Shown here: positions 1 through 64,000 of the stretch, piece by piece
Layout of the letters: each line of letters starts with the position of its first letter
How positions within the stretch are numbered: position 1 is the first letter of the stretch
Origin: a bacterium
Lineage (GTDB): Bacteria > Electryoneota > JAOADG01
Length of the DNA stretch: 64,000 bases
Assembly (NCBI GenBank): GCA_963681965.1
Contig: OY820579.1
Span: 3,392,001-3,456,000 of the forward strand
Direction: 5' to 3'
Program-made: the position numbers and the translations under genes
Notes under the pieces: model-generated
What the model was told of the DNA's origin: nothing
Databases searched by the model: none
Seen by the model: only the letters and a program-made list of their open reading frames with translations

Positions 1-3000
1 ACATCTGCACTAAGTGCCACTCGTCCACAATACTCGATCGATCGGGTAATGACCGGTACGTTAACAATTGGTGCATCGGGTTGCGATTACACCACATTCA
101 CGGCAGCAATCGCCGATCTGCAAACATTCGGTGTCCAACCGGGTGGGGTGACCTTCCTCGTCAATCCGGGCAATTATCCCGAATTTGTTAATGTTACCCC
201 GTTCACCGGGATGGGTAGCGGGAATCCGGTTGTATTCCGTGCCAATGGTGGGACAGTCACGGTCAATCCCACTCCGACCAGCTCCAGTTTCAATGTCGCC
301 ATCAATTTGATTGGTTGTCAATACGTTACGTTCGACGGAATCAATGTGAACGATCCCAGCACAGGATCCTTCTTCCTTAACGATGGCTATCGCTTGACCA
401 ACCAGACCGCCACTCTAGGGGCACAACATAACACGATCAAGAATGCGACCATCCTGATGCGGAAAATTTCCACTAGTGCCGGAGTGGAACAGACTCCACT
501 CACGACACCGACTTCGGCTGAAGGGGCACAAAGCTATAACACCTATCTGAATCTGAAAATATCCAAAGTGTTGTGTGGATTGTATGCGATTGGGAACCCC
601 ACTTATCCCGACCTCAATACCGAGATCGGTAGCGATAGCGTAGGTCTCAACTACTCAAAACGTTTTACCATCGGCGCGATGCCCAACGACACAATTGGTA
701 GGTACGGTATTGTTTGCGCCGGGCAAATTGGATTAACTATTCACGATTGCGATATTTCTCGCATCCGTAACACCAGTAATACGATCTATGGGATCCAACT
801 CCAGCAAGCCAATTTACAATCGAACGAAAATTGTGTGATCAAAAACAATCGTATCTACGATTTGTTATTAACTTCCTCCGGAAACTTCTATAATGTGGTC
901 GGAATCTATCACGATGCGAACAATACCAATGCATCGGTCAAGTATATCAACAACATGATCTACGGTTTGCAGTCGACGACAACTGGTAATCAAAACACTC
1001 CGAACTACGCTGTTTACGGTATTTATTCGGCGCAGAAAGCTACTTTCAGCCACAATACGATCTGGCTCGATCAAGGTAGTGGTAACGCGTTGAATTGCAG
1101 TTCTACTTGTATCTACTTGTCATCTGGGAGCCAGAACGATACCATTCGAAATAATATTTTTGTGAATACAACTGCCAACCAGACTGGTAACCAAAGACAT
1201 AATGGTCTGACAATTAACTTTACCTCGACGACTTACCGATCGGATTACAATCTCATTTATGTCCCGATTACTGCCAGTGGTAATGCCGTTTATGATCTTT
1301 ATAATTCAATTGCCTACTCCACGCTTAGTGGATGGCAGGCAACCGGTAAGGATACTCATTCACTATCCGGCGATCCCCAGTTTATCAGTACTAGTACTCC
1401 TTACGATGTACACATTCTGCCATATTTAGCGGCATTGAGTTACCGCACCGGCACTCCGATCGCAGAAGTTACCACCGACATCGATGGTCATACGCGCAAT
1501 GCTGCGACACCCGATCTTGGTGCGGACGAATTTACCGCTCTTCCAGGTCTGACCGGTACGAAGACGATTGGTGCGACTGGTTGCGATTATCCGACATTCG
1601 CTGCTGCGATCACCGATCTAACGAATCGAACCGTTGGTGCTGGAGGGGTGACATTTAACGTCAGTTCCGGCAATTATCCGGAATTTGTGACCGTACCACG
1701 GATCTCTGGCATGGGGAGCGGTTCACCGGTCACGTTCCGTGCGAATGGCGGGACGGTAACAGTGAATCCGACGCCAACTGGCGCTGGCACCGAGGTGGGT
1801 ATCGCATTTCGTGGTTGCCAGTATGTGACTTTTGAAGGAATAAACGTTACCGATCCCAGCACGGGAAGTTATTGGCTGGGAGACGGGTATCGCGTCACCA
1901 ATTCATCGGCAACAACCGGTTCGCAGAATATCACGATTAAAAACGCCACGATCACTCTACGGAAAGATTTCCAGTCGTATGGTATTCGGCAGAACTGCTC
2001 CTTTACCCCAACCTCGAGTGCCGGGGCGCAAAGCAATAATCGCTATTTTAATCTGAAGATTTCTAAATGTTATTCTGGACTCTATCTCGATGCGAATAGC
2101 AGTTATCCCGATCTAAACACCGAAATTGGGAGCGACAGTGCCGGGTTGAATTATACGAACCGGTTCACAATCGGAGCTTTGGCGAACGATACGATCGCTT
2201 ATGCAGGGATCTATGCAAATTCGGTTAGTGGTTTATCGATCCATGATATCGATGTTCGGAATGTTACTTCTTTCAGTGGCACTCATGCATACGGTATCTA
2301 TCTAATCCATCCTGTGGCAAGTGGTACGGTAAGGGTATCGAATAACCGGATCAATAATATCGCTGCAATCGGTACGACTGCTTTTTTCCGACCGGTCGGG
2401 ATTTATCAGAACAACGATAATAATGCGCCGTGTTATTATTATAACAATTTCGTTTATTCGTTGTCTTCGATTGCTCCCTCGGCGCCTGTTACAGTCGATT
2501 TGATGATAACTGGATTTTATAGTTTGGGTGGTCGTTGCAACCTCGATAACAACACCTTCCTGATCGATCAGGGCAGTGGAAATAGTCTACAGTTTTGCTC
2601 GGCAGATATCTATCTCTATAATCAGGTGCAAGGTGCCGACACGCTCCGCAATAACGTGATCGCCAATATCACTGGAACGCAATCGGGAACAGTGTACCAT
2701 GTAGGTATCTACAATTCAGGGGTTACTTCGGTCTATTCCAACAATAATTGTTTTTACATTCCGAGCAGTGGTAATGGTTACATCGGCGATATCAGTGGTA
2801 CAAACTACGCTTCTTTGACCTCTTGGCGCACAGCCAGTGGTCAAGATGCAAATTCGACCGCTTCCGATCCTCGTTTTCTCGTTACAACATCCCCCTGCGA
2901 TCTTCATGTCCAGCCATATCTTACGTCTCCGATTAACGGTACTGGAACGGCAATTTCGTATGTCACAACCGATATCGACGGTGATCTCCGCAGCAGTACT

Positions 3001-6000
3001 ACCCCCGACATCGGTGCCGATGAATTTACACCTCTGCCCGGGCTTACAGGTACGAAGACAATCGGTGCTTCGGGATGCGATTACACGACTTTCAATGCCG
3101 CCATCACCGACCTGCAGAATCGAACCGTTGGATCTGGAGGCGTGACCTTCCTGGTAAGTCCGGGTATTTATTCCGAATTTGTGACCATCACTCCGATCAC
3201 TGGAATGGGAAGTGCAAATCCGGTAGTATTCCGTGCCAATGGGGGAACCGTCACGGTCAATCCGACCCCGACCACTGCCGGAACACAAATTGCCATCACC
3301 TTGAAAGGATGCCGGTACGTAACATTTGACGGCATTAACGTGATCGATCCCAGTACCGGATCCTTCTGGCTTGCCGATGCCTATCGCCTGACCAACCTCA
3401 CCACGACGCAAGGGGCGCAACACTGTACGATCAAGAATTCGACCATGGTGATGCGCAAGGATTTCAACAGCTCCGGAGTTGAACAGAGCGCTTCTTATAC
3501 TCCAGCCTCGGCGGAAGGGGCAGAGAGTTACAACACCTATCTGAATTTGAAGATCTCGAAAGTCGCATCCGGTATGTATATGATGGGATATAGCACTTAT
3601 CCGGATATCAATACCGAAATCGGCAGCGATAGCGTTGGTCTTACTTATTCGAAGCGGTTTACCGTCGGTGCCATGGCAAACGATACAATTACCTGGGTGG
3701 GGATATATTGCACATCCCAGATCGGATTAAATATCCACGATTGCGATATCACCCGGGTTCGCTACACTGCTGGCAATATCTACGGCATCCAGATCCTCCA
3801 GAATAATCTTACATCAAGCGCACTCAGTGTGGTAAAGAACAATCGCATCTACGATATGTTGTCAAGTACGTCTGGTACGTTTAATCTGGTATACGGTATC
3901 GATCACGAAGGGAACAATTCCAATCCTTCGGTGCGCTTCATCAACAATATGATTTATAATTTGCAGTCAACTACTACATCGTCAATGTACACCAGCACCA
4001 ATTCTGTGGTCGGTATTTATTCACAACAGTCGGCAGTTATCGACCACAATACGATCTGGATCGATCAGGGTAGCGATCATGCGTTGAATTGCAGTTCCTC
4101 AGCGATCACACTTTCCAACGGTAGTCAGAATGATACCCTTCGAAATAACATTATCATCAACACCACCGCCAATCAAACCAGCTCAGCCAAGCATCGCGGC
4201 ATTACTATTGGTGTGACTCTGACAAATTTTCTTGCCGATAACAATCTTTACTACGTCCCGAATGCAGCCAACGGAAGCTACGTCTATATCAGTTCTGGAG
4301 GTACGACCTATTCGACGCTCAGTGCGTGGCAGGCAACGGGTAGGGACGCGCACTCGGTTACGGGAGATCCCCGGTTTATCAGTCCCAGTGTACCTTATGA
4401 CCTCCACATTCAACCCTATCAGACGGTGCCAGGAAACAACGCCGGAACCACCTCACCGTATGCGACTACCGACATCGATGGAGATTTGCGCAACAGTACG
4501 ACACCGGATATCGGTGCCGACGAATTCACCGCACTGCCAACGATCACGGGAATCAAGACCATTGGCGCCGCGGGATGCGATTATCCGACCTTTTCCGCTG
4601 CCATTTCGGATATGATGAATCGTTCCGTCGGTACCGGCGGGGTCACGTTCAATGTGAGTTCAGGTACTTACAACGAACATCTGTTTATCAATCCGATTCC
4701 CGGTGTTTCAGCCACCAATCCGGTGATCTTCCAAAAAGCATCGGGAACGGTCGAAATCGCCTGCAGTGGGACTTCCGCTACATCTGGATCGAGTGACGTA
4801 ATCGTCTACCTCAACGGTTGCGATTATATCACATTCGATGGCATTAACGTTCGCGATGCCGGAACTAGTACATCCAACTACAATGAATTCGGTTATTACA
4901 TCCACAACTACAATTCAATCGATGGGGCGACCAATCTAGTTTTAAAGAATCTTTCGGTTTCGCTGAACCGCGCCGATTCCAATAGTATTGGCATTTATCA
5001 AGTGTGCGATACTCCCACCAATGCAACGGGTACCAATAGCAATAACCGTTATCTCAATCTGAAAATCTCCGACTGTCAGGTCGGTATCGAATTATTCAGT
5101 ACCAGTAGCTCTTATTGGGATAACGGCAATGAAATCGGGAGTTTATCGACTTCGCTCACCGACACCAGTCGCTTCACTATCGGCGCTACCGGAACCAATT
5201 CGATCGGTGGCGCTGCCGATGCTTGCGGAGTCAGTATCTGGCGGCAAGGCACTGTGAATATTCACGATTGCGATATCTCCAATATTTATTCAGAGTCGGG
5301 TAAAGCTTTCGGCATTTTAATGTCGGGATGCAGTGGTACCGGCGAGATTAAACGGAATCGGATTTTCAATATCTATTCAGCAAGCAATGCTGTAAATGGA
5401 ATGGATATTCTGTCAGGAAGCACCCTCACCACTAAAATCTATAGCAATTTCATCTACAATCTGAATGCAATATCCGGTCTTTCAGCAACGCAAAATACCT
5501 ACGGTATTATTGTTGAAACGGGAACGACCTACATCGATCATAACTCGATCCTGATGAATACGACCAATCCCAATGGTTGGGTTAGTTGCGTCCAGATTCT
5601 CTATTCGACAAATGCGACCTTCCACAACAACATCTTCTATAATAAGCCTGCGCAAGGTGCCGCATCGGTAAATTACACAATTGACTTCGATTATCGCGCG
5701 ACACTGGCTGCTTCCGATAACAATCTATTCTACGATGGCGGTTACGGTCTCTTTGCCTATTATGGTGTAAGTGGTGGCAATTGCGGATCACTGGCTAACT
5801 GGAGATCAAATACGGGCAATGATGCCAATTCCCGCTACGGCAACCCGTACTTCGTCGCCGATACGGGAGCGATCGATTTGCATGTCCAACCGTATCGTCC
5901 ACAGAATACGTCAAATTTCGGTACACCCGTTTCTTGGGTAACCACTGACATTGACGGCGATTCCCGAAATTTCTCAATACCGGATATTGGCGCGGATGAA

Positions 6001-9000
6001 TATGACTTGCAGACATTGACTCTGACCCGTCCGAATGGCGTTGAGATTTGCCATGTTGGGTCTGCCGATACGATTTTGTGGTCTTCGACCGCATTGTCCG
6101 GAAATGTGCAAATCCAACTGAATCGCAACTACCCCTCTGGTTCATGGGAAACGATTATTGCGAACACTGCCAACACCGGTAGCTACACATGGACGGTTAC
6201 CACTCCCGAAAGTCGAGTTGCGCGAATCCGGCTGTTATCGATCGCCAATCCGTTGATTGGTGATACCTCCGATGCCAATTTTACGGTCCGACAGGATAGT
6301 CTCAATATTTCTCGAGTTGGTCAATTCAACACTTCCGTTCATGCATATGAAACAGCCGTCTCAGGTAATTACCAATATGTTGCTACTTCGACTGCCGGTT
6401 TACGGGTAGTGAATATCGCTAATCCGGCAAGTCCGGTAGAGGTCGGTAGTTATACATCGAGTGGATTCCAGATTCAGAATCTGCAAGTGGTCGGCAACTA
6501 CGTTTATGCGACCGATTATTATTCCGGCTTGTATATTTTCAATATCAGCAATCCCACCAGCCCTCAGTTGGTCGGTACGCGCACGTTAGAACATCCCCGG
6601 GGTCTCGCGATTTCCGGTAACTACGCTTACATCGCAGATTACTCCAATTTGCGAATTATCAACATTTCGAATCCAGCCAATCCGACCCAAACGCAAACCT
6701 TTGCGATCCCTGGTCATGGTTTTGATATTGCGGTGCAAGGGAATTATGCATACGTAACGACCGGTGGTGGCGGACTACGAATCGTTGATATCAGTAATCC
6801 CTCGTTACCCAGTGGTGTGGGTTATTTCAATAGTACTCTTTCCAATGGTTCGATCTTAGGAATTGCAGTTGCCGGTAACCAAGCGTATATCACCGATTGT
6901 TCGGAAGACGAGAAATCTTTCCGGGTCATCAACATTAGCAACCCGGCAAGTCCACAACTCGTTACTTCGACCGAAATCGGAGTTAGCGGTACAAGTATTT
7001 ATCTGGCTCGAAATTACGCATATCTCTGTGGCGATTGGGGTTGCCGGGTCATCGACTTAAACGTTCCAACAACACTGACGACGACAGGTTTTTACAATGA
7101 GTTTACCGATGCCTACCAAGTTACGGGTAATGGTATATACGCTTACGTCAGCGATCTTACCGGTGTTCATATTCTAAATACTGCCCTCGCAAATCCATTG
7201 TTGTCGATTACTGCGCCGAACGGTTCCGAACAGTTTACGATTGGTTCGAATCGGAATGTAACTTGGAATGCTTATGGTTTTTCTTCGCCGGTTTCGATTT
7301 CATTAGATCGCAATTATCCATCCGGTAACTGGGAAACTATCCGCGCGAATACAGATAACACCGGTAGCTACGCTTGGACAGTCACAGGTTCCACCACGAC
7401 TACAACCGCCCGAATTCGCATTATTTCGGTCGATAATCCGTTAATCGGCGATACTAGCGACGTCAATTTTACAATCATGGGAACGTTGACGCTAACACGT
7501 CCCGTGAATATGGATTGGATGACCATCGGCAATGCCGATTCTATCTGCTGGACTTCCTCGGGTGTTTCAGGAAATATCATTATCGAATTGAACCGCAATT
7601 ACCCGAACGGTAGTTGGGACACAGTTTCACGGAGTACATCCAATATCGGCTCATTCAATTGGATTGTATCGGGACCTCCCACCGCACACGCTCGCGCGCG
7701 TATCTCGTCAGTTAATTTTCCCGCGGTGCGTGATAGCTCCCTGTGGTGGTCATTCATCATGCCGCCGTACAGCAGTTATCTGGTATGGCAATCACCACTG
7801 ACAGGAACTGCGACCGCGCGGATCGATGTAGGTACCGGCAGTAACATGTATGCCGCCAGTGTCGATCAGCATTTTTATTACTCCACTGACAATGGTGCTA
7901 ATTGGACGGCAGGATCGACAGTATTCGGTTCGACACCCAGTGCAGTGCATTACTTCAATGGATATATTTACGTTGCCACCACCGGCAGCGGTATCTATCG
8001 CTCCAACAATGGCGGCGTATCGTTCTCACAAATCAATATTGGTCTGACCGATCTCACTGTAAACGAATTGGCATACAACAACGGATACCTGTTCGCCGCT
8101 ACGCGAGGAGGTCTGAACCGTTCCACGAATGGCGGCACTACCTGGTTTACTTTGACGTCGGAAGCTGCTGCGACAGCAGCCTTATCGCCATATGATAATA
8201 AACTTTGGGTGGTCTCAGGAACGGGTAATACCGTCTACTATTCAACGAACAATGGGGTCTCTTGGACTACTGCCAACAGTGGAATCAATAGCGCCCCGGT
8301 CGTTTCGTTTGCCTTTACTCCGGTCGCGATTTATGCCGGTACCAGTGACGGTCGCATCTTCGTAACAACAAATGGCGGGACAAGTTGGACCCAGTCGTTG
8401 CAAGTGCCTGGTGCTGGGTTTTACAGCGGACTCGGCTTCAATAGTAATCGTATCTTCTTTGCCGATTGGCTTGGTGCAGGGGTATTTGGATCGGCGGATA
8501 ATGGTACCAATTGGACTGCTGCCGATAGCGGAATTGTTAGCATGCTGGTCTTTGGTCTAGCACGAAGCAACGATGGTTCGATGTTGGCAGCAACCTATGC
8601 CGGCATCCAAAAGACCAACCATGTTCAGGATTCGTATTTGACCTTATCCAACAACAACGGATCCGATCTGCTTCGCTACGGTGTCAACGATACGATCCGC
8701 TGGAGTGGGTTAGGCTTCACAGGAAATGTCAGTATTCAGTTAAACCGCAATTATCCCACTAGCACCTGGGACACCGTGGCAGCCAATGTTGCAAATACCG
8801 GTTCCTATATTTGGAATGTCAATGGTGCATCAACTACTACTGCGCGAATGCGGATCGCTTCGATATCTACTCCGACACTTGCCGATACCAGTGATGCGAA
8901 TCTTGCAATCGTACATCCGCAACTTACCGTCACGGCACCGAATAGTGTGATCATTCTGCAACGCGGTGGTATCGACACGATCCGCTGGACGGCTTCCGAG

Positions 9001-11502
9001 CTGACTGGTAATGTCCGGATTGAAGTAAATCGGAATTATCCCGGTGGCACTTGGGATTCAATTTCGACGCAACCGGCAGGTAACGGTCAATATCTCTGGG
9101 CAATTACTTCTCTACCTACAACTACTGCACGGATCCGCATCAGCAGTCTGACGTTTCCCGATGTCGTCGATCTTTCCGATACTAACTTTACAATCTTTGA
9201 AGGTGTATTCCTGACGCATCCGAATGGAGGTGAATACCTGCAGATCGGTATCACGGACACGATTACCTGGATAACCGGCGCAATTACCGATTCAATTCGA
9301 ATCGAACTCAACCGGAATTATCCGACTGGCAGTTGGGATTCGATCACGACGGTCGCGAATACCGGCAACTACCTCTGGCGGGCTTCCAACCCCGCTACTA
9401 CGACTGCGCGGATACGATTGGTATCGAAAATAACGAATAATGTTTTGGCTCAATCGGCGGCAAATTTCGAGATTTACCATCCTTTGATTTATCCCAATGG
9501 CGGCGAGTCGTTTACGTTGGCGATGCCCGATACGATCCGGTGGAACTTCCACAATTATACCGGCAATATTTACGTGCAGTACACCCGGAATTATCCCGGT
9601 TCGTTTTCGACCATTTCGATGAGTGGTGCGATCCCGGCATCGCGCGGGTATTATGTCTGGACGCCAACGCAATATCCCACATCCACTTACCGGATTCGTC
9701 TGTATCCGATTTCGCGCCCGGAATTGTCCGATACTTCCGATGCGAACTTTGTTGTCGATTCATTACCGCAATTGACGTTGCTGACGCCGAACGGTGACGA
9801 TAATATTCTCGTGGGTGTTCCCGACACGATCCGGTGGACGACGTCTTACAATAGTCATATCTCGATTTACTTGTACCGGAATGGCGTTTCCGGTGCCGAA
9901 GAAGCAATCTCGAATGCCGATACAATACTGACACGGTCGGGGATGTTTGTCTGGACACCGACTGGTCCGTTATCCAATCGCGCGTTTATTCGAATCGTCG
10001 ATAATATGATCGGGGTCGAGGATTATTCGAATAGTGCCTTCCATATCGTGAATTCAAAGATCACCGTCACCCGTCCGAATGGTTTCGAACCGTTTGTTTT
10101 GGGATTACTCGATACGATCCGGTGGACTTCGGTGAATGTGAACGACAGTCTGCAAATCGACGTGAAGCGCGGCAACGGTGCGTGGGATACGATCCGGACG
10201 CGGATACCGAATACGGGATCTTTTGTCTGGCGTGTCGATGGCGCCGCTGCCGGAGCCGCCTGGATTCGTATCCGGTCGATGGCGGACAGTACGATCAGCG
10301 ATGTTTCCGATTCGTCGTTTACCATCTTCTATTTTAATTGGGCGAATACCTATCGAACGCATAATCCTAACGAAAATCCCCAGCAGACCTGGTCGCCGGA
10401 AATCCCGTACGATGCTTCGACATCGGATCGTCCGCCGGCAGATATTTATTTCGCAGCGCAATCGGGCAGTTGTGTCAATCCGGACAGTCTCGGTGTGCAC
10501 TACGTTCGCAGCGCTTCGGACGATATCTCGACCTCGACGGTCAATCGCGAATGGGATTTAACAGCTTCGAATGCGAGCTTCCAGAATGCTCAGGTGACGT
10601 TGCGCTTTACCTCGGCAGATCTACCGACCGGTATAACCGATCCGACAGTTCCGTCGGCGGGAGTGATGGCAGTCCGTTCGGAAGACGAAGGGAACAGTTG
10701 GATTTATCAACCGGGCGGGATGTGTTTTGTCGACGGCGCTGCACATAACTCCAGCGGTTCGACCACTTACCAGTTCTTCGTTACAGCGGTATCGCGGATG
10801 GCACGGTGGAAACTGATCAACAGCGGTCTTAATCCAGTGATGACAATGCCGGATAGCGGACGTCGCTGCACGATCGGTACGGTCGATACGATCCGGTGGA
10901 ATTCGGCGATCGGTGGCGGTTCGGTGAAGATCGAACTGAATCGCAATTTCCCGTCTGGCAATTGGGAGACGATCATTACCGAAACACCGAATAATGGAAT
11001 GTATCTCTGGACGGTCCCGAATTCAGCGACGACAACGGCGCGAATCCGCATCACGTCATATTGGGGCAATCCGAATGCATTGTACCCGACCGATTGCGAT
11101 ACCTGTAACGTGAACTTCTTGATCGTACCGTCCTACAGCCCGAAGCCGACAGCACCCGCCAGATTATCGGCAGAGCTAAACAGCAATGATATGATTCTGA
11201 ACTGGTCAGCGGTCACGACCGATACGACTGGTGCCGCGCTGACACCGGACGGCTACCGGATCTACTCGAGTACTACCGCGCTGGCGCCGTGGACGCTCTT
11301 GGCGACGGTCGGTGGCAGTATCACCACCTGGACCGATACTAATATCGTAGCGTCGCAATACCGGTTTTATCAGGTGCGTGCCTATTTCGGCATGTCATCC
11401 AGTTCATCGAGTACAGCCGGATCAGGGCACATCGATGATGAACGAGTCGGAACTGATGGTTCCACCACCGGATCAGTTACTCGCGCCAAGGGAGGTTGGT
11501 AA
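1..11502 (+). CDS. Giant modular secreted/surface protein A, 5'-truncated: 4 x ~500-aa beta-helix units, LVIVD repeats, BNR-type propeller, 10 Ig-like PNGGE modules, conserved unknown domain, C-terminal FN3-like domain
   Basis: Frame 1 is open from base 1 (TSALSATRPQYSIDRV precedes the ATG at 49), so the true start is upstream. Units end in TTDIDG..R....PDIGADEF. GNYAYV/LRIVDISNP (LVIVD), STNGGTTW (BNR/Asp-box) and PNGGE..DTIRW..NRNYP..W..ARIRI..DTSDANF repeats are present. Confidence 0.9.
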   Translation, partial: TSALSATRPQYSIDRVMTGTLTIGASGCDYTTFTAAIADLQTFGVQPGGVTFLVNPGNYPEFVNVTPFTGMGSGNPVVFRANGGTVTVNPTPTSSSFNVAINLIGCQYVTFDGINVNDPSTGSFFLNDGYRLTNQTATLGAQHNTIKNATILMRKISTSAGVEQTPLTTPTSAEGAQSYNTYLNLKISKVLCGLYAIGNPTYPDLNTEIGSDSVGLNYSKRFTIGAMPNDTIGRYGIVCAGQIGLTIHDCDISRIRNTSNTIYGIQLQQANLQSNENCVIKNNRIYDLLLTSSGNFYNVVGIYHDANNTNASVKYINNMIYGLQSTTTGNQNTPNYAVYGIYSAQKATFSHNTIWLDQGSGNALNCSSTCIYLSSGSQNDTIRNNIFVNTTANQTGNQRHNGLTINFTSTTYRSDYNLIYVPITASGNAVYDLYNSIAYSTLSGWQATGKDTHSLSGDPQFISTSTPYDVHILPYLAALSYRTGTPIAEVTTDIDGHTRNAATPDLGADEFTALPGLTGTKTIGATGCDYPTFAAAITDLTNRTVGAGGVTFNVSSGNYPEFVTVPRISGMGSGSPVTFRANGGTVTVNPTPTGAGTEVGIAFRGCQYVTFEGINVTDPSTGSYWLGDGYRVTNSSATTGSQNITIKNATITLRKDFQSYGIRQNCSFTPTSSAGAQSNNRYFNLKISKCYSGLYLDANSSYPDLNTEIGSDSAGLNYTNRFTIGALANDTIAYAGIYANSVSGLSIHDIDVRNVTSFSGTHAYGIYLIHPVASGTVRVSNNRINNIAAIGTTAFFRPVGIYQNNDNNAPCYYYNNFVYSLSSIAPSAPVTVDLMITGFYSLGGRCNLDNNTFLIDQGSGNSLQFCSADIYLYNQVQGADTLRNNVIANITGTQSGTVYHVGIYNSGVTSVYSNNNCFYIPSSGNGYIGDISGTNYASLTSWRTASGQDANSTASDPRFLVTTSPCDLHVQPYLTSPINGTGTAISYVTTDIDGDLRSSTTPDIGADEFTPLPGLTGTKTIGASGCDYTTFNAAITDLQNRTVGSGGVTFLVSPGIYSEFVTITPITGMGSANPVVFRANGGTVTVNPTPTTAGTQIAITLKGCRYVTFDGINVIDPSTGSFWLADAYRLTNLTTTQGAQHCTIKNSTMVMRKDFNSSGVEQSASYTPASAEGAESYNTYLNLKISKVASGMYMMGYSTYPDINTEIGSDSVGLTYSKRFTVGAMANDTITWVGIYCTSQIGLNIHDCDITRVRYTAGNIYGIQILQNNLTSSALSVVKNNRIYDMLSSTSGTFNLVYGIDHEGNNSNPSVRFINNMIYNLQSTTTSSMYTSTNSVVGIYSQQSAVIDHNTIWIDQGSDHALNCSSSAITLSNGSQNDTLRNNIIINTTANQTSSAKHRGITIGVTLTNFLADNNLYYVPNAANGSYVYISSGGTTYSTLSAWQATGRDAHSVTGDPRFISPSVPYDLHIQPYQTVPGNNAGTTSPYATTDIDGDLRNSTTPDIGADEFTALPTITGIKTIGAAGCDYPTFSAAISDMMNRSVGTGGVTFNVSSGTYNEHLFINPIPGVSATNPVIFQKASGTVEIACSGTSATSGSSDVIVYLNGCDYITFDGINVRDAGTSTSNYNEFGYYIHNYNSIDGATNLVLKNLSVSLNRADSNSIGIYQVCDTPTNATGTNSNNRYLNLKISDCQVGIELFSTSSSYWDNGNEIGSLSTSLTDTSRFTIGATGTNSIGGAADACGVSIWRQGTVNIHDCDISNIYSESGKAFGILMSGCSGTGEIKRNRIFNIYSASNAVNGMDILSGSTLTTKIYSNFIYNLNAISGLSATQNTYGIIVETGTTYIDHNSILMNTTNPNGWVSCVQILYSTNATFHNNIFYNKPAQGAASVNYTIDFDYRATLAASDNNLFYDGGYGLFAYYGVSGGNCGSLANWRSNTGNDANSRYGNPYFVADTGAIDLHVQPYRPQNTSNFGTPVSWVTTDIDGDSRNFSIPDIGADEYDLQTLTLTRPNGVEICHVGSADTILWSSTALSGNVQIQLNRNYPSGSWETIIANTANTGSYTWTVTTPESRVARIRLLSIANPLIGDTSDANFTVRQDSLNISRVGQFNTSVHAYETAVSGNYQYVATSTAGLRVVNIANPASPVEVGSYTSSGFQIQNLQVVGNYVYATDYYSGLYIFNISNPTSPQLVGTRTLEHPRGLAISGNYAYIADYSNLRIINISNPANPTQTQTFAIPGHGFDIAVQGNYAYVTTGGGGLRIVDISNPSLPSGVGYFNSTLSNGSILGIAVAGNQAYITDCSEDEKSFRVINISNPASPQLVTSTEIGVSGTSIYLARNYAYLCGDWGCRVIDLNVPTTLTTTGFYNEFTDAYQVTGNGIYAYVSDLTGVHILNTALANPLLSITAPNGSEQFTIGSNRNVTWNAYGFSSPVSISLDRNYPSGNWETIRANTDNTGSYAWTVTGSTTTTTARIRIISVDNPLIGDTSDVNFTIMGTLTLTRPVNMDWMTIGNADSICWTSSGVSGNIIIELNRNYPNGSWDTVSRSTSNIGSFNWIVSGPPTAHARARISSVNFPAVRDSSLWWSFIMPPYSSYLVWQSPLTGTATARIDVGTGSNMYAASVDQHFYYSTDNGANWTAGSTVFGSTPSAVHYFNGYIYVATTGSGIYRSNNGGVSFSQINIGLTDLTVNELAYNNGYLFAATRGGLNRSTNGGTTWFTLTSEAAATAALSPYDNKLWVVSGTGNTVYYSTNNGVSWTTANSGINSAPVVSFAFTPVAIYAGTSDGRIFVTTNGGTSWTQSLQVPGAGFYSGLGFNSNRIFFADWLGAGVFGSADNGTNWTAADSGIVSMLVFGLARSNDGSMLAATYAGIQKTNHVQDSYLTLSNNNGSDLLRYGVNDTIRWSGLGFTGNVSIQLNRNYPTSTWDTVAANVANTGSYIWNVNGASTTTARMRIASISTPTLADTSDANLAIVHPQLTVTAPNSVIILQRGGIDTIRWTASELTGNVRIEVNRNYPGGTWDSISTQPAGNGQYLWAITSLPTTTARIRISSLTFPDVVDLSDTNFTIFEGVFLTHPNGGEYLQIGITDTITWITGAITDSIRIELNRNYPTGSWDSITTVANTGNYLWRASNPATTTARIRLVSKITNNVLAQSAANFEIYHPLIYPNGGESFTLAMPDTIRWNFHNYTGNIYVQYTRNYPGSFSTISMSGAIPASRGYYVWTPTQYPTSTYRIRLYPISRPELSDTSDANFVVDSLPQLTLLTPNGDDNILVGVPDTIRWTTSYNSHISIYLYRNGVSGAEEAISNADTILTRSGMFVWTPTGPLSNRAFIRIVDNMIGVEDYSNSAFHIVNSKITVTRPNGFEPFVLGLLDTIRWTSVNVNDSLQIDVKRGNGAWDTIRTRIPNTGSFVWRVDGAAAGAAWIRIRSMADSTISDVSDSSFTIFYFNWANTYRTHNPNENPQQTWSPEIPYDASTSDRPPADIYFAAQSGSCVNPDSLGVHYVRSASDDISTSTVNREWDLTASNASFQNAQVTLRFTSADLPTGITDPTVPSAGVMAVRSEDEGNSWIYQPGGMCFVDGAAHNSSGSTTYQFFVTAVSRMARWKLINSGLNPVMTMPDSGRRCTIGTVDTIRWNSAIGGGSVKIELNRNFPSGNWETIITETPNNGMYLWTVPNSATTTARIRITSYWGNPNALYPTDCDTCNVNFLIVPSYSPKPTAPARLSAELNSNDMILNWSAVTTDTTGAALTPDGYRIYSSTTALAPWTLLATVGGSITTWTDTNIVASQYRFYQVRAYFGMSSSSSSTAGSGHIDDERVGTDGSTTGSVTRAKGGW
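49..6006 (+). repeat. Four tandem ~1.5-kb intragenic repeats encoding ~500-aa right-handed beta-helix units
   Basis: Units start near 49, 1549, 3043 and 4543 with TG(T/I)(L/K)TIGA.GCDY.TF.AAI.D and end with PD(L/I)GADE(F/Y). Confidence 0.85.
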
Positions 11503-14435
11503 TGAGTGAGCAATTGCTTGCCTCACTTGCGGCACAACTAAAAAAACTGGGAAGTACCGGCGAAAAAGCCGGTAACCCAACTCCGAAGCTGGTTCCCGGA
11601 GAGCGTCGCGAAATTGCAATCATCTTTCTCGATCTTAAGGGGTTCACGGCACTATCGGAAAAGTTGAACGATCCGGAAGCGATCAATGCGATTATCAACG
11701 GTCCGAGCGGTATCATGACGGTGCTGCATCAGATCGTCGAACGGCATGGCGGTTATGTCGACAAGTACGAAGGCGATCTGATTATGGCACTGTTCGGTGC
11801 GAAAGTCGCTTCGGAAAACGACGCCTACCGCGCCGTTAGTTGCGGCATGAAGTTGATCGAAGCAGTGTTGACGGTGGACGAAGCAGTCTCTGAACTTGGG
11901 ATTAGGATTGGTGCCCGGTGCGGAATCAATTTCGGTTGGGCGACGTTTGGTCCTGATCCATCCGGTCACCACACTGCGATGGGTACGGCAGTCAATGTCG
12001 CATCGCGTATGGAATCGAGTGCGGCGGTCAACAGCGTACAGGTCACCAGCAGGGTCGTGAAAATGACTCACGACAGCTTTATCTGGGAGGATCTCGGCGG
12101 TATCGAAGTGAAAGGTGTGGCAAAACCGGTCCACTCTTATCGACTGATCGGCTACGGCGATATTCATAAAGCGCGCTGGGAGCGGACATCGTGGATGCAG
12201 TCGGTACCATTGATCGGACGTCAGGACGAATTCGATTTTCTTTACCAGCATTGGTTATCGCTCGAAGAAGAAGTCGAGGAGAATCCCCGTGGTGGTGCGA
12301 TCCACAAGATGATTGGATTGCGTGCCGATCCCGGGTGCGGTAAATCGCGATTGGTGTTCGAATTGGTGAAGCGAGTCCAGCAAGAAAATGAGATAACATT
12401 CTTGCGCGGTCACACGATGTCGGTGGCACAACCACCGTTTTATCTCTGGGCGAATCTGTTGCGCAATTTCTTCCGGATTGTCGACGATAAACATGAGCAT
12501 ACCCGGTTCGAACAACTCTATACGGAATTCGGCTCAGCCTATGGATTGACGGATAATGCCGATTTCAACAGTTGTTATCCTTATCTATGTCATATCCTCG
12601 GATTTCATGTCGAAGAATTGTCGGAACTGGCAGATCGCGTTTTATTTCAGCAAACGAAGATGGCAATCCGCAATTTCATGCAAGTACTGGCACAGCAACT
12701 GCCGAAGCTGGTGATCTTCCTCGACGACCTGCACTGGCTCGATTCCGGATCGCAGGAAATTCTCGAATTCGTGCTGCTGAATTGCGATGCCACGCGACCG
12801 ATGTTTATCCTCACGACATTTCGACCGGATCGCGACGACGGTCAGCAGTTGGAATTGGATCTTCACGATTCGTATGTCGAATACCATGAGCGGATGCTGA
12901 CACCATTGACGCTGGAGCTGACGCACCAGCATGTGAAAGCGATGCTGGCGGCTTACAGCCCTAATACCGAAGCGTGCGATCTCGATCCAGTCGTGGTGGA
13001 GCGGATCTTCGACTTCTCGCAAGGTAATCCATTTTATACGGAAGAATTTGTGCTGGATTGGCTTGAGACCGATGCCTTGCAATTGAATGAGAACTGCTGG
13101 TCGCTGGCGCCGAACCATCACGGCGATCTCCCGAACAGCATTACCAGTTTAGTTCGGTCGCGGGTCGATCGACTGCCGCTGGAAGAGAAGCAAGTATTGC
13201 AGCAATGTTCGGTCATGGGACTGGATTTCTCGCTGCGGTTATTCCAACGGGTGAAGGCGAAGCTGGCGCAATCGGATAATGCCGAGCCACTGTTGAATGG
13301 ATTGGTGTTTCGCGATTTTCTCCGCAATGTTCGATCGTTGAAAGAAACCTCATACAAATTCAAGCTGACAATCTCGCGGACGGTCGCCTACCAGACACTA
13401 TTGCGGGAGAATCGCACACTCTTGCATCGCCTGACCGCCGAAGCGCTGGAAGAGCTGCTCGCGACCGATACCGATTATTACGCCGGAGTCTTGGCGGAAC
13501 ACTGGTTCCATGCCGGTGATCTGAACAAGGCGTTCGATTACGGTATTCGGTCGGTGAAATATTTACGACGAGCGTGGCACAATCGCGAAGCGGTCAAGCT
13601 GGGTGAGGCGATCCTGAATTGGTTCCCACCACACGACGATTATCGCCAGAATCCACACGCACAAACATATTTCGATTTGATTTATCAGCTCGAAACGATC
13701 TATGCGATCCTGGGCAAGCGAACCGAGCAGAAGCGACTGCTCGATCAATTGCAGGAATTCGTATTGATCCCGCCATTCGACGACCATGCCGCAGCAATCG
13801 TGAATCGGATGGGAAATTATCATTATTTAACCGGTGATATTTCGGATGCTGCCGAGTGTTACGAGCTGTGTCGGGAAGTGGCACAGGCGCGTGGCGATAC
13901 GAAGATTGCAGCGCAAGCGATCGGAAATCTCGGATTGATCTCGATTCAATTCCGTCGTATCGACGAAGCCGAAGCGCTCCTGAAACAATCGATCGAGATG
14001 TTGCACTCGATCGACGATCAGCACGCGGTGAATGATTTCGAGTTGAATCTCGCCGGGTTGTTTTACGAGAAGAAGGAACCGGCGGAAAGCGAGCGCTTGC
14101 TGGAACAATGCCGGGAGCGGTCGAAACGACTGCACGATCGGAGCGCCGAAGCGCGGTTATCGATCAATCTCTCAACGCTGAATCTAGAATTGGAGCAATT
14201 CGATTCAGCGATCGAAAATGCGACGATTGCATATCGTATCTTCAACGAAATCGGGGAACGAAAGAGCGAAGGGGTTGCGTTGGCTAATTTGGGGCGCGTC
14301 TATTTGCGAAAGGAGAATCGGGAAAAGGCGCGCGAGTGTCTCGAACTTGCGTTGACGATCCACCGCGAAGTGAACGACAGCAGTGCGGAAAAACGAACAC
14401 TTAAAAATTTAACCGAATTGAGTGGCAATACTTGA
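11502..14435 (+). CDS. Class III adenylate/guanylate cyclase - STAND/AAA ATPase - TPR protein (copy 1)
   Basis: Cyclase motifs FLDLKGFT, DKYEGD and TAMGTAVNVASRMES; Walker A ADPGCGKS; Walker B IFLDDLHW; C-terminal TPR-like helices. ATG at 11502 overlaps the upstream TAA (TAATG), with SD GGAGG at 11491-11495. No TM segment seen. Confidence 0.92.
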   Translation: MSEQLLASLAAQLKKLGSTGEKAGNPTPKLVPGERREIAIIFLDLKGFTALSEKLNDPEAINAIINGPSGIMTVLHQIVERHGGYVDKYEGDLIMALFGAKVASENDAYRAVSCGMKLIEAVLTVDEAVSELGIRIGARCGINFGWATFGPDPSGHHTAMGTAVNVASRMESSAAVNSVQVTSRVVKMTHDSFIWEDLGGIEVKGVAKPVHSYRLIGYGDIHKARWERTSWMQSVPLIGRQDEFDFLYQHWLSLEEEVEENPRGGAIHKMIGLRADPGCGKSRLVFELVKRVQQENEITFLRGHTMSVAQPPFYLWANLLRNFFRIVDDKHEHTRFEQLYTEFGSAYGLTDNADFNSCYPYLCHILGFHVEELSELADRVLFQQTKMAIRNFMQVLAQQLPKLVIFLDDLHWLDSGSQEILEFVLLNCDATRPMFILTTFRPDRDDGQQLELDLHDSYVEYHERMLTPLTLELTHQHVKAMLAAYSPNTEACDLDPVVVERIFDFSQGNPFYTEEFVLDWLETDALQLNENCWSLAPNHHGDLPNSITSLVRSRVDRLPLEEKQVLQQCSVMGLDFSLRLFQRVKAKLAQSDNAEPLLNGLVFRDFLRNVRSLKETSYKFKLTISRTVAYQTLLRENRTLLHRLTAEALEELLATDTDYYAGVLAEHWFHAGDLNKAFDYGIRSVKYLRRAWHNREAVKLGEAILNWFPPHDDYRQNPHAQTYFDLIYQLETIYAILGKRTEQKRLLDQLQEFVLIPPFDDHAAAIVNRMGNYHYLTGDISDAAECYELCREVAQARGDTKIAAQAIGNLGLISIQFRRIDEAEALLKQSIEMLHSIDDQHAVNDFELNLAGLFYEKKEPAESERLLEQCRERSKRLHDRSAEARLSINLSTLNLELEQFDSAIENATIAYRIFNEIGERKSEGVALANLGRVYLRKENREKARECLELALTIHREVNDSSAEKRTLKNLTELSGNT

Positions 14436-14724
14436 TCGATTGTTACTTCTTCCGCTACAATGTCATACAACACAATATCTTGACCGATTGCCACCCATTT
14501 TTCCTGATTAAGTAGTCTGGGCTTTGGAAGCTTGGAAATACTCGCACTGCTTTGAAATCGACTTCACATTAAGAGCAACAACTGTCAACTAGTATATAAA
14601 TATTTAAATTCATGTTTCATGACTAATTTCGAGTTGATAGCACAAGTGACAAATTATCAAATCTATGATCAATTATCACGGGAAAGGTGCATGATTTCGA
14701 CGAGATTTTGTCGAGATTAATACG

Positions 14725-14857
14725 ATTGGTTTAAAGTTCAAAATCACCGATAACTGTTAGTGGTATCGTCTGGTAACATTCTGTATTTCGCTAAGTATAG
14801 ATCAGAGCATCTGATTTTGGATCGAGAAAGTTGGGGTACGAATAATCCCTCAAAGCG
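14725..14857. repeat. Imperfect ~135-bp direct repeat, copy A (copy B at 33868-34001)
   Basis: Blocks ATTGGTTTAAAGTTCAAAATCACCGATAAC, TGGTAACATTCTGTATTTC and AGATCAGAGCATCTGATTTTGGAT align with copy B. Confidence 0.8.
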
Positions 14858-14880
14858 CTTTCTATTCGGGATGTTAGGTA

Positions 14881-15974
14881 TATACCATTTCTTGAAAATC
14901 GTGTCGCATTGTGATTTACTCTCACACTCGTGTTACAGATTTTACAATTTCTGGTTGATTGAGTAGCTGTTGTATTGCCCATGTTACCCGATCTCTTAGT
15001 TCTTCTCTGGACTTGCTGTACCAATGGTTGAAGTAATGCTCTTTGATATACAACCACAATCGTTCTATCGGGTTGAGATCGGGTGAATAGGGTGGCAAGA
15101 ATATTGGTTGAATATGATGCCAGTTTAACGATTTAATCTTGTGCCAACTGGCATTGTCCAGCACCATTGTTACCCTTTCGCCCTTGGTATATTCGGCGAA
15201 GTGGTCAAGGAAAATCTGGAACAGTTCCCGATCCACTTCCGGCATTTGCAGCGAAAACAACCGACCGGATAAGGGTTGTACCGCGCCCAAAATGTTTTCC
15301 CGCAAATGGGTGCCGGTAAAGGGAACCGTTTGTCGTTCTCCTTTCCGCATCCAGCGTCGGCGCGGGCGTGGATCGCCGGTAATGCCGCTTTCGTCGTAGA
15401 ACCAAATCCGATTGGGATCGCTGGCAAGCAGCGACGACAGCAGTTCTGTGAAAGCCAACCGGGCCTCGGCATCCTGTTTTGCCGGCCAGGATCGCGGCAT
15501 ATTCAAGGCAAATCGTTCATCGCGAACAAGACGGGCGAGCGTGGAATAGCCCAATTCGATGCGTAGTTCGCTACGCAATACGCCATGCAACTTGCGTAGT
15601 GTCCAGTGTGTCTGTCCGTGCTGCTCGGGATGGGTAAGCCAATCGACAACCAGAAACCGTTGTTCTTTGTTAGCTTTGCGCGGTCGTCCCGGTCGCGGTA
15701 TCCGTTTCAAACGGTCAATGCCACCGGCGTTCCAATGCTGAACCCACCGCTGTAAAGATCGCGGTACAACCGACAACACTTGACAAACTTGATTGTCCGG
15801 TAACCCTAACAAGAGCATTTTAATCCCTTGAAAGCGACAGTGCTCGTCATGGTCAACCGAACAACGAAGGGCTTCTTCGATCTCGTCCAAAGTACCATTC
15901 GCAGGATTAGGAGATAAAGGTCGCATGAAATAAAGATAAGAAACAATGCGACACTATTTATGAGAAACGGTATA
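14881..15974 (-). mobile_element. IS630-family insertion sequence with ~30-bp imperfect terminal inverted repeats and TA target duplication
   Basis: Left end TATACCATTTCTTGAAAATCGTGTCGCATTGT (14881-14912); reverse complement of right end TATACCGTTTCTCATAAATAGTGTCGCATTGT (15943-15974); TA at both outer ends. Confidence 0.9.
14922..15926 (-). CDS. IS630-family DDE transposase (single intact frame)
   Basis: N-terminal HTH and RPGRPRK; WFYDESG, VLDNASWH and LPPYSPDLNPIERLW (DDE_3 signature). Confidence 0.95.
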   Translation of the reverse strand: MRPLSPNPANGTLDEIEEALRCSVDHDEHCRFQGIKMLLLGLPDNQVCQVLSVVPRSLQRWVQHWNAGGIDRLKRIPRPGRPRKANKEQRFLVVDWLTHPEQHGQTHWTLRKLHGVLRSELRIELGYSTLARLVRDERFALNMPRSWPAKQDAEARLAFTELLSSLLASDPNRIWFYDESGITGDPRPRRRWMRKGERQTVPFTGTHLRENILGAVQPLSGRLFSLQMPEVDRELFQIFLDHFAEYTKGERVTMVLDNASWHKIKSLNWHHIQPIFLPPYSPDLNPIERLWLYIKEHYFNHWYSKSREELRDRVTWAIQQLLNQPEIVKSVTRV

Positions 15975-16062
15975 AGCCATTTTATTTGTCTCGAAATCAG
16001 CCCCCTAACTTAAAATAGAAGAGAAAGCTAGGTATTAAAAAAATGAGATGCTAAAGACTCAT

Positions 16063-19000
16063 TTACGCTGATCCGATTGGTTTCTTAAACGTGTCTAGCG
16101 TATCTCGAACCTTTATTGCTAATGTTTGGATTGAAAAAGGCTTCTGGATAAAATTTACCCCTTTATCGAGAACTCCATGATAAGCTATCACATCTGCTGT
16201 GTATCCAGACATGAATAAATACTTCAGATTGTCGCGATGTGCGATTAATTTCTTTGCAAGATCTCTGCCATTTAAATTCGGCATGACTACATCGGTAATA
16301 AGCAAATGGATATCTTCTTCGAATTCCTCGGAAAGTTGAATCGCATCAAGCGGTTTCGATGCAATTAACACCCGATAGCCAAGTTGCTCAAGCATTAGCT
16401 TTGTCAGGTTCAAGATCGTTGGCTCATCTTCCACGAGCAGGATCGTTTCGTTACCGTTAGGCGGAGGAACAAGTGAATCGTTTTCTATCTTCGACGATTT
16501 GCTTACATATCTCGGTAAATAAATTTTAAAAGTTGTTCCCAATCCTGGTTCACTATATACATTGATAAATCCATTGTTCTGCTTGACAATACCATACACT
16601 GTTGCTAGACCAAGACCAGTACCTTTGCCAATATCTTTAGTTGTATAAAACGGTTCAAATAGTTTTTTTAATACTTCTTTGTTCATCCCACAGCCATTAT
16701 CGCTGACGGTCAGCAGGACAAATTCTCCACTGACTGCCTCCGGATGCTCGGAACAATAAAAATGATCGACGAGAATTGTATGTGTTTCGATCGATATTTT
16801 TCCGATATCATTGATTGCATCTCGAGCATTGACACAAAGATTCGCCAATATTTGATCGATCTGCGAAGGATCGATATTTACCTGCCATTCCGCTGCTCCC
16901 GGTAACCAAGTAAGATCGATATCTTCACCGATTAATCGTCGCAGCATCTTCAGCATCCCTTCCACAGTCTCATCCAAATTGAGAACTTTGGGATTGACCG
17001 TTTGCTTACGTGCGAACGCCAGCAGTTGATGCGTTAGATTTGCCGAACGTTCGGCTGCTTTCTGAATTTCATCTAAATTGGCAATAACACGATTAGGCTG
17101 ATCAATTTGGCTCAGAGCAATCTCCGAGTGTCCTAAAATTACCCCAAGCATATTATTAAAATCATGCGCAATTCCACCAGCCAATTGACCGATCGCTTCC
17201 ATCTTTTGTGCTTGTCGAAGCTGTTCTTCCAGACGTTTATGTTCAGTGATATCTTCTTTTACAGCAACAAAATGAGTGATCGTACCCGATCCGTCAAAAA
17301 TCGGTGATATCGAAGCAAACTCCCAATAGAGTTCGCCATTTTTTTTCTTGTTATGGAATTCTCCGCGCCACTCCATTCCAGAAGTAATCGTATCCCACAA
17401 CCGTTTGTAGGTTTCCGGCGATTGTTCACCCGATTTTAACAGTCGAACGTTTTTTCCGATGACTTCCGACTGTAAATATTCGGTTATCTCGGTAAATTTT
17501 GGATTGACATACTCGATATTTCCGATAGTATCCGTAATCACAATGGAAGCCGGACTTTGTTCGACTGCATGGGATAGTTTTCGCAGTGATTCCTCGGCAT
17601 GAATTCGCTCAGTAATGTTTTCGACGATTCCTTCCAGAAACGCCGGGTGCCCCACAGCATCGAATACCAGTTTTACATACAAATTGACAGTAAATTCAGT
17701 TCCATCATTTTTTCTGAATTGGGTTTGAAATTGGATATTATTCGTCGAATTCAGAAGCTGCGCGATTACTTGGCGACGATCTTCGGTATGGACATACACT
17801 TGCTTGCCGATATCCTGGATTTCGTGGATTACCGTGTCGGGCGAAACAAAACCTAACATCTGAGCCAACGACGTATTCACTTCGAGAAATCGACCTTCGA
17901 TTGTGGAGCGAAAAATCCCCAGTGGAGAGTTATTGAATATTGTTCGATACTTTTCTTCACTTTCGCGAAGTGCTTCTTCAGCGTGTTTTCGCTCAGTGAT
18001 ATCGCGACCGATCGCCATTGCACCGATTATTATATCATCGTTGTTGTACTCCGGAACGAATCGAATGTTAAATGTTTGGCTCTCACATGAAGAATTTCTA
18101 GTATTGAGTTCCAATTCGTCAGAAAGACCACTGTCAATCACTTTTTTGAGTTTTATAAAGTACTGATCAAGATCGTCGGACAAAGGATGTTGTTCCGAGA
18201 GATTTTCTGGTGGTAAAAACCCTTCAAATGATAGAATTGAACTCAAGTTACGATTGTTATAAACCTCTTGACACAGCGTATTGTACCGGACTATGATATC
18301 AGGCGAACTTTCCGCAAGCGATCGATACTTATGTTCACTTTCAATTAGTTTTTGTTCGGCTTGTTTGCGTCTAGTGATATCACGGGTTATTGTAATTATT
18401 CCTGACGGATGGAGTTGACTATCCCGCACGAACGATGCCGCGAGTTCAACCCATTTCGTCGATCCATCCTTACAATACTCCTCAAGTTCAAGTAATACTG
18501 TTCTCGATGGATCGACATTTCCGGATTGTTCCAATACCATTTGATCGGAATAGACTGATTGCACCTTTTGTAGCGAAGCAGGAGTCAAAATCCGATCCAA
18601 CGATTCCGATAATGCTTCTTGAACAGTAATACCACGTAATTTCTGAATCGACGGACTGACAAAAACCGGCTTCAGATTCATGTCAAATACCGATATCGTA
18701 TCGGCAGTGTTATCAGCAATCAGTCGGTAACGGTCTTCACTTTCGCGGATTGCTTGTTCCGCAAGATCTTTCTTCGCCCTTACTCGCAATGCAGTTATTC
18801 CAAAAGTCAAATCACCGGCTAGCTCTTTCAAAGTGTTTACTTCTTTTAAATTGAATGCATTGGGTACTGATGAATAAACGCTCAGAGTACCAATCGTCTC
18901 ATTTTCACCAATCAGTGGCATTACTACCATCGATTTACAACCTTGTTTACTCAATGTCTTTTGCCACGGCTCGGTAAACAATTGCGATTCGAAATTATGC

Positions 19001-20070
19001 TCGACAAATGGGTTTCCCGACGCAATGGAAATTTGCACTGGACCCTGATTGGGATCGAGATCGGCAAAATTCACTCGATTAGAAATCGAATTTTCATTAT
19101 TGAATTCGCTCTGCGCGACTATATGCATCGTATCGATGTCATCGTGCTCAATGTAATCGACTCGCGCATATAGGTAATCCCCGACTTCAACAACAATCCG
19201 GCATACTTCCGTCAATAGCGATTGTTCATCGCTAAAGTGAATTAAAGCTTGATTGGAGGCACTTAGCATATGTAGCGTACGATTTACTCTGAGTAATTCA
19301 TCTTCAATCAATTTCTGGTCTTCCAAAAGAGACAGTAACGCCCGTCTGGATTGCTCGGATTTGTCCAATAGCGATTGAATTTGTTCCTCGTTTCTTCGCA
19401 ACTCTGCGTTGGCGAGTTTTAGATGTTCAGTTCGATCAGCAACTGTTTTTTCCAGTGCGGTATTGGACAATTTTAATTTTTCATCTAGCGCCTTCCGGAT
19501 TTCCATTTCCTTTTCGAGATCGTCATACGCTTTTTTCAACTGGGTATGCCCATGGATCTCATGTTTCAAGACAAGTGCGACATAGTTGAAAAATGTCGGT
19601 AATTGTTGAGCTAACTCTTGCATCGATAAGTGCAGACTCTCGATTTTGAGCACACCGATTAAATCGGTTCCGACTATCAGCGGTACTATCCAGGTATATG
19701 CTTTGGAAAATTCTGGTGTGAGCATACGGGTATCACTGAAAGTATGTTCAAACTCAAGCGGTTCGTGAGTATCGAATACTTGTTTAACACGATCATCATC
19801 CAGAGTCTCGATTTGTTTTTTGATCCCTGCGATGTCGACATAATTTAAAATCTGATCGATGTGGTAGATGAGTACTAGATTTACTCCACCGATCACATCG
19901 CCGATCGCATGCAAGATGTTCTCAACGGTATTCTCTAATCCCGGTACGGAGCTGATCCGATTCATCAGTTGAATGATCAACTGAAGATTCGATTTTTCTG
20001 CAGCAAGCTTGTTGAGCCGATCTTCTAGATTTACAAGCTTTGACTGTGAATTATACTTATCGTTGATCAT
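16063..20070 (-). CDS. Cytoplasmic hybrid sensor histidine kinase/response regulator (2 GAF, 4 PAS, HisKA, HATPase, REC)
   Basis: H-box LAGGIAHDFNNML, N-box NLCVNARDA, DNGCGM, FEPFYTTK, GTGLGL; REC LLVEDE..LITDVVMP..FIQKPF; PAS ends DITERK. Confidence 0.95.
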   Translation of the reverse strand: MINDKYNSQSKLVNLEDRLNKLAAEKSNLQLIIQLMNRISSVPGLENTVENILHAIGDVIGGVNLVLIYHIDQILNYVDIAGIKKQIETLDDDRVKQVFDTHEPLEFEHTFSDTRMLTPEFSKAYTWIVPLIVGTDLIGVLKIESLHLSMQELAQQLPTFFNYVALVLKHEIHGHTQLKKAYDDLEKEMEIRKALDEKLKLSNTALEKTVADRTEHLKLANAELRRNEEQIQSLLDKSEQSRRALLSLLEDQKLIEDELLRVNRTLHMLSASNQALIHFSDEQSLLTEVCRIVVEVGDYLYARVDYIEHDDIDTMHIVAQSEFNNENSISNRVNFADLDPNQGPVQISIASGNPFVEHNFESQLFTEPWQKTLSKQGCKSMVVMPLIGENETIGTLSVYSSVPNAFNLKEVNTLKELAGDLTFGITALRVRAKKDLAEQAIRESEDRYRLIADNTADTISVFDMNLKPVFVSPSIQKLRGITVQEALSESLDRILTPASLQKVQSVYSDQMVLEQSGNVDPSRTVLLELEEYCKDGSTKWVELAASFVRDSQLHPSGIITITRDITRRKQAEQKLIESEHKYRSLAESSPDIIVRYNTLCQEVYNNRNLSSILSFEGFLPPENLSEQHPLSDDLDQYFIKLKKVIDSGLSDELELNTRNSSCESQTFNIRFVPEYNNDDIIIGAMAIGRDITERKHAEEALRESEEKYRTIFNNSPLGIFRSTIEGRFLEVNTSLAQMLGFVSPDTVIHEIQDIGKQVYVHTEDRRQVIAQLLNSTNNIQFQTQFRKNDGTEFTVNLYVKLVFDAVGHPAFLEGIVENITERIHAEESLRKLSHAVEQSPASIVITDTIGNIEYVNPKFTEITEYLQSEVIGKNVRLLKSGEQSPETYKRLWDTITSGMEWRGEFHNKKKNGELYWEFASISPIFDGSGTITHFVAVKEDITEHKRLEEQLRQAQKMEAIGQLAGGIAHDFNNMLGVILGHSEIALSQIDQPNRVIANLDEIQKAAERSANLTHQLLAFARKQTVNPKVLNLDETVEGMLKMLRRLIGEDIDLTWLPGAAEWQVNIDPSQIDQILANLCVNARDAINDIGKISIETHTILVDHFYCSEHPEAVSGEFVLLTVSDNGCGMNKEVLKKLFEPFYTTKDIGKGTGLGLATVYGIVKQNNGFINVYSEPGLGTTFKIYLPRYVSKSSKIENDSLVPPPNGNETILLVEDEPTILNLTKLMLEQLGYRVLIASKPLDAIQLSEEFEEDIHLLITDVVMPNLNGRDLAKKLIAHRDNLKYLFMSGYTADVIAYHGVLDKGVNFIQKPFSIQTLAIKVRDTLDTFKKPIGSA

Positions 20071-21113
20071 TTCTTCACAACTTTCTCGACACTACCAAAT
20101 TCGAACGCAGCTTCAAGCATTGTTCGAATATTCTTCTCGGGAATACAGTATGGCATGACTCCCGTTCCGAAGAGAAATTTGCCTCCGGGCAAACCAGCCT
20201 CAATGATCCTTTTTACTTCGCTTCGGATAATTTCCCGAGACCAGTCAATGAGTCGGATGTCATTGATGATACCACAAGTAAGCGCTCGCCCTGCAAGGAT
20301 CGTCTTACTTTCAATAATATCGTCGAAAGGTCCTAAATAATATGCTTTGATGCCCGTTCGATCGATGACCTGAGCAATTATCGGGTTGAGTTGTGATGTT
20401 CCGGCATAATACACTAATCCCGGTACGCCAGCACCTTGAACATCTTTCTCAATCCATGGCAGCGAAACCTCCTGGAAAAACCGAAATGGAACGGTATCAG
20501 TCGAACCGAACGGGTTGGAATAAACCAGTACATCGGCTCCAGCGTTGCGATAGGCAACAATCTCTTTCACAAAAAAATCATGACACTTGTTTAACAGCTC
20601 ATCACGTACGGTTACCGGTCCCCAAAAGAGCAATTCCATCCATTTGTCCATGCCCATTAATATTGCCGGTAACGACATCGAGGAAGTGATGTAGGCACAG
20701 ATCGGATACTTGCCGCCGACCTCTTTTTTAAGAATATGGAGGCATTTCAGACCTTCCGCGAATGCGGGATGAGATGTTAAATCGTCCGGTATCTGAAGAT
20801 GAAGGATATCGTCATATGAGTTGATTACCCATTCTTCGACATTCGGTGGTCCATCGTTAGAAAAAAGTATTTTTCGGCAGCCCAGCAATTCCGCTTCTTT
20901 ACCAACGTAAAAAAGACTCCAGACATTGTCGTAACCATATTTCTCGCGCATTGCAAGTTGAGCCGTAGCAACTAATTCGCCATCATTGTAATATTCCTTC
21001 AGCGCTATTCCCAACTCTTTCGCACCTTGATCCAGCAAATTGCAGAATACTGGAATTCGATCGATAATTGAACCATCGATTGCGGCTGTGAGACGTTCCA
21101 TTCCGGTTGTCAT
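20067..21113 (-). CDS. Uroporphyrinogen decarboxylase / MtaA-CmuA methyltransferase-family TIM-barrel protein (Zn-ligand motif apparently missing)
   Basis: N-terminal MTTGMERLTAAIDG..DRIPVF, AQLAMREKYGYD, GADVL and C-terminal FLFGTG.MP...PEKNIRTM resemble the URO-D/MtaA family; adjacent to a corrinoid protein. Confidence 0.85.
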   Translation of the reverse strand: MTTGMERLTAAIDGSIIDRIPVFCNLLDQGAKELGIALKEYYNDGELVATAQLAMREKYGYDNVWSLFYVGKEAELLGCRKILFSNDGPPNVEEWVINSYDDILHLQIPDDLTSHPAFAEGLKCLHILKKEVGGKYPICAYITSSMSLPAILMGMDKWMELLFWGPVTVRDELLNKCHDFFVKEIVAYRNAGADVLVYSNPFGSTDTVPFRFFQEVSLPWIEKDVQGAGVPGLVYYAGTSQLNPIIAQVIDRTGIKAYYLGPFDDIIESKTILAGRALTCGIINDIRLIDWSREIIRSEVKRIIEAGLPGGKFLFGTGVMPYCIPEKNIRTMLEAAFEFGSVEKVVKK

Positions 21114-21781
21114 GACTGCACCTCATGAATGAGTTTGGTGATTACCTTTCCGGCACTTATTCCGTCCGCAGCCCACGCATCGGCTTTTACCTGTAGAAAG
21201 AGATTTGGATCGAAGCGGAAAGCCGCTCCTCCCACGATAATTTTTATTCGATGTTCGAGATCCATTTCTTTGAGAATTTGTCGAACCTTCAAACAACCAT
21301 TTTCACCGCGAGCAGTGTGTACCATCATTGCCGAAATACCGATAACTTGAGCATCGTGAGTTAACGCTTCTGAAACGAAACGCTCAGCCGGCACGTTGAC
21401 ACCCAAATCGAAGCACTCGATCATTTGTGCCCGAAGGCAACCCATTACAATTTTCTTACCAAGTGTATGAAGGTCGCCTTGCGCATTACCGATTACAATT
21501 CGACCTATGGTTTCAAACGGTTTTTGAAATAATGGTATCAATTCATTCGAAATTTCAGATACGATTTGTGAAATCATGAAGTACTGTGCAAGGCTCATAT
21601 CGATAGTCTTATTAGCAATTGTTACTTTTAACTCTAATGCGGGTATGATTGCTTCGAAAACGATCACCTCAGGCAAGATTCCTTCTTCCAAAGCTTCACG
21701 AACGACCCGGATAGCTTGGTTTCGATTCGTGTCGATTAAAGCTTCGTTGAATGAATCAATGAGTTTCTGTAGCCGATTCAT
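21110..21781 (-). CDS. Cobalamin (B12)-binding corrinoid protein, MtaC/MtbC-like
   Basis: Helical cap followed by GDLHTLGKKIV (DxHxxG), DLGVNVP, GISAMM and IVGGAAF motifs. Confidence 0.92.
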   Translation of the reverse strand: MNRLQKLIDSFNEALIDTNRNQAIRVVREALEEGILPEVIVFEAIIPALELKVTIANKTIDMSLAQYFMISQIVSEISNELIPLFQKPFETIGRIVIGNAQGDLHTLGKKIVMGCLRAQMIECFDLGVNVPAERFVSEALTHDAQVIGISAMMVHTARGENGCLKVRQILKEMDLEHRIKIIVGGAAFRFDPNLFLQVKADAWAADGISAGKVITKLIHEVQS

Positions 21782-22830
21782 TATTGACTCTGATATTTAG
21801 GGGGTTCTTTTATTCGAAGTAACAATTCATTTACTTCCTGTTTTAAATCTAGAATACGCTCTTCTCGATTCAGCGTAACATCGGACCACCGTTGCAATTC
21901 ATCGAAGCGTTTCTGGAGTTCGATCTCGGAACGTCTGCGATCGGTGATGTCTCGAACTACCGCCAGCACTTCCTCGGTCGACAATGCGATGATGCGTGCC
22001 TCGTAATAACATCGTTGACCTTTCATAATCAGATCGTACTCAAAAGTCACGACTTCGTTTACATTATGCGCTCTATCGATAGCTTCCGACGCTAATCTTG
22101 ATACTTCCGGTGGCAATATGTCGTAGTAGGTTTTATATAAAAATTTGTTTGGAGGAACATATAGTTCCATATTTTCAGGTTTTCGGTAATCGGTGATAAC
22201 GCCGTCTTTCGCGATGCGAAACAAAAGATCCGGAACAGCATTAATGATCGCGCGGTTTTCAACTTCGCTTTTACATAGATTCTGGAATATCAGCAAACTG
22301 GTTAACGAATCGCATAGACGATGACCAATCTCATCGAATAATCTTTCTTCCTCCGGTGACCAAATCCGCGCGTAAGCGCACTGATGAATTCCAAAAACCC
22401 ATGGTTTTCCAACCTTTGGATAAAGCGTCGAAGCTATTTGCGATTGAACTGCAAATCCATCGGCGATCGAAGCAGGAATTTGACTCTCTAACTTCTGACT
22501 GAATTTCACCGGTGTACTTGAAGACAGCAGCGATCGGAATACTTGTACCGTTTCCAGATCGGTCGGAATCTCGATACCGATTGCAAATGCCCCAGGATAT
22601 TCCGGACGGGTGCGTTCCATCGGTACACTCCAAGTCACGGTATCAGGGTCACACGGATAAACCAGCCAGGCGCGGTCGCAGCTGAAAATCGACAATACTT
22701 CATCGAGCACATTGTGCATCATCTGTTCAAGATCGTTCACACCCTGTATCGCTCGATTGATTCGATCCATGCTCTCGTAGAAACACAATTCACTGATCTG
22801 TACATCCTGGGATAGCATTTTTTCCCCCAT
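21781..22830 (-). CDS. GAF-PAS protein with C-terminal coiled coil and no output domain
   Basis: GAF (CDRAWLVYP..WVFGIHQCAYARIWSPEE), PAS (AVPDLLFRI..VRDITDRR), tail ELQRWSDVTLNREERILDLKQEVNELL. Confidence 0.85.
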   Translation of the reverse strand: MGEKMLSQDVQISELCFYESMDRINRAIQGVNDLEQMMHNVLDEVLSIFSCDRAWLVYPCDPDTVTWSVPMERTRPEYPGAFAIGIEIPTDLETVQVFRSLLSSSTPVKFSQKLESQIPASIADGFAVQSQIASTLYPKVGKPWVFGIHQCAYARIWSPEEERLFDEIGHRLCDSLTSLLIFQNLCKSEVENRAIINAVPDLLFRIAKDGVITDYRKPENMELYVPPNKFLYKTYYDILPPEVSRLASEAIDRAHNVNEVVTFEYDLIMKGQRCYYEARIIALSTEEVLAVVRDITDRRRSEIELQKRFDELQRWSDVTLNREERILDLKQEVNELLLRIKEPPKYQSQ

Positions 22831-22989
22831 AACTCACTACATTCGACATAATACAGTTAAGATCAATAAGTGTCGTTGACTTCGAGATCGCACCTCTTAC
22901 TGGATATTCCATTTAATCGTTTGAACCGAATGGGGAGTGTCCCCCAAAAAACGATCTCCCCACCCGGTTCCTGTATTGCGACTGATTCA

Positions 22990-23469
22990 TCATACAGCAA
23001 TACTGCTGGTACTGGTAATGATGTCGATATCTTCCTTGTTTGATAAAACACGATCGATGTCCAGTAGGAGAATAACGTGCTCCTTCATTTTTCCGATTCC
23101 AGTAAGAAATGAACTGTCGAATCCATTTCCCCAATTGAGCGGCGGTTCGATATTGTTGGGATCGATATTCAATACTTCGGTAACGCTATCAACCATCATC
23201 CCAATTTGAATTTCCTTGAAATCGACAACTACGATACAGGTTTCTTCCGTTGCGTTTACAACCGGTAATCCAAATTTCGCTCGCAAATCCACAACAGGAA
23301 TCACTTTGCCGCGTAGATTCACAATACCCAATATGTACTGTGGTGTTTGAGGCACCTTAGTAATAGTCATTAGTTTGATTATTTCCCGCACTTTCAAGAT
23401 TTCAATGCCGAATAATTCAGCGGCAATTTGAAATGTGAGAAATTTGCCAATTGGCGGTGGATTGATCAT
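22990..23469 (-). CDS. cheW: Chemotaxis coupling protein CheW
   Basis: FGIEILKVREII..ITKVPQTPQYILGIVNLRGKVIPVVDLR..GMMVDSVTEV; SD GAGGAG upstream. Confidence 0.95.
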   Translation of the reverse strand: MINPPPIGKFLTFQIAAELFGIEILKVREIIKLMTITKVPQTPQYILGIVNLRGKVIPVVDLRAKFGLPVVNATEETCIVVVDFKEIQIGMMVDSVTEVLNIDPNNIEPPLNWGNGFDSSFLTGIGKMKEHVILLLDIDRVLSNKEDIDIITSTSSIAV

Positions 23470-23521
23470 GACATACTCCTCGATATTACAAACAAGCTTC
23501 TACTTGTTGTATTGGTATTTA

Positions 23522-26518
23522 TTAAAAATCTCGTAAATCGGCTTCTTCGAGTTGAACGATCTCATTTGGACGAACCAGACGCGAAGTATTTCGATTTGGA
23601 GTTTGCCCTAATAAATTGCGACGATCTCGCGACGATGGTTGAACCGACAGCGATTGTTTCCGTGCCATATTGATCGTTCCATTGTGTCCGTTGTGTCCAT
23701 TGTGATCAAATCGACCTTGTCTGGAAAGATGAAAGGATTCAATAAGACTTCTTTCTTCGTCGGCTTGACTTGACATCGTTTCGGCAGCACTAGCCGATTC
23801 TTCGCTATTCGCGGCATTTTCCTGTGTCACGGCATTCAACTGTGAAACAGCCGTTGCGACTTGATTAATCCCTTGCGATTGCTCCTTCGAAGCCACAGCA
23901 ATACTTTCGGCGATTCCGTTTACATGGGTGATATCTTTCAGAATTTCGACAAAATGCTTTGCAACAGTGCTGGTAATCTGCACTCCTCCTTCGGCATTCT
24001 TGCGGGATTCTTCGATTAACTCCGAAGTATTCTTTGCTGCAGCAGCACTTCGTTGAGCAAGATTGCGAACTTCTTCCGCAACAACTGCAAATCCCTTCCC
24101 GGCTTCTCCGGCACGTGCAGCTTCCACTGCGGCATTGAGAGCCAGCAGATTTGTTTGGAACGCGATTTCGTCGATGGTTTTAATAATCTTGGCTGTTTGA
24201 TCGGCTGACTGTTTGATCTTTCCGATTTCCTTCGTCATCTGGTCGACTGCTTGATTGCCTACTTGCGCATTGTGAAGAGTGTTATCCAATAACGACTTGG
24301 CATCTTGCGAGCTGCTGGCATTTTGCTTGGTCATTGCCGACATTTCCTCAAGCGTTGCCGAGATTTCTTCCAACGACGATGCCTGTTCCGATGCACCTTG
24401 TGCCATCATTTGACTACCCCTGCTAACTTGCTCGGCACCGGTCATTACCTGTTCCACTGCTACTTGAACCTGTTGTAATCCATCATCAAGATTTCCAACT
24501 GCGGTGTTAAGGGCTTCCTTGATACGCGCGTAGTCACCCCGGTATTCACCATTCATACGAGCTGCCAGATCCTTTTCGGCGATTCGTTCCAATACTCTCG
24601 TGGCTTCATTGATCGGGTTGGTGATTGCATCCAAGACCGCATTGATGCCCTGCACCATATCCTTGAAGCTGTAAGAGAATTTCATTGCATCGCCACGAGC
24701 TGCCAACTCTCCAGCTTGTGCTTTCGCGACCAAAGTGATGATTTCATCGTTTAGCGAAAGCATATTGGCTTTTACGTGATCGATAGCTTCGGTAATTCTT
24801 GCTTTTTGTCCCGGTAACCGATCCATATCGATCGAAAAATCACCTTGCGCATATTTACCTACAACTTCCACAACACGCATCTTAACAGAAATATGGGATT
24901 GAACAAGTTTATTGATGCGCAATGCCATTTCGGCATAGGAGCCTTCGAATTTCGATACCGGCATTTCGAAATCGAGTGCTCCCTTATCGTGTTGTTGTGA
25001 CATTTCAGCCTGCGCCAGCAATAAATTGTTCAAGGTGTCGATGCATTGATTCAGATTGTTCTTAATTGTATTGAAATCACCATAGTAAGTATCGGTGATC
25101 TTCGGTGGAATACTGCCGTGAGAAATCTTGTCGACGTAATCGGCTGCGACATTCAACGGATTGATCACAGCATCCAGTGTATCGTTCACGCCCTGAACGA
25201 TCTTGCGGAAGTCGCCTTGATGCTTCGAAGCGTCGGCACGCGTTGCCAATCGACCGGCTACGGCTGCTTGAGCCAACATATTGGCATCTTCAACCATCAG
25301 ATTTACCGCGATAATCGCTTGGTTCAGGTTATTCTTTATAACATTGAAGTCACCGTTGTAATTGTCACTGATTTTCATTGGAATATTGCCTTTCGAAATT
25401 CTGTCGACATAATCGGCGGCGATATTCAATGGACCGATTACGGCATCTAATGTATCGTTGACACCTTGAACGATTGCTTTGTAACCACCTTGGAATCGTT
25501 GCGTATCGCCACGTGTACTTAATCGACCTTCGACAGCAGCTAAGGTGAGTAACTCGGCTTCTGCTACCAATCCCTGTAAATTAATGACGGTTTCATTCAG
25601 AGCCGGAGCGATTTCATCTTGTTGATCGGCAGGTGGAATATTTACTTTCAAGTCACCATGACTGATTTTCTTCAATCCATCGACTAGATTGACGAGTCGA
25701 TCGGTAAACGAATCCATGGCTCGTGCTAAAATCCCGATCTCATCACCTTGTGTCATATTCAATCGTGCTTGAAGATGACCTTTCTCCATTTCTTGCATCA
25801 TTTCCAAACCCTTTTTGAGAGGTCGAGTGATGCTTATCGTTAGAATTGACCCTAAGACCAGCGCGAGAATGGCATCGAAAATAATCAACATCCACGTGTT
25901 TCGAGACCCACGCTCTGCAATAACATCGGCATTGGCACAGAATTCATCGATCTGTTTCTCGTTCAACGAACAAATTGCATCCAAATGCGCTGTTACACTG
26001 TTGCGCAGTGGTCGAATATCTTCGCCCATCTTCCAAATCTGTTTATCGACTTCTTCAATCCGAGACGCATTCTTTTTAGGATCGCTGTTGATTAACTCGT
26101 CGCGATTGTGATTAATCGCGATAAACTTGTCATCAAGTAATCGCCATACTTTCACTACCGGTAACATCTGTTCCCACTCCTGCTTCTCTTCGGGAGAATG
26201 TGAATATTTTTCGTAATTGGTTTTCGAATCTTCGAATTTCTTCCAGCAGGTTTCCATTTTACCATACTGCGAGAATCGCTCCTCGCCAACCATTCGCCTA
26301 AGCATCAACGCTCGTTCTTTTGTGTTCAGATCGTACAGTGCCGATTGCATTTTAAGCGCCGACATTGAACTTGGAGTTAGTTCGGATCCGACTTTATCAA
26401 GTGCCGACATCGTCGAATTTTGAACCGACCCTGCGTAAAAACCTACAACAATCGTAATGACAACGATGGCGACAAAACCGGCTATCAGTTTCGTTCCAAT
26501 TTTCACAATGCCTAGCAT
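23522..26518 (-). CDS. Methyl-accepting chemotaxis protein (four-helix-bundle sensor, poly-HAMP, MCP signalling domain)
   Basis: Two TM segments, repeated HAMP-like units, hairpin [40 protein letters not shown]; SD AAGGAG. Confidence 0.95.
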
Positions 26519-26588
26519 GACATCTCCTTACGAATTTAATTTTGACTGAATATTCTTCGACGATCTCTGCTGAAAAGCTATCTAATCA

Positions 26589-27032
26589 TTATTCCAAGGG
26601 TGGATCTTTTCTAGTTTCACGTTCTAATCGGATGTTTGTGACAATTTCTTTCAAACGAAAACAGTCGGTTTTCACCAACCAATGATTCACATTACCGATA
26701 AACGATGGCAATTGCGAAGCATCAAAATCAAAATCTGACAGTACGATCACGATCGGTGAATTTCGAACACTTTTGATCTGCAGCAACAGCGATGAAGCAT
26801 GCAATTCGATCAAGTCCAGATCGAGAATAACAACATCGGGATGCACTGTCTGAATTAAGTCCATCACTTTTGTCGCTTCCTGCACACAACCGAAAACACT
26901 CAATCCATCGATGTCCGACAGAAGTGCCGTGATGCTCTCATTTACTGCTACTCCGCCATCCGCAACCAGGACTCGAAGTAAAATAAACGGACGATGAACG
27001 TGCTCGTTGGGTACCATGATAGAAGAAAACAA
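26589..27032 (-). CDS. Stand-alone response regulator receiver protein (start may be the ATG at 27017)
   Basis: RVLVAD..PDVVILDL..IVIVLS..LVK receiver pattern; the acidic pair is DG rather than DD. Confidence 0.75.
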   Translation of the reverse strand: MFSSIMVPNEHVHRPFILLRVLVADGGVAVNESITALLSDIDGLSVFGCVQEATKVMDLIQTVHPDVVILDLDLIELHASSLLLQIKSVRNSPIVIVLSDFDFDASQLPSFIGNVNHWLVKTDCFRLKEIVTNIRLERETRKDPPLE

Positions 27033-27072
27033 TATTGAAAGGTTCTCGCAATTGGGTGATTGCTGAATATTT

Positions 27073-27090
27073 TGTAGGTGTAAGCCTACA
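27073..27090. promoter_or_regulatory. Palindrome TGTAGG-N6-CCTACA, candidate NarL/UvrY-GacA-type regulator binding site
   Basis: Perfect 6-6-6 inverted repeat upstream of the REC-MCP-cheW genes; resembles the GacA box TGTAAG-N6-CTTACA. Confidence 0.5.
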
Positions 27091-27339
27091 TTATATCGGC
27101 TTTCATCGACGTTTGTAGTAAGCGGATTTGTATAAGAGATGGATTGTCAAATCGTTGTTGGAGATATAACAAAACTGAAATCTAGATTGTAGAATTTAAT
27201 GAAGTATCAAATTGTTGCAGTGTTTCGAAATAAATCGAAAGGTACTCGGATGACGATCAAATATAATATTGTAATTCGAGTTGAACGAAAATACCATGCA
27301 ATTGAACAGAATATTTTAGTCAACGTCAGGGAGTTTGAA

Positions 27340-27984
27340 TTAATTGTTTCCTGTTGAATTGCCGATTAATCCGTGATCCAGCGCATAACGCACCATCTTT
27401 ACGTCGTTGTCGACATGAAACTTTTCCCAAATTCTGGTGTGGTACGTACTCACGGTTTTTGGACTGATAAACAATTCATCGGCAATCTCCTTAATTGACT
27501 TTCCGGACGAGAGAAGCTGTAATACAGCATACTCGCGATCGGTTAATTCGGTATGCGAATGCTGAGTCGCGTAACTAATTTCCGCTGCAAGACGCTCAGC
27601 GGTTGCAGCACTGACGTATCGCTCGCCATACAGTATTTTCTTGACAGCTTTGTACAATTCTTCCGGTGCTGTTTGCTTATTTAAAAAACCGTTCGCTCCC
27701 AATTTCAACACCCGGATCGCCAATTGTTCCTCCGGAGCACTACTTAAAACCAGTACGGGTAGTTTCGGATACAAGCGCCGAATATCCAGCAAAACATCGA
27801 GTCCGCTTCTTCCAGGCATAAAAATATCCAAAACTAAAATGTCCCAACTTTGTTGCGACAAGCATTCCAACGTTTCAGCAGAATTTCCCGCTTCGCCGAA
27901 TTGAGCATCAGGATATTTATCGACTAGAATCTGAATTAGACCTCTCCGTAATAATTGGTGATCGTCTGCGATTAAAATCTTCAT
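27340..27984 (-). CDS. NarL/LuxR-family (UvrY-like) DNA-binding response regulator
   Basis: ILIADDHQLLRRGL, LVLDIFMPGRSG, FLNK; HTH LTDREYAVLQLLSSGKSIKEIADELFISPKTVSTY. Confidence 0.95.
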   Translation of the reverse strand: MKILIADDHQLLRRGLIQILVDKYPDAQFGEAGNSAETLECLSQQSWDILVLDIFMPGRSGLDVLLDIRRLYPKLPVLVLSSAPEEQLAIRVLKLGANGFLNKQTAPEELYKAVKKILYGERYVSAATAERLAAEISYATQHSHTELTDREYAVLQLLSSGKSIKEIADELFISPKTVSTYHTRIWEKFHVDNDVKMVRYALDHGLIGNSTGNN

Positions 27985-27989
27985 CGTTA

Positions 27990-30900
27990 TTACTCCTGTG
28001 CATCGATCTTGCTATTGAGTGGAACGGACACGTTGATCGTGGTTCCGATTTGTTGCTGACTCGAAATATCAAAATTACCATTCAACAATAAGGCACGTTC
28101 CCGCATTCCCACCAATCCGATCGACATCGGACTATTCAGTATTTCTGTTGATATTCCTCTTCCATTGTCTCGAACAGTAAGCTCGACATGATCGCAAGTG
28201 TGGACCAGTCTAATATCGACCTGAGTCGCGTGAGAGTGTCGCAATATGTTTGTCAAGCTTTCCTGAAGAATGCGGAAGATGGTGGTTGATGAATTTCGAT
28301 CCGGAGACTGTCCCTCTTCTACGATATCGGTGCGACATGCAATCCCGCAACGGGTTTGAAAATCGTGAGCCAACCATTCCACCGCTGCACTTAATCCAAG
28401 ACTGTCGAGAACTGCAGGTCTAAGTTCGGTAGCGATCTCTTGTACCGAACGAATTGCTTCGTCAGTCATTTGACTCATTTCGATGACGCGATTGGCTAAT
28501 GCTTCCATTGAAAAATTCTTCGATGTATCGCTCATTCTTCCATTCAACCATACTAAATCGATTTTTAATCGTGTCAAGATTTGAGATAATACGTCATGAA
28601 TTTCACGAGCGATATGCGTGCGTTCCTCTTCGCGCGCCACTTGCAATCTTGCAGCCAATGTACGCATTTGATGATGGGAAATTCGAAGCTCTTCCTCGGC
28701 ACGTTTGTGTTCGGTGATATCGCGCGAGATGCCGATAAGTCTAGAAACACGTCCGGTTTCGTCCTTTGCCGGTATTATGACCGATTGAAAACAATGTCGT
28801 CCGCTAGGAAGATCCAATTCAACTTCTTCTTCTATCGGAAGTTCTGTTTCCACACACCGACGGTATTTGGCATTAACGATGGCAGCAACTTCAGGTGGAA
28901 CAGTTTCCTCCTGAGTCTTCCCAACGGAAAAAGATCGGGGAATCCCGGTAGATCGCTCGAGAGCGGGATTAACTTCAACGGTGCGGAATCGTCCGTCATC
29001 GGTTACATCAATCAAGTATAAACTGTCGAGAACATTGTCGAATATATCGCGATACCGTCGTTCACTCTCGCGAATCGCTTCTTCGGCATGCTTGTGTTCC
29101 GTGATATCGCGAAGGAACATGACCAGTTGTCCACTTTCGATGTCGTGATATTTTACACTAACTTCAACATCGAAAACACTGCCATCCCTGCGACGATGTC
29201 TAGTTTCAAAGCGATCTTCACCTTGTTCGATAACCTTGCGAATATGAGTGGCAACATCACTTTTTGATTCGACATCTTCGAGGTCGGAAATGCTCATCTT
29301 GAGGAGTGTAGACTCATTAAAGCAGATCATTCGGCAATAGGCATCGTTGACTTTCAATAAACGACCGGACAAATCCGTCATCCAGAAACCATCCATTGCA
29401 GTTTTGAGGATTGTGCTGTAGAGTCTTTCACTCCGAAGCAGCGCGTTTTCGATCCGTTTACGCTCGGATATGTCCTCGACAATTCCGTCAAGGAAAAGAA
29501 TCCGACCTTCGGTATCGCATACTTTTTTTAAGTAAAGATTGGCGTCGAATTGACTTCCATTTTTTCTGCGGTATTTGTTTTGGATCTGAATCGATTCGTC
29601 CGAGTGAAATAATCGGTCGATTATTAGACTGCGGTCAGTTTCATTCGCATATACTTGTTTGCCGATATCGTGAATTTCATGAATTACCGTTTCGGGTGAA
29701 TCGTAACCGAGCATGTCGGCAAATGCCGGATTGACTTCAAGAAACTTTCCTTCGATTGTCGACCGGAAAATTCCGAGGGCTGAATTCGTGAATATTGTTC
29801 GATATTTTTCTTCGCTTTTGCGTAACTCTTCTTCAATTTGTTTATGATCGGTGATATCTTGCAACGAACCAAAAAGCCGCCGAACATTTCCGACGGAATC
29901 GAATTCAGCATGTCCTCGAGCCAAACATATTCTCATTTCACCGTCAGTTCGGAAAGCGCGTAGTTCCAACTCGTAAGGTGTTCCATCCGACAATGCCTTC
30001 GCTACGGCTACTTTCAACTGAACCATGTCTTCAGGATGGTAGAGTTCGGGATGTTCTGCAAAGGATGGGGCTTTTCCCGCTGGGTTACGATCAAATATCC
30101 GATACAATTCTTCCGACCAAGTCACTGAGTCGGTTGCCACTTCCCATTCCCAACTCCCAATATGTGCAATACTCTCAGTTCGCTCCAGCATAATTTGTTT
30201 ATGCTGAAGTGTTTCTTGAGATAGATCGTTTTGTGCTCTCATTCGCAGAGAAGTGATTCCAAATGCCAGATCGCCAGCAAGTTCCTCAAGCAATCGAATT
30301 TCATCAGGAGTAAATGTATTGGGTTTTGAAGAATAGATATTGAATATTCCAAAAGTAAGATTGCGTTCGTCTTTGAGCGGTAGTGCAATACTCGAGCGGT
30401 AATTCTGTTTCAGCGCATTGTCTCGCCAAGGACCAGCGATCGGATCGGAGTCGAAATCTTGAATGGTCGCGGTTGTTCCACTACGGATCGCCATTCCACT
30501 TGGTCCATTTCCTCGTTCAGTTGCTGCCCAAGACAATTTTGCTCGCTTAAGAAAGCCATCCTCAGCTCCAGCACAACTGACTACTTGTATTGACTTTGCT
30601 TCGTCATTAACAGGATATCCGACCCAAGCCATGCGGTAACCAGCTTCGTCGCACACAATATGGCATATTTCGCTAAGTAATGTTGCTTCGTCTTTCGCGC
30701 GAACCAAGATCTGGTTGCAATTGCTGATTGCACGCAACTCGCGATTCAATAGGTGTAAAGCTTCTTCAGCTTGTTCTTTTTTTGCTTTAGTTCGTAAAGT
30801 CGAGATGCCAAATCCAAGGTCACCTGCCAACTCGACTAAAATATCAACCTCATTTTTATCAAAGGAATTTTTATTGGCAGAGTAGATACCTAGCGCACCG

Positions 30901-32432
30901 ATTGTTTCACTCTCGCAAATGAGTGGTAATGCAATTAGAGAATTAAAACCGCGTTGAATTGCTGATTCTCGCCATGGGACAAAATTAGAATCAGTCAAGA
31001 TGTCTCGGACAATACACGGTTTCCCAGATCGAATTGCAGAACCTCCAGGACCTCGCCCACGTTCGTTCTCTCCCCAACTAATTTTGGCAGATTCAATATA
31101 CCCGGAATCGAAACCAGCATGTGCTACCGGTTGTAAGGTTTGATCTTCATCATGCTCGGCAAACCCCACCCAGGCTATGCGGTAACCACCTATTTCAACG
31201 ATAATTCGACAAACCTCGTCCAGTAGTGAACCTTCGTCCTTAATACGAATCAGTGCTTGATTAACATCGCTTAGCATACGCAGGTTTCGGTTTAAATTTT
31301 CAATATTTGATTCAGCGAGTTTACGTTCGGTGATATCGACAAAGGATACAAGTATCTGCTCGATTTCGCCCGTTTCGTCGAATTCAGGCTCAGCATTCAC
31401 CAACACCCAAGTGATTTCATCCCGATCAGGACAACTGATTCCGGCTAAATAATCCCTTAGCGGTTGATTAGATTTAAGTACTCGACCAATAGGGTATTCC
31501 GCGATCGGCATGATCGAACCGTCTTCTCGCAGAAAGTGCCAATCGGGATCGATTAACTCCTTGCCCTGTAACTGTTCCTCTGTAAGTCCGAGTAGTCGTT
31601 GTGCTAGAGGATTACTTGTCAGGATGCGACCCTGATTGTCGTGAAGTACAATCGCTGCTTGAACCTTCTGAATTAGTGACCGGTATTTTTCCGCACTAGT
31701 TCGTAATTCCACCTCAAGCTCAGCAAGCGTATCCAACATAATATTGAACTCACTTGCAATCGTGGCTGCTTCATCTTTTCCAGAGACTTTAGAACGTGCA
31801 GTTCTATTTCCGGTGCGTATTTCGCCGATCGTGTTTTGAACTACGTAAAGTCTTCGGGTAATGCGTCGTCCCATTTGCCAAGCGATCAACACACCAATTG
31901 CAATTGCCGCAAGTGCATAGAACGCACCGTAGAGTATGATTTCAGTTAATCTTTTACTGGCAGTATTTTGACCCAGACCGACACGTGCCCAACCCACTAG
32001 CTTGCCATTAAGAAATGACGGTGTTGCAACATCCACTAGGTCAGGGGTCTTATTAATGATTGTTTGACGAACGTCATGTGGGAGATCTAATAAATATTGA
32101 CCCTGTTTACTTTGTGCAGTGTGTGCCAGAATATGACCTTCTTCATCCACAAGAATTGCATAAAGCAATTCGGGATACCGACGTTGGGATTCCACCAGTT
32201 CTTGAAGACCGGAAATATCGTCTGCCGCGAGCCAATCGGCGGCTGCGGTAGAAAGCGATTGCGAGAGCGCAATCGCCGTCTCTTCCTGTCGATCAAGCAA
32301 CATTGTATGCTGACGTATCGTTAAATCAATTATAAAGAGCGTCATCATAACTGCATGTACGGCTGCTACGCTGAGGATCAGACGACCGCGGAGCGTATTG
32401 AATAGGAAATTCCGGATATCATGAAGTGTCAT
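27990..32432 (-). CDS. Membrane sensor histidine kinase (TM-HAMP, multiple PAS, 2 GAF, HisKA_3, HATPase)
   Basis: Two TM segments; REEERTHIAREIHDVLSQ (HisKA_3), LRPAVLDSLGL, QESLTNILRHS, RDNGRG, GLVGMRERA. Confidence 0.95.
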   Translation of the reverse strand: MTLHDIRNFLFNTLRGRLILSVAAVHAVMMTLFIIDLTIRQHTMLLDRQEETAIALSQSLSTAAADWLAADDISGLQELVESQRRYPELLYAILVDEEGHILAHTAQSKQGQYLLDLPHDVRQTIINKTPDLVDVATPSFLNGKLVGWARVGLGQNTASKRLTEIILYGAFYALAAIAIGVLIAWQMGRRITRRLYVVQNTIGEIRTGNRTARSKVSGKDEAATIASEFNIMLDTLAELEVELRTSAEKYRSLIQKVQAAIVLHDNQGRILTSNPLAQRLLGLTEEQLQGKELIDPDWHFLREDGSIMPIAEYPIGRVLKSNQPLRDYLAGISCPDRDEITWVLVNAEPEFDETGEIEQILVSFVDITERKLAESNIENLNRNLRMLSDVNQALIRIKDEGSLLDEVCRIIVEIGGYRIAWVGFAEHDEDQTLQPVAHAGFDSGYIESAKISWGENERGRGPGGSAIRSGKPCIVRDILTDSNFVPWRESAIQRGFNSLIALPLICESETIGALGIYSANKNSFDKNEVDILVELAGDLGFGISTLRTKAKKEQAEEALHLLNRELRAISNCNQILVRAKDEATLLSEICHIVCDEAGYRMAWVGYPVNDEAKSIQVVSCAGAEDGFLKRAKLSWAATERGNGPSGMAIRSGTTATIQDFDSDPIAGPWRDNALKQNYRSSIALPLKDERNLTFGIFNIYSSKPNTFTPDEIRLLEELAGDLAFGITSLRMRAQNDLSQETLQHKQIMLERTESIAHIGSWEWEVATDSVTWSEELYRIFDRNPAGKAPSFAEHPELYHPEDMVQLKVAVAKALSDGTPYELELRAFRTDGEMRICLARGHAEFDSVGNVRRLFGSLQDITDHKQIEEELRKSEEKYRTIFTNSALGIFRSTIEGKFLEVNPAFADMLGYDSPETVIHEIHDIGKQVYANETDRSLIIDRLFHSDESIQIQNKYRRKNGSQFDANLYLKKVCDTEGRILFLDGIVEDISERKRIENALLRSERLYSTILKTAMDGFWMTDLSGRLLKVNDAYCRMICFNESTLLKMSISDLEDVESKSDVATHIRKVIEQGEDRFETRHRRRDGSVFDVEVSVKYHDIESGQLVMFLRDITEHKHAEEAIRESERRYRDIFDNVLDSLYLIDVTDDGRFRTVEVNPALERSTGIPRSFSVGKTQEETVPPEVAAIVNAKYRRCVETELPIEEEVELDLPSGRHCFQSVIIPAKDETGRVSRLIGISRDITEHKRAEEELRISHHQMRTLAARLQVAREEERTHIAREIHDVLSQILTRLKIDLVWLNGRMSDTSKNFSMEALANRVIEMSQMTDEAIRSVQEIATELRPAVLDSLGLSAAVEWLAHDFQTRCGIACRTDIVEEGQSPDRNSSTTIFRILQESLTNILRHSHATQVDIRLVHTCDHVELTVRDNGRGISTEILNSPMSIGLVGMRERALLLNGNFDISSQQQIGTTINVSVPLNSKIDAQE

Positions 32433-33340
32433 TTAACCTCCAACTTCCGAATTTCTTTCTCGAATCGCTCGGTAAAATCGCGTACGACATCGTAATCTTT
32501 GTTCGTAGCAGGAATAAATCGAGCGGTCTCCATATTTGCAAGAATGAATTTTCCTTGATCTGTCTCGCCAAGTCTTGTCAGGTCATTTCGGATTTGATCT
32601 CGAACATCGAGAGCGATATCGTTCCGAATCATCACCGAATTATTAATCAGCGATGCAGTTTCCCATATTACCTTCAGTTCCGCGGCTTCTTCCGGGTGGT
32701 CCTTCTGAAATGCTCGCCAAGGAGGCGGCCAGGTAGCTCCGGCAACGGTTTTATTTAGATAGACATTCATTATCGATGATTCTTGCGATCCGACATAGCG
32801 ATTCTCGATATCGGAATTGATATTGATACCATGTTGATGGAGAAAGTATTGTGGCATAATGCAGGCTGCCAGTGCTGTGGAAGAAGGATAGCTAATTACC
32901 TTGCCCTTCAAATCGAGTGGATTTTTGATGCCACTATCTTTTCGGACGATGAAAATACCTTTAAAATCTTTCGGTTCTCCTGCCATAGCGATAACATTGT
33001 ATCCATCCTTCATTGCCTGAAGTGTTTGCCATGGATTTGGAAGCAGGAATTCCGGTTTTCGATAGCGATATTTCTCTTCGAAACTGGCATAGTCTCTTGA
33101 TGCTTCCAGCGCCAGTCGAACTCCTTTCAAATGTGAATTCAGATAATCAACCAACGGTTGATAAGCTTGCATCAGCTTTGCGGGATTGTAGAGTGGATGC
33201 ACTGCCAGATGATATACGGGTGTATTTTGGAAGGATGGTGAGTTTCCATACTTCGGTCCAACATTATGTGGTGTTTGTTTACAGCTTGACGTGAAGAGGA
33301 AAACCAAAATTACTGCAAGATCGATAAATCGTACTTTCAT
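32429..33340 (-). CDS. PhnD/phosphate-phosphonate-type substrate-binding lipoprotein
   Basis: Lipobox FTSSC; YQPLVDYL, ASRDYASF, IVRKDSGI..DLKGK, YVGSQESSI motifs; overlaps the kinase start (ATGA). Confidence 0.88.
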   Translation of the reverse strand: MKVRFIDLAVILVFLFTSSCKQTPHNVGPKYGNSPSFQNTPVYHLAVHPLYNPAKLMQAYQPLVDYLNSHLKGVRLALEASRDYASFEEKYRYRKPEFLLPNPWQTLQAMKDGYNVIAMAGEPKDFKGIFIVRKDSGIKNPLDLKGKVISYPSSTALAACIMPQYFLHQHGININSDIENRYVGSQESSIMNVYLNKTVAGATWPPPWRAFQKDHPEEAAELKVIWETASLINNSVMIRNDIALDVRDQIRNDLTRLGETDQGKFILANMETARFIPATNKDYDVVRDFTERFEKEIRKLEVK

Positions 33341-33867
33341 GATGTACTCCCTGCATGTGATCTGAATCGTTACTCGGAATTATTCAATGAGATCGTATCA
33401 GTGTTACATCTCGAGCGACTGCGTTTCACAAATCAATTGCTGAGTAGATTACATTTCAAAACTGTCGATGTCAGTATCGATTCAAGCGAGAACATCTATA
33501 TAGTGATAAGATTTTGGTCGAAAATGTTTATCAGAAATCCTAAGAGATCGCTTTTTTTTAATGTCTTTGCTAGCCTACAAAGTACTTACCTTTTTTCAAT
33601 CTCCGAAGACCGATCATCAATCTTTGGATTTGTCGAACCATTTGTTCTAATATTGATCCTTTTAATTTCCTCTATTTTCTTACTGGATCGATACTCAGAT
33701 GGAAGAGAATAGTATTAAGGTTTGATTGATTACATTAACAAGACAATTTAGCCAATCAGATCGTGTTTTGCGACATATTCCTGATCTTTGGAAAAAAATA
33801 TCGCTAGGATACCGGGATCCCATCCGGAAGATTTACTTAGTAGAAACATCGCACCCCACTTAGCACT

Positions 33868-34001
33868 ATTGGTTTAACGTTCAAAATCACCGATAACCCT
33901 TGCAGTTACGTATGGTATCATTCTGTATTTCCGTATATAAAAGATCAGAGTATCTGATTTTGGATAGCGAGAAGGTTAGGAAATGAAAATTCCTCAAGGC
34001 G
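33868..34001. repeat. Imperfect ~135-bp direct repeat, copy B (copy A at 14725-14857)
   Basis: Blocks ATTGGTTTAACGTTCAAAATCACCGATAAC, TGGTATCATTCTGTATTTC and AGATCAGAGTATCTGATTTTGGAT. Confidence 0.8.
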
Positions 34002-34064
34002 AGCGATTAATGGTGCCTAGAGCCGGTGCTTGAAAAGATGATGATTGGTGATTGGTAAATGATG

Positions 34065-34090
34065 AAAAAGGGCGATCAGTCGCCCTTTTT
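34065..34090. terminator. Bidirectional intrinsic terminator downstream of the glutathione peroxidase gene
   Basis: AAAAAGGGCGA-TCAG-TCGCCCTTTTT. Confidence 0.85.
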
Positions 34091-34131
34091 CGGTAAAATT
34101 TTATAATCGGATGTGAGAATATTGAGTAGTG

Positions 34132-34680
34132 TTATTGTTTCAGTGCAGATTCGATATCGGAAGCAATACCGGCAGGAGATGTAGTGGGAGCATACCGTTT
34201 AATAACTTTACCATCTTTTCCGATCAGAAATTTGGTGAAATTCCATTTAATCGATTCGATTCCCAGAATTCCCGGTGCCGATTTGGTTAAAAACTGATAC
34301 AATGGATCAGCACCCGACCCATTGACTTCGATTTTTGCAAACATCGGGAATGTCACATTGTAGTTCAAGGTGCAGAAAGATTGGATCTCGGCATTCGATC
34401 CCGGCTCTTGACCGCCAAACTGATTGCAAGGGAAACCCAAGACCGAAAAACCTTTGGCGGCGTACTTCTGCTGTAACTGTTCGAGACCTTCATATTGCGG
34501 AGTGAAGCCGCATTTACTGGCAGTATTCACAATCAACAGCACCTTACCGGTGTAGTGCGAAAGCGCCACCGAGTCACCAGTAATCGTTTTCATGGAAAAT
34601 GAATAAATTGTCGACACCTGCTCCTCCCCAATTGCTGTCAAACCGACAAGCATTATTACGATTGCAACGATCTTCTTCAC
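34132..34680 (-). CDS. Glutathione peroxidase family protein (BtuE/Gpx-like, Cys type) with putative signal peptide
   Basis: VNTASKCGFTPQY, LGFPCNQFGGQEPG, IKWNFTKFL; likely GTG start at 34680 with GGAG upstream. Confidence 0.93.
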   Translation of the reverse strand: MKKIVAIVIMLVGLTAIGEEQVSTIYSFSMKTITGDSVALSHYTGKVLLIVNTASKCGFTPQYEGLEQLQQKYAAKGFSVLGFPCNQFGGQEPGSNAEIQSFCTLNYNVTFPMFAKIEVNGSGADPLYQFLTKSAPGILGIESIKWNFTKFLIGKDGKVIKRYAPTTSPAGIASDIESALKQ

Positions 34681-34940
34681 TTTTCTTCTCCATATCTCAT
34701 CAATTTGCACTGGATTAATCGCAATTAATTATTCACCTGTTGAAGAGTAGGAGTAATGAATTTTATCATTACCGAGATCTTTTTGAGGCTCGCACAACTA
34801 AAACCTATGAACCAGAACAGATATACGATTCATCAACCGTAATCCATGATTCCCCCTCTCTACTCCACAAATATTTCAATTAAAATCCACCATTTGCACA
34901 GAATTAGTCGTATATTCAAATGAATAACTAGGAAAAAATA

Positions 34941-36044
34941 ATGAACGCTGGAAATCCGAAGTCCTCTGCTCCCGCCAAGCTGTTCACACCAGTCAGGATC
35001 GGCGAATTAGAGCTGTCAAACCGTATCGTGATGGCTCCGATGACTCGCAGTCGGGCACTGCCCAGAAACATACCCAACCCTTTGGCGGCGGTGTATTACT
35101 CGCAACGCGCTACTGCCGGCTTGATTGTTTCCGAGGGCACACAAGTATCCGAACAGGGTGTCGGTTATCCCTTCACTCCGGGAATGATTACCGACGAACA
35201 GGTTGCCGGTTGGAAAGTGATAACCGATGCGGTGCATGCGAAGAATGGATTGATCTTTGCCCAACTCTGGCATGTCGGGCGTGTCTCGATTCCGGAACTA
35301 CAACCGAATGGCGGTCTTCCCGTCGGTCCTTCAGCCATTGCCCCAGAAGGTCAAGCCTATACCGCGAATGGTGCCGTTGACTACGGTATCCCCAGAGCAC
35401 TGGAAACGAGCGAGATTGCCGGTATTGTCACCGATTTTCAAAATGCCGCCCGACGTGCGAAAGCGGCAGGATTCGATGGCATCGAGCTGCATGGTGCCAA
35501 TGGATATCTCATCGATCAGTTTTTGCGCGATGGTGCCAATCACCGAACCGACCAATATGGCGGATCGATTGAAAACCGAGTCCGGTTCCTATTGGAGTTG
35601 GTTGCCGCGGTCACCAAGGTCTATCGACCGGGCAGGGTTGGCGTGCGATTGTCATTGACCAGCAATGTCAGTGGTTTGAAAGATAGCGACCCAATCGCGC
35701 TGGCTACCTATATTGCAAAGAAACTGAGTAGTTTGGGTATTGCCTACATCCACAACAACGAATTCCCGCAACCCGCCTCAGCAGATATTCCTTTGCTGGC
35801 ACCGGTGTACCGGAAGCACTTCAACGGAGCGCTCATTCTCTGCAGTGGTTATACTGCCGAAACCGCAGAAGCAGCAGTGGTGTCGAAGCATGCGGATGCG
35901 GTTGCATTTGCGACGTTGTACATATCCAATCCCGATCTTCCGCACCGGTTAGCTACCGGCGCACCGCTAGTATTACCAGATCGCGCAACCTATTACGGTG
36001 GCACCGAAGTCGGGTATACCGATTATCCGGTATTCCAGCAATAA
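34941..36044 (+). CDS. nemA: Old yellow enzyme / N-ethylmaleimide reductase-like alkene reductase
   Basis: NRIVMAPMTRSR, YYSQRA, QLWHVGR, GFDGIELHGANGYLIDQFL, NPDLP..GYTDYP. Confidence 0.88.
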   Translation: MNAGNPKSSAPAKLFTPVRIGELELSNRIVMAPMTRSRALPRNIPNPLAAVYYSQRATAGLIVSEGTQVSEQGVGYPFTPGMITDEQVAGWKVITDAVHAKNGLIFAQLWHVGRVSIPELQPNGGLPVGPSAIAPEGQAYTANGAVDYGIPRALETSEIAGIVTDFQNAARRAKAAGFDGIELHGANGYLIDQFLRDGANHRTDQYGGSIENRVRFLLELVAAVTKVYRPGRVGVRLSLTSNVSGLKDSDPIALATYIAKKLSSLGIAYIHNNEFPQPASADIPLLAPVYRKHFNGALILCSGYTAETAEAAVVSKHADAVAFATLYISNPDLPHRLATGAPLVLPDRATYYGGTEVGYTDYPVFQQ

Positions 36045-36068
36045 CACTCTTCTACCTTGAATGAATTA

Positions 36069-36329
36069 ATGGCGCTCATCAAGCGCCATTTTTTTTTGTC
36101 TAATCAGCTCGGCGATTTCATTCCATTTGCGCTTGCCGGTATTATCGGTATGATGATAACGCTGGATTTTTCCGACCGGTTCCTCCCACTCGGACTGCTG
36201 ATACTATCGTTCATCGTGCAATTTGGGATCTTATTCTGGTATTTGAAAAATCATTTTGGCGAAAGCACTGCTGCGAAGATGGTGGGTAGTAATGCGGTCG
36301 ATGCGATAGTGGTGGGTATAGTAATCTGA
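36069..36329 (+). CDS. Small hydrophobic hypothetical membrane protein or gene remnant
   Basis: Two to three hydrophobic segments in an ORF between nemA and the DUF4105 gene; no motif recognised. Confidence 0.3.
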   Translation: MALIKRHFFLSNQLGDFIPFALAGIIGMMITLDFSDRFLPLGLLILSFIVQFGILFWYLKNHFGESTAAKMVGSNAVDAIVVGIVI

Positions 36330-36442
36330 TTGGTAAGTCAATAATTAGATTCAATCCCACTGATACGAGAAGTGCGAGATTGGTGAAGTTAATCTTTGGT
36401 ATCTCATAGCCTGACTCCCAGAAAAATCATTATATTCCACCC

Positions 36443-37435
36443 ATGCATTCCGTGATAAAAAAAATCGGTTATCCCATTTATCTTGCCTCATTGCTTGCGC
36501 TCGCGTTCTGGGCAGCGCTCGCGATCCACTACTCGAATCTTCCGGAAGCGCTTAGACCTTGGTGTGCCGGTTTATTCTTGATCGGCAGTCTGATATTATT
36601 GATCGGAAAATTCAGCACGACGAAGACCCGCTTCGGTTTCTGTGCGGTATTTCTCCTGATCCTGATTTGGTGGCTGCAGATTCCGCCATCGAACAATCGT
36701 GATTGGAAACCGTGCGAAGTAAAGCTCCCGCACAGCGAACAACAGGGTTATCGGATTACAATCAACAATATCCGGAATTGCGATTACCGCACCGAAACCG
36801 ATTACACGGTTCACTATTATCCCAAAAGCTTCGAGTTATCGGAAGTAAAAAGCCTCGATTTATCGATTGTTCATTGGGGATCACCTTATATCGCCCATAC
36901 GATGCTCAGTTTCGGATTTTCCGATTCGACTTATCTCTGTTTTTCGATCGAAGCGCGGAAAGAGCAGAATGAGAGCTACTCGCCAATCAAAGGATTCTTT
37001 CGGCAGTACGAGCTGTTCTGTGTCGTCGGCGACGAACGCGATCTCATCGGATTGCGCACCAACTACCGGGGCGAGCAAGTTTTCCTCTATCGCTTGAATG
37101 CGACACCGGAATTTATTCAAAACGTTTTACTCGACTATCTCAGAGAACTGAATACGCTGGAAACGCATCCACGGTGGTATAACTCTCTCACCACCAACTG
37201 TACTACCGGCATTCGTACGCATACCGCGCCGTACAACCCTGACATCCTGATCGATTGGCGCATTGTCGTGAACGGTCTGAGTGATGAAATGCTTTATAAC
37301 ATGCACCGGATCGATACGACCCTCCCGTTCCCATTGTTACAACGGGTGAGTCTGGTAAACGACCGGGCAAAATGGTGGGATAAATCGCCAGACTTTTCCA
37401 ACCGGATCCGAGCCGGATTGCCGGGAATGAAATAA
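36443..37435 (+). CDS. DUF4105-domain membrane protein (Lnb-like N-terminal domain family)
   Basis: Three N-terminal TM segments; PSNNRDW, IAHTMLSFGF, SIEARKE, DERDLI and WYNSLTTNCTT motifs. Confidence 0.85.
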   Translation: MHSVIKKIGYPIYLASLLALAFWAALAIHYSNLPEALRPWCAGLFLIGSLILLIGKFSTTKTRFGFCAVFLLILIWWLQIPPSNNRDWKPCEVKLPHSEQQGYRITINNIRNCDYRTETDYTVHYYPKSFELSEVKSLDLSIVHWGSPYIAHTMLSFGFSDSTYLCFSIEARKEQNESYSPIKGFFRQYELFCVVGDERDLIGLRTNYRGEQVFLYRLNATPEFIQNVLLDYLRELNTLETHPRWYNSLTTNCTTGIRTHTAPYNPDILIDWRIVVNGLSDEMLYNMHRIDTTLPFPLLQRVSLVNDRAKWWDKSPDFSNRIRAGLPGMK

Positions 37436-37743
37436 ATCATCGGGAAGATTATTCGAATCAACCGGTAGATTTGAGCAACTAATTATTAATATTTTCCAAA
37501 ACAATCCCATTTAACTGAGCATATATTCTGTTATCTCAATTGCTTACCTATTCTTTCTAAAGATCACTGTGGTACTATTTTTTTCGATTAGATTGATGTG
37601 GTGTATTTTGCATCACTCCCTACTCCCTACCTCCACTCGTACTACTGTACACATTTGATCCAATCTCTTGCTCAGGTGTCCAAGTATTGGTATTTTGCGT
37701 CGATATAGAAGTATGTAGAAAGATGTAGGAAAAGGAGACACGA

Positions 37744-40296
37744 ATGATCAAGCAAACTCGCTGGAGTTACCTGTTAATTCTCCTTGCATTTGCAACGCTT
37801 TGCCACGCGGAAATCTTTCCCGGTGAAATGTTCGTCAAATTTCAAGGCGAGCCGCAGCAGTGGCTTTCGTTATCGCAGTTGCAGACCAACGATGCGCAGC
37901 TAAAACAACTTTTGTCCACTTGGAAAGTAGTATCTGCCGAACAGAATTTCCCCGAAGCATTTCCCCCGGAAAAAGTGGGTGGTGTCGAATTGCGTACCTG
38001 GTGGAAACTCCACCTTCCCGAATCGACCGATATCAATGCCGCCGTTGCAGCATTTAAATCGGCATCGGTCGTATTAGCGGCACAACCGAGCTTTGTCTTC
38101 AAGACTTTTTTCACGTACAATGACCGCAATTTCTCGCGTCAATATGGCATGTCTCGCGTCCATTCGAGTGGTGCTCACGACATTTATACCGGCAACGATT
38201 CGATCATTATCGCGATCGTCGATACCGGTATCGATTACAATCACCCCGACCTCTCCGCCAATATGTGGCACGATGCTCAAGGAAACCACGGACGCAATTT
38301 CTGCACCGACCAAGCGGCAACGAATCCGATGCCGACCGCCGGCGGCAGCCACGGTACTCACTGTGCCGGTATCGCCGATGCCTGCACGAACAATAGTCTC
38401 GGTGTTGCTTCGCTGGCGTATCGCGCAAAACTAATGGCAGTTCGGTGCGGACAGAGTACAACGATCAGCTATGGTTTCGAGGGCATCCAGTGGGCTGCGA
38501 ACAATGGTGCCGATGTTATCAGTTGTTCCTGGGGAAGTTCGCAATCCGATAGCCGCGAACAAGCGGTGATGGATTATGCCTGGAATTTGAATTGCGTCAT
38601 CATTTGTGCTGCCGGCAACGACGGCAATGATTCGTTGCACTATCCAGCAGCGTTGAATCACGTCGTCGCAGTTGCATCGTCCGATCAAAACGATCGTCGT
38701 TCTTCGTTCTCGTGCTACGGTAATTGGGTCGACGTTACCGCCCCCGGATCGAATATTTACTCTACCGTTCCGAATAGCAGCTATGAATATATGGACGGTA
38801 CTTCGATGGCGTGTCCATTTGCCGCCAGTCTCGCCGGGTTGATCAAAGGTAAGATGGGTCACGCTTCCCGCAATATCGATGTCGTCACAGTGTTGGAAGA
38901 GAGTTGCGATAATATCGATGCCACCAATCCCAACTATATCGGGCGTCTGGGTCACGGTCGCATCAATGCGCAATCGGCAATGCAGATGTTGAATTATCCG
39001 CAAATGGATCTGACCGATCATCTGGTCACGCGAACCGATGGCGAAGGACGCGTCACACCGGGCGATAGCGGTATGATCGTAGTATACCTGAGATCATTGC
39101 CGGGTTACGCCCCGTTCGATTCGTTCTGGGTCGATATTTCTACTACCGATCCCGCGATCCAAATGAATGAGATGTCGGTTCCCGGTCAGGAGTTGACTTC
39201 CGGTTCGAATTGGAACAACGAGCATCACCCGATTTATTTCAAAGCAACGACTACTTCCGTTCCGCACAACGTGCAATTTACCGTACAGGTCTTCGGAACC
39301 CCCGGCGACTTCAGTGCCGAATTCTATTTCAACACCTTCATCGGATGGCAGGAAGCATTGTTGGTCGACGACGACGGTAATACCGGTTATCACACGTACT
39401 ATGATACTGCAATGACCAATCTGGGGATCTCGCACGATGTCTTCAATACGGTAACACAAGGGTCGTTGCCACCTGAATATCTCTCGAATTTCCGGTGGGT
39501 CATTTGGGAAACCGGTAGCGCAACTTCGACGATCGATGTCTACGATCAAGGCGAAATCGAAGATTATATCCGCGCAGGCGGTCAGATGTTGCTCTCATCG
39601 CAGCGTCTACCCAGCGATCCGCAGACCACCGACTTCATGTCGAATGTCCTGCACTGCGGTGTTTCATTTGTCTACGATAGTACAATGTTGCCCGGACCGC
39701 AGCGAATTATAGCGTCCGGTGCGGGTCCATTCACTAGTGGCAATTTCTATTTGGTTGGTTCCGAAGGTGCCGGCAATGGGAATGTATCGCCGACTGTACT
39801 CGATCCCGAATTCCCCGGCGAAGTGATTTATACTTATAGCACTACCGGCGAAGCTTGCGGAATTGCCCGCACGATCGGATCGGGACGGCTGGTATTTTTC
39901 AGCGTTGCGTTGGAATCGATTTCGCGAACATCGCAGACTCCGGCGTTGCGAGCATTGATTACGAATTACCGCAATAGTTTCCTAAGTTCGACCGGTGTAG
40001 CGGAAGAAGCGAAATCCTTGGCGATACCCACCAGTTTCGCAGTAGGAAACGCGTTTCCCAATCCATTCAACTCAACTACTCACATTTCGCTTGCTTTACC
40101 CGTAACACAAGATATACATTTAGTCGTATACGATATTTCAGGAAGAGAAGTAATGAGTGAGAATTATCGCAATTTAACCGCGGGGAATCACCGGTTGTCG
40201 GTTTCGTTACCTATGGCAAGTAGCGGCGTCTACTTCGCTTCGGTTCGAACTACAGCCGGAACAACGATCACGCGCAAGTTGGTTTATTTGCGGTAG
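37744..40296 (+). CDS. Secreted S8 (subtilisin/thermitase-like) serine protease with T9SS/Por-type C-terminal domain
   Basis: Signal peptide; catalytic motifs AIVDTG, HGTHCAG and GTSMA; oxyanion AAGN; C-terminal FPNPFN..VYDISGREV..SSGVYF..RKLVYLR; SD AAGGAG. Confidence 0.95.
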   Translation: MIKQTRWSYLLILLAFATLCHAEIFPGEMFVKFQGEPQQWLSLSQLQTNDAQLKQLLSTWKVVSAEQNFPEAFPPEKVGGVELRTWWKLHLPESTDINAAVAAFKSASVVLAAQPSFVFKTFFTYNDRNFSRQYGMSRVHSSGAHDIYTGNDSIIIAIVDTGIDYNHPDLSANMWHDAQGNHGRNFCTDQAATNPMPTAGGSHGTHCAGIADACTNNSLGVASLAYRAKLMAVRCGQSTTISYGFEGIQWAANNGADVISCSWGSSQSDSREQAVMDYAWNLNCVIICAAGNDGNDSLHYPAALNHVVAVASSDQNDRRSSFSCYGNWVDVTAPGSNIYSTVPNSSYEYMDGTSMACPFAASLAGLIKGKMGHASRNIDVVTVLEESCDNIDATNPNYIGRLGHGRINAQSAMQMLNYPQMDLTDHLVTRTDGEGRVTPGDSGMIVVYLRSLPGYAPFDSFWVDISTTDPAIQMNEMSVPGQELTSGSNWNNEHHPIYFKATTTSVPHNVQFTVQVFGTPGDFSAEFYFNTFIGWQEALLVDDDGNTGYHTYYDTAMTNLGISHDVFNTVTQGSLPPEYLSNFRWVIWETGSATSTIDVYDQGEIEDYIRAGGQMLLSSQRLPSDPQTTDFMSNVLHCGVSFVYDSTMLPGPQRIIASGAGPFTSGNFYLVGSEGAGNGNVSPTVLDPEFPGEVIYTYSTTGEACGIARTIGSGRLVFFSVALESISRTSQTPALRALITNYRNSFLSSTGVAEEAKSLAIPTSFAVGNAFPNPFNSTTHISLALPVTQDIHLVVYDISGREVMSENYRNLTAGNHRLSVSLPMASSGVYFASVRTTAGTTITRKLVYLR

Positions 40297-40319
40297 CACC
40301 GGATTGTTTGAGTTTTTCG

Positions 40320-40350
40320 ACCGGGCTGCCCAGCGACAGCCCGGTTTTTT
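40320..40350 (+). terminator. Intrinsic terminator after the S8 protease gene
   Basis: ACCGGGCTG-CCCAGCGA-CAGCCCGGT followed by a T run. Confidence 0.8.
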
Positions 40351-40460
40351 ATGCATTTATGGTCGCAATTGACAGGCAAATTATCGGTACGCTACCGTTT
40401 GGAAAGTTTACGTATTATCTTATCGACTTGTGCTTCACATTAGTGAGAAAAGAGGATATC

Positions 40461-42383
40461 ATGGCAGTCATCGTACTACCAAATAAAGAAGAATTAAATA
40501 TTGCCGTGGGTCAACCCGTGGGAAATGCCTTGGAACAGGCTGGCGTTGCCGATGCGATCGGCATCAAAAGTGGTGCCGAATATTACGATTTACAAACCCC
40601 GCTCCGGTTCGAAGGGAGCGCCATTCCGGTGACTCTCCGCTCGAAGGAAGGGCTGGAAATGTTGCGACATACTGCCGCGCATGTTATGGCGCAAGCAGTT
40701 AGCCGGTTGTTCGACAACGTCGAATTCGCAATCGGTCCGGTAATCGACGACGGTTTCTATTACGATTTCGATCTCGATCATGTCTTCTCGCCGGAAGATT
40801 TCCCGAAGATTGAAGCGGAAATGAAAAAGATCATCGCCGAGAAATTCCCGGTGATCCGCAAGGAAATGTCACGTAGCGAAGCGCTGGAAATATTAGCGAA
40901 GCAAAAAGCGAAATTCAAGACTGAATTGGTCGAATCGCTGGATGCCGAAGTATTCAGTTTTTATTCGCAAGGCGAATTCACCGATTTGTGTCGCGGACCG
41001 CACCTCCCCAACACCGGTTTCATTCCCGCAGTAAAGCTGCTTAGCGTTGCCGGAGCATATTGGCGTGGCGATGAAAAACGCGAAATGCTGCAGCGATTGT
41101 ATGCCACCGCATTTTGGACCGAAGACGAATTGAACGAGCACATTCGCTTGCTGGAAGAAGCGAAGAAGCGCGACCACCGGAAATTGGGCAAGGATCTCGA
41201 TCTTTATTCATTCCACGGCGAAGGTCCCGGATTTCCCTTCTGGCATCCGAATGGAACTGTGCTGTACAATGAAGCAGTCGCGTTTTGGCGGCTCAAGCAT
41301 CGCGAATACGGATACGATGAAATCATGACCCCGATGATTCTGAGTGAACAACTCTGGCATCAATCGGGTCACTGGGATCATTACCGCGAGAATATGTACT
41401 TCACTCAAATTGACGAGAAGGATTATGCGGTGAAGCCGATGAATTGTCCCGGTGGCACTCTGGTGTACCGGTCGAATATGTGGAGTTATCGCGATTTACC
41501 ATCGCGCATGGCGGAATTGGGACACGTCCATCGTCACGAGAAATCGGGTGTCTTGGCGGGTCTGTTCCGAGTACGGTCGTTCACTCAGGACGATGCGCAC
41601 ATCTATTGCACCTACGACCAGTTGGAAGATGAAATTGCTTCGACCATGCAGTTGCTGCACGAATTGTATGCCGGTTTTGGGTTTGACGATTACGCAGTCG
41701 AACTATCGACTCGTCCGGCAAAATCGATCGGCAGCGACGAGATGTGGGAACGTGCCGAAGGGGCGTTGCGGAACGTACTCGACCGTCGCAAAGTCGATTA
41801 CAAATTGAATCCGGGTGATGGCGCATTCTACGGACCGAAGATCGACTTCCATATTCACGATGCATTGAAGCGTACTTGGCAGTGTGGTACTATTCAGGTC
41901 GATTTCTCGATGCCGGAACGGTTCGACATGGAGTATACCGGACCGGATGGCGCGAAACACCGACCGGTGATGATACATCGGGCGTTGCTCGGCAGTCTCG
42001 AACGGTTCATCGGTATTTTGATCGAGCACTACGGCGGTGCGTTCCCGACTTGGCTTGCGCCGGTTCAGGGTGTTGTCATTCCGATTTCCGAAGCGAAACA
42101 CGGCGATTATGCGCGTGAAGTGGTGAAGAAGATGAAAGCGGCAGGATTGCGGGTGAAACTCGATGCCCGCGAAGAGTCGCTCAACTACCGGATTCGCGAC
42201 AATCAAGCGAAGAAGATTCCGTATTTCTTCGTGGTCGGCGGTCGCGAAGCGGAAAATCAAGCGGTGGCGATTCGACGTCGCGACAAAGGCGATATCGGTG
42301 CACATCCAGTCGATAAAGTGATTGCTCAACTCTTGTTGGAAGTCGCTGAACGGCGGAATAGCCTGTCGCTCGATAAAGAATAA
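40461..42383 (+). CDS. thrS: Threonine--tRNA ligase
   Basis: RHTAAHVMAQAV, DLCRGPH, AGAYWRGD, RDHRKLG, KPMNCPG, FTQDDAH, GAFYGPKID, IHRALLGSLERFIGIL; ATG at 40461 with SD AGAGGA. Confidence 0.98.
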   Translation: MAVIVLPNKEELNIAVGQPVGNALEQAGVADAIGIKSGAEYYDLQTPLRFEGSAIPVTLRSKEGLEMLRHTAAHVMAQAVSRLFDNVEFAIGPVIDDGFYYDFDLDHVFSPEDFPKIEAEMKKIIAEKFPVIRKEMSRSEALEILAKQKAKFKTELVESLDAEVFSFYSQGEFTDLCRGPHLPNTGFIPAVKLLSVAGAYWRGDEKREMLQRLYATAFWTEDELNEHIRLLEEAKKRDHRKLGKDLDLYSFHGEGPGFPFWHPNGTVLYNEAVAFWRLKHREYGYDEIMTPMILSEQLWHQSGHWDHYRENMYFTQIDEKDYAVKPMNCPGGTLVYRSNMWSYRDLPSRMAELGHVHRHEKSGVLAGLFRVRSFTQDDAHIYCTYDQLEDEIASTMQLLHELYAGFGFDDYAVELSTRPAKSIGSDEMWERAEGALRNVLDRRKVDYKLNPGDGAFYGPKIDFHIHDALKRTWQCGTIQVDFSMPERFDMEYTGPDGAKHRPVMIHRALLGSLERFIGILIEHYGGAFPTWLAPVQGVVIPISEAKHGDYAREVVKKMKAAGLRVKLDAREESLNYRIRDNQAKKIPYFFVVGGREAENQAVAIRRRDKGDIGAHPVDKVIAQLLLEVAERRNSLSLDKE

Positions 42384-42405
42384 TTACATCTCCAATTCGA
42401 AGAAT

Positions 42406-42440
42406 GACGGCGAGCTGATGAAAGCTCGCCGTTTTGTTTT
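42406..42440 (+). terminator. Intrinsic terminator after thrS
   Basis: ACGGCGAGCT-GATGAA-AGCTCGCCGT followed by TTTGTTTT. Confidence 0.85.
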
Positions 42441-42554
42441 GATTTATTAAAATGTCTTACGATATTATAATACTAAATTATTATTGGTGAATTGTTTTAT
42501 TAAATCTCTTGATTAAAAGTTATCATAATTTGATCTCAGGTCTAGTCGATCAGC

Positions 42555-42597
42555 GGGCGGACACGGGGGTCCGCCCCTACTATTGATGACAACTCAC
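42555..42597 (-). repeat. GTAG-type REP-like palindrome with conserved flank, copy 1
   Basis: GGGCGGAC-ACGGGG-GTCCGCCC-CTAC-TATTGATGACAACTCAC; the minus strand reads GTAG followed by the hairpin. Confidence 0.75.
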
Positions 42598-42630
42598 TTC
42601 TGAGACCACGGAAATTTTGTGGGAGTAACT

Positions 42631-44802
42631 ATGCACCGACTGACTTCTGTTACAATTTTGATGATCGTACTTGCTCTCGCCACGACCGCACTGGCACAGG
42701 ACAGCAGCGGTGTTACCTGTGAAGCTTCACGGTTCTTGAATTGGGGACATACTGCCAATATCGCGGTACGCGGCAATTATGTCTATGCCAGTACCGGAGA
42801 AACTGGCTTACATATCGTCGATGTCAGCGATTCAACGAACCCGATCGAAACCGGATCCTGTATCACTCCCGGTTATACTTTGGGAATCGCGCTATCGGAG
42901 AACTACGCCTATGTCGCCGATTCCGCGAATGGATTTTCCGGTCTTCAAATCTTCGATATCAGCAATCCCGCAACACCATTTCAAGCAGGATTTGTTCCAC
43001 TCAGCACGGCGCCGATTTCAGTATTTATTGTAGATCATTATGTGTATATCGGCGAGAATTACGGTATCCGAATCCTTGATATTACTACTCCCACCGAGCC
43101 GATATTTGTTCGCATTTTATCGTCCGGATTGGTGTATGAATTTGCCCGGAGTGGAAATTCACTGCTGGTTGCGAGCAATGCGTTTCGAATTTACAACATC
43201 GCCGATCCGGCAAACCCGGTATTAACCGGATCGTTAGCCTACGATTGTCGCCATGTCACTGTTGATAGTAATTACGTCTATATTTCAGGTCCGACAAATT
43301 TTCGTGTGATCGACATCAGTAATCGATTCAACCCACAACAAATTGCGTATCGATATCAGTCTTACGATGCCGGGAATACGTCCATTGCGGATCACTACGC
43401 ATACATTGCCTCTAGCAATCGAATGATTATTTTCGACATCACGAATCCTCGCTCTCCCGTTCCGATCGATACTGTTGTGGCACCGTTGTACGCCTCGATA
43501 TCGAAAACCTTCGGCAATCGATTATATCTAACGAGCTGGACCGGTTTTTCAATTTTCAATATCGCAAATCCCGCTGCGCCGCAGTTAACAAGCGAATCGC
43601 CCGATCAGGGCTGGGATTTCGATGTCGTACAATCCGGGAATTATGCGTACCTCGCCGATGGTCGAAGTGGATTGCGTATATACGATGTCAGCAATCCAGC
43701 GCAACTGGTGCAAATCAGTCGATGTCTCATGCCCGGTTTTGCACGAAGCGTCACGCTCTCGGGACAGTATGCATACGTCTCGGCACGAAATGGCGGGATG
43801 CGAATCATCGATGTCAGCAACCCAGTTACTCCATTCGGAGTGGGAAATTTCACGGATTCAGGAATGACAAGGGGATATGGCATTGAAGCGATAGCGGTTT
43901 CGGGACGATATGCCTATCTAGCCGATCAAGATGTTTATTTTCCCGATTCGAGTCGCGGAATCAGAATTGTCGATATTGATACGCTTTCAGCTCCACATCA
44001 GGTCGGTAATTATCAACATGACAGTTTTCATCCGTTAGCAGTGAAGGTGGTTGGGAATTATGCCTATGTCAGTGATGGTATTGGGCTGGAAATTCTCGAT
44101 CTGACTAATCCAACAGCACCGACGTTAGTTAGTAGTTTTGTTACCAGTAATGCCTTTTATAGTACGCTCCATAACCTGACCATATCGGGACATTATGCGT
44201 ACTTGCCGAAAACGTCTTATGGCGTATGTATAGCCGATATCGCCGATCCCGCTACGCCATTGGAAGTAGGCACGATGAACACTCCGGACAACGAAGTGTA
44301 CAGTGTCGCTGTGTCCGGTAATTACGCATTCGTTACTTCGGGTTTATCGGGCTTGCGAATTTTCAACATCAGTAATCCGGCAGCGCCGATTGAAATCGGG
44401 TACTACAATACACCCGGTCGTGCCGTCGGTGTTTCGGTTTCCGGATCGCACGTGCTGGTTGCCGATTACAATTATCTCAGCAGTTACAATTGCGAGCAGG
44501 CGCTGGGCGTAGTCGATCGCGTGCCATCCGAATTGCCGCTGCAATTGACGTTGCGACAGAATTATCCCAATCCCTTTAATGCTTCGTCGACCCTTGAATA
44601 TACCCTCCCCAAAGCGGGGAAAGTGGAATTGAAGTTGTTCGATCCGATGGGTCGCGAAGTTGGAACACTGGTCGATTTTCAGCAATCGGCGGGAAGTTAT
44701 CGCGTGAAGTTGGATGGCAGCACATTATCCTCTGGAACCTATTTCTGCCGGTTGTCGTGCAACGGAAATAGTGCAATCAAAAAAATGGTGTTGTTGAAGT
44801 AA
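42631..44802 (+). CDS. Secreted LVIVD-repeat (beta-propeller) protein with T9SS/Por-type C-terminal domain
   Basis: Signal peptide ending ALA-Q; many GNYAYV/GLRI.D.SNPA.P repeats; C-terminal QNYPNPFN..LSSGTYF..KKMVLLK; SD GGGAG before the ATG at 42631. Confidence 0.92.
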   Translation: MHRLTSVTILMIVLALATTALAQDSSGVTCEASRFLNWGHTANIAVRGNYVYASTGETGLHIVDVSDSTNPIETGSCITPGYTLGIALSENYAYVADSANGFSGLQIFDISNPATPFQAGFVPLSTAPISVFIVDHYVYIGENYGIRILDITTPTEPIFVRILSSGLVYEFARSGNSLLVASNAFRIYNIADPANPVLTGSLAYDCRHVTVDSNYVYISGPTNFRVIDISNRFNPQQIAYRYQSYDAGNTSIADHYAYIASSNRMIIFDITNPRSPVPIDTVVAPLYASISKTFGNRLYLTSWTGFSIFNIANPAAPQLTSESPDQGWDFDVVQSGNYAYLADGRSGLRIYDVSNPAQLVQISRCLMPGFARSVTLSGQYAYVSARNGGMRIIDVSNPVTPFGVGNFTDSGMTRGYGIEAIAVSGRYAYLADQDVYFPDSSRGIRIVDIDTLSAPHQVGNYQHDSFHPLAVKVVGNYAYVSDGIGLEILDLTNPTAPTLVSSFVTSNAFYSTLHNLTISGHYAYLPKTSYGVCIADIADPATPLEVGTMNTPDNEVYSVAVSGNYAFVTSGLSGLRIFNISNPAAPIEIGYYNTPGRAVGVSVSGSHVLVADYNYLSSYNCEQALGVVDRVPSELPLQLTLRQNYPNPFNASSTLEYTLPKAGKVELKLFDPMGREVGTLVDFQQSAGSYRVKLDGSTLSSGTYFCRLSCNGNSAIKKMVLLK

Positions 44803-44865
44803 GTCTGGTGGAAATTAATCTCATCATCCATGATTAGATGCGATATCAGGCTTCGCCAGAACGAA

Positions 44866-44908
44866 AGGCGGGCGTGGGAGCCCGCCCCTACAATCGACGA
44901 CAACTCAC
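44866..44908 (-). repeat. GTAG-type REP-like palindrome with conserved flank, copy 2
   Basis: AGGCGGGC-GTGGGA-GCCCGCCC-CTAC-AATCGACGACAACTCAC; same orientation as copy 1. Confidence 0.75.
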
Positions 44909-44918
44909 GCTCACGAAC

Positions 44919-44950
44919 AAAAAAAAACGCCCGGAAGTATCCGGGCGTTT
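44919..44950 (-). terminator. Intrinsic terminator of giant protein B gene (possibly bidirectional)
   Basis: A9-CGCCCGGA-AGTA-TCCGGGCG-TTT. Confidence 0.85.
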
Positions 44951-44978
44951 GGTGGATATCAACAGTACATATTATAAA

Positions 44979-47900
44979 TTACTTACTGATCTTCATAACG
45001 CGATTCGGCAGAGCCGTCTGTCGCAATGCATCCGATGGCGCCATGTCATCGCTGCTATTGTCGGTGAATGCGCGCACCCGGTAAAATCGTTTCGGTGCCA
45101 GAATGACGGCATTAGTGTCGGTCCAACTGGTGTTGGCAGCACCGCTCAAACTGGTTCGCAGCAGCCAGGTACTCAAATAGGTATCGCACGAATAGACGCG
45201 ATAACCCGTCACAGTCATCAATCGTCCCGCCGTCGAACTATCGACCCGCGACCAAGTGAGCAGTGTATTCTGATTCGATACCGATACCGACAAGTTTCGC
45301 GGTACCGCCGGTGTATCGATTCCGGCAATGTGGAAAACAAGATTACTGGTATCGCCATCGGTCGCAAACCAATCTGAGAAGATCCGGAGTCGCGCATTGT
45401 TCGTCGTCGCGCCACTCACCGTCCAGACTTCGAGCGAATCGTTCGGTATCGATGCAAATAGCGTTTCCCACGTTCCGGAAGGATAGTTGCGATCCAGTTG
45501 AATCGTAACCGTTCCACCGAGAATCTTGCTGCTCCACCGAATGGTATCCTGATGTCCGAGGTAAAGAGTTTCACTGCCGTTCGGTCGAACAACCATCGGT
45601 TCCAAACCACCATTGGTCAATGCCCACTGCGACAAATGATTTAAGTTATTGAGGGTGAATTTGTACGAGTTTGTCGTACCGTTGTCTAGTGCAATTGTTC
45701 CACCCGATTGAAAGTGCCACGTCGTTCCGCCATCGTCGCTATAGACCGCATGAATGGCAGGCGACGAGGTGAGAGGATCGCCGATACCCGATGGTAAATT
45801 GCTCGTGGTAAACCGCAAGCCCAGCGAAGCATTGAGATACTGTTCTTGAGTCGGTGTAGTGATCCAACATCGGGTAATCGTTCGTTCCGGCGTCAATGCA
45901 TCGATGTTATACGGTGAATACGAGAGCTCGATACGATCCGGATTCGTGTACAATCCCGTTTGTGTCGGGAACGATAATTCCACTGGAGGAAGACTATTCG
46001 ATGCCAGATCGTAGGGTATCACCGGCGACCAAGCAATATGCGAATCGACGAGGAAGCTCGGATTGGACGACATCAGCGAGATCGACGACCACGGGTAATA
46101 CGACACACTGAACGGGAAGTCCGAGGTATCGCTGGTAGTCGTTTCAGTGACACCGCGAATCCGAATCTTCGCACTGATGGTCGGATTCCCGGTCGGCATC
46201 CAAACTAGCGTTCCACCGTTCGTCTGGTTAGCAGCCAGATTCTCCCAACTTCCGGTAATTGTTCGCCGCAAATCGATGGCGACATTTCCAGTCAAATTGA
46301 TGTTCGACCATTTGATTGTATCGGGCAAACCTAGATAGAATATTTCGCCATCATTCGGTCGAGTCACAGACACCGATGAATTCACGATCTTGAATGGCGC
46401 CGCCGACCAGTCTTCCAGCCCGTAGTAAGTATCGACAATATGGATATAGGCACTATCGGTCAGTGTTCCGGTTGGTGTCCAGACATAGTAACCACGCCGT
46501 GAGGGAATCGTATCGACTGCCGAGATGATTTCCTCGATACCGTTGATTCCGTTACGCAACAGGAAGAGCGAGACATTCCCGGTATAGGTCGCAACCCAGC
46601 GAATCGTGTCGGCACGATTCCGGATAAACGCTTCGCCGCCATTCGGTCTGGTCAAGGTGATCTGCCGGTCCTGAATGGAAAACGCCGCGTCGGACGTATC
46701 CGCTGCAGTCGCATACGATGCTGGAATGATTGCGATTCGCGCATTCGTCGTCGAGGTTCCCGACGGTGTCCAGAGATAGTAACCGCGACTTACCGGTACC
46801 GCAGTTGCCCCCGGAACCGTCAACCACGGCGGGTTTGGATAACTTCGGGTGTACTTGATCTGCACATTGCCGGTCACATCGCGCGAGGTCCATTTGATCG
46901 TATCTGCGACATTCAGCGTGAGTATTTCACCACTGTTCGGATAGCCGATCTTCACAGTGCGTTTGTAGATTTCGAAATTCGCGTCGGAAGTATCGCCGAC
47001 CGTTGGTGTGGTATACGACCGGATTCGAATTCGCGCATTCACCGTCTCCGTTCCGGCAATCGTCCACGCTTCCTTACCATCATTTGCCGTGTTGGAGAAG
47101 AGGGTTTCCCAAGTCGTCGAGGGATAATTGCGGTTGAGTTGAATCGACACATTCCCGGATAGCGTCGGCGCACTCCAGCGAATGGTATCGACTGCGCCAA
47201 CCCGGAACGCCTCCCCACCATTGGGATAGGTCACCGACACCACCGGCATTGCCCCGGAGGATCGAATAACGGTATTGGCATTGGACGTATCGCCATCGCT
47301 GGTATACAGTGTCGAAACGATCCGGAACCGTGCCGCCGATGTGATAGCACCGGACACCACCCAATTCTCGAGTGAATCGTTGGCAGTCGAAGTGATAATC
47401 GATTCCCAATTGCTCGATGGATAATTCCGATTCACTTGAATGGCGACATTCCCGCCGCGAATCGAATTTGTCCAGCGGAATGTAATCGTATTACCGATCA
47501 CGATCGTATCGTTGCCATTGGGATAGGTGAGTCGCGGCTGCAAACCGTCGTTCGTCAATGCCCACATCGACATGTGACTGATACCGGCTACTGAAAATTG
47601 GAAGGTAGTACCACCACTAGTACCCGATGCGAGATTGTCGACGGTACACGCACCACCGGGTTCGTAGATCCACGTCAAACCGTCATCATCGGAATATACT
47701 GCCATCAGTCCGGGATCGGCATTCACCGGATCAGCGATTCCGAAAGGTAAATCAGCAGTACTAAATCGCAGTGTCAAATCGACGGATTCAAATTGCTTCG
47801 ACGAAGGATCGATTGTCCAATACCGGTTAATCCGCTTCGCCAAATCGTCGGTATCGGACCGGCGATAGAATACGCGCACCGTATCGGGATTCGGGTGACC

Positions 47901-50900
47901 TGCCGATTGCGCCGGGAAGTGAATATCGACTGGCGGACGATTCCCCGTCGATGCATCGTAGGGAATCGGAGGCGACCACTCATTCAATAAGGCAGTACCG
48001 GTGTTTGGATTCTTAGCAAGGAACGCCAACAGCCAACTGTAATTTTCGATATTGAAGGTGTAGTCGGAAGTATCCCAAATCGCAGCATTGCTGACTGATC
48101 GAATCCGAATCTTCGAATTCTGATTGGCAACGCCGGTCGGCGACCATAATACTGATCCGGTATTGGGCGTACTGGCGATGATGTTTTCCCACTGCGCCGT
48201 ATAACCGCGCCGTAAATCGACGGCAAGATGACAAGTGTCGCTCAGGTTGTAGCTGTTCCAACGGATCGTATCCTGCAATCCGAAATAGAAATGCTCACCA
48301 TCGTTCGGTCGCGAGATCGTAATGGTGGAACTGACGATGCGGAATGGCACGTCGCTCCAGTCGTCAATGCCCAGATCGGTGTCGACGATGTAGATGTACG
48401 CATTGTCCGATAATGGTGCGGTAGGCGTCCAATGACAGTGGCCATCGGTCGATGAAACTCCCGATGCAATTAATTCTAGTTCGACTGGATCGATTCCATT
48501 ACGACTTACATAAACATCGTAGCGTGTCGGATAGGTTGTACTCCAACAAATGGAATCCGGTCGCCCGACGATTAATTGTTCGCCCCCTGCCGGACGAGTG
48601 ATGACTGCTTGACGATTGACGATCGCGAAAGTTTCAGTCGTGTCGCCATACTGAGGATAACCATTCGGTATCACTGCAATTCGTGCGGAATTGGTTGGCG
48701 CGCCCGACGTCATCCATAGATACTGGTAGCTTGACGATGAAACATTGTTGGCAAGCGTTATCCAAATCGGTCCGGGATAGGCGCGATTCAATTTGATCGT
48801 GTAATTGGTAGCACCGTGCCAATCGCCATAGTTCCAATTGATTGTGTCTTGTTGACCGACAAAGAAAGTGTCGATACCGGACGGATGGAAGATTGTTTCC
48901 AATAAACTGTAACTAATCAAACTGGTATATTGCGGTTGTGAAATCGATGAAATGCGAAACACTGCGGATGCTGCCGGAGCGGTGACTGTCCAAGTTTCAT
49001 TCCCGTCGTTCGGAGTAGTATCGAATAACATTTCCCATGTACCGGTGGGATAATTGCGATTCAAATCGATCCGTACATTTCCGGGTAAGTTGCTGGGAAG
49101 CCACTGTAATGTCAAAGGTAAGTGAATACGCGGTCCGTAACTGTAACTATTGTAGTTTATCACGGATAGCGGATAGTAGATCTTCACATTATCGGAAGTA
49201 CTAGTCCGGAACGGCTCTTCGACACTTTCCAAACGGAAATTGGTCTGACCACTATATCTTCCGAACGTATTGGTAAATCCGAATAGGGAAGAATCGACAG
49301 AATAGATGTAACTACCCGTATTGGGCACATTATCGAAGATGGTGACCCAGCTACCCGGCGGTATTGAATTCCACTTCTTAATCCGAACATGTCCACCGAC
49401 GTTCGATTGCCAGCGAATCGTGTCGGTCATTCCGACATAGATCGTATCGACAGTTGAAGTATTCAACAATGAGAATATCGGTATAACGAGCGAGAAATCG
49501 CTGTCGCTCATATCGGTCAGCGTTGGATACCGCTCCGATACGACTCGAATTCTTCCCTGCGTCGCCGCAGTGAGAAGCGAATCACACCAATCGAAAGATC
49601 CCGATGCGGGAAGTCCATTGGCGATCAGGCTCCATACGCGTGTTGTTGCAGCCTCGCGACTGTATTCCAGCCGCACGGTTCCCGATAAATTTGTCGTCCA
49701 GCTAACGTTGGTGTGACGACCGTAAATAATCGATTCACCTCCATTTGGATACACGATACTGAGTGTCGGTTCGAAGATTGAAAAATCAGTCGAATTCGAA
49801 TCACTCATCGTGGGATTCTGTACTGAAGTGATCTTAATGCGGGCATGAGTAGTCGCCGGTGCTGTGACCGGATTCCAGAGATATGAATGTGACGTTTCGG
49901 GAATATTTGCAGAGAGCGATGTCCAAGTACCAATCCCGCTAGCGCGGTTGAGTTCCACATTCACCGATTGAACGCCGGAAACGTTATACTTGATTGTATC
50001 GACTTGTCCGATCGGGTAGGCATCTCCTCCGGCGGGCTTGATCAATTTCACCGCTAATGGTTCATCGACACCAGCAGCGGGCGTTACCGGATTTCGCCGG
50101 GTACTATCGAAATCGGTCATTGCCCAACTGATCGGCGATCCGCGGAATAGTGCCGGGCTACCCGATAACAGATGGTAATCAAGATTGGTTCCCATCGCAG
50201 ATAAGCATGGGTCGCCCCAATATGAATTGGGATCGACTGTACTGGACTTCCATGTTGACCAGGGAACCGCCGATTCCGGTGTAAACACATCAACTGCGGC
50301 ACCGCCTCCAAGTTCGATCGGACAATACAAAACATTGTTGTCGATCGTTCCCGATTGCCATGCACGGTAATAAATTACATGTCGATTTGTCGCCGAATGA
50401 CTACCATAACTAGCATTCACAAAAATATTGTTGCGTACAATTCCCGTTTGAATTCGGGCACAAGCAGATCCGTATGTCGAATCGCAGTCCAGCACGACGG
50501 TATTGTGAACGATGTCGGAGTTACCCTCACTGTAGATACCGAAGACCCGGAAACCAGTTGCTTGCGAGTTATTGCGAAGATCGTAAATCACATTGTTCGC
50601 AATCTGAATCACATTATTGGTATAACCGACATCGATTCCAAACACCATTCCCGAACCCGAAAGGATCGATAGATTGTGAATCCGATTGCGCACGAACTGG
50701 CTCGCTGCCACGTCGGATTGCGCTTGGATACCGTAGGTGTAATCGCTGGTCGTTAACGCAACATTCTGAATCGTGCAGTCGTGCACATTAATCCCAAATT
50801 GTCGATTCAGAAATATTCCGTAGCCGACACTGTTGGTCGCACCGACCGTGAAGCGATTGGGATCATCCGGATTGGCGGTCGTAGAACCGATTTCATTGCA

Positions 50901-53885
50901 GGAATCGCGACCGACGATACCATCCATAAACATACCGAGCAGGCATCCGGATATTTTCAAATTGAGAAAGCGGTTGTATGAATTCGACGACTCTGTATTT
51001 GCATCATCGTGATTCGATACAATACCCGTTTGTTCGAAGGAATATCCCCGTGTCAGCGTAATCGAGGAATTGCTGATGGTGTTGTGACTTGCACCGTTCA
51101 ATAACCGAAATCCATTTTTACCGAATCCATCCTGATCGGAAACATTGATGCCATCGAAGGTAATCCAGCTTGCACCGTTCAGCGTGACAATATCGGTCGA
51201 TACACCAGGCGCGACGATCGTTGCGTTGCGTGTCGCACAGCGGAAGACGAGCGGATTGCTCGCTCCGATATTGTATATCGGAGTGATCGTTACAAGTTCC
51301 CGATAAATACCGGGAAGTACATTGACAGTCAATCCACTACTGCCGATGCCTAGATATGTAAGATCGCTTAAGACGCTGGCAAACGATGGATAGTCCATAC
51401 CCCCCATTTCAATCGAACCGGTCATTCCCGGATGCGTCGTAAACATGCGAGGAGCAGAAATATGGGTCGTCCCGGGGGGGTTGCTGTTTTCTTTGATGCG
51501 CCAGTAATAGGTCGTATTGATATTGAGTGTAGATATGATCGGATTCAAATTGTACCAGTTCGATGCAATCACCGCAGATGGTTCGAAATTCACCACATCA
51601 GACAATGACGTCGAGAGATAGACATCGTAGGTATTGTAACCATGCATCGTCCAAGTAAATTCGAGAATTCGCGGGATACCGCTCTCACAGTCCTGCGGTG
51701 AAATCAAATCGGGAAACCCGTATATTCCGGATTGCGAGTGAAACGACCAAACCGGACTAGCAAATTCCGAAGAGCCATACTTCGAAACAACTTTCCAATA
51801 ATATGTGGACGACGCCGTATATGATCCGGGATTGAACGTTGTATCGGTGATATTGGACGCAATTTTCATCGGTGGTGGATTGGACATTCCGAAATAGACA
51901 TCGTAGCCATCGGCACCAATACAACTATTCCAGCGCAAACCATCGTTGATAGCGGCATTTCCGCCATTCATCGGAAATGAGTTCGCTGGAATCTGATTGA
52001 GTGTTGTAAAAGAACTGACGTTACTTGTGGTAGTATAATCACCATTTCGCGACATCACCTTCCAGTAATAGAGTGTTCCACCAGCTAGTAGACCAGCGAC
52101 ATAACTGGTGCCGGATTGATTGCTGGAAACAATCGTTGTAGGTGGATTTGTCGTGCCAAGATAAACATCGTAACCAGTAGTTGTCGCAGTGGCATTCCAG
52201 CTCAACGTAGGATTTAATACCGAATTGATCGTTCCGGTCACAGGCAGCAAATTTGTCGGTTGTTCCGGAGTCGGATTATTGATTCGAACCGCAAGTCCCG
52301 GTACAGCATAACTTGAATTGTATGCTACAAGTGTCCCGGTCGTACCGGTACTGTTTTCGATTCCGATCGTCGCACTATTATTGATGGTTCCGATACTATC
52401 GTATTGAAACAAAATCGAGTTATCGCTCTGTTTCAGGATTGCTTGGAACTCACAAGTCCCCGTACCCGATATTCGCGGGCAATGCCACGTTACGATCAAT
52501 TGATTGCTGAGTGTCTGATATTTGACATAATTTCCGGTTCCCGTATTGAGCGTCAGATCGTCCCAATAAGGGGCAATCATCGAATTCGGTACTGCCGCAT
52601 TCGGCAGCGAAGTATTGTTGTATACCGTGGAGGTAGTTGAAGTATCCAGCGTAATCCACCCATTCGTGCAGAGTTTGAAATGAGTGAAATATTGTCCGTA
52701 GTAATAAAAGGGAAATCCAATCGGAAGTGCACTAGAAGTCGAATCGTCACCGCCGGTGTAAACAGTGGTTCCGGTCGTGGAAATATCGACCCACGCGAAT
52801 TCAGGACCAATGTTATCAAAATTGTCGTGCCACCGGTACCCGCCGGCATCGGCTGCTCGGATTGTGAACGACCATACAGCACCGGTATTGGTAGTAGTGC
52901 TATTTCGGGAAACGATTTTCCAGTAATAAGTCATGCCGTCGACCAAACTAAAAGCAGGATAGGTCAATCCCGTTTGATTGGACACGACTTGCGATGTCGG
53001 TGGATTGAAAGTGTTCAAGTAAACATCGTATCCAGTCGCATTCACTGCCGACTGCCAATTTAATATTATCATATTCCGTTGATTGGTGACGCCATTGACA
53101 GGACTATTGTAAACTGGCATACCCAGATAGGTTGCGTCGGGATAAATTCGAACCGCTCTGCCAGCTACGGCATATGATATGTTAAAATTCACAAGCGAGC
53201 CGATCGTACCGGTAGCGTTTTCGACACCGATCGTCGCGGAATTTACCGTCGTTCCGAGAGAATTGTATTGGAAAACGATGATACCACTGGGATAGAGAAT
53301 TGCCTGAAAAGTGTATGTCCCAGTAGCCCCCGAACGAGTAGTGCCAATCCAACTCACTACCAAATTTCCACTGACCAATTGGTAACGAATATTAGTCGAT
53401 ACCAGATCGTCCCAGAATGGCGCGACTAAAGCATTGGGAGCAGTTGAAGTCGGGATTGTCACATTGCTGTAACTTGTGATAGTCTCAGCAGTGTTCAATG
53501 TTATCCAGCCATTCGTACTAACTTTAAATTGCGTATAAGCGGTTCCGTAAAAATTGAAAGTGAATCCGATCGGTAATGCAGCGGAGAGAGATTCATCCCC
53601 GGATATACCGCAACTCGTTCCGGTACTCGAGATATCAATCCAACTGTAGGTCGGACCACCAGGCTCGCCATTGTTGTCGATCCACCGATACCCGTAGTTA
53701 TCATATCCTCCGGATGCATCGATCGATTGTGGTATCGTTATAGTAGGCGTATCGGGAAGCTTATCGAGAGCCTGATTCGGTTGTTTAGCGAAAATCGGTA
53801 CTGATGGGTAGAGGGTTGTTAGCAGTGCGAAGGTGATCAGTAAATAATTCAACGATCTATCTGAAAAGATTCGGCGGAACCGCAT
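44979..53885 (-). CDS. Giant modular secreted protein B: signal peptide, 2 nidogen-like domains, FN3-like domains, one beta-helix unit, 13 Ig-like modules, 2 copies of the unknown domain, C-terminal FN3-like domain
   Basis: Likely ATG at 53885 with GGAGG 5 nt upstream (alternative start 53897). Hydrophobic N-terminus; PIGF.F.FYG..Y..F.VSTNGWI..APFWDDL twice; ATGYDVY..YYWK repeats; PNGGE modules. Confidence 0.9.
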   Translation of the reverse strand: MRFRRIFSDRSLNYLLITFALLTTLYPSVPIFAKQPNQALDKLPDTPTITIPQSIDASGGYDNYGYRWIDNNGEPGGPTYSWIDISSTGTSCGISGDESLSAALPIGFTFNFYGTAYTQFKVSTNGWITLNTAETITSYSNVTIPTSTAPNALVAPFWDDLVSTNIRYQLVSGNLVVSWIGTTRSGATGTYTFQAILYPSGIIVFQYNSLGTTVNSATIGVENATGTIGSLVNFNISYAVAGRAVRIYPDATYLGMPVYNSPVNGVTNQRNMIILNWQSAVNATGYDVYLNTFNPPTSQVVSNQTGLTYPAFSLVDGMTYYWKIVSRNSTTTNTGAVWSFTIRAADAGGYRWHDNFDNIGPEFAWVDISTTGTTVYTGGDDSTSSALPIGFPFYYYGQYFTHFKLCTNGWITLDTSTTSTVYNNTSLPNAAVPNSMIAPYWDDLTLNTGTGNYVKYQTLSNQLIVTWHCPRISGTGTCEFQAILKQSDNSILFQYDSIGTINNSATIGIENSTGTTGTLVAYNSSYAVPGLAVRINNPTPEQPTNLLPVTGTINSVLNPTLSWNATATTTGYDVYLGTTNPPTTIVSSNQSGTSYVAGLLAGGTLYYWKVMSRNGDYTTTSNVSSFTTLNQIPANSFPMNGGNAAINDGLRWNSCIGADGYDVYFGMSNPPPMKIASNITDTTFNPGSYTASSTYYWKVVSKYGSSEFASPVWSFHSQSGIYGFPDLISPQDCESGIPRILEFTWTMHGYNTYDVYLSTSLSDVVNFEPSAVIASNWYNLNPIISTLNINTTYYWRIKENSNPPGTTHISAPRMFTTHPGMTGSIEMGGMDYPSFASVLSDLTYLGIGSSGLTVNVLPGIYRELVTITPIYNIGASNPLVFRCATRNATIVAPGVSTDIVTLNGASWITFDGINVSDQDGFGKNGFRLLNGASHNTISNSSITLTRGYSFEQTGIVSNHDDANTESSNSYNRFLNLKISGCLLGMFMDGIVGRDSCNEIGSTTANPDDPNRFTVGATNSVGYGIFLNRQFGINVHDCTIQNVALTTSDYTYGIQAQSDVAASQFVRNRIHNLSILSGSGMVFGIDVGYTNNVIQIANNVIYDLRNNSQATGFRVFGIYSEGNSDIVHNTVVLDCDSTYGSACARIQTGIVRNNIFVNASYGSHSATNRHVIYYRAWQSGTIDNNVLYCPIELGGGAAVDVFTPESAVPWSTWKSSTVDPNSYWGDPCLSAMGTNLDYHLLSGSPALFRGSPISWAMTDFDSTRRNPVTPAAGVDEPLAVKLIKPAGGDAYPIGQVDTIKYNVSGVQSVNVELNRASGIGTWTSLSANIPETSHSYLWNPVTAPATTHARIKITSVQNPTMSDSNSTDFSIFEPTLSIVYPNGGESIIYGRHTNVSWTTNLSGTVRLEYSREAATTRVWSLIANGLPASGSFDWCDSLLTAATQGRIRVVSERYPTLTDMSDSDFSLVIPIFSLLNTSTVDTIYVGMTDTIRWQSNVGGHVRIKKWNSIPPGSWVTIFDNVPNTGSYIYSVDSSLFGFTNTFGRYSGQTNFRLESVEEPFRTSTSDNVKIYYPLSVINYNSYSYGPRIHLPLTLQWLPSNLPGNVRIDLNRNYPTGTWEMLFDTTPNDGNETWTVTAPAASAVFRISSISQPQYTSLISYSLLETIFHPSGIDTFFVGQQDTINWNYGDWHGATNYTIKLNRAYPGPIWITLANNVSSSSYQYLWMTSGAPTNSARIAVIPNGYPQYGDTTETFAIVNRQAVITRPAGGEQLIVGRPDSICWSTTYPTRYDVYVSRNGIDPVELELIASGVSSTDGHCHWTPTAPLSDNAYIYIVDTDLGIDDWSDVPFRIVSSTITISRPNDGEHFYFGLQDTIRWNSYNLSDTCHLAVDLRRGYTAQWENIIASTPNTGSVLWSPTGVANQNSKIRIRSVSNAAIWDTSDYTFNIENYSWLLAFLAKNPNTGTALLNEWSPPIPYDASTGNRPPVDIHFPAQSAGHPNPDTVRVFYRRSDTDDLAKRINRYWTIDPSSKQFESVDLTLRFSTADLPFGIADPVNADPGLMAVYSDDDGLTWIYEPGGACTVDNLASGTSGGTTFQFSVAGISHMSMWALTNDGLQPRLTYPNGNDTIVIGNTITFRWTNSIRGGNVAIQVNRNYPSSNWESIITSTANDSLENWVVSGAITSAARFRIVSTLYTSDGDTSNANTVIRSSGAMPVVSVTYPNGGEAFRVGAVDTIRWSAPTLSGNVSIQLNRNYPSTTWETLFSNTANDGKEAWTIAGTETVNARIRIRSYTTPTVGDTSDANFEIYKRTVKIGYPNSGEILTLNVADTIKWTSRDVTGNVQIKYTRSYPNPPWLTVPGATAVPVSRGYYLWTPSGTSTTNARIAIIPASYATAADTSDAAFSIQDRQITLTRPNGGEAFIRNRADTIRWVATYTGNVSLFLLRNGINGIEEIISAVDTIPSRRGYYVWTPTGTLTDSAYIHIVDTYYGLEDWSAAPFKIVNSSVSVTRPNDGEIFYLGLPDTIKWSNINLTGNVAIDLRRTITGSWENLAANQTNGGTLVWMPTGNPTISAKIRIRGVTETTTSDTSDFPFSVSYYPWSSISLMSSNPSFLVDSHIAWSPVIPYDLASNSLPPVELSFPTQTGLYTNPDRIELSYSPYNIDALTPERTITRCWITTPTQEQYLNASLGLRFTTSNLPSGIGDPLTSSPAIHAVYSDDGGTTWHFQSGGTIALDNGTTNSYKFTLNNLNHLSQWALTNGGLEPMVVRPNGSETLYLGHQDTIRWSSKILGGTVTIQLDRNYPSGTWETLFASIPNDSLEVWTVSGATTNNARLRIFSDWFATDGDTSNLVFHIAGIDTPAVPRNLSVSVSNQNTLLTWSRVDSSTAGRLMTVTGYRVYSCDTYLSTWLLRTSLSGAANTSWTDTNAVILAPKRFYRVRAFTDNSSDDMAPSDALRQTALPNRVMKISK

Positions 53886-53915
53886 TGGATCCTCCATTCT
53901 ATTTCGTAAATGTCA

Positions 53916-53955
53916 GTTGACTATAATAATACCGTACTTTTCGAATGAACACAAC
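53916..53955 (-). promoter_or_regulatory. Candidate sigma70-type promoter for giant protein B
   Basis: Minus strand TTGTGT-17 nt-TATTAT in the 54016-53898 intergenic region. Confidence 0.35.
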
Positions 53956-54016
53956 AATAATTTCGTAATCTTGCGATTATTCAACTCACTCGCAGGTGCT
54001 ATCCTCTCGCAAGAAG

Positions 54017-56947
54017 TTACTTTGTTTCCAACGCATTAAGTTCTTGAAGTGTTTTTTCTTCAGCATTACGATCATTCACTTCGCGATGGATTGACAGCGC
54101 CATGTGATAGAACTCGCGCGCTTTATCGGTTTCGGAATTGCGGCGGAACAAATTGGCAAGATTTGCCAATGCTAATCCTTCACTTCTCCGTTCTCCGATT
54201 TCGTTGTAAATCTGACACGCATTGCGACACGTTTCGATCGCAGTTGCGATATTTCCCATTCGAACTTGAAGTTTCACAAGATTGCTCGATAATCTTCCCT
54301 CGGCACTGCGATCGTGCAGTAATTTCGAACGTTCGCGACAACTGTCCAATAATTGTTCGCACTGTTCCCATTCGCCTTTACCGAAATAAATACCAGCAAG
54401 ATTCTGCTCGAATACATTGACCGAGTGAGTCTCTTTCAACGCACTCAACTGCTCGATCGCAGCTTTTAACAACTCTTCCGCTTCGGCAATCTCGCCGCGG
54501 TGATTGGCAATCAGACCGAGATTTCCGATTGCCAGCGCAGCAGTTTTCGCATCCGATTTTTCCAAAGCCAATTCGCTGGATCGCTGGTAATGTATAGCTG
54601 CACCATCGATATCGCCGATTAAGTAAAGATAATTCCCGATCCGGTTTTCGACTGTCGCCGTGTGACCGGAAAAATGTTCCATTTCTACAAAGAAGGATAA
54701 CCGATCAAGAATGAGCTTCTGTTCGGACCGTTTCCCAAGAATTGCATAAACACCTTCAAGTTGACTAAGCAAATCATAATACGATTTAGCCAATTGATGA
54801 TGAACCATATCCTCGTACCGCGGAAACCAATCCAAAATATTTTCTGCCATTTTTGCGGCTTCGCGATTGTGCCAAGCCCGGCGAAGTTGCTTCACAGCAC
54901 GCGACCCGTATTCCAACGATTTAGTTAAATCCCCGGCATGATACCAATGCTCGGCTAGAACGCCCGAGAAATATTCGGCATCGTTACCCAGAATCTCTTC
55001 AAGCGATTCCGCAGTCAAACGATGAATTAACGAGCGATTTTCTTTCAAAAGCGTCTGATACGCTACCGTTCGCGATATCGTCAATTTGAATTTGTATGAT
55101 GTCTCTTTCAGCGAAGTGATGTTGCGAAGAAAATCGCGAAATACTAATCCATTCAGTAGTGGTTCGGCATTTTCCACATGCGATAATTTTGTTTTTACCG
55201 ATTGAAATAGCTTTAAGGAGAAATCGAGTCCCATCACCGAGCATTGTTGCAGTACCTGTTTTTCTTCGTGTGGAAGCCGATCGACCCTTGCTCGCACCAA
55301 ACTGGTAATACTATTTGGCAAATCGCCGTGACCACTGTCGGTTAATCGCCAGTGTTCGTCTTTGAAGTGCAAGGTGCCGCTCTCCAGCCAATCCAACACG
55401 AATTCTTCGGTGTAAAATGGATTTCCCTGCGAAAATTCGAAGATCCGTTCGATAATCGTCTTATTCAATTTTACCGGTTCAGCGGAAGAACTATAAGCCA
55501 TCAGCATCGATGAAACATGATGCTGCGCTTGTTCCAACGTTAATGGTACAATCACTCGCTCGTGATAATCGACATAGGCTTCGCGAAGATCCAAAGTCAG
55601 ACGTTGTCCGTCGTCGCGATCGGGTCGAAAGGTGGCGAGAAAAAACATCGGTCGAAACGAATCGCAATTGGTGATCATGAATTCGAGAATTTCCTGCGAT
55701 CCCGAATCGAGCCAATGCAAATCGTCAAGGAAAAACACGATGCGAGGTAAATGATCGGCTAAGATCTGAAAGAGATTGCGGATTGCCAATTTCGATTGTT
55801 GATACAAAACTTGATCGGATAATTCCGATAATTCTTCGGATTCAAATCCCAAAATGTGACAGAGGAATGGAAAACAGGCTTGATATTCGGGATTTTCGCT
55901 TAGACCATACGCCGAACCGAATTCGTAGTATAACTGTTCAAACCTCGCCAGTTCCGATTTATCGTCGGTGATGCGAAAGAAATTGCGAAACAAATTTGCC
56001 CAAAGGTAAAACGGCGGTTGCGCGACCGACATCGTGTGACCGCGCAACAACGTGATCTCGTGATGAGATCGTATATGCTTCAAAAATTCGAAAACCAAGC
56101 GCGATTTACCGCACCCCGGATCGCCACGTAGACCGATCATCGTGTGTTTAACGCCACCGCGCGGATTGATTTCGGTAGGCGAATCCAGTGCTTTCCAACG
56201 CTCCTTGATAAATTCCAATTCGGAGTCGCGTCCGATAATCGGTACCGATTGCATCCACGATGTTCTTTCCCAGCGTGCTTTATGGATATCGCCAAACCCG
56301 ATTAGCCGATACGTATGAATTGGTTTACTCACCCCTTTGACTTCAACACCGCCTAAATCTTCCCAGATAAAATGATCGTGCGTCAATTTGACGACCGAAC
56401 TGGTGACTTGCACGGTGTTCACTGCCGCGGTGGATTCCATCCGCGATGCGACATTGACTGCGGTTCCCATGGCAGTGTGATGTCCGGTCGGATCGGGTCC
56501 AAATGTAACCCAACCGAAGTTGATACCGCACCGTGCACCGATCCGGATTCCCAATCCCGACACGGCGTCATCAAGTGTCTTCACCGCCTCGACCAATTTC
56601 ATTCCACAACTAACGGCGAGGTAACTGTCGTTTTCCGATGCTTGTTTCGCACCGAATAGCGCCATTACCAAATCGCCTTCGTATTTGTCGACATAACCGC
56701 CATGATGTTCGACAATTTTATGGAGCACTGTCATAATTCCGTGTGGACCATTGATGATCGAATTGATCGCCTCGGGATCGTTCAATTTTTCCGATAATGC
56801 GGTGAATCCTTTCAAGTCGAGAAATAGAATTGCGATTTCTCGGCGTTCACCCGGAAGCAGCTTGGGCGTTGGTGGTCCGGATTTATCGCCCGTCGAACCC
56901 AATTTTTTCAATTGTGCGGTCAACGAAGCAAGTAGTTGATCACTCAT
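54017..56947 (-). CDS. Class III adenylate/guanylate cyclase - STAND/AAA ATPase - TPR protein (copy 2)
   Basis: Full-length paralog of 11502-14435, starting MSDQLLASL; GDPGCGKS and FFLDDLHW motifs. ATG at 56947 overlaps the upstream TGA (ATGA), with SD GGAGG at 56958-56954. Confidence 0.92.
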   Translation of the reverse strand: MSDQLLASLTAQLKKLGSTGDKSGPPTPKLLPGERREIAILFLDLKGFTALSEKLNDPEAINSIINGPHGIMTVLHKIVEHHGGYVDKYEGDLVMALFGAKQASENDSYLAVSCGMKLVEAVKTLDDAVSGLGIRIGARCGINFGWVTFGPDPTGHHTAMGTAVNVASRMESTAAVNTVQVTSSVVKLTHDHFIWEDLGGVEVKGVSKPIHTYRLIGFGDIHKARWERTSWMQSVPIIGRDSELEFIKERWKALDSPTEINPRGGVKHTMIGLRGDPGCGKSRLVFEFLKHIRSHHEITLLRGHTMSVAQPPFYLWANLFRNFFRITDDKSELARFEQLYYEFGSAYGLSENPEYQACFPFLCHILGFESEELSELSDQVLYQQSKLAIRNLFQILADHLPRIVFFLDDLHWLDSGSQEILEFMITNCDSFRPMFFLATFRPDRDDGQRLTLDLREAYVDYHERVIVPLTLEQAQHHVSSMLMAYSSSAEPVKLNKTIIERIFEFSQGNPFYTEEFVLDWLESGTLHFKDEHWRLTDSGHGDLPNSITSLVRARVDRLPHEEKQVLQQCSVMGLDFSLKLFQSVKTKLSHVENAEPLLNGLVFRDFLRNITSLKETSYKFKLTISRTVAYQTLLKENRSLIHRLTAESLEEILGNDAEYFSGVLAEHWYHAGDLTKSLEYGSRAVKQLRRAWHNREAAKMAENILDWFPRYEDMVHHQLAKSYYDLLSQLEGVYAILGKRSEQKLILDRLSFFVEMEHFSGHTATVENRIGNYLYLIGDIDGAAIHYQRSSELALEKSDAKTAALAIGNLGLIANHRGEIAEAEELLKAAIEQLSALKETHSVNVFEQNLAGIYFGKGEWEQCEQLLDSCRERSKLLHDRSAEGRLSSNLVKLQVRMGNIATAIETCRNACQIYNEIGERRSEGLALANLANLFRRNSETDKAREFYHMALSIHREVNDRNAEEKTLQELNALETK

Positions 56948-59900
56948 TTTCGACCTCCCACATTCCGGGATTTCGTATCCGTTGATAGCGACTCGAAGCG
57001 CACTTTCACCGCATCCACCGGCGCAAGGACAGGTGCACTCGACGAACTGCCGAGATAAGCGCGGACCTGATAGAACTTCGGTGAAATACCGACGGCATTC
57101 GAATCGGTCCAAGTCGTGGTCGTAGCACCGGCAAGCGTTTTCAACAACGTCATAGTAGTGGGATAACTCGTGCCGGTGTAGACACGGTATCCATCCGGTG
57201 TCAAAGCGTGACCTAGCGTAGAATATTCGACCGGCGACCAGCTCAGAATGGCATGCGCGTCGGAAGTCGTTATACTCAGATTCTGCGGCGCTTGCGGAGT
57301 TTCGGTGTAAGCACTGACGATGGTGAAATTCACATTGCTGGTGTCGGCATCGGTAGCAAGCAATGTATTCGGATTACCCCAATACGACGTGATGCGAATG
57401 CGCGCATTCGTCGAAGGTGACCCGCTCACCGTCCAGAGTTCCATCCCGTCATTCGGTGTTTCGGTCGCAATCGTTTCCCAAGATCCTGATGGATAATTCC
57501 GGTTCAATTCGATCTTCACCGTACCACCGTTGATTGCCGCATACCAGCGAATCGTATCGACTGTACCAATCGTACACTGACGACCACTATCCGGCATTGT
57601 AATCACTGGATCGAGACCGCTATTGGTCAACGACCACTTGCCCAGACGCGCCACGCTCGTCACGAAATACTGATAGGTGATCATGCCACTCGTGTTGTGT
57701 GCAGCACCATCGACTACGCACATTCCACCCGGTTGATAGATCCAAGTGAGACCATCGTCGTCGGAATGCACCGCCATCACAGTCGGATTTGCGGTGGTCG
57801 GATCGCTGATTCCACCCGGTAAATCGGCAGTCGTAAAGCGCAACGTCAATTGCGCATTCTGGAAATTCGCAGCAGTCGCCGTCAGATCCCATTCACGATT
57901 GACTGTGCTGACACTGATGTCGTCGGATGCACTCCGGATGTAATGGACACCCAGCGAATCGGGATTATAATTACTGCTCGACTGATCTGGAAAATAGACA
58001 TCGGCTGGCGGTCGATCGGCAGTTGAAGCATCGTACGGAATCACCGGATTCCAGGTGTGCTGACGGTTCGCATTGGGATTACGGGTACGGTATGTATTCG
58101 CCCAATTGAAATAGAAAATTGTAAACGAGGTATCGGAGACGTCGGAAATCGAGGTATCGGCAACCGAGCGAATCCGGATCCAAGCAGCACTCGACGCCGA
58201 TCCGTCGGGACGCCATTCAAACATTCCGGTATTCGGCAGATTCGTACGCAAGGTATCCCAACTGCCGTTTCCGCGTTTGATATCGATTCCGACATTCCCC
58301 GTAACATTTACTGACGACCAGCGCAATGTGTCCGTGAGCCCCAATACAAACGGTTCGTAGCCATTCGGTCGAGTGACGGTGATCAGCGAATTGACGATGC
58401 GGAAACTGCTATTCGAGTAATCTTCGACACCATTGTTACCATCGACGATGTAAATAAATGCGTCATTGGAAATGGGACCGGTCGGTGTCCAGACAAAGTA
58501 TCCATCGCGCGTCCGAACGGTATCCATATCGGTAATCGATTCCGCTTCTCCCAAGATTCCATTGCGGTATAGATAGATCGAGATATATCCATTGTAGGTG
58601 GTTGTCCAGCGAATGGTATCGGGTCGATCGATCAAGAATCGTTCGCTGCCATTCGGGCGCGTGAGTGTTAACTGCGGTGTCGGCACAACCGTGAAATTTG
58701 CATCGGATGTATCGATTAAATCGGTGCGCCCAACCGGAACAACCCGGATGCGATACGTCGTAGTTGCGGGAGCGGTCGGCGTCCATGCCAGATAACCACG
58801 CGAAGCAGGGATATTGCTGCCGCCGGTAGCAGTGACCCACGGTGTCGGGAACGTGCGTGAGAATTGAATGTTAACATTCCCGGTAAAACCGTGGTACAGC
58901 CACCGAATAGTATCGGCGACATTCAACGTGAGTACATCGCCGCCATTCGGGTAAATCAGCGGATGATAGATTTCGAAATTGGCAGCAGATGTGGCGAGTA
59001 CGTTTCCGGTCACTTTCGATACGAGTCGAATGCGCGCCGTGGTGGTTGCCGGGTTCGGTGCACGCCAGAGATAGCGTCCGGTATTGGCGAGTGTGGTAAT
59101 CGAATCCCAACTTCCCGTCGGATAGTTTCGATTCAATTCGATTCGAATCGAATCGGTGACGGTTCCCGCTACCCACTTGACCGAATCCTGTACGCCGATC
59201 TGGAGAAATTCACCGCCATTCGGACGCGTGAACAACAGCCCCTCGTAGATCGTGAAGTTGGTATCGGAGAGATCCGATATCGTCGGATACACAAGGCTGG
59301 TGATGCGAATCCGCGCGATCGTCGACGCGGGTGTAGAAACAGTCCAGGCAAATTGTCCAGCAGTAGCAGTTTGTGTGGTCAGCGAATCCCACGTTCCCGA
59401 TGGATAACTGCGATTGATTTGAATAAGGACATTCCCGCCGAGATCTTGCGATGTCCAGCGGATCGTGTCGGCACTCCCCACCTGTTTGGCAAGCACGCTG
59501 TTCGGTGCAGTGACGGTGATTGCCGGATTGATGATGGTGAAATTCGCATCGCTGGTATCGGCAAGTGACGGTGTCGCGATCGAACTGATTCGCATGCGAG
59601 CGGTAGTCGATGATGTACCCACAACAGTCCAATGATAGCTGCCGGTGTTATCGGCACTGGCGGCGAGGGTATCCCATGTTCCGGTCGGATAGTTGCGATT
59701 CAGTTGGATGCAGACATTGCCGGTGAAACCAATCCCGCTCCAGCGGATCGTGTCGACGGTTCCGTAGCGAAGAGTCTCCGAGCCGTTGGGGTGAGAAAGG
59801 GTGAGCACCATTGCTGAGCGAACTAGGCGGAAACCTATGGTTTGAGAAGGTATATCACTATTATTTCGGAATGCAGATCTAGAATAAACAGGATATGTTC

Positions 59901-62900
59901 CCCATGATCCACCTCTATTGATATGATATGTTGAAGTTGGCGATATCCATGCACTACCATCTGTCGGAGCATTATTATAACTATCATGACTATAATCTTC
60001 ACACCATTCCCAAACATTACCATTGATATCGTAAAACCCCCACGGATTATGAAGATTATTTCCGATTACATGTGATGTATTGTTACTTACATAATAATTC
60101 CAGGCATAAAGAGGAATTTGAGTAGAATCGAGATCGTCTCCCCAGAAAAATCTAGTCGTAGTACCAGCTCTACACGCATACTCCCATTGAGCTTCACTTG
60201 GTAGAGTAAATAAGTTACCAATTGCAGTTTCGAACTGCTGGATATCATTCCAACTAACAGAATCCACTGGAAGGTGATCGTTACTACTGAAGTGTGATGG
60301 ATTATTTCCCATCACTGCGCCCCATTGTTGTTGAGTTACTTCAAATTTACCCATCCAAAACCCTTGCGAAAAGGTTACGGTATGCAACGGTCCTTCGTTT
60401 ACATCGCGTCCAATTTCGGTCGTGGGAGAACCCATTTGGAAGCTACCGGGAGGGCACCACACCATGTCGATACTCAGACCTGAATTACCCAGCGGGAAGG
60501 ATTGTTCCAGCACAATCGAGAAATTCGCATTCGATGTATCGCAGTAGGCAGCATTGGTCAAGGATGTAATTCGTATTCGATTGTTCGAATTGGTGGTGGT
60601 ACCGGTCACTGTCCAGAGATAACTCCCGGTATTCGGGGCGTTGTTGTTAATCGATTCCCACGTACCGCTCGGGTAATTGCGATTCAATTCAATATTAACA
60701 TTACCAGTGAAGCCGTTGCCATACCAGCGAATCGTATCCATGGTACCGACGCGAAGGATTTCGCTGCCATTCGGATGAGAAAGATTCAATTCCGGAGTGC
60801 AGGCGGAACAATCATAGATCTGAAGATTGCTATTCACATCCGCGACATACGCATAGGCACCCGAAACCGCGACCCAAAAGATATTTTTGGTTTCCGGACG
60901 GTCGAAAAATCCTACTTCGAATAGATTGGCAGGATTGCTGATATTGATTACCCGGAAACCGGAACTGCCATTGGTGAGATAAGCATAGTTACCGGCTACA
61001 GCGACACTCGGCACCGGATTAGAGGTAGTATAGACACCAACCGATTGTGGATTCGACGGAGCAGTGATATCGAGAATTCGTAAGCTAAATCCATCAACGA
61101 TATAAGCGAAGTTACCGACAATCGCGACATCACCTACCGAACCCGCCGTAGTGTATGATCCGACTTCCTGAGGACTGGTGGGATTACCGATATTCAAAAT
61201 TCTTAGACAACTGACCGAGCCTACCACATACGAATAGATATAAGCGTAATTGCCGAAAACATTGATGCTGTGAGCACCCCCCGTACCAGTATAAGAGCCA
61301 ACCACTTGCGGATTGCTCGGATTGCTGATGTCGACCACGCGTAACCCATTGGCGGTGCAGGCGACATAAGCGTAATTGCCGGAAACGGCGACATCGGTAG
61401 CATTACCCGGTAAAGCGCAAACGCCGGTGGAAACTGGACTAGCTGGATTGCCGATATTCACGATTCGCAACCCATTGTCGTAGTCGGCAACATAAGCGTA
61501 ATTGCCCGATACAGCCACTTTCATTGCGGTTCCGGGGGTATCGTAAAAACCGACCTCGACTGGATTCTGGGGATTACTGACGTTGACAATTCGCAATCCG
61601 GCTTCCATTGCCGCGACAAACGCATAGTTGCCAACTTGGACGATTCCGTAGGGATTACCGGCAGTCGTCAAGTATCCCACTCTACGCACTCCCGAACTAT
61701 CCATTCGAACCGTAAAATCCGCATTCGAGGTGTCGGAAAAGGTCGGTGTATTGATCGATGTGATGCGAATCCGATTGTGGGTAGCATATTGCGTGGTGCT
61801 AGTGGGGTTCCAAATTTCCTGACCATCATTCGCAGTATTGGCGAATAGTGATTCCCACGTACCGCTCGGATAGTTGCGATTGAGCTCGATACGGACATTG
61901 CCGCCAACATTACTTGCCCATTTGATAGTGTCCTGCTCTCCGATGCGGAAAGTCTCCCCGCCATTCGGTTTCGTCAACGTCAAATACAAATCTTGAATCT
62001 GGTCGCTACGCTGGATGCCGCCATTGTGCGAGGCGAGCAGCTTGCCATCGTTGCTGCGGGCGAGACCGAAGACGAATAGATTCGCGAGGTTGGCATCGGC
62101 CGCCGTCCAGGTCGCGCCATTATCGGTCGAGCAAAAAATCCCCGTCCCCTGATAGTCCGCGAAGTATACGCGCCCACTGTTGAAGCCCTGCGCCCCTTGG
62201 AACTGCGCGCCCACCACTTGCAGCGATGGCGTCCAGCTCGTACCCTCGTTGGTGGTTACGAAAATCCGTCCGTCGCTGGTGCCGGCAAAGATCGCGGCAG
62301 TCGTAAATGCGAACGAGATCACCGGAGCATCGCTCAAACCGCTGCTCGCCGTTGTCCAAGTCGGCGGATTGGCGGTTGGATTGGCGGAATATTGCACGGT
62401 GCTATTGTCACCCGCCGCGATCCAGACATTGCCGTTGCTGGCAGTGCCGACGGCATGAATGAATTGATCGTTGACCGTGAACCAATTGGTGCCACTGTTG
62501 CTCGAGCGGCTGAGACCCGCATAGGTCGCGGCATAGACGTGAGATCCCGTCGGCGAGCAGGCGAAATCGGTGGTGGTGAGGTCGGCGAGGTTGTTGTTGA
62601 CCTGCGTAAACGTGACACCCTGATCGGTCGAACGGTAGACCCCCGACCCGGCGGTACCGACATAAATGTTGCCAGTGGGACTGCAGCGCACACCGTAAGT
62701 GGGATTGGCAAAGGTGATCGACGATTGCGTCCAGCTCGCGCCGCTAGTGGTGGAGCGGAAAAAGTGGCGGTCTTGATCGGTCGCGTAGAGGTTGCCATTA
62801 GTCGGCGACACGGCAATGCGATCGTATGCGGTACTGGTCAGCAGCGCGCCCCAACTCAGATCGGGCGTCGGCGGGGGCAGAATCAGGAATGGCGCACTCG

Positions 62901-63999
62901 ACGTATCGAGCACTGCGGGATTGTTCACCGCCGAGATGCGAATGCGTGCATTGGCCGTGGCGGGTGCCGTGACGGTCCAGTCGGCTTCCCCGAGATTGAG
63001 CACACTGGCGGCGAGCGTCTCCCAGGTGCCGGTGGGATAATCGCGATTCAATTCGACTAGGATATTTCCGGCAACGCCCGAGGTCGTCCATTGTACGATA
63101 TCCTGCGACCCCACGATCAAGCGCTCCTCCCCATCGGGATGTGTGAGCGTCAAGGTGCCTTGGATCGTAAAATTGGCATCGCTGGTATCACCGATGGCGG
63201 GATTGTCGACCGACAGAACGCGCACTCGCGCAGTCGTCGAGGCGGGGCCGGTGACCGTCCACGCGTAGCTGCCGGTATTGGCGGTGCTGCTCGCTATCGT
63301 CTCCCAGGTGCCGGAGGGGTAGGTGCGGTTGAGTTGGAGGGAGATGGGGCCGGAGATATAGGAAGACGTCCAAAATATTGAATCTAGAGTATCAACGTAA
63401 TGAATCAGTCTACTATCAAAGGGCACTAATGTTAAGGCGTTAGCGATTCCTCTGAACCGGGCTACAAAACCATCCTCTGTATTACCCCGGAAAGTACTTT
63501 GAAATACACCTGAGGTACGAGGAAAATTCGAACTATATGTGTATCCGACGATAGTAACCCCGTCCGAATCATCTGGACATATTCCATAACTGACATCAAA
63601 ACTGCTACCACCAAAATATGTGCTATAGAGTAACGATGAACCTCTGTTGTTTAAGTGGGAAATGAAACACTCATCAATAGAACCACCACCGGATCCTTGC
63701 AAAGCATCCAGAGAACTTGGAAAATTAGTGCTGTAAGTATATCCAGTAGCGATTACGCCACCTGACTCATCAGAACATATCCCATACACTCCATCATCAT
63801 TGTTGCCGCCCAAATAAGTACTATACAATAATGATGAACCGGTCGAATTAAACTTTGCTACAAAACCATCGTTTGTACCACCACTATAAATCCGTAGAAA
63901 TGCTCCAATGGTAGTTGGAAAATTGGCACTAGCTGTACTTCCTGCTATCACAGCTAAACCGGAATTGTCTAAGCAAATTCCATCACAAATATCTGCACT
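56944..63999 (-). CDS. Giant modular secreted/surface protein C, 5'-truncated: SBBP repeats, BNR propeller, LVIVD repeats, FGE/C-type-lectin domain, 11 Ig-like modules, unknown domain, C-terminal FN3-like domain
   Basis: Frame open to the window edge (SADICDGICLDNSGLAV precedes 63951). LLYSTYLGG/T.S.NFP (SBBP) and LPSEAQWEYACRAG..GNVWEW..RGGSW..GFRL (FGE) motifs. C-terminal ~950 aa collinear with protein A. Confidence 0.9.
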   Translation of the reverse strand, partial: SADICDGICLDNSGLAVIAGSTASANFPTTIGAFLRIYSGGTNDGFVAKFNSTGSSLLYSTYLGGNNDDGVYGICSDESGGVIATGYTYSTNFPSSLDALQGSGGGSIDECFISHLNNRGSSLLYSTYFGGSSFDVSYGICPDDSDGVTIVGYTYSSNFPRTSGVFQSTFRGNTEDGFVARFRGIANALTLVPFDSRLIHYVDTLDSIFWTSSYISGPISLQLNRTYPSGTWETIASSTANTGSYAWTVTGPASTTARVRVLSVDNPAIGDTSDANFTIQGTLTLTHPDGEERLIVGSQDIVQWTTSGVAGNILVELNRDYPTGTWETLAASVLNLGEADWTVTAPATANARIRISAVNNPAVLDTSSAPFLILPPPTPDLSWGALLTSTAYDRIAVSPTNGNLYATDQDRHFFRSTTSGASWTQSSITFANPTYGVRCSPTGNIYVGTAGSGVYRSTDQGVTFTQVNNNLADLTTTDFACSPTGSHVYAATYAGLSRSSNSGTNWFTVNDQFIHAVGTASNGNVWIAAGDNSTVQYSANPTANPPTWTTASSGLSDAPVISFAFTTAAIFAGTSDGRIFVTTNEGTSWTPSLQVVGAQFQGAQGFNSGRVYFADYQGTGIFCSTDNGATWTAADANLANLFVFGLARSNDGKLLASHNGGIQRSDQIQDLYLTLTKPNGGETFRIGEQDTIKWASNVGGNVRIELNRNYPSGTWESLFANTANDGQEIWNPTSTTQYATHNRIRITSINTPTFSDTSNADFTVRMDSSGVRRVGYLTTAGNPYGIVQVGNYAFVAAMEAGLRIVNVSNPQNPVEVGFYDTPGTAMKVAVSGNYAYVADYDNGLRIVNIGNPASPVSTGVCALPGNATDVAVSGNYAYVACTANGLRVVDISNPSNPQVVGSYTGTGGAHSINVFGNYAYIYSYVVGSVSCLRILNIGNPTSPQEVGSYTTAGSVGDVAIVGNFAYIVDGFSLRILDITAPSNPQSVGVYTTSNPVPSVAVAGNYAYLTNGSSGFRVINISNPANLFEVGFFDRPETKNIFWVAVSGAYAYVADVNSNLQIYDCSACTPELNLSHPNGSEILRVGTMDTIRWYGNGFTGNVNIELNRNYPSGTWESINNNAPNTGSYLWTVTGTTTNSNNRIRITSLTNAAYCDTSNANFSIVLEQSFPLGNSGLSIDMVWCPPGSFQMGSPTTEIGRDVNEGPLHTVTFSQGFWMGKFEVTQQQWGAVMGNNPSHFSSNDHLPVDSVSWNDIQQFETAIGNLFTLPSEAQWEYACRAGTTTRFFWGDDLDSTQIPLYAWNYYVSNNTSHVIGNNLHNPWGFYDINGNVWEWCEDYSHDSYNNAPTDGSAWISPTSTYHINRGGSWGTYPVYSRSAFRNNSDIPSQTIGFRLVRSAMVLTLSHPNGSETLRYGTVDTIRWSGIGFTGNVCIQLNRNYPTGTWDTLAASADNTGSYHWTVVGTSSTTARMRISSIATPSLADTSDANFTIINPAITVTAPNSVLAKQVGSADTIRWTSQDLGGNVLIQINRSYPSGTWDSLTTQTATAGQFAWTVSTPASTIARIRITSLVYPTISDLSDTNFTIYEGLLFTRPNGGEFLQIGVQDSVKWVAGTVTDSIRIELNRNYPTGSWDSITTLANTGRYLWRAPNPATTTARIRLVSKVTGNVLATSAANFEIYHPLIYPNGGDVLTLNVADTIRWLYHGFTGNVNIQFSRTFPTPWVTATGGSNIPASRGYLAWTPTAPATTTYRIRVVPVGRTDLIDTSDANFTVVPTPQLTLTRPNGSERFLIDRPDTIRWTTTYNGYISIYLYRNGILGEAESITDMDTVRTRDGYFVWTPTGPISNDAFIYIVDGNNGVEDYSNSSFRIVNSLITVTRPNGYEPFVLGLTDTLRWSSVNVTGNVGIDIKRGNGSWDTLRTNLPNTGMFEWRPDGSASSAAWIRIRSVADTSISDVSDTSFTIFYFNWANTYRTRNPNANRQHTWNPVIPYDASTADRPPADVYFPDQSSSNYNPDSLGVHYIRSASDDISVSTVNREWDLTATAANFQNAQLTLRFTTADLPGGISDPTTANPTVMAVHSDDDGLTWIYQPGGMCVVDGAAHNTSGMITYQYFVTSVARLGKWSLTNSGLDPVITMPDSGRQCTIGTVDTIRWYAAINGGTVKIELNRNYPSGSWETIATETPNDGMELWTVSGSPSTNARIRITSYWGNPNTLLATDADTSNVNFTIVSAYTETPQAPQNLSITTSDAHAILSWSPVEYSTLGHALTPDGYRVYTGTSYPTTMTLLKTLAGATTTTWTDSNAVGISPKFYQVRAYLGSSSSAPVLAPVDAVKVRFESLSTDTKSRNVGGRK

Positions 64000-64000
64000 G

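Follow-up and report, generated by a model that had tools for sequence, protein, structure and literature searches.

A cyclase-STAND-TPR gene directly behind genes for modular giant proteins in one rare bacterial family

Results

The window, the whole 64,000-nt stretch of bacterial DNA that we analysed, holds two copies of a unit made of the ~948-aa C-terminal block (C-block) of a giant exported protein and the gene for a 977- or 976-aa class III cyclase-AAA_16-TPR protein (Table 1). The original prediction had placed such units on opposite strands, and we find them there: 8655-14412 (+) matches 59788-54036 (-) in one colinear BLASTN alignment of 5823 columns with 68.8% nucleotide identity, and the ungapped inverted arms I1-I7 span the same stretches. 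An assembly artefact was rejected, as single Logan contigs from runs of two studies contain the whole stretch with zero differences and short contigs from two further runs bridge the junction, some of these matching runs being possible source data of the assembly. The runs listed for the stretch included no RNA run.

Table 1. Positions of the paired genes and their parts in the window.
Feature	Position	Strand	Basis or remark
Giant 1, 3879 aa, exported modular	1..11502	+	ORF; start 138 nt before window, genome 3391863
C-block copy 1, ~948 aa	8655..11499	+	BLASTN, repeat structure, structure model
Junction 1	11491..11504	+	GGAGG from Gly-Gly codons, then TAATG stop/start overlap
Cyclase 1 (P0001), 977 aa	11502..14435	+	class III cyclase + AAA_16 + TPR
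Giant 3 (P0005), 2972 aa	44979..53897	-	begins 120 nt downstream of cyclase 2, same strand
Cyclase 2 (P0002), 976 aa	54017..56947	-	architecture identical to cyclase 1
Junction 2	56944..56958	-	GGAGG from Gly-Gly codons, then ATGA start/stop overlap
Giant 2, 2950 aa	56944..64000	-	ORF extends past window end to genome 3457796
C-block copy 2	56947..59788	-	BLASTN and codon alignment with copy 1

The giants begin with signal-like hydrophobic segments and are modular. Giant 1 contains four ~500-aa repeats, LVIVD repeats, an Asp-box/BNR-like region and Ig-like repeats, while giant 2 combines an Asp-box region, LVIVD repeats and an FGE-sulfatase domain with its C-block. Copy 1 of the C-block consists, in order, of about six ~95-aa Ig-like repeats, a ~200-aa all-beta domain without a family match, one further Ig-like domain, an Fn3-like domain and a Ser-rich disordered tail. 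Its structure model is all-beta (mean pLDDT 67.6, below 50 in the tail) and returned only generic Ig/Fn3 tandem matches in a fold search; neither Pfam nor NCBIfam gave a significant match for the final 450 aa of the giants. Giant 3 carries two C-blocks, which share 39-44% identity with those of giants 1 and 2, and no cyclase gene follows it. The type 9 secretion tail Por_Secre_tail was absent from giants 1-3 in Pfam searches, and from their last 450 aa at E values up to 1, whereas it is present on two neighbouring proteins of the window; Pfam scans found no RTX/T1SS signature on the giants. Across the genome, 52 ORFs of at least 1500 aa have Ig-like repeats in common.

The two junctions are compact in the way originally described, with Gly-Gly codons as the source of the Shine-Dalgarno motif. 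At junction 1 the ORF of giant 1 ends in AAG GGA GGT TGG TAA, and its stop codon (11500-11502) shares one nucleotide with the cyclase ATG (11502-11504; TAATG), 6 nt beyond GGAGG at 11491-11495. At junction 2, on the minus strand, giant 2 ends in GGA GGT CGA AAA TGA, and its stop (56946-56944) overlaps the cyclase ATG (56947-56945) by 4 nt (ATGA) behind GGAGG at 56958-56954. The giants' tails do differ as claimed, to the point that the final ~35 residues cannot be aligned to each other, and compactness has been retained in spite of this divergence. Overlap by itself is ordinary in this genome, given that such overlaps join 287 of the 2319 pairs of neighbouring genes on the same strand (244 by 4 nt and 43 by 1 nt); what stands out is the recurrence of the giant and cyclase gene pair. 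The use of Shine-Dalgarno sequences in the genome is real, a strong motif preceding 363 of 1879 ATG-started ORFs versus 22 of 1879 internal control windows. Promoter and terminator scans around both junctions gave counts no higher than shuffle level.

The two cyclase proteins are 69% identical, gap-free, across 973 aa, and the C-blocks share 66% identity across an alignment of 945 codons. Synonymous divergence is near-equal for the two parts (C-block dS 1.79, cyclase dS 1.99), which, together with the single colinear alignment, indicates that the window copies derive from an old duplication of C-block plus cyclase as one piece. With 69% nucleotide identity and dS near 2, the arms are too diverged for a recent repeat or an active invertible switch, and both of these candidates were rejected. 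Purifying selection maintains both copies (dN/dS 0.155 for the C-block and 0.116 for the cyclase).

Cyclase 1 follows the tripartite STAND order of effector, NTPase and repeat sensor, with a cyclase domain at aa 35-215, an AAA_16 STAND NTPase at aa 271-427 and a TPR sensor at aa ~640-977 (TPR profile matches at aa 733-958). Both window proteins score well above the cut-offs for PF00211 (70.3 and 76.8 bits vs 21.9) and AAA_16 (58.2 and 57.2 bits vs 32.6), and both have intact Walker A (GCGKS) and Walker B (FLDDLHW) motifs, in agreement with the STAND-TPR layout proposed for them. The closest solved structure is the Pseudomonas aeruginosa adenylate cyclase CyaB (3R5G, E 1.2e-22), and alignment to it upholds the reading of the specificity residues as ATP-type (D44, K88, D92, T158, N165 and R169 of P0001). 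The protein is thus a predicted adenylate cyclase whose product would be cAMP, and its STAND module predicts ligand-gated, nucleotide-dependent oligomerisation. The expected lack of a membrane segment also holds, the highest Kyte-Doolittle 19-mer values being 1.18 and 1.01 with no TM-like segment. Between the window copies the TPR part diverges fastest (54% identity vs 85% for the cyclase domain). An IS630-like transposase adjoins cyclase 1. The genome encodes 13 cyclase domains and seven full-length paralogs. It also has six cNMP_binding genes (at least five proteins above cut-off), all of which lie elsewhere, with none near any of the giant-cyclase loci.

The pair recurs beyond the window. 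A third unit in the same genome (G000) consists of a 1957-aa giant with a C-block (37% identity) as its final 866 aa and, 33 nt further on, a cyclase gene of 38% identity; a kinase-AAA_16-TPR protein is encoded directly after this cyclase. In a genome of another genus of the same family (G003), a 2981-aa giant is followed by a cyclase of 54% identity, and in a second unit giants of 2196 and 1637 aa are followed by a cyclase of 38% identity; both pairs overlap by ATGA, and both giants paired with a cyclase end in a C-block. In a 25-row tree the five giant-linked cyclases form a clade with one other member (SH-aLRT 100). Adjacency to a giant is found in five of these six, with stop/start overlap in four of the five pairs, and the Shine-Dalgarno-like motif is drawn from Gly-Gly codons, Glu-Gly codons or intergenic sequence, depending on the unit. 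D44, K88, D92, T158 and R169 are invariant in all six, and N165 is kept in five (S in G003_C129); Walker A (GxGKS) is likewise kept in all six and the DD of Walker B in five (ED in G002_C34). These observations confirm that giant and cyclase genes are genuinely linked and that the linkage is conserved across two genera of one rare uncultured family.

The linkage has exceptions within the family and narrow limits outside it. The sixth clade member, in a 2.2-Mb genome (G002), has an unrelated, divergent upstream gene of 659 aa, and the sole full C-block giant of that genome is followed by a 160-aa ORF. A same-genus MAG (G001; 96% complete, 720 contigs) yielded no clade member. Giant 3 and the 2196-aa giant of G003 have C-blocks with no cyclase directly behind them. 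More distant cyclase homologs have ordinary upstream genes, and none of 53 assessable homologous loci outside the family has an upstream ORF of at least 1500 aa. Among the best 80 of 485 JGI metagenome relatives, no match exceeded 36% identity and no further clade members appeared, while a search of 5.8 billion proteins added two, the Logan-only sequences P0008 and P0010, both of which share 45% identity with the third cyclase. The pairing was seen in two genomes, G000 and G003, of one family, and since all pairings fall within one clade they have effectively one origin. Unrelated upstream genes at close homologs, which had been named as the sign of a one-off segmental duplication, occur in part, in G002; but close homologs in G003 sit behind C-block giants (two of two with ATGA), and with the third, diverged copy in the window's genome this shows that the pair is not a one-off duplication.

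Co-evolution of cyclase and C-block was not borne out, as their trees show no co-divergence beyond the recent pair. The G003 cyclase ortholog sits behind the ortholog of giant 3, not behind orthologs of giants 1 or 2, and giant 3 is a full-length ortholog of that G003 giant (57% identity over 3002 aa). Judged by these comparisons, the partner giant is not orthologous between the genera, which implies either a switch of partner or a loss of copies. A tree constrained to place the C-block of the G003_C148 giant in one clade with those of giants 1 and 2 is 13.3 lnL worse but is not rejected by the AU test (p-AU 0.153); the incongruence rests instead on a 99/99 branch and on full-length orthology.

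Discussion

We show that genes for soluble cyclase-STAND-TPR proteins lie directly behind genes for modular giants in a single rare family of a Fermentibacterota-like, T9SS-bearing phylum. The explanation we lean towards, with slightly more than even confidence, is an operon restricted to this lineage, in which a cytoplasmic STAND-gated adenylate cyclase is tied to the expression of a modular surface giant. The cyclase gene would be co-transcribed with the 3' end of the giant gene and, in four of five cases, translationally coupled to it, such that cyclase production may be confined to the times and places at which expression of the giant gene runs through to the end. The giant itself would be a signal-peptide-bearing surface or exo-protein, always ending in a beta-sandwich C-block. 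A ligand on the fast-evolving TPR part could then trigger nucleotide-dependent oligomerisation and bring cyclase domains together as active dimers, with the result that cAMP might report or tune the giant-expressing surface state through the cNMP-binding proteins of the cell. Specific roles in adhesion, export reporting or defence, which had been suggested for this locus, are guesses.

It is also possible, if rather less likely, that the association is purely historical: a cyclase gene may have landed once behind a C-block giant and then been copied and moved by duplication and recombination among repeat-rich giant genes, with read-through transcription and no functional relation. The confinement of every pairing to a single clade fits this view, as do the duplication of the unit as one piece, the lack of orthology between the partner giants of the two genera, the G002 cyclase that persists without a giant and the abundance of overlapping neighbours in the genome. 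The large ORFs with shared Ig-like repeats would supply ample substrate for recombination, and the transposase beside cyclase 1 could also be counted in its favour. However, adjacency has persisted in most of the clade down to 37-38% identity, the stop/start overlaps have survived complete turnover of the flanking tail sequences, and the Shine-Dalgarno-like motif has been rebuilt from different sources, all of which count against it.

Two further proposals assign the cyclase a definite stimulus. We consider it improbable that the TPR part binds its own giant, at the C-terminal tail or the C-block, while export is pending or under way, with an un-exported or jammed giant switching on cAMP as a secretion or quality checkpoint. 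The rapid divergence of the TPR part and the differing tails of the giants would suit such recognition, and coupling would presumably place each new cyclase beside the C-terminus of its giant. The giants have signal peptides and the cyclase is cytoplasmic, though, so any contact would have to be transient. In addition, the G002 cyclase has no adjacent giant, and the trees of C-block and cyclase do not match each other. A complex prediction with cyclase aa 430-977 and the last 130 aa of giant 1, run without controls, scored 0.00 and weighs neither way on binding. The boldest version of this idea seems to us a long shot: a dedicated cytoplasmic checkpoint whose TPR part would read the variable tail or an export intermediate, whose cAMP would signal that a surface protein of 3000-4000 aa had been fully made or had failed to be exported, and which would travel with the C-block as a portable 3' module recombinable behind different N-terminal "business ends". 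An anti-phage system of the Pycsar or Avs kind, in which the STAND sensor would recognise a phage protein and the cyclase would raise a cyclic nucleotide alarm, is very unlikely indeed. STAND-TPR sensor logic does resemble that of Avs proteins, and the PADLOC models for PycC hit the cyclase domain (best E 1.5e-16) and a TPR model the C-terminal part, but these hits do not go beyond the level of domains, where any class III cyclase should give them. Moreover, no cNMP-binding effector gene adjoins any copy, the specificity residues are of the ATP-using type, and the seven full-length paralogs in one genome, with vertical conservation across genera, also speak against it.

Soluble cyclase-STAND-TPR proteins are widespread, as the 5.8-billion-protein search made clear, and we know of none with an identified ligand or physiological role. 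A conserved and apparently coupled partner gene offers a concrete, testable hypothesis for one clade of these cyclases. If the link is functional, it would represent a new bacterial way, in a phylum that has no cultured model, of connecting the making of very large surface proteins with cAMP signalling; if the cyclase is a mere passenger, the locus documents the shuffling of a constant 3' cassette among modular giant genes.

The architecture of the cyclase itself is well known. Proteins of the Rv0386 type, and homologs named "class 3 adenylate cyclase/TPR repeat protein" in JGI, have the same N-terminal cyclase followed by an AAA_16/MalT-like NTPase and TPR repeats. Our literature search returned no paper that links a gene for a cyclase-STAND protein to one for a giant surface or exported protein. 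Rv0386 of Mycobacterium tuberculosis is described in a preprint (bioRxiv 10.1101/2024.03.06.583649) as a cyclase joined to a MalT/ATPase and TPR repeats. Compared with cyclase-ATPase-TPR-LuxR proteins of this type, the window cyclases lack the C-terminal LuxR HTH output. The TOMM system kinase/cyclase fusion family TIGR03903 aligns through its cyclase-NTPase-TPR portion with aa 31-842 of P0001 (186.6 bits), but this is far under the curated cut-off of 705.75, the alignment starts only at position 281 of the profile, and a kinase domain is absent from P0001. The CyaB catalytic domain of P. aeruginosa shares with P0001 the metal-binding Asp residues, the Lys/Thr specificity pair, the Asn and the Arg; it is a membrane-anchored sensor cyclase, whereas the regulator of the window cyclases is a soluble STAND-TPR module. 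Pycsar PycC has the cyclase fold in common, at the level of the domain, but the window cyclases differ from it in having no adjacent cNMP-binding effector and in their ATP-type residues. In the LapA/LapD/LapG system, the second messenger c-di-GMP controls giant adhesins. The messenger and the proteins are different there, and the giants of the window show no RTX/T1SS signature in Pfam, but as a working analogy it would share the feature of a nucleotide second-messenger device genetically linked to a giant surface protein.

Results

The duplicated unit is old and maintained

Of the ORFs in the window, three encode giants and two encode cyclase-type proteins. BLASTN joins the two copies of the unit, comprising the ~948-aa C-terminal block common to the giants (C-block) and the cyclase-AAA_16-TPR gene, in a single colinear alignment of 5823 columns at 68.8% identity, a span also covered by ungapped inverted arms in a repeat comparison within the window. 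Our reading of both junctions confirms the original prediction of a unit present twice, with TAATG and ATGA overlaps and a GGAGG spelled by Gly-Gly codons; its spacing to the ATG is 6 nt at both. An alignment of the six clade members (defined below), all of which share this initial Met, further supports the ATG starts. Overlaps are common in G000, the genome of the window (287/2319 same-strand neighbour pairs), and Shine-Dalgarno use there is real, since strong motifs accompany 363/1879 ATG-started ORFs vs 22/1879 control windows. The whole stretch is unchanged in public-run contigs from two studies and short contigs of two further runs bridge the junction, some of these runs possibly being the assembly's own source.

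Between the two copies, dS is similar in C-block (~1.8) and cyclase (~2.0) and dN/dS is low (0.155 and 0.116, respectively); therefore, the unit arose by an old duplication as a single piece, and its two halves have both been maintained. Identity is 85% in the catalytic domain, 71% in the NTPase and 54% in the TPR region. Directly after cyclase 1 lies an IS630-like transposase, which may be connected with relocation of the duplicated unit.

Positions of features in the window, elsewhere in its genome and at related loci
Feature	Position	Strand	Details
Aligned copies of the unit	8655-14412; 59788-54036	+; -	
Junction 1	11500-11504	+	giant ends GGA GGT TGG TAA; ATG shares 1 base with stop
Junction 2	56947-56944	-	giant ends GGA GGT CGA AAA TGA; 4-base ATG/stop overlap
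C-termini of window giants, with Fn3-like terminal module	11100-11499; 56947-57350; 44982-45380	+; -; -	
IS630-like transposase	14922-15926	-	DDE_3 and HTH domains
Signalling block	16063-33340	-	two large PAS/GAF hybrid histidine kinases, MCP with multiple HAMP, CheW, GerE response regulator; B12-binding and URO-D-like (methyltransferase-type) pair
Giant 2	56944-64000 and beyond	-	
Three further giant ORFs	genome 3458166-3476048		2111, 1629, 2026 aa
Giant array	genome 3436979-3476048		~39 kb
Histidine kinase and response regulator, G000	genome 1046586-1049463 (locus L188, 586-3460)		
Histidine kinase and response regulator, G003	locus L022, 3045-5920	-	
1671-aa protein	genome 1062263-1067278 (L188, 16263 onward)		
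Calditrichota cargo protein	locus L087, 5471-9826	+	1452 aa; MAM, CARDB, Por_Secre_tail

Cyclases and giants

Cyclases 1 (P0001, 977 aa) and 2 (P0002, 976 aa) align without gaps at 69% identity, and each scores above curated cut-offs for Guanylate_cyc, AAA_16 and several TPR families. Among solved structures, they best match the CyaB catalytic domain, from a P. aeruginosa adenylate cyclase (3R5G, E 1.2e-22). Both metal aspartates, the Lys and Thr that set specificity, the Asn and the Arg align with it, in keeping with the predicted ATP-type active site. Hydropathy of both proteins bears out the absence of any TM-like segment. The catalytic set is kept across the clade (Asn in 5/6 members), as is Walker A (6/6); Walker B is DD in five members and ED in that of G002.

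The giants carry signal-like hydrophobic segments at their N-termini and have a mosaic make-up: LVIVD repeats and Asp-box regions are joined by an FGE-sulfatase domain in giant 2 and by repeats of ~500 aa in giant 1. The C-block begins with about six ~95-aa Ig-like repeats, found also in dozens of G000 proteins, continues with a ~200-aa domain that matches no family, then a further Ig-like domain and an Fn3-like one, and closes with a Ser-rich tail, disordered in the predicted model. No T9SS sorting domain was found on the giants; two neighbouring window proteins carry one. In 34 G000 proteins, the Fn3-like domain ends within 60 aa of the C-terminus, the remainder being a Ser-rich linker plus a short tail, mostly with Lys or Arg as its last residue. 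This C-terminal module, which has no Pfam, NCBIfam or T9SS sorting-domain match, may serve in sorting or anchoring specifically in this lineage. It terminates all giants of a same-strand array in which three further giant ORFs lie head-to-tail upstream of giant 2, followed by cyclase 2 and giant 3.

Linkage recurs within one family

The complete 4.24-Mb G000 encodes seven full-length cyclase-AAA_16-TPR paralogs, 13 cyclase domains and 52 ORFs of at least 1500 aa. A third unit comprises a cyclase 38% identical to P0001, with AAAGGA upstream of its start, 33 nt after a giant of 1957 aa in which a C-block (37% identity) makes up the last 866 aa; the remaining four paralogs have no giant directly upstream. 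The third cyclase gene is followed by one for a 1671-aa protein, a second STAND signalling protein at this locus (Ser/Thr kinase, AAA_16, TPR, sigma-54-activator-type HTH end). Upstream of one giant-cyclase locus in both G000 and G003, a genome of another genus of the family, lie in opposite orientation a 734-aa HisKA_3 histidine kinase and a response regulator of GerE type (221/222 aa, with 44% identity across the two genomes), a pair that may regulate the giant.

At E <= 1e-140, only 4 of the 79 species genomes sampled across the phylum gave matches (G000, G002, G003, G044). Clade cyclases lie directly behind a C-block giant in 3/3 cases in G000, 2/2 in G003 and 0/1 in G002 (same family, 2.2 Mb). 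In G003, a cyclase 54% identical to P0001 stands behind a 2981-aa giant, and a second one (38% identical) behind two giants, of 2196 and 1637 aa; each junction is an ATGA overlap, and these giants terminate in C-blocks. The gene upstream of the G002 cyclase is divergent (659 aa), and a 160-aa ORF stands behind that genome's one complete C-block giant. No clade member was found in G001 (same genus as G000, 720 contigs, 96% complete). Among 79 loci retrieved from 185,579 species genomes, the 53 assessable ones (those with 3 kb or more of sequence upstream) include none with an upstream ORF of at least 1500 aa and one of at least 1000 aa, in a Calditrichota MAG, where the gene of a T9SS cargo protein stops 129 nt short of a cyclase-AAA_16-TPR gene of distant relationship. 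The nearest outside relatives carry the names Fermentibacteria and Aegiribacteria. A 5.8-billion-protein search placed two Logan-only proteins in the clade; neither it nor a JGI metagenome scan added gene context.

Trees and possible partner exchange

In a 25-row tree of all family cyclases and selected best outside sequences from the 102 loci with matches, the rest being omitted, the five giant-linked cyclases and that of G002 form a clade (SH-aLRT 100) with topology ((cyc3, G002), (G003_C129, (G003_C148, (cyc1, cyc2)))), where cyc1-3 belong to the G000 units and G003_C148 is the 54% relative. C-block relationships fail to mirror this order. The giant preceding G003_C148 is orthologous over its full length (57% identity, 3002 aa) to G000 giant 3, which is located after cyclase 2 and is not itself followed by a cyclase. 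A terminal-block tree pairs these two giants at 99/99 (second value SH-aLRT), separate from giants 1 and 2. In an AU test, a congruent arrangement was not rejected (p 0.153). Two histories fit: partner switching by the cyclase between C-block giants, or an ancestral array (giant-cyclase-giant-cyclase) from which the two genera lost different members.

Discussion

We establish the gene structure of the giant-cyclase unit. Its most likely mode of action can be proposed from what is established for class III cyclases and for STAND NTPases. Translation of the cyclase would draw on the giant's transcript and rely chiefly on ribosomes that have just finished the giant ORF. Binding of a ligand by the TPR sensor would free the NTPase switch, the protein would oligomerise and thereby bring its cyclase domains together as active dimers, and cAMP would act through cNMP-binding proteins of G000.

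A serious rival is that the cyclase hitch-hikes with C-block giants, with no functional relation to them, which we consider possible though rather doubtful. That the cyclase senses the giant directly is conceivable but unsupported, and we regard it as quite improbable. The original interpretation stands as regards an ATP-type cyclase-STAND-TPR protein in recurrent linkage, whereas the defence role it entertained is unlikely.

The cyclase-NTPase-TPR architecture is itself of a known, widely annotated kind. As the original prediction held, we found no description of a comparable pairing of such a cyclase with a giant exoprotein in the literature searched, supplements excepted. The novelty lies in its linkage, conserved and with overlapping genes, to a 3' cassette that stays constant among modular giant exoproteins.

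Follow-up and report, generated by a model that had tools for sequence, protein, structure and literature searches.

Why should a corrinoid protein and an MtaA-like methyltransferase homolog be encoded in one series of overlapping genes with a hybrid kinase? The window analysed here, a stretch of 64,000 nucleotides, poses this question on its reverse strand, where a GAF-like/PAS protein (P0001, 21781..22830, 349 aa), a corrinoid (B12-binding) protein (P0002, 21110..21781, 223 aa), a UroD-fold MtaA-like protein (P0003, 20067..21113, 348 aa) and the hybrid kinase (P0004, 16063..20070, 1335 aa) follow one another. The list of open reading frames and the junction sequences agree with the arrangement given in a preliminary description of this DNA: all four frames are intact, the stop codon of P0001 overlaps the start codon of P0002 (TAATG), and both P0002/P0003 and P0003/P0004 overlap at ATGA. 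A scan for promoters and terminators returned 23 and 10 hits, respectively, against 27 and 10.2 expected, which is at or below chance and does not define the operon. Pfam identified no MT1 among reading frames of 110 aa or more in the part of the window from ~11.5 to 40.3 kb, in keeping, for this part, with the earlier claim that the window lacks such a gene. Taken alone, gene adjacency would suit equally well a kinase that responds to the same small molecule as the enzymes and does no more than regulate them.

P0003 belongs to the URO-D family (Pfam, 136.2 bits), and its only sequence match among solved structures is MtaA (4ay7; phmmer, 21% identity, E 4e-13). Foldseek comparison of its AF2 model (pLDDT 93.9) likewise places 4ay7 first (TM 0.83/0.86), with true HemE decarboxylases at ~0.8. 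Scores against the characterized methyltransferase profiles are low, with 90.2 bits for mtaA_cmuA (TIGR01463), far under the cut-off of 235.4, and ~70 bits for the MtaA and MtbA equivalogs, whose cut-offs are 400-600. Since HemE structures match nearly as well as MtaA, a true decarboxylase was considered; that reading was rejected, the protein being invariably paired with a corrinoid protein and RACo. The subfamily is tight, with 51-76% identity across phyla and more than 1300 proteins in public data.

In MtaA, zinc is held by H-x-C and a distal Cys and activates the thiol; 4ay7 and the HxC-type representatives both show this H-x-C...C motif. The equivalent positions of P0003 read Y235-Y236-A237-G238 and F315-G316-T317-G318, as the preliminary description had proposed. 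Alignment by phmmer sets YYAG under H-I-C-G and FGTG under P-G-C-G of 4ay7, and MAFFT with HxC-type representatives gives the same register for the His and the first Cys, with the distal Cys 1-2 columns further, where the window has G or V. His and Cys are absent from the ligand positions in either register, and the segment F313-P321 contains no Cys. The YYAG reading holds for P0003 but is not typical of its family, as most relatives read VYYCG...FGTG and keep the middle Cys (116/123), which is Ala in the window copy. For this reason, and because zinc-free CdmB, a UroD-superfamily enzyme, methylates its corrinoid protein efficiently (PMC13222342), zinc loss cannot be taken, as it was initially, as the sign of a repurposed methyltransferase; nor does it imply loss of catalysis. 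The longer fused forms of the subfamily comprise only a tandem double UroD (P0274); none of those searched is joined to a signalling domain, an absence that is weak evidence by the search tool's own warning. P0135, in which UroD residues 4-239 precede a PAS domain, was set aside as fusion evidence, being truncated and possibly an assembly artefact.

The corrinoid protein P0002 is clearly recognised by Pfam (B12-binding, 79.2 bits, cut-off 32.1) and pairs a probable helical cap (B12-binding_2, 22.5 bits, just under the cut-off of 23) with a Rossmann-like B12 domain, beyond which Pfam detects no fused output domain. Its best solved match is the corrinoid protein 1y80, over the full length, and the B12-binding GGDEF protein 8j2y is also among the solved matches. 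The B12 ligand previously noted as intact (DLHTLG) is present as the His-on motif D103-L-H105-T-L-G108, and D-x-H-x-x-G occurs in 40/40 aligned corrinoid proteins of the family, with D, H and G invariant. P0002 reached 81.3 bits against a cut-off of 215.3 for TIGR02370 (methyltransferase cognate corrinoid proteins) and 26.8 bits against 400 for NCBIfam CarH. W-x9-E-H, the CarH-type cap motif, was found in none of the 40 aligned rows.

Judging from its HisKA, HATPase_c and receiver domains, P0004 is a hybrid histidine kinase. Pfam reports GAF, three to four PAS, HisKA (26.0 bits, just under the cut-off of 26.9), HATPase_c (75.4 bits) and Response_reg (59.7 bits), all encoded at 16063..19470 (GAF 281-425, PAS array ~434-951, HisKA and HATPase_c 961-1187, receiver 1210-1321). 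Residues 1-200 (19471..20070) form a cassette-specific input domain, hereafter the N-domain, in which a divergent GAF is framed by two long helices. Residues 1-280 have no Pfam match, GAF profile included, and the N-domain of one relative gives a faint GAF_3 match (E 7e-5). On its predicted structure (AF2, pLDDT 84.5), the N-domain is a divergent GAF fold: the top Foldseek matches are all GAF domains (PDE5A, Nlh1, NifA; E 1e-6 to 1e-4) and its ESM Atlas neighbours are GAF clusters (score 0.97). The N-domain family has no invariant Cys or His. Complex prediction of P0003, P0002 and the N-domain from separate alignments scored 0.01 against a mark of 0.32, a result that speaks neither for nor against binding.

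The same set of genes recurs far beyond this window. We compared 54 genome loci from many phyla; related genomes share gene order, so that the following counts overstate independence. The corrinoid gene lies directly upstream of the UroD-like gene in 50/50 loci with enough flanking sequence, and in 47/49 the UroD-like gene is followed by a signalling protein whose N-terminus matches residues 1-200 of the kinase; locus L021 has a different GAF in this place, and L012 has no N-domain gene within 2.2 kb. The window contains this core, namely a corrinoid protein, a YYCG/FGTG-type UroD and an N-domain adjacent in that order. Each cassette has one UroD-like gene, and the MT1, pterin-binding and MtrH families (substrate or folate methyltransferases) are absent from the 137 flanking ORF representatives (0/137), many of which are chemotaxis or two-component genes. 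The gene neighbourhood thus favours the sensory role suggested in the preliminary description, homologs being found beside a dedicated GAF-type input domain and not in metabolic methyltransferase operons. Among 121 genomes of one order, 14 carry the N-domain, 15 the UroD subfamily and 106 neither; all 14 N-domain genomes have the UroD subfamily ~0.1-1.3 kb away, and G177 has the UroD subfamily without the N-domain. Three further genomes hold exactly one N-domain each, at the cassette. Across the set, the UroD-like protein, the corrinoid protein and the N-domain show correlated pairwise identities (r 0.77-0.85), which fits inheritance as one unit.

Signalling outputs vary from cassette to cassette. 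Of 28 N-domain proteins scanned, 25 are HisKA/HATPase kinases, two are PAS-GGDEF-EAL-CZB proteins and one (L005) has no recognised output. Hybrid kinases with Hpt also occur downstream of the N-domain, and further outputs are the HD-GYP protein of L021 and a DUF1638-GAF-PAS protein in L010, where DUF1638 is fused to a GAF signalling protein. A RACo/RamA-type activator with confirmed domains is present in 40/48 loci and DUF1638 in 44/49, and fusions among the representatives join UroD to DUF1638, UroD to RACo and the corrinoid protein to UroD. These frequencies suggest that the family links functioning cobalt chemistry to signalling and is no defunct pair of enzymes; the chemistry is probably kept and not lost. 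The window operon has neither RACo nor DUF1638 in cis, an architecture shared by the Chloroflexi-type loci L001, L004 and L008. The missing activator invoked in the preliminary description is therefore real for this operon and its genome (RACo_C_ter has no match in the whole genome, 99.9% complete) but peculiar to the window and its nearest relatives. Overall, the idea that the corrinoid and MtaA-like pair provides input to the kinase gains from the neighbourhood and zinc-ligand comparisons, while the arguments from zinc loss and from the missing activator proved weak or wrong. The genome of the window also harbours a second, divergent cassette, where its only DUF1638 lies. The UroD type of this second cassette is found elsewhere fused to a histidine kinase (P0146, UroD-X-HisKA-HATPase). 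Comparison of the N-domain profile with the X domain of the second cassette and with P0146 detected no similarity, so that a relationship between the two GAF-like input domains could not be demonstrated.

We conclude, with a probability of roughly 0.6, that the window contains, in minimal form, a corrinoid-based sensory module that is both widespread and undescribed. Because these genes are found together in many phyla, next to one special input domain, the corrinoid, UroD-like and kinase genes probably constitute a B12-based sensor and not a food pathway. In such a sensor, P0003 would dock on the corrinoid protein as MtaA does on MtaC, and would move a methyl group between a small molecule and cobalt. 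By analogy with zinc-free CdmB, the methyl group would most likely pass to Co(I) from a donor that does not require a Lewis acid. The GAF N-domain may then read whether the corrinoid protein is in its Co(I), Co(II) or methyl-Co(III) form, or else the state of the corrinoid-P0003 complex; the signal would travel along the helices on either side of the domain to the GAF/PAS array and on to the kinase core, from which the phosphoryl group would pass to the C-terminal receiver of P0004. Relatives would reset their cobalt with RACo and DUF1638; the copy in the window, in a genome lacking RACo, might use another reductant or give a one-way report of oxidation, methylation or B12 loading. More tentatively, and with less than even confidence, we propose that the chemical state of protein-bound B12 (Co(I), Co(II) or methyl-Co(III)) is itself the message, written by a zinc-free methyltransferase, erased in most carriers by an ATP-driven reductase and read by a dedicated GAF on behalf of kinases and c-di-GMP enzymes. 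At least two parallel types of this system would exist, both in the genome of the window, the second being the type fused elsewhere to a histidine kinase.

To our knowledge, corrinoid methyltransferase machinery has been known from metabolism only, and B12-based sensing only as light-driven photolysis or riboswitches. If correct, our interpretation would add a third cellular use of B12, as a chemically rewritable signal, and a new class of receptor that, at oxic-anoxic boundaries, could respond to methyl donors, methyl halides for instance, or to oxidants like O2 and N2O. It would also give a functional context to DUF1638 and to a very conserved orphan UroD subfamily, and suggest that methanotrophs, Geobacter, denitrifying Rhodocyclaceae, magnetotactic bacteria and many uncultured groundwater lineages sense a stimulus not yet described. 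Our literature searches, with subscription journals and bioRxiv supplements outside their coverage, found no paper describing the cassette.

The best-surviving alternative, which we nevertheless consider unlikely, is a small metabolic or cofactor methyltransferase system acting for instance on a sulfur, selenium or halogen compound, in which the kinase only regulates and its GAF binds the substrate or product instead of the corrinoid protein. The enzyme-like parts (corrinoid protein, UroD-family methyltransferase, RACo and DUF1638) all come from families known in metabolism, and the conservation of the UroD-like subfamily across phyla is what a working enzyme would be expected to show. As in the methanogen MtaA/MtaC/RamA system (4ay7/4ay8), a UroD-fold protein stands beside a small His-on corrinoid protein, with an ATP-dependent RamA/RACo-type activator in most relatives; unlike it, the cassette lacks the H-x-C...C site and an MT1 partner, is wired to a signalling protein and is carried by bacteria of many phyla that are not methanogens. 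By genetic evidence, a split methionine synthase depends on both DUF1638 and a RamA-like protein (PMC5764234).

Two further described systems resemble the cassette. Zinc-free UroD-type MT I enzymes are active (PMC13222342); this comparison concerns the chloromethane dehalogenase CdmBCA of Acetobacterium dehalogenans and related O-demethylase MT I enzymes. CdmB transfers methyl to a separate corrinoid protein in the Co(I) state once an activating enzyme has reduced it, and is the best model for the chemistry that P0003 might perform. The Cdm system, however, includes a second methyltransferase to tetrahydrofolate and serves growth, whereas the cassette has no second methyltransferase and its neighbour is a sensor protein. 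The type 1 mlp clusters of Kountz and Balskus (PMC10418091) are widespread groups of MtaA-like proteins, corrinoid protein and RACE without a folate methyltransferase and with no settled function, proposed to act on methyl-sulfur or methyl-selenide compounds. As described there, they hold 2-3 Mlp paralogs, occur only in obligate anaerobes, have Firmicutes as 73% of carrier genera and show links to sulfur and selenium genes; in that text the terms GAF and sensor are absent and kinase appears only in names of metabolic enzymes. Whereas a type 1 cluster comprises at least the Mlp2 and Mlp3 paralogs with a corrinoid protein and RACE, the cassette has a single UroD-like gene together with DUF1638 and a signalling protein with a dedicated GAF, and the genome of the window lacks RACo. 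Several observations count against a metabolic role more generally. Each cassette has a single methyltransferase-like gene, a second methyltransferase or folate/CoM partner is absent from the 137 flanking representatives (0/137), the outputs include c-di-GMP enzymes, hybrid kinases with Hpt and HD-GYP, and a DNA-binding regulator able to switch the operon on is rare in the scanned flanks (no systematic tally). Moreover, the N-domain never occurs without the UroD subfamily in the 121-genome sample, and both the DUF1638-GAF fusion of L010 and the kinase fusion of the paralogous UroD type tie these proteins to signalling.

Alternatively, the corrinoid protein could itself be the receptor of B12 availability or light, through cobalamin loading or Co-C photolysis, with P0003, and RACo and DUF1638 in relatives, serving only to rebuild alkyl-cobalamin. 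We regard this as more doubtful still. B12-binding domains are light sensors in CarH and photocobilin proteins, and a reductive activator with a methyltransferase provides exactly the chemistry needed to regenerate methyl-cobalamin. In B12 photoreceptors such as CarH, AerR and photocobilin proteins (8j2y, matched by P0002), a B12-binding domain senses and sometimes drives a diguanylate cyclase. The cassette differs in keeping sensor and output as separate proteins, in lacking W-x9-E-H throughout the 40 aligned corrinoid rows and in possessing methyltransferase and reductive-activation parts. Furthermore, going by record titles, most of its carriers are organisms of groundwater, of sediment and of microoxic or anoxic settings (Geobacter, Nitrospirae, Desulfobacteraceae, Rhodocyclaceae, Magnetococcales and Methylomonas), and the genome of the window has no RACo with which to rebuild the cofactor. 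A parallel to the proposed corrinoid-based sensory module in its wiring is H-NOX, a stand-alone cofactor sensor encoded beside its kinase: here too a cytoplasmic kinase would be under the control of a cofactor protein with its own gene in the same operon, with the differences that the cofactor would be a corrinoid whose state is set enzymatically and that the receiving domain is a dedicated GAF.

The copy in the window was apparently acquired horizontally as a minimal version, as judged from its distribution and composition. Of 79 genomes of the phylum, this one alone carries the cassette (1/79), whose GC content (42.7%; genome mean 47.4%, sd 2.5) is below that of 96.7% of genome windows. An IS630-type transposase (Pfam HTH and DDE_3; 14922..15926, reverse strand) lies just downstream of P0004 and is likely the edge of the acquired segment. 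P0002 differs at 15/84 conserved columns, making it the most divergent of 39 corrinoid proteins, with mostly conservative changes, and P0003 differs at 4/128, the median of its set, and the N-domain at 0/21. Because of the Ala in place of Cys, the divergent corrinoid protein and the lack of RACo and DUF1638 in cis, the module could work differently or poorly here. These features and those of its acquisition would also suit a decaying passenger of horizontal transfer whose genes remain open but whose sensor no longer works, yet this is quite improbable given four intact frames with their overlaps kept, a P0003 and an N-domain no more divergent than those of relatives, the conservative nature of the P0002 changes, and the short architecture without DUF1638 shared by L001, L004 and L008, which indicates a lineage and not an accident.

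P0001 consists of a GAF-like N-terminal half, one PAS domain (PAS_4, 31.4 bits, its only Pfam match) and a coiled-coil tail, without an output domain; the term GAF-like is used by proxy, from 45% identity to the N-terminus of the L021 protein, where the Pfam GAF match is weak (E 5.5e-5). It was considered as a conserved member of the cassette and rejected: neither a corrinoid nor a UroD-like gene lies within 5 kb of any of the nine metagenome loci (L057-L065) that match its N-terminal domain over ~180 residues, four shorter matches being uninformative, and comparison of P0001 with the kinase N-domain detected no similarity (BLASTP E 0.11; hhalign probability 0.6%). Within the 54 loci, its N-terminal domain occurs elsewhere in L021 only, as the N-terminus of the HD-GYP protein encoded after the UroD-like gene.

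Comparative genomics supports the proposal, made in the preliminary description, that a corrinoid protein and a zinc-less UroD-like protein act with a kinase in signalling, and corrects two of its arguments. ORF calling confirmed the four minus-strand ORFs at 16063..22830, and the junctions TAATG, ATGA and ATGA read on the sequence as previously given. Using Pfam, we found a single PAS domain in P0001, a B12-binding domain in the corrinoid protein P0002 (79.2 bits), a URO-D domain in the UroD/MtaA-like protein P0003 (136.2 bits), and GAF, several PAS, HisKA, HATPase_c and receiver domains in the hybrid kinase P0004. P0002 carries the B12 ligand motif, and its nearest NCBIfam family is that of methyltransferase corrinoid proteins, with a score below the cut-off. 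One PAS domain of P0004 (residues 832-941; 17248..17577, minus strand) scores like NifL PAS1 (152 bits), as well as like LOV and YtvA families; it reads GKNVRLLKSG, with Val at the position of the LOV photoactive Cys, and could be a flavin redox PAS providing the kinase with a second input.

P0003 has an MtaA-like fold without the zinc site. Its nearest NCBIfam family is MtaA/CmuA (90.2 bits versus a cut-off of 235.4), and the sole solved structure with a sequence match is MtaA 4ay7 (E 4e-13), the alignment of which places Y-Y-A-G under H-I-C-G and F-G-T-G under P-G-C-G. A MAFFT alignment with about 15 HxC-type representatives agrees for the His and first Cys columns and shifts the distal Cys by one or two columns, where P0003 has Gly or Val. 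Because both alignments put no ligand residues at the His/Cys columns, the zinc site is absent, as initially read. AF2 models P0003 with confidence (pLDDT 93.9), and the top TM-score of this model is with MtaA (0.83/0.86), true uroporphyrinogen decarboxylases being a close second. The subfamily consensus is V-Y-Y-C-G: the Cys is kept in 116 of 123 close homologs, Ala replaces it in just 3 of them, the window's P0003 apart, and Gly stands there in four of the loci. The further step from zinc loss to lost catalysis does not hold, since passages on CdmB in PMC13222342 describe a UroD-superfamily MT I (substrate:corrinoid methyltransferase) that transfers the methyl group of chloromethane to its Co(I) corrinoid protein without zinc, and a structure in which no metal is seen.

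At E ≤1e-5, P0003 matches more than 1300 proteins, the best 120 of which are 67-76% identical and are labelled Verrucomicrobia, Geobacter, Omnitrophota, Chloroflexi, Nitrospirae and others. Judged by identity, the subfamily is sharply bounded: full-length matches among 50%-identity representatives lie at 49-64%, followed by one at 38% and then by matches at 33% or less.

Scanning a single genome for each species yielded 54 loci, in which components were counted by tblastn with several queries each, at loci with sufficient flanking DNA only. Gene order is invariant and the outputs vary. The corrinoid gene lies immediately upstream of the UroD gene (50/50), a RACo/RamA-type activator with 2Fe-2S, RACo middle and ASKHA domains lies upstream of the corrinoid gene (40/48), DUF1638 immediately follows the UroD gene (44/49), and next downstream comes a signalling protein whose N-terminus is homologous to residues 1-200 of P0004, hereafter the N-domain (47/49). 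The 2.2 kb available at locus L012 contain no N-domain gene, L021 has in its place an HD-GYP protein whose N-terminus is a P0001-like GAF, and at L006 the N-domain gene is 5 kb further along. P0001 itself was rejected as a family feature, not being a recurrent part at homologous loci. The absence of an activator noted earlier stands for this genome, a single contig 99.9% complete throughout which RACo_C_ter has no match, but it does not extend to the relatives, which usually carry RACo. The eight loci lacking RACo in cis are the closest relatives of the window's copy, and RACo is encoded elsewhere in all five genomes checked among them. Two of five genomes without DUF1638 in cis carry it elsewhere, and three have no match; these assemblies may be incomplete. 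A split B12 methionine synthase needs DUF1638 and a RamA-like protein (as stated in PMC5764234), and DUF1638 is predicted to help recharge cobalamin (as stated in PMC12478193). RACo and DUF1638 normally belong to the cassette, which speaks for retained Co(I) chemistry.

No metabolic partner of the cassette turned up among the flanking ORFs scanned. We scanned with Pfam 137 non-cassette flanking ORFs of 180-1100 aa, one representative per similarity cluster (L009:4732-7794, L033:1431-4445 and L017:11529-14414 were dropped as over-size), and none matched a substrate:corrinoid methyltransferase, a pterin-binding/folate methyltransferase or MtrH. The alternative that homologs mostly lie in metabolic methyltransferase operons thus finds no example among these representatives. 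The flanks consist of unrelated housekeeping or signalling genes, with chemotaxis parts conspicuous (CheB, CheR, CheD, CheW-receiver and four MCPs). Several unrelated relatives (L004, L022, L032, L035, L039, L044, L049 and L053) have chemotaxis genes beside the cassette, echoing the CheW gene and the 998-aa many-HAMP MCP gene immediately upstream of the window's operon (22990..26518, minus strand). On either side of this region the window has another large signalling gene: one encodes a 979-aa adenylate/guanylate cyclase that also carries AAA and TPR domains (11496..14435, plus strand), the other a 1480-aa sCache-HAMP-GAF-PAS HisKA_3 kinase, together with a LuxR-type response regulator (27340..32432, minus strand). 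At the start of L001, the Chloroflexi locus most like the window's cassette, lies a gene for a MEDS-domain protein (L001:61-660); MEDS is a sensory domain that occurs in methanogens, methylotrophs and DcmR.

The N-domain has no Pfam match. Its model (pLDDT 84.5 from a 42-row alignment) consists of a helix, a GAF fold and a second helix, its best Foldseek matches are GAF domains, and neither Cys nor His is among its invariant residues. It is placed directly on HisKA (e.g. in the 542-aa kinase of L044, and in L032 and L051) or ahead of PAS domains. Among the 28 N-domain proteins scanned, 25 end in HisKA/HATPase, often with receiver and Hpt domains, two have a PAS-GGDEF-EAL-CZB output (L020 and L023), and one has no recognised output (L005). 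An input that stays constant while the outputs change is the mark of a sensor domain. Among 121 genomes sampled from the order around a Methylomonas carrier, the N-domain is present in 14, the UroD subfamily in 15 and neither in 106; all 14 N-domain genomes also carry the UroD subfamily, about 0.1-1.3 kb away, and one UroD gene (G177:C1:1515568-1516593, E 2e-169) occurs without an N-domain match. Three other carrier genomes have one N-domain each, at the cassette. This co-occurrence in genome sequences supports the sensor-domain reading. Pairwise identities of the UroD-like, corrinoid and N-domain proteins are correlated (r 0.77-0.85), a sequence pattern that shows co-inheritance and says nothing of contact.

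The window's copy is a short form made of corrinoid, UroD-like and kinase genes without DUF1638, the only DUF1638 of the genome being in another locus. The same form is found at the Chloroflexi-type loci L001, L004 and L008, whose proteins are also its nearest relatives. The N-domain and UroD subfamily occur together in one of 79 genomes of the phylum, the window's own; the GC content of the cassette, 42.7%, is under the genome mean (47.4%, sd 2.5) and lower than that of 96.7% of same-size windows, and an IS630-type transposase identified with Pfam (14922..15926, minus strand) abuts the kinase. Based on these three features, horizontal acquisition is likely. The genes are not obviously in decay: when compared at columns that 90% or more of the remaining rows conserve, P0003 deviates at 4 of 128, equal to the median of its set, the N-domain at 0 of 21, and P0002 at 15 of 84, the highest in its set, with mostly conservative changes.

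Mechanistically, P0003 would write a methyl group onto or off cobalt, the GAF domain would read the state of the corrinoid protein, and in relatives RACo and DUF1638 would reset that state. Possible stimuli are a methyl donor needing no Lewis acid, a Co(I) oxidant, B12 itself and light, the last made less probable by the absence of the CarH cap motif from all 40 corrinoid-family rows. Searches of the openly accessible literature gave no publication that describes this cassette. Among published clusters the closest in kind is the type 1 mlp cluster (PMC10418091); unlike the cassette, it is described there as holding two or three Mlp paralogs, as confined to obligate anaerobes, with Firmicutes making up 73% of carrier genera, and as neighbouring sulfur or selenium metabolism, and that paper's text contains neither the term GAF nor the term sensor.

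Outside the window, about 277 kb away, the genome has a second, divergent cassette (L056:7968-10956, i.e. G000:C1:3133968-3136956). It encodes a corrinoid protein that shares 32% identity with P0002 across 157 aligned residues, a UroD-like protein of 'DNHGEIP' type, also without H-x-C and 27% identical to P0003, and a 442-aa protein composed of DUF1638, a domain of about 160 aa and a Cys-rich C-terminal module. The UroD-like protein shares 51% identity with the UroD portion of P0146, a representative of 747 aa and a natural fusion that joins UroD to HisKA and HATPase_c via a middle domain homologous to that of the 442-aa protein (E 4e-11). By its architecture P0146 provides a Rosetta-stone link from the UroD family to a kinase, one that applies to the paralogous type alone; a search for longer forms of the window's own UroD subfamily gave just a tandem UroD. 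In the Verrucomicrobiia locus L005, a second corrinoid/UroD-like/DUF1638 set (11982-14307) comes directly after the first set's N-domain signalling protein, and both cassette types can therefore share one operon. The Cys-rich module (P-x-C-x-x-C-K-x-x-R-D-x-x-G-x-W ... H ... C-x-x-C) matches no Pfam family. It forms the C-terminus of five proteins (388-1019 aa) in the window's genome (near C1:592975, 1838855, 3136777, 4067296 and 4138417) and of a DUF1638-GAF-PAS protein at L010:9648-9836, and may represent a zinc-ribbon-like output module that has no name yet.
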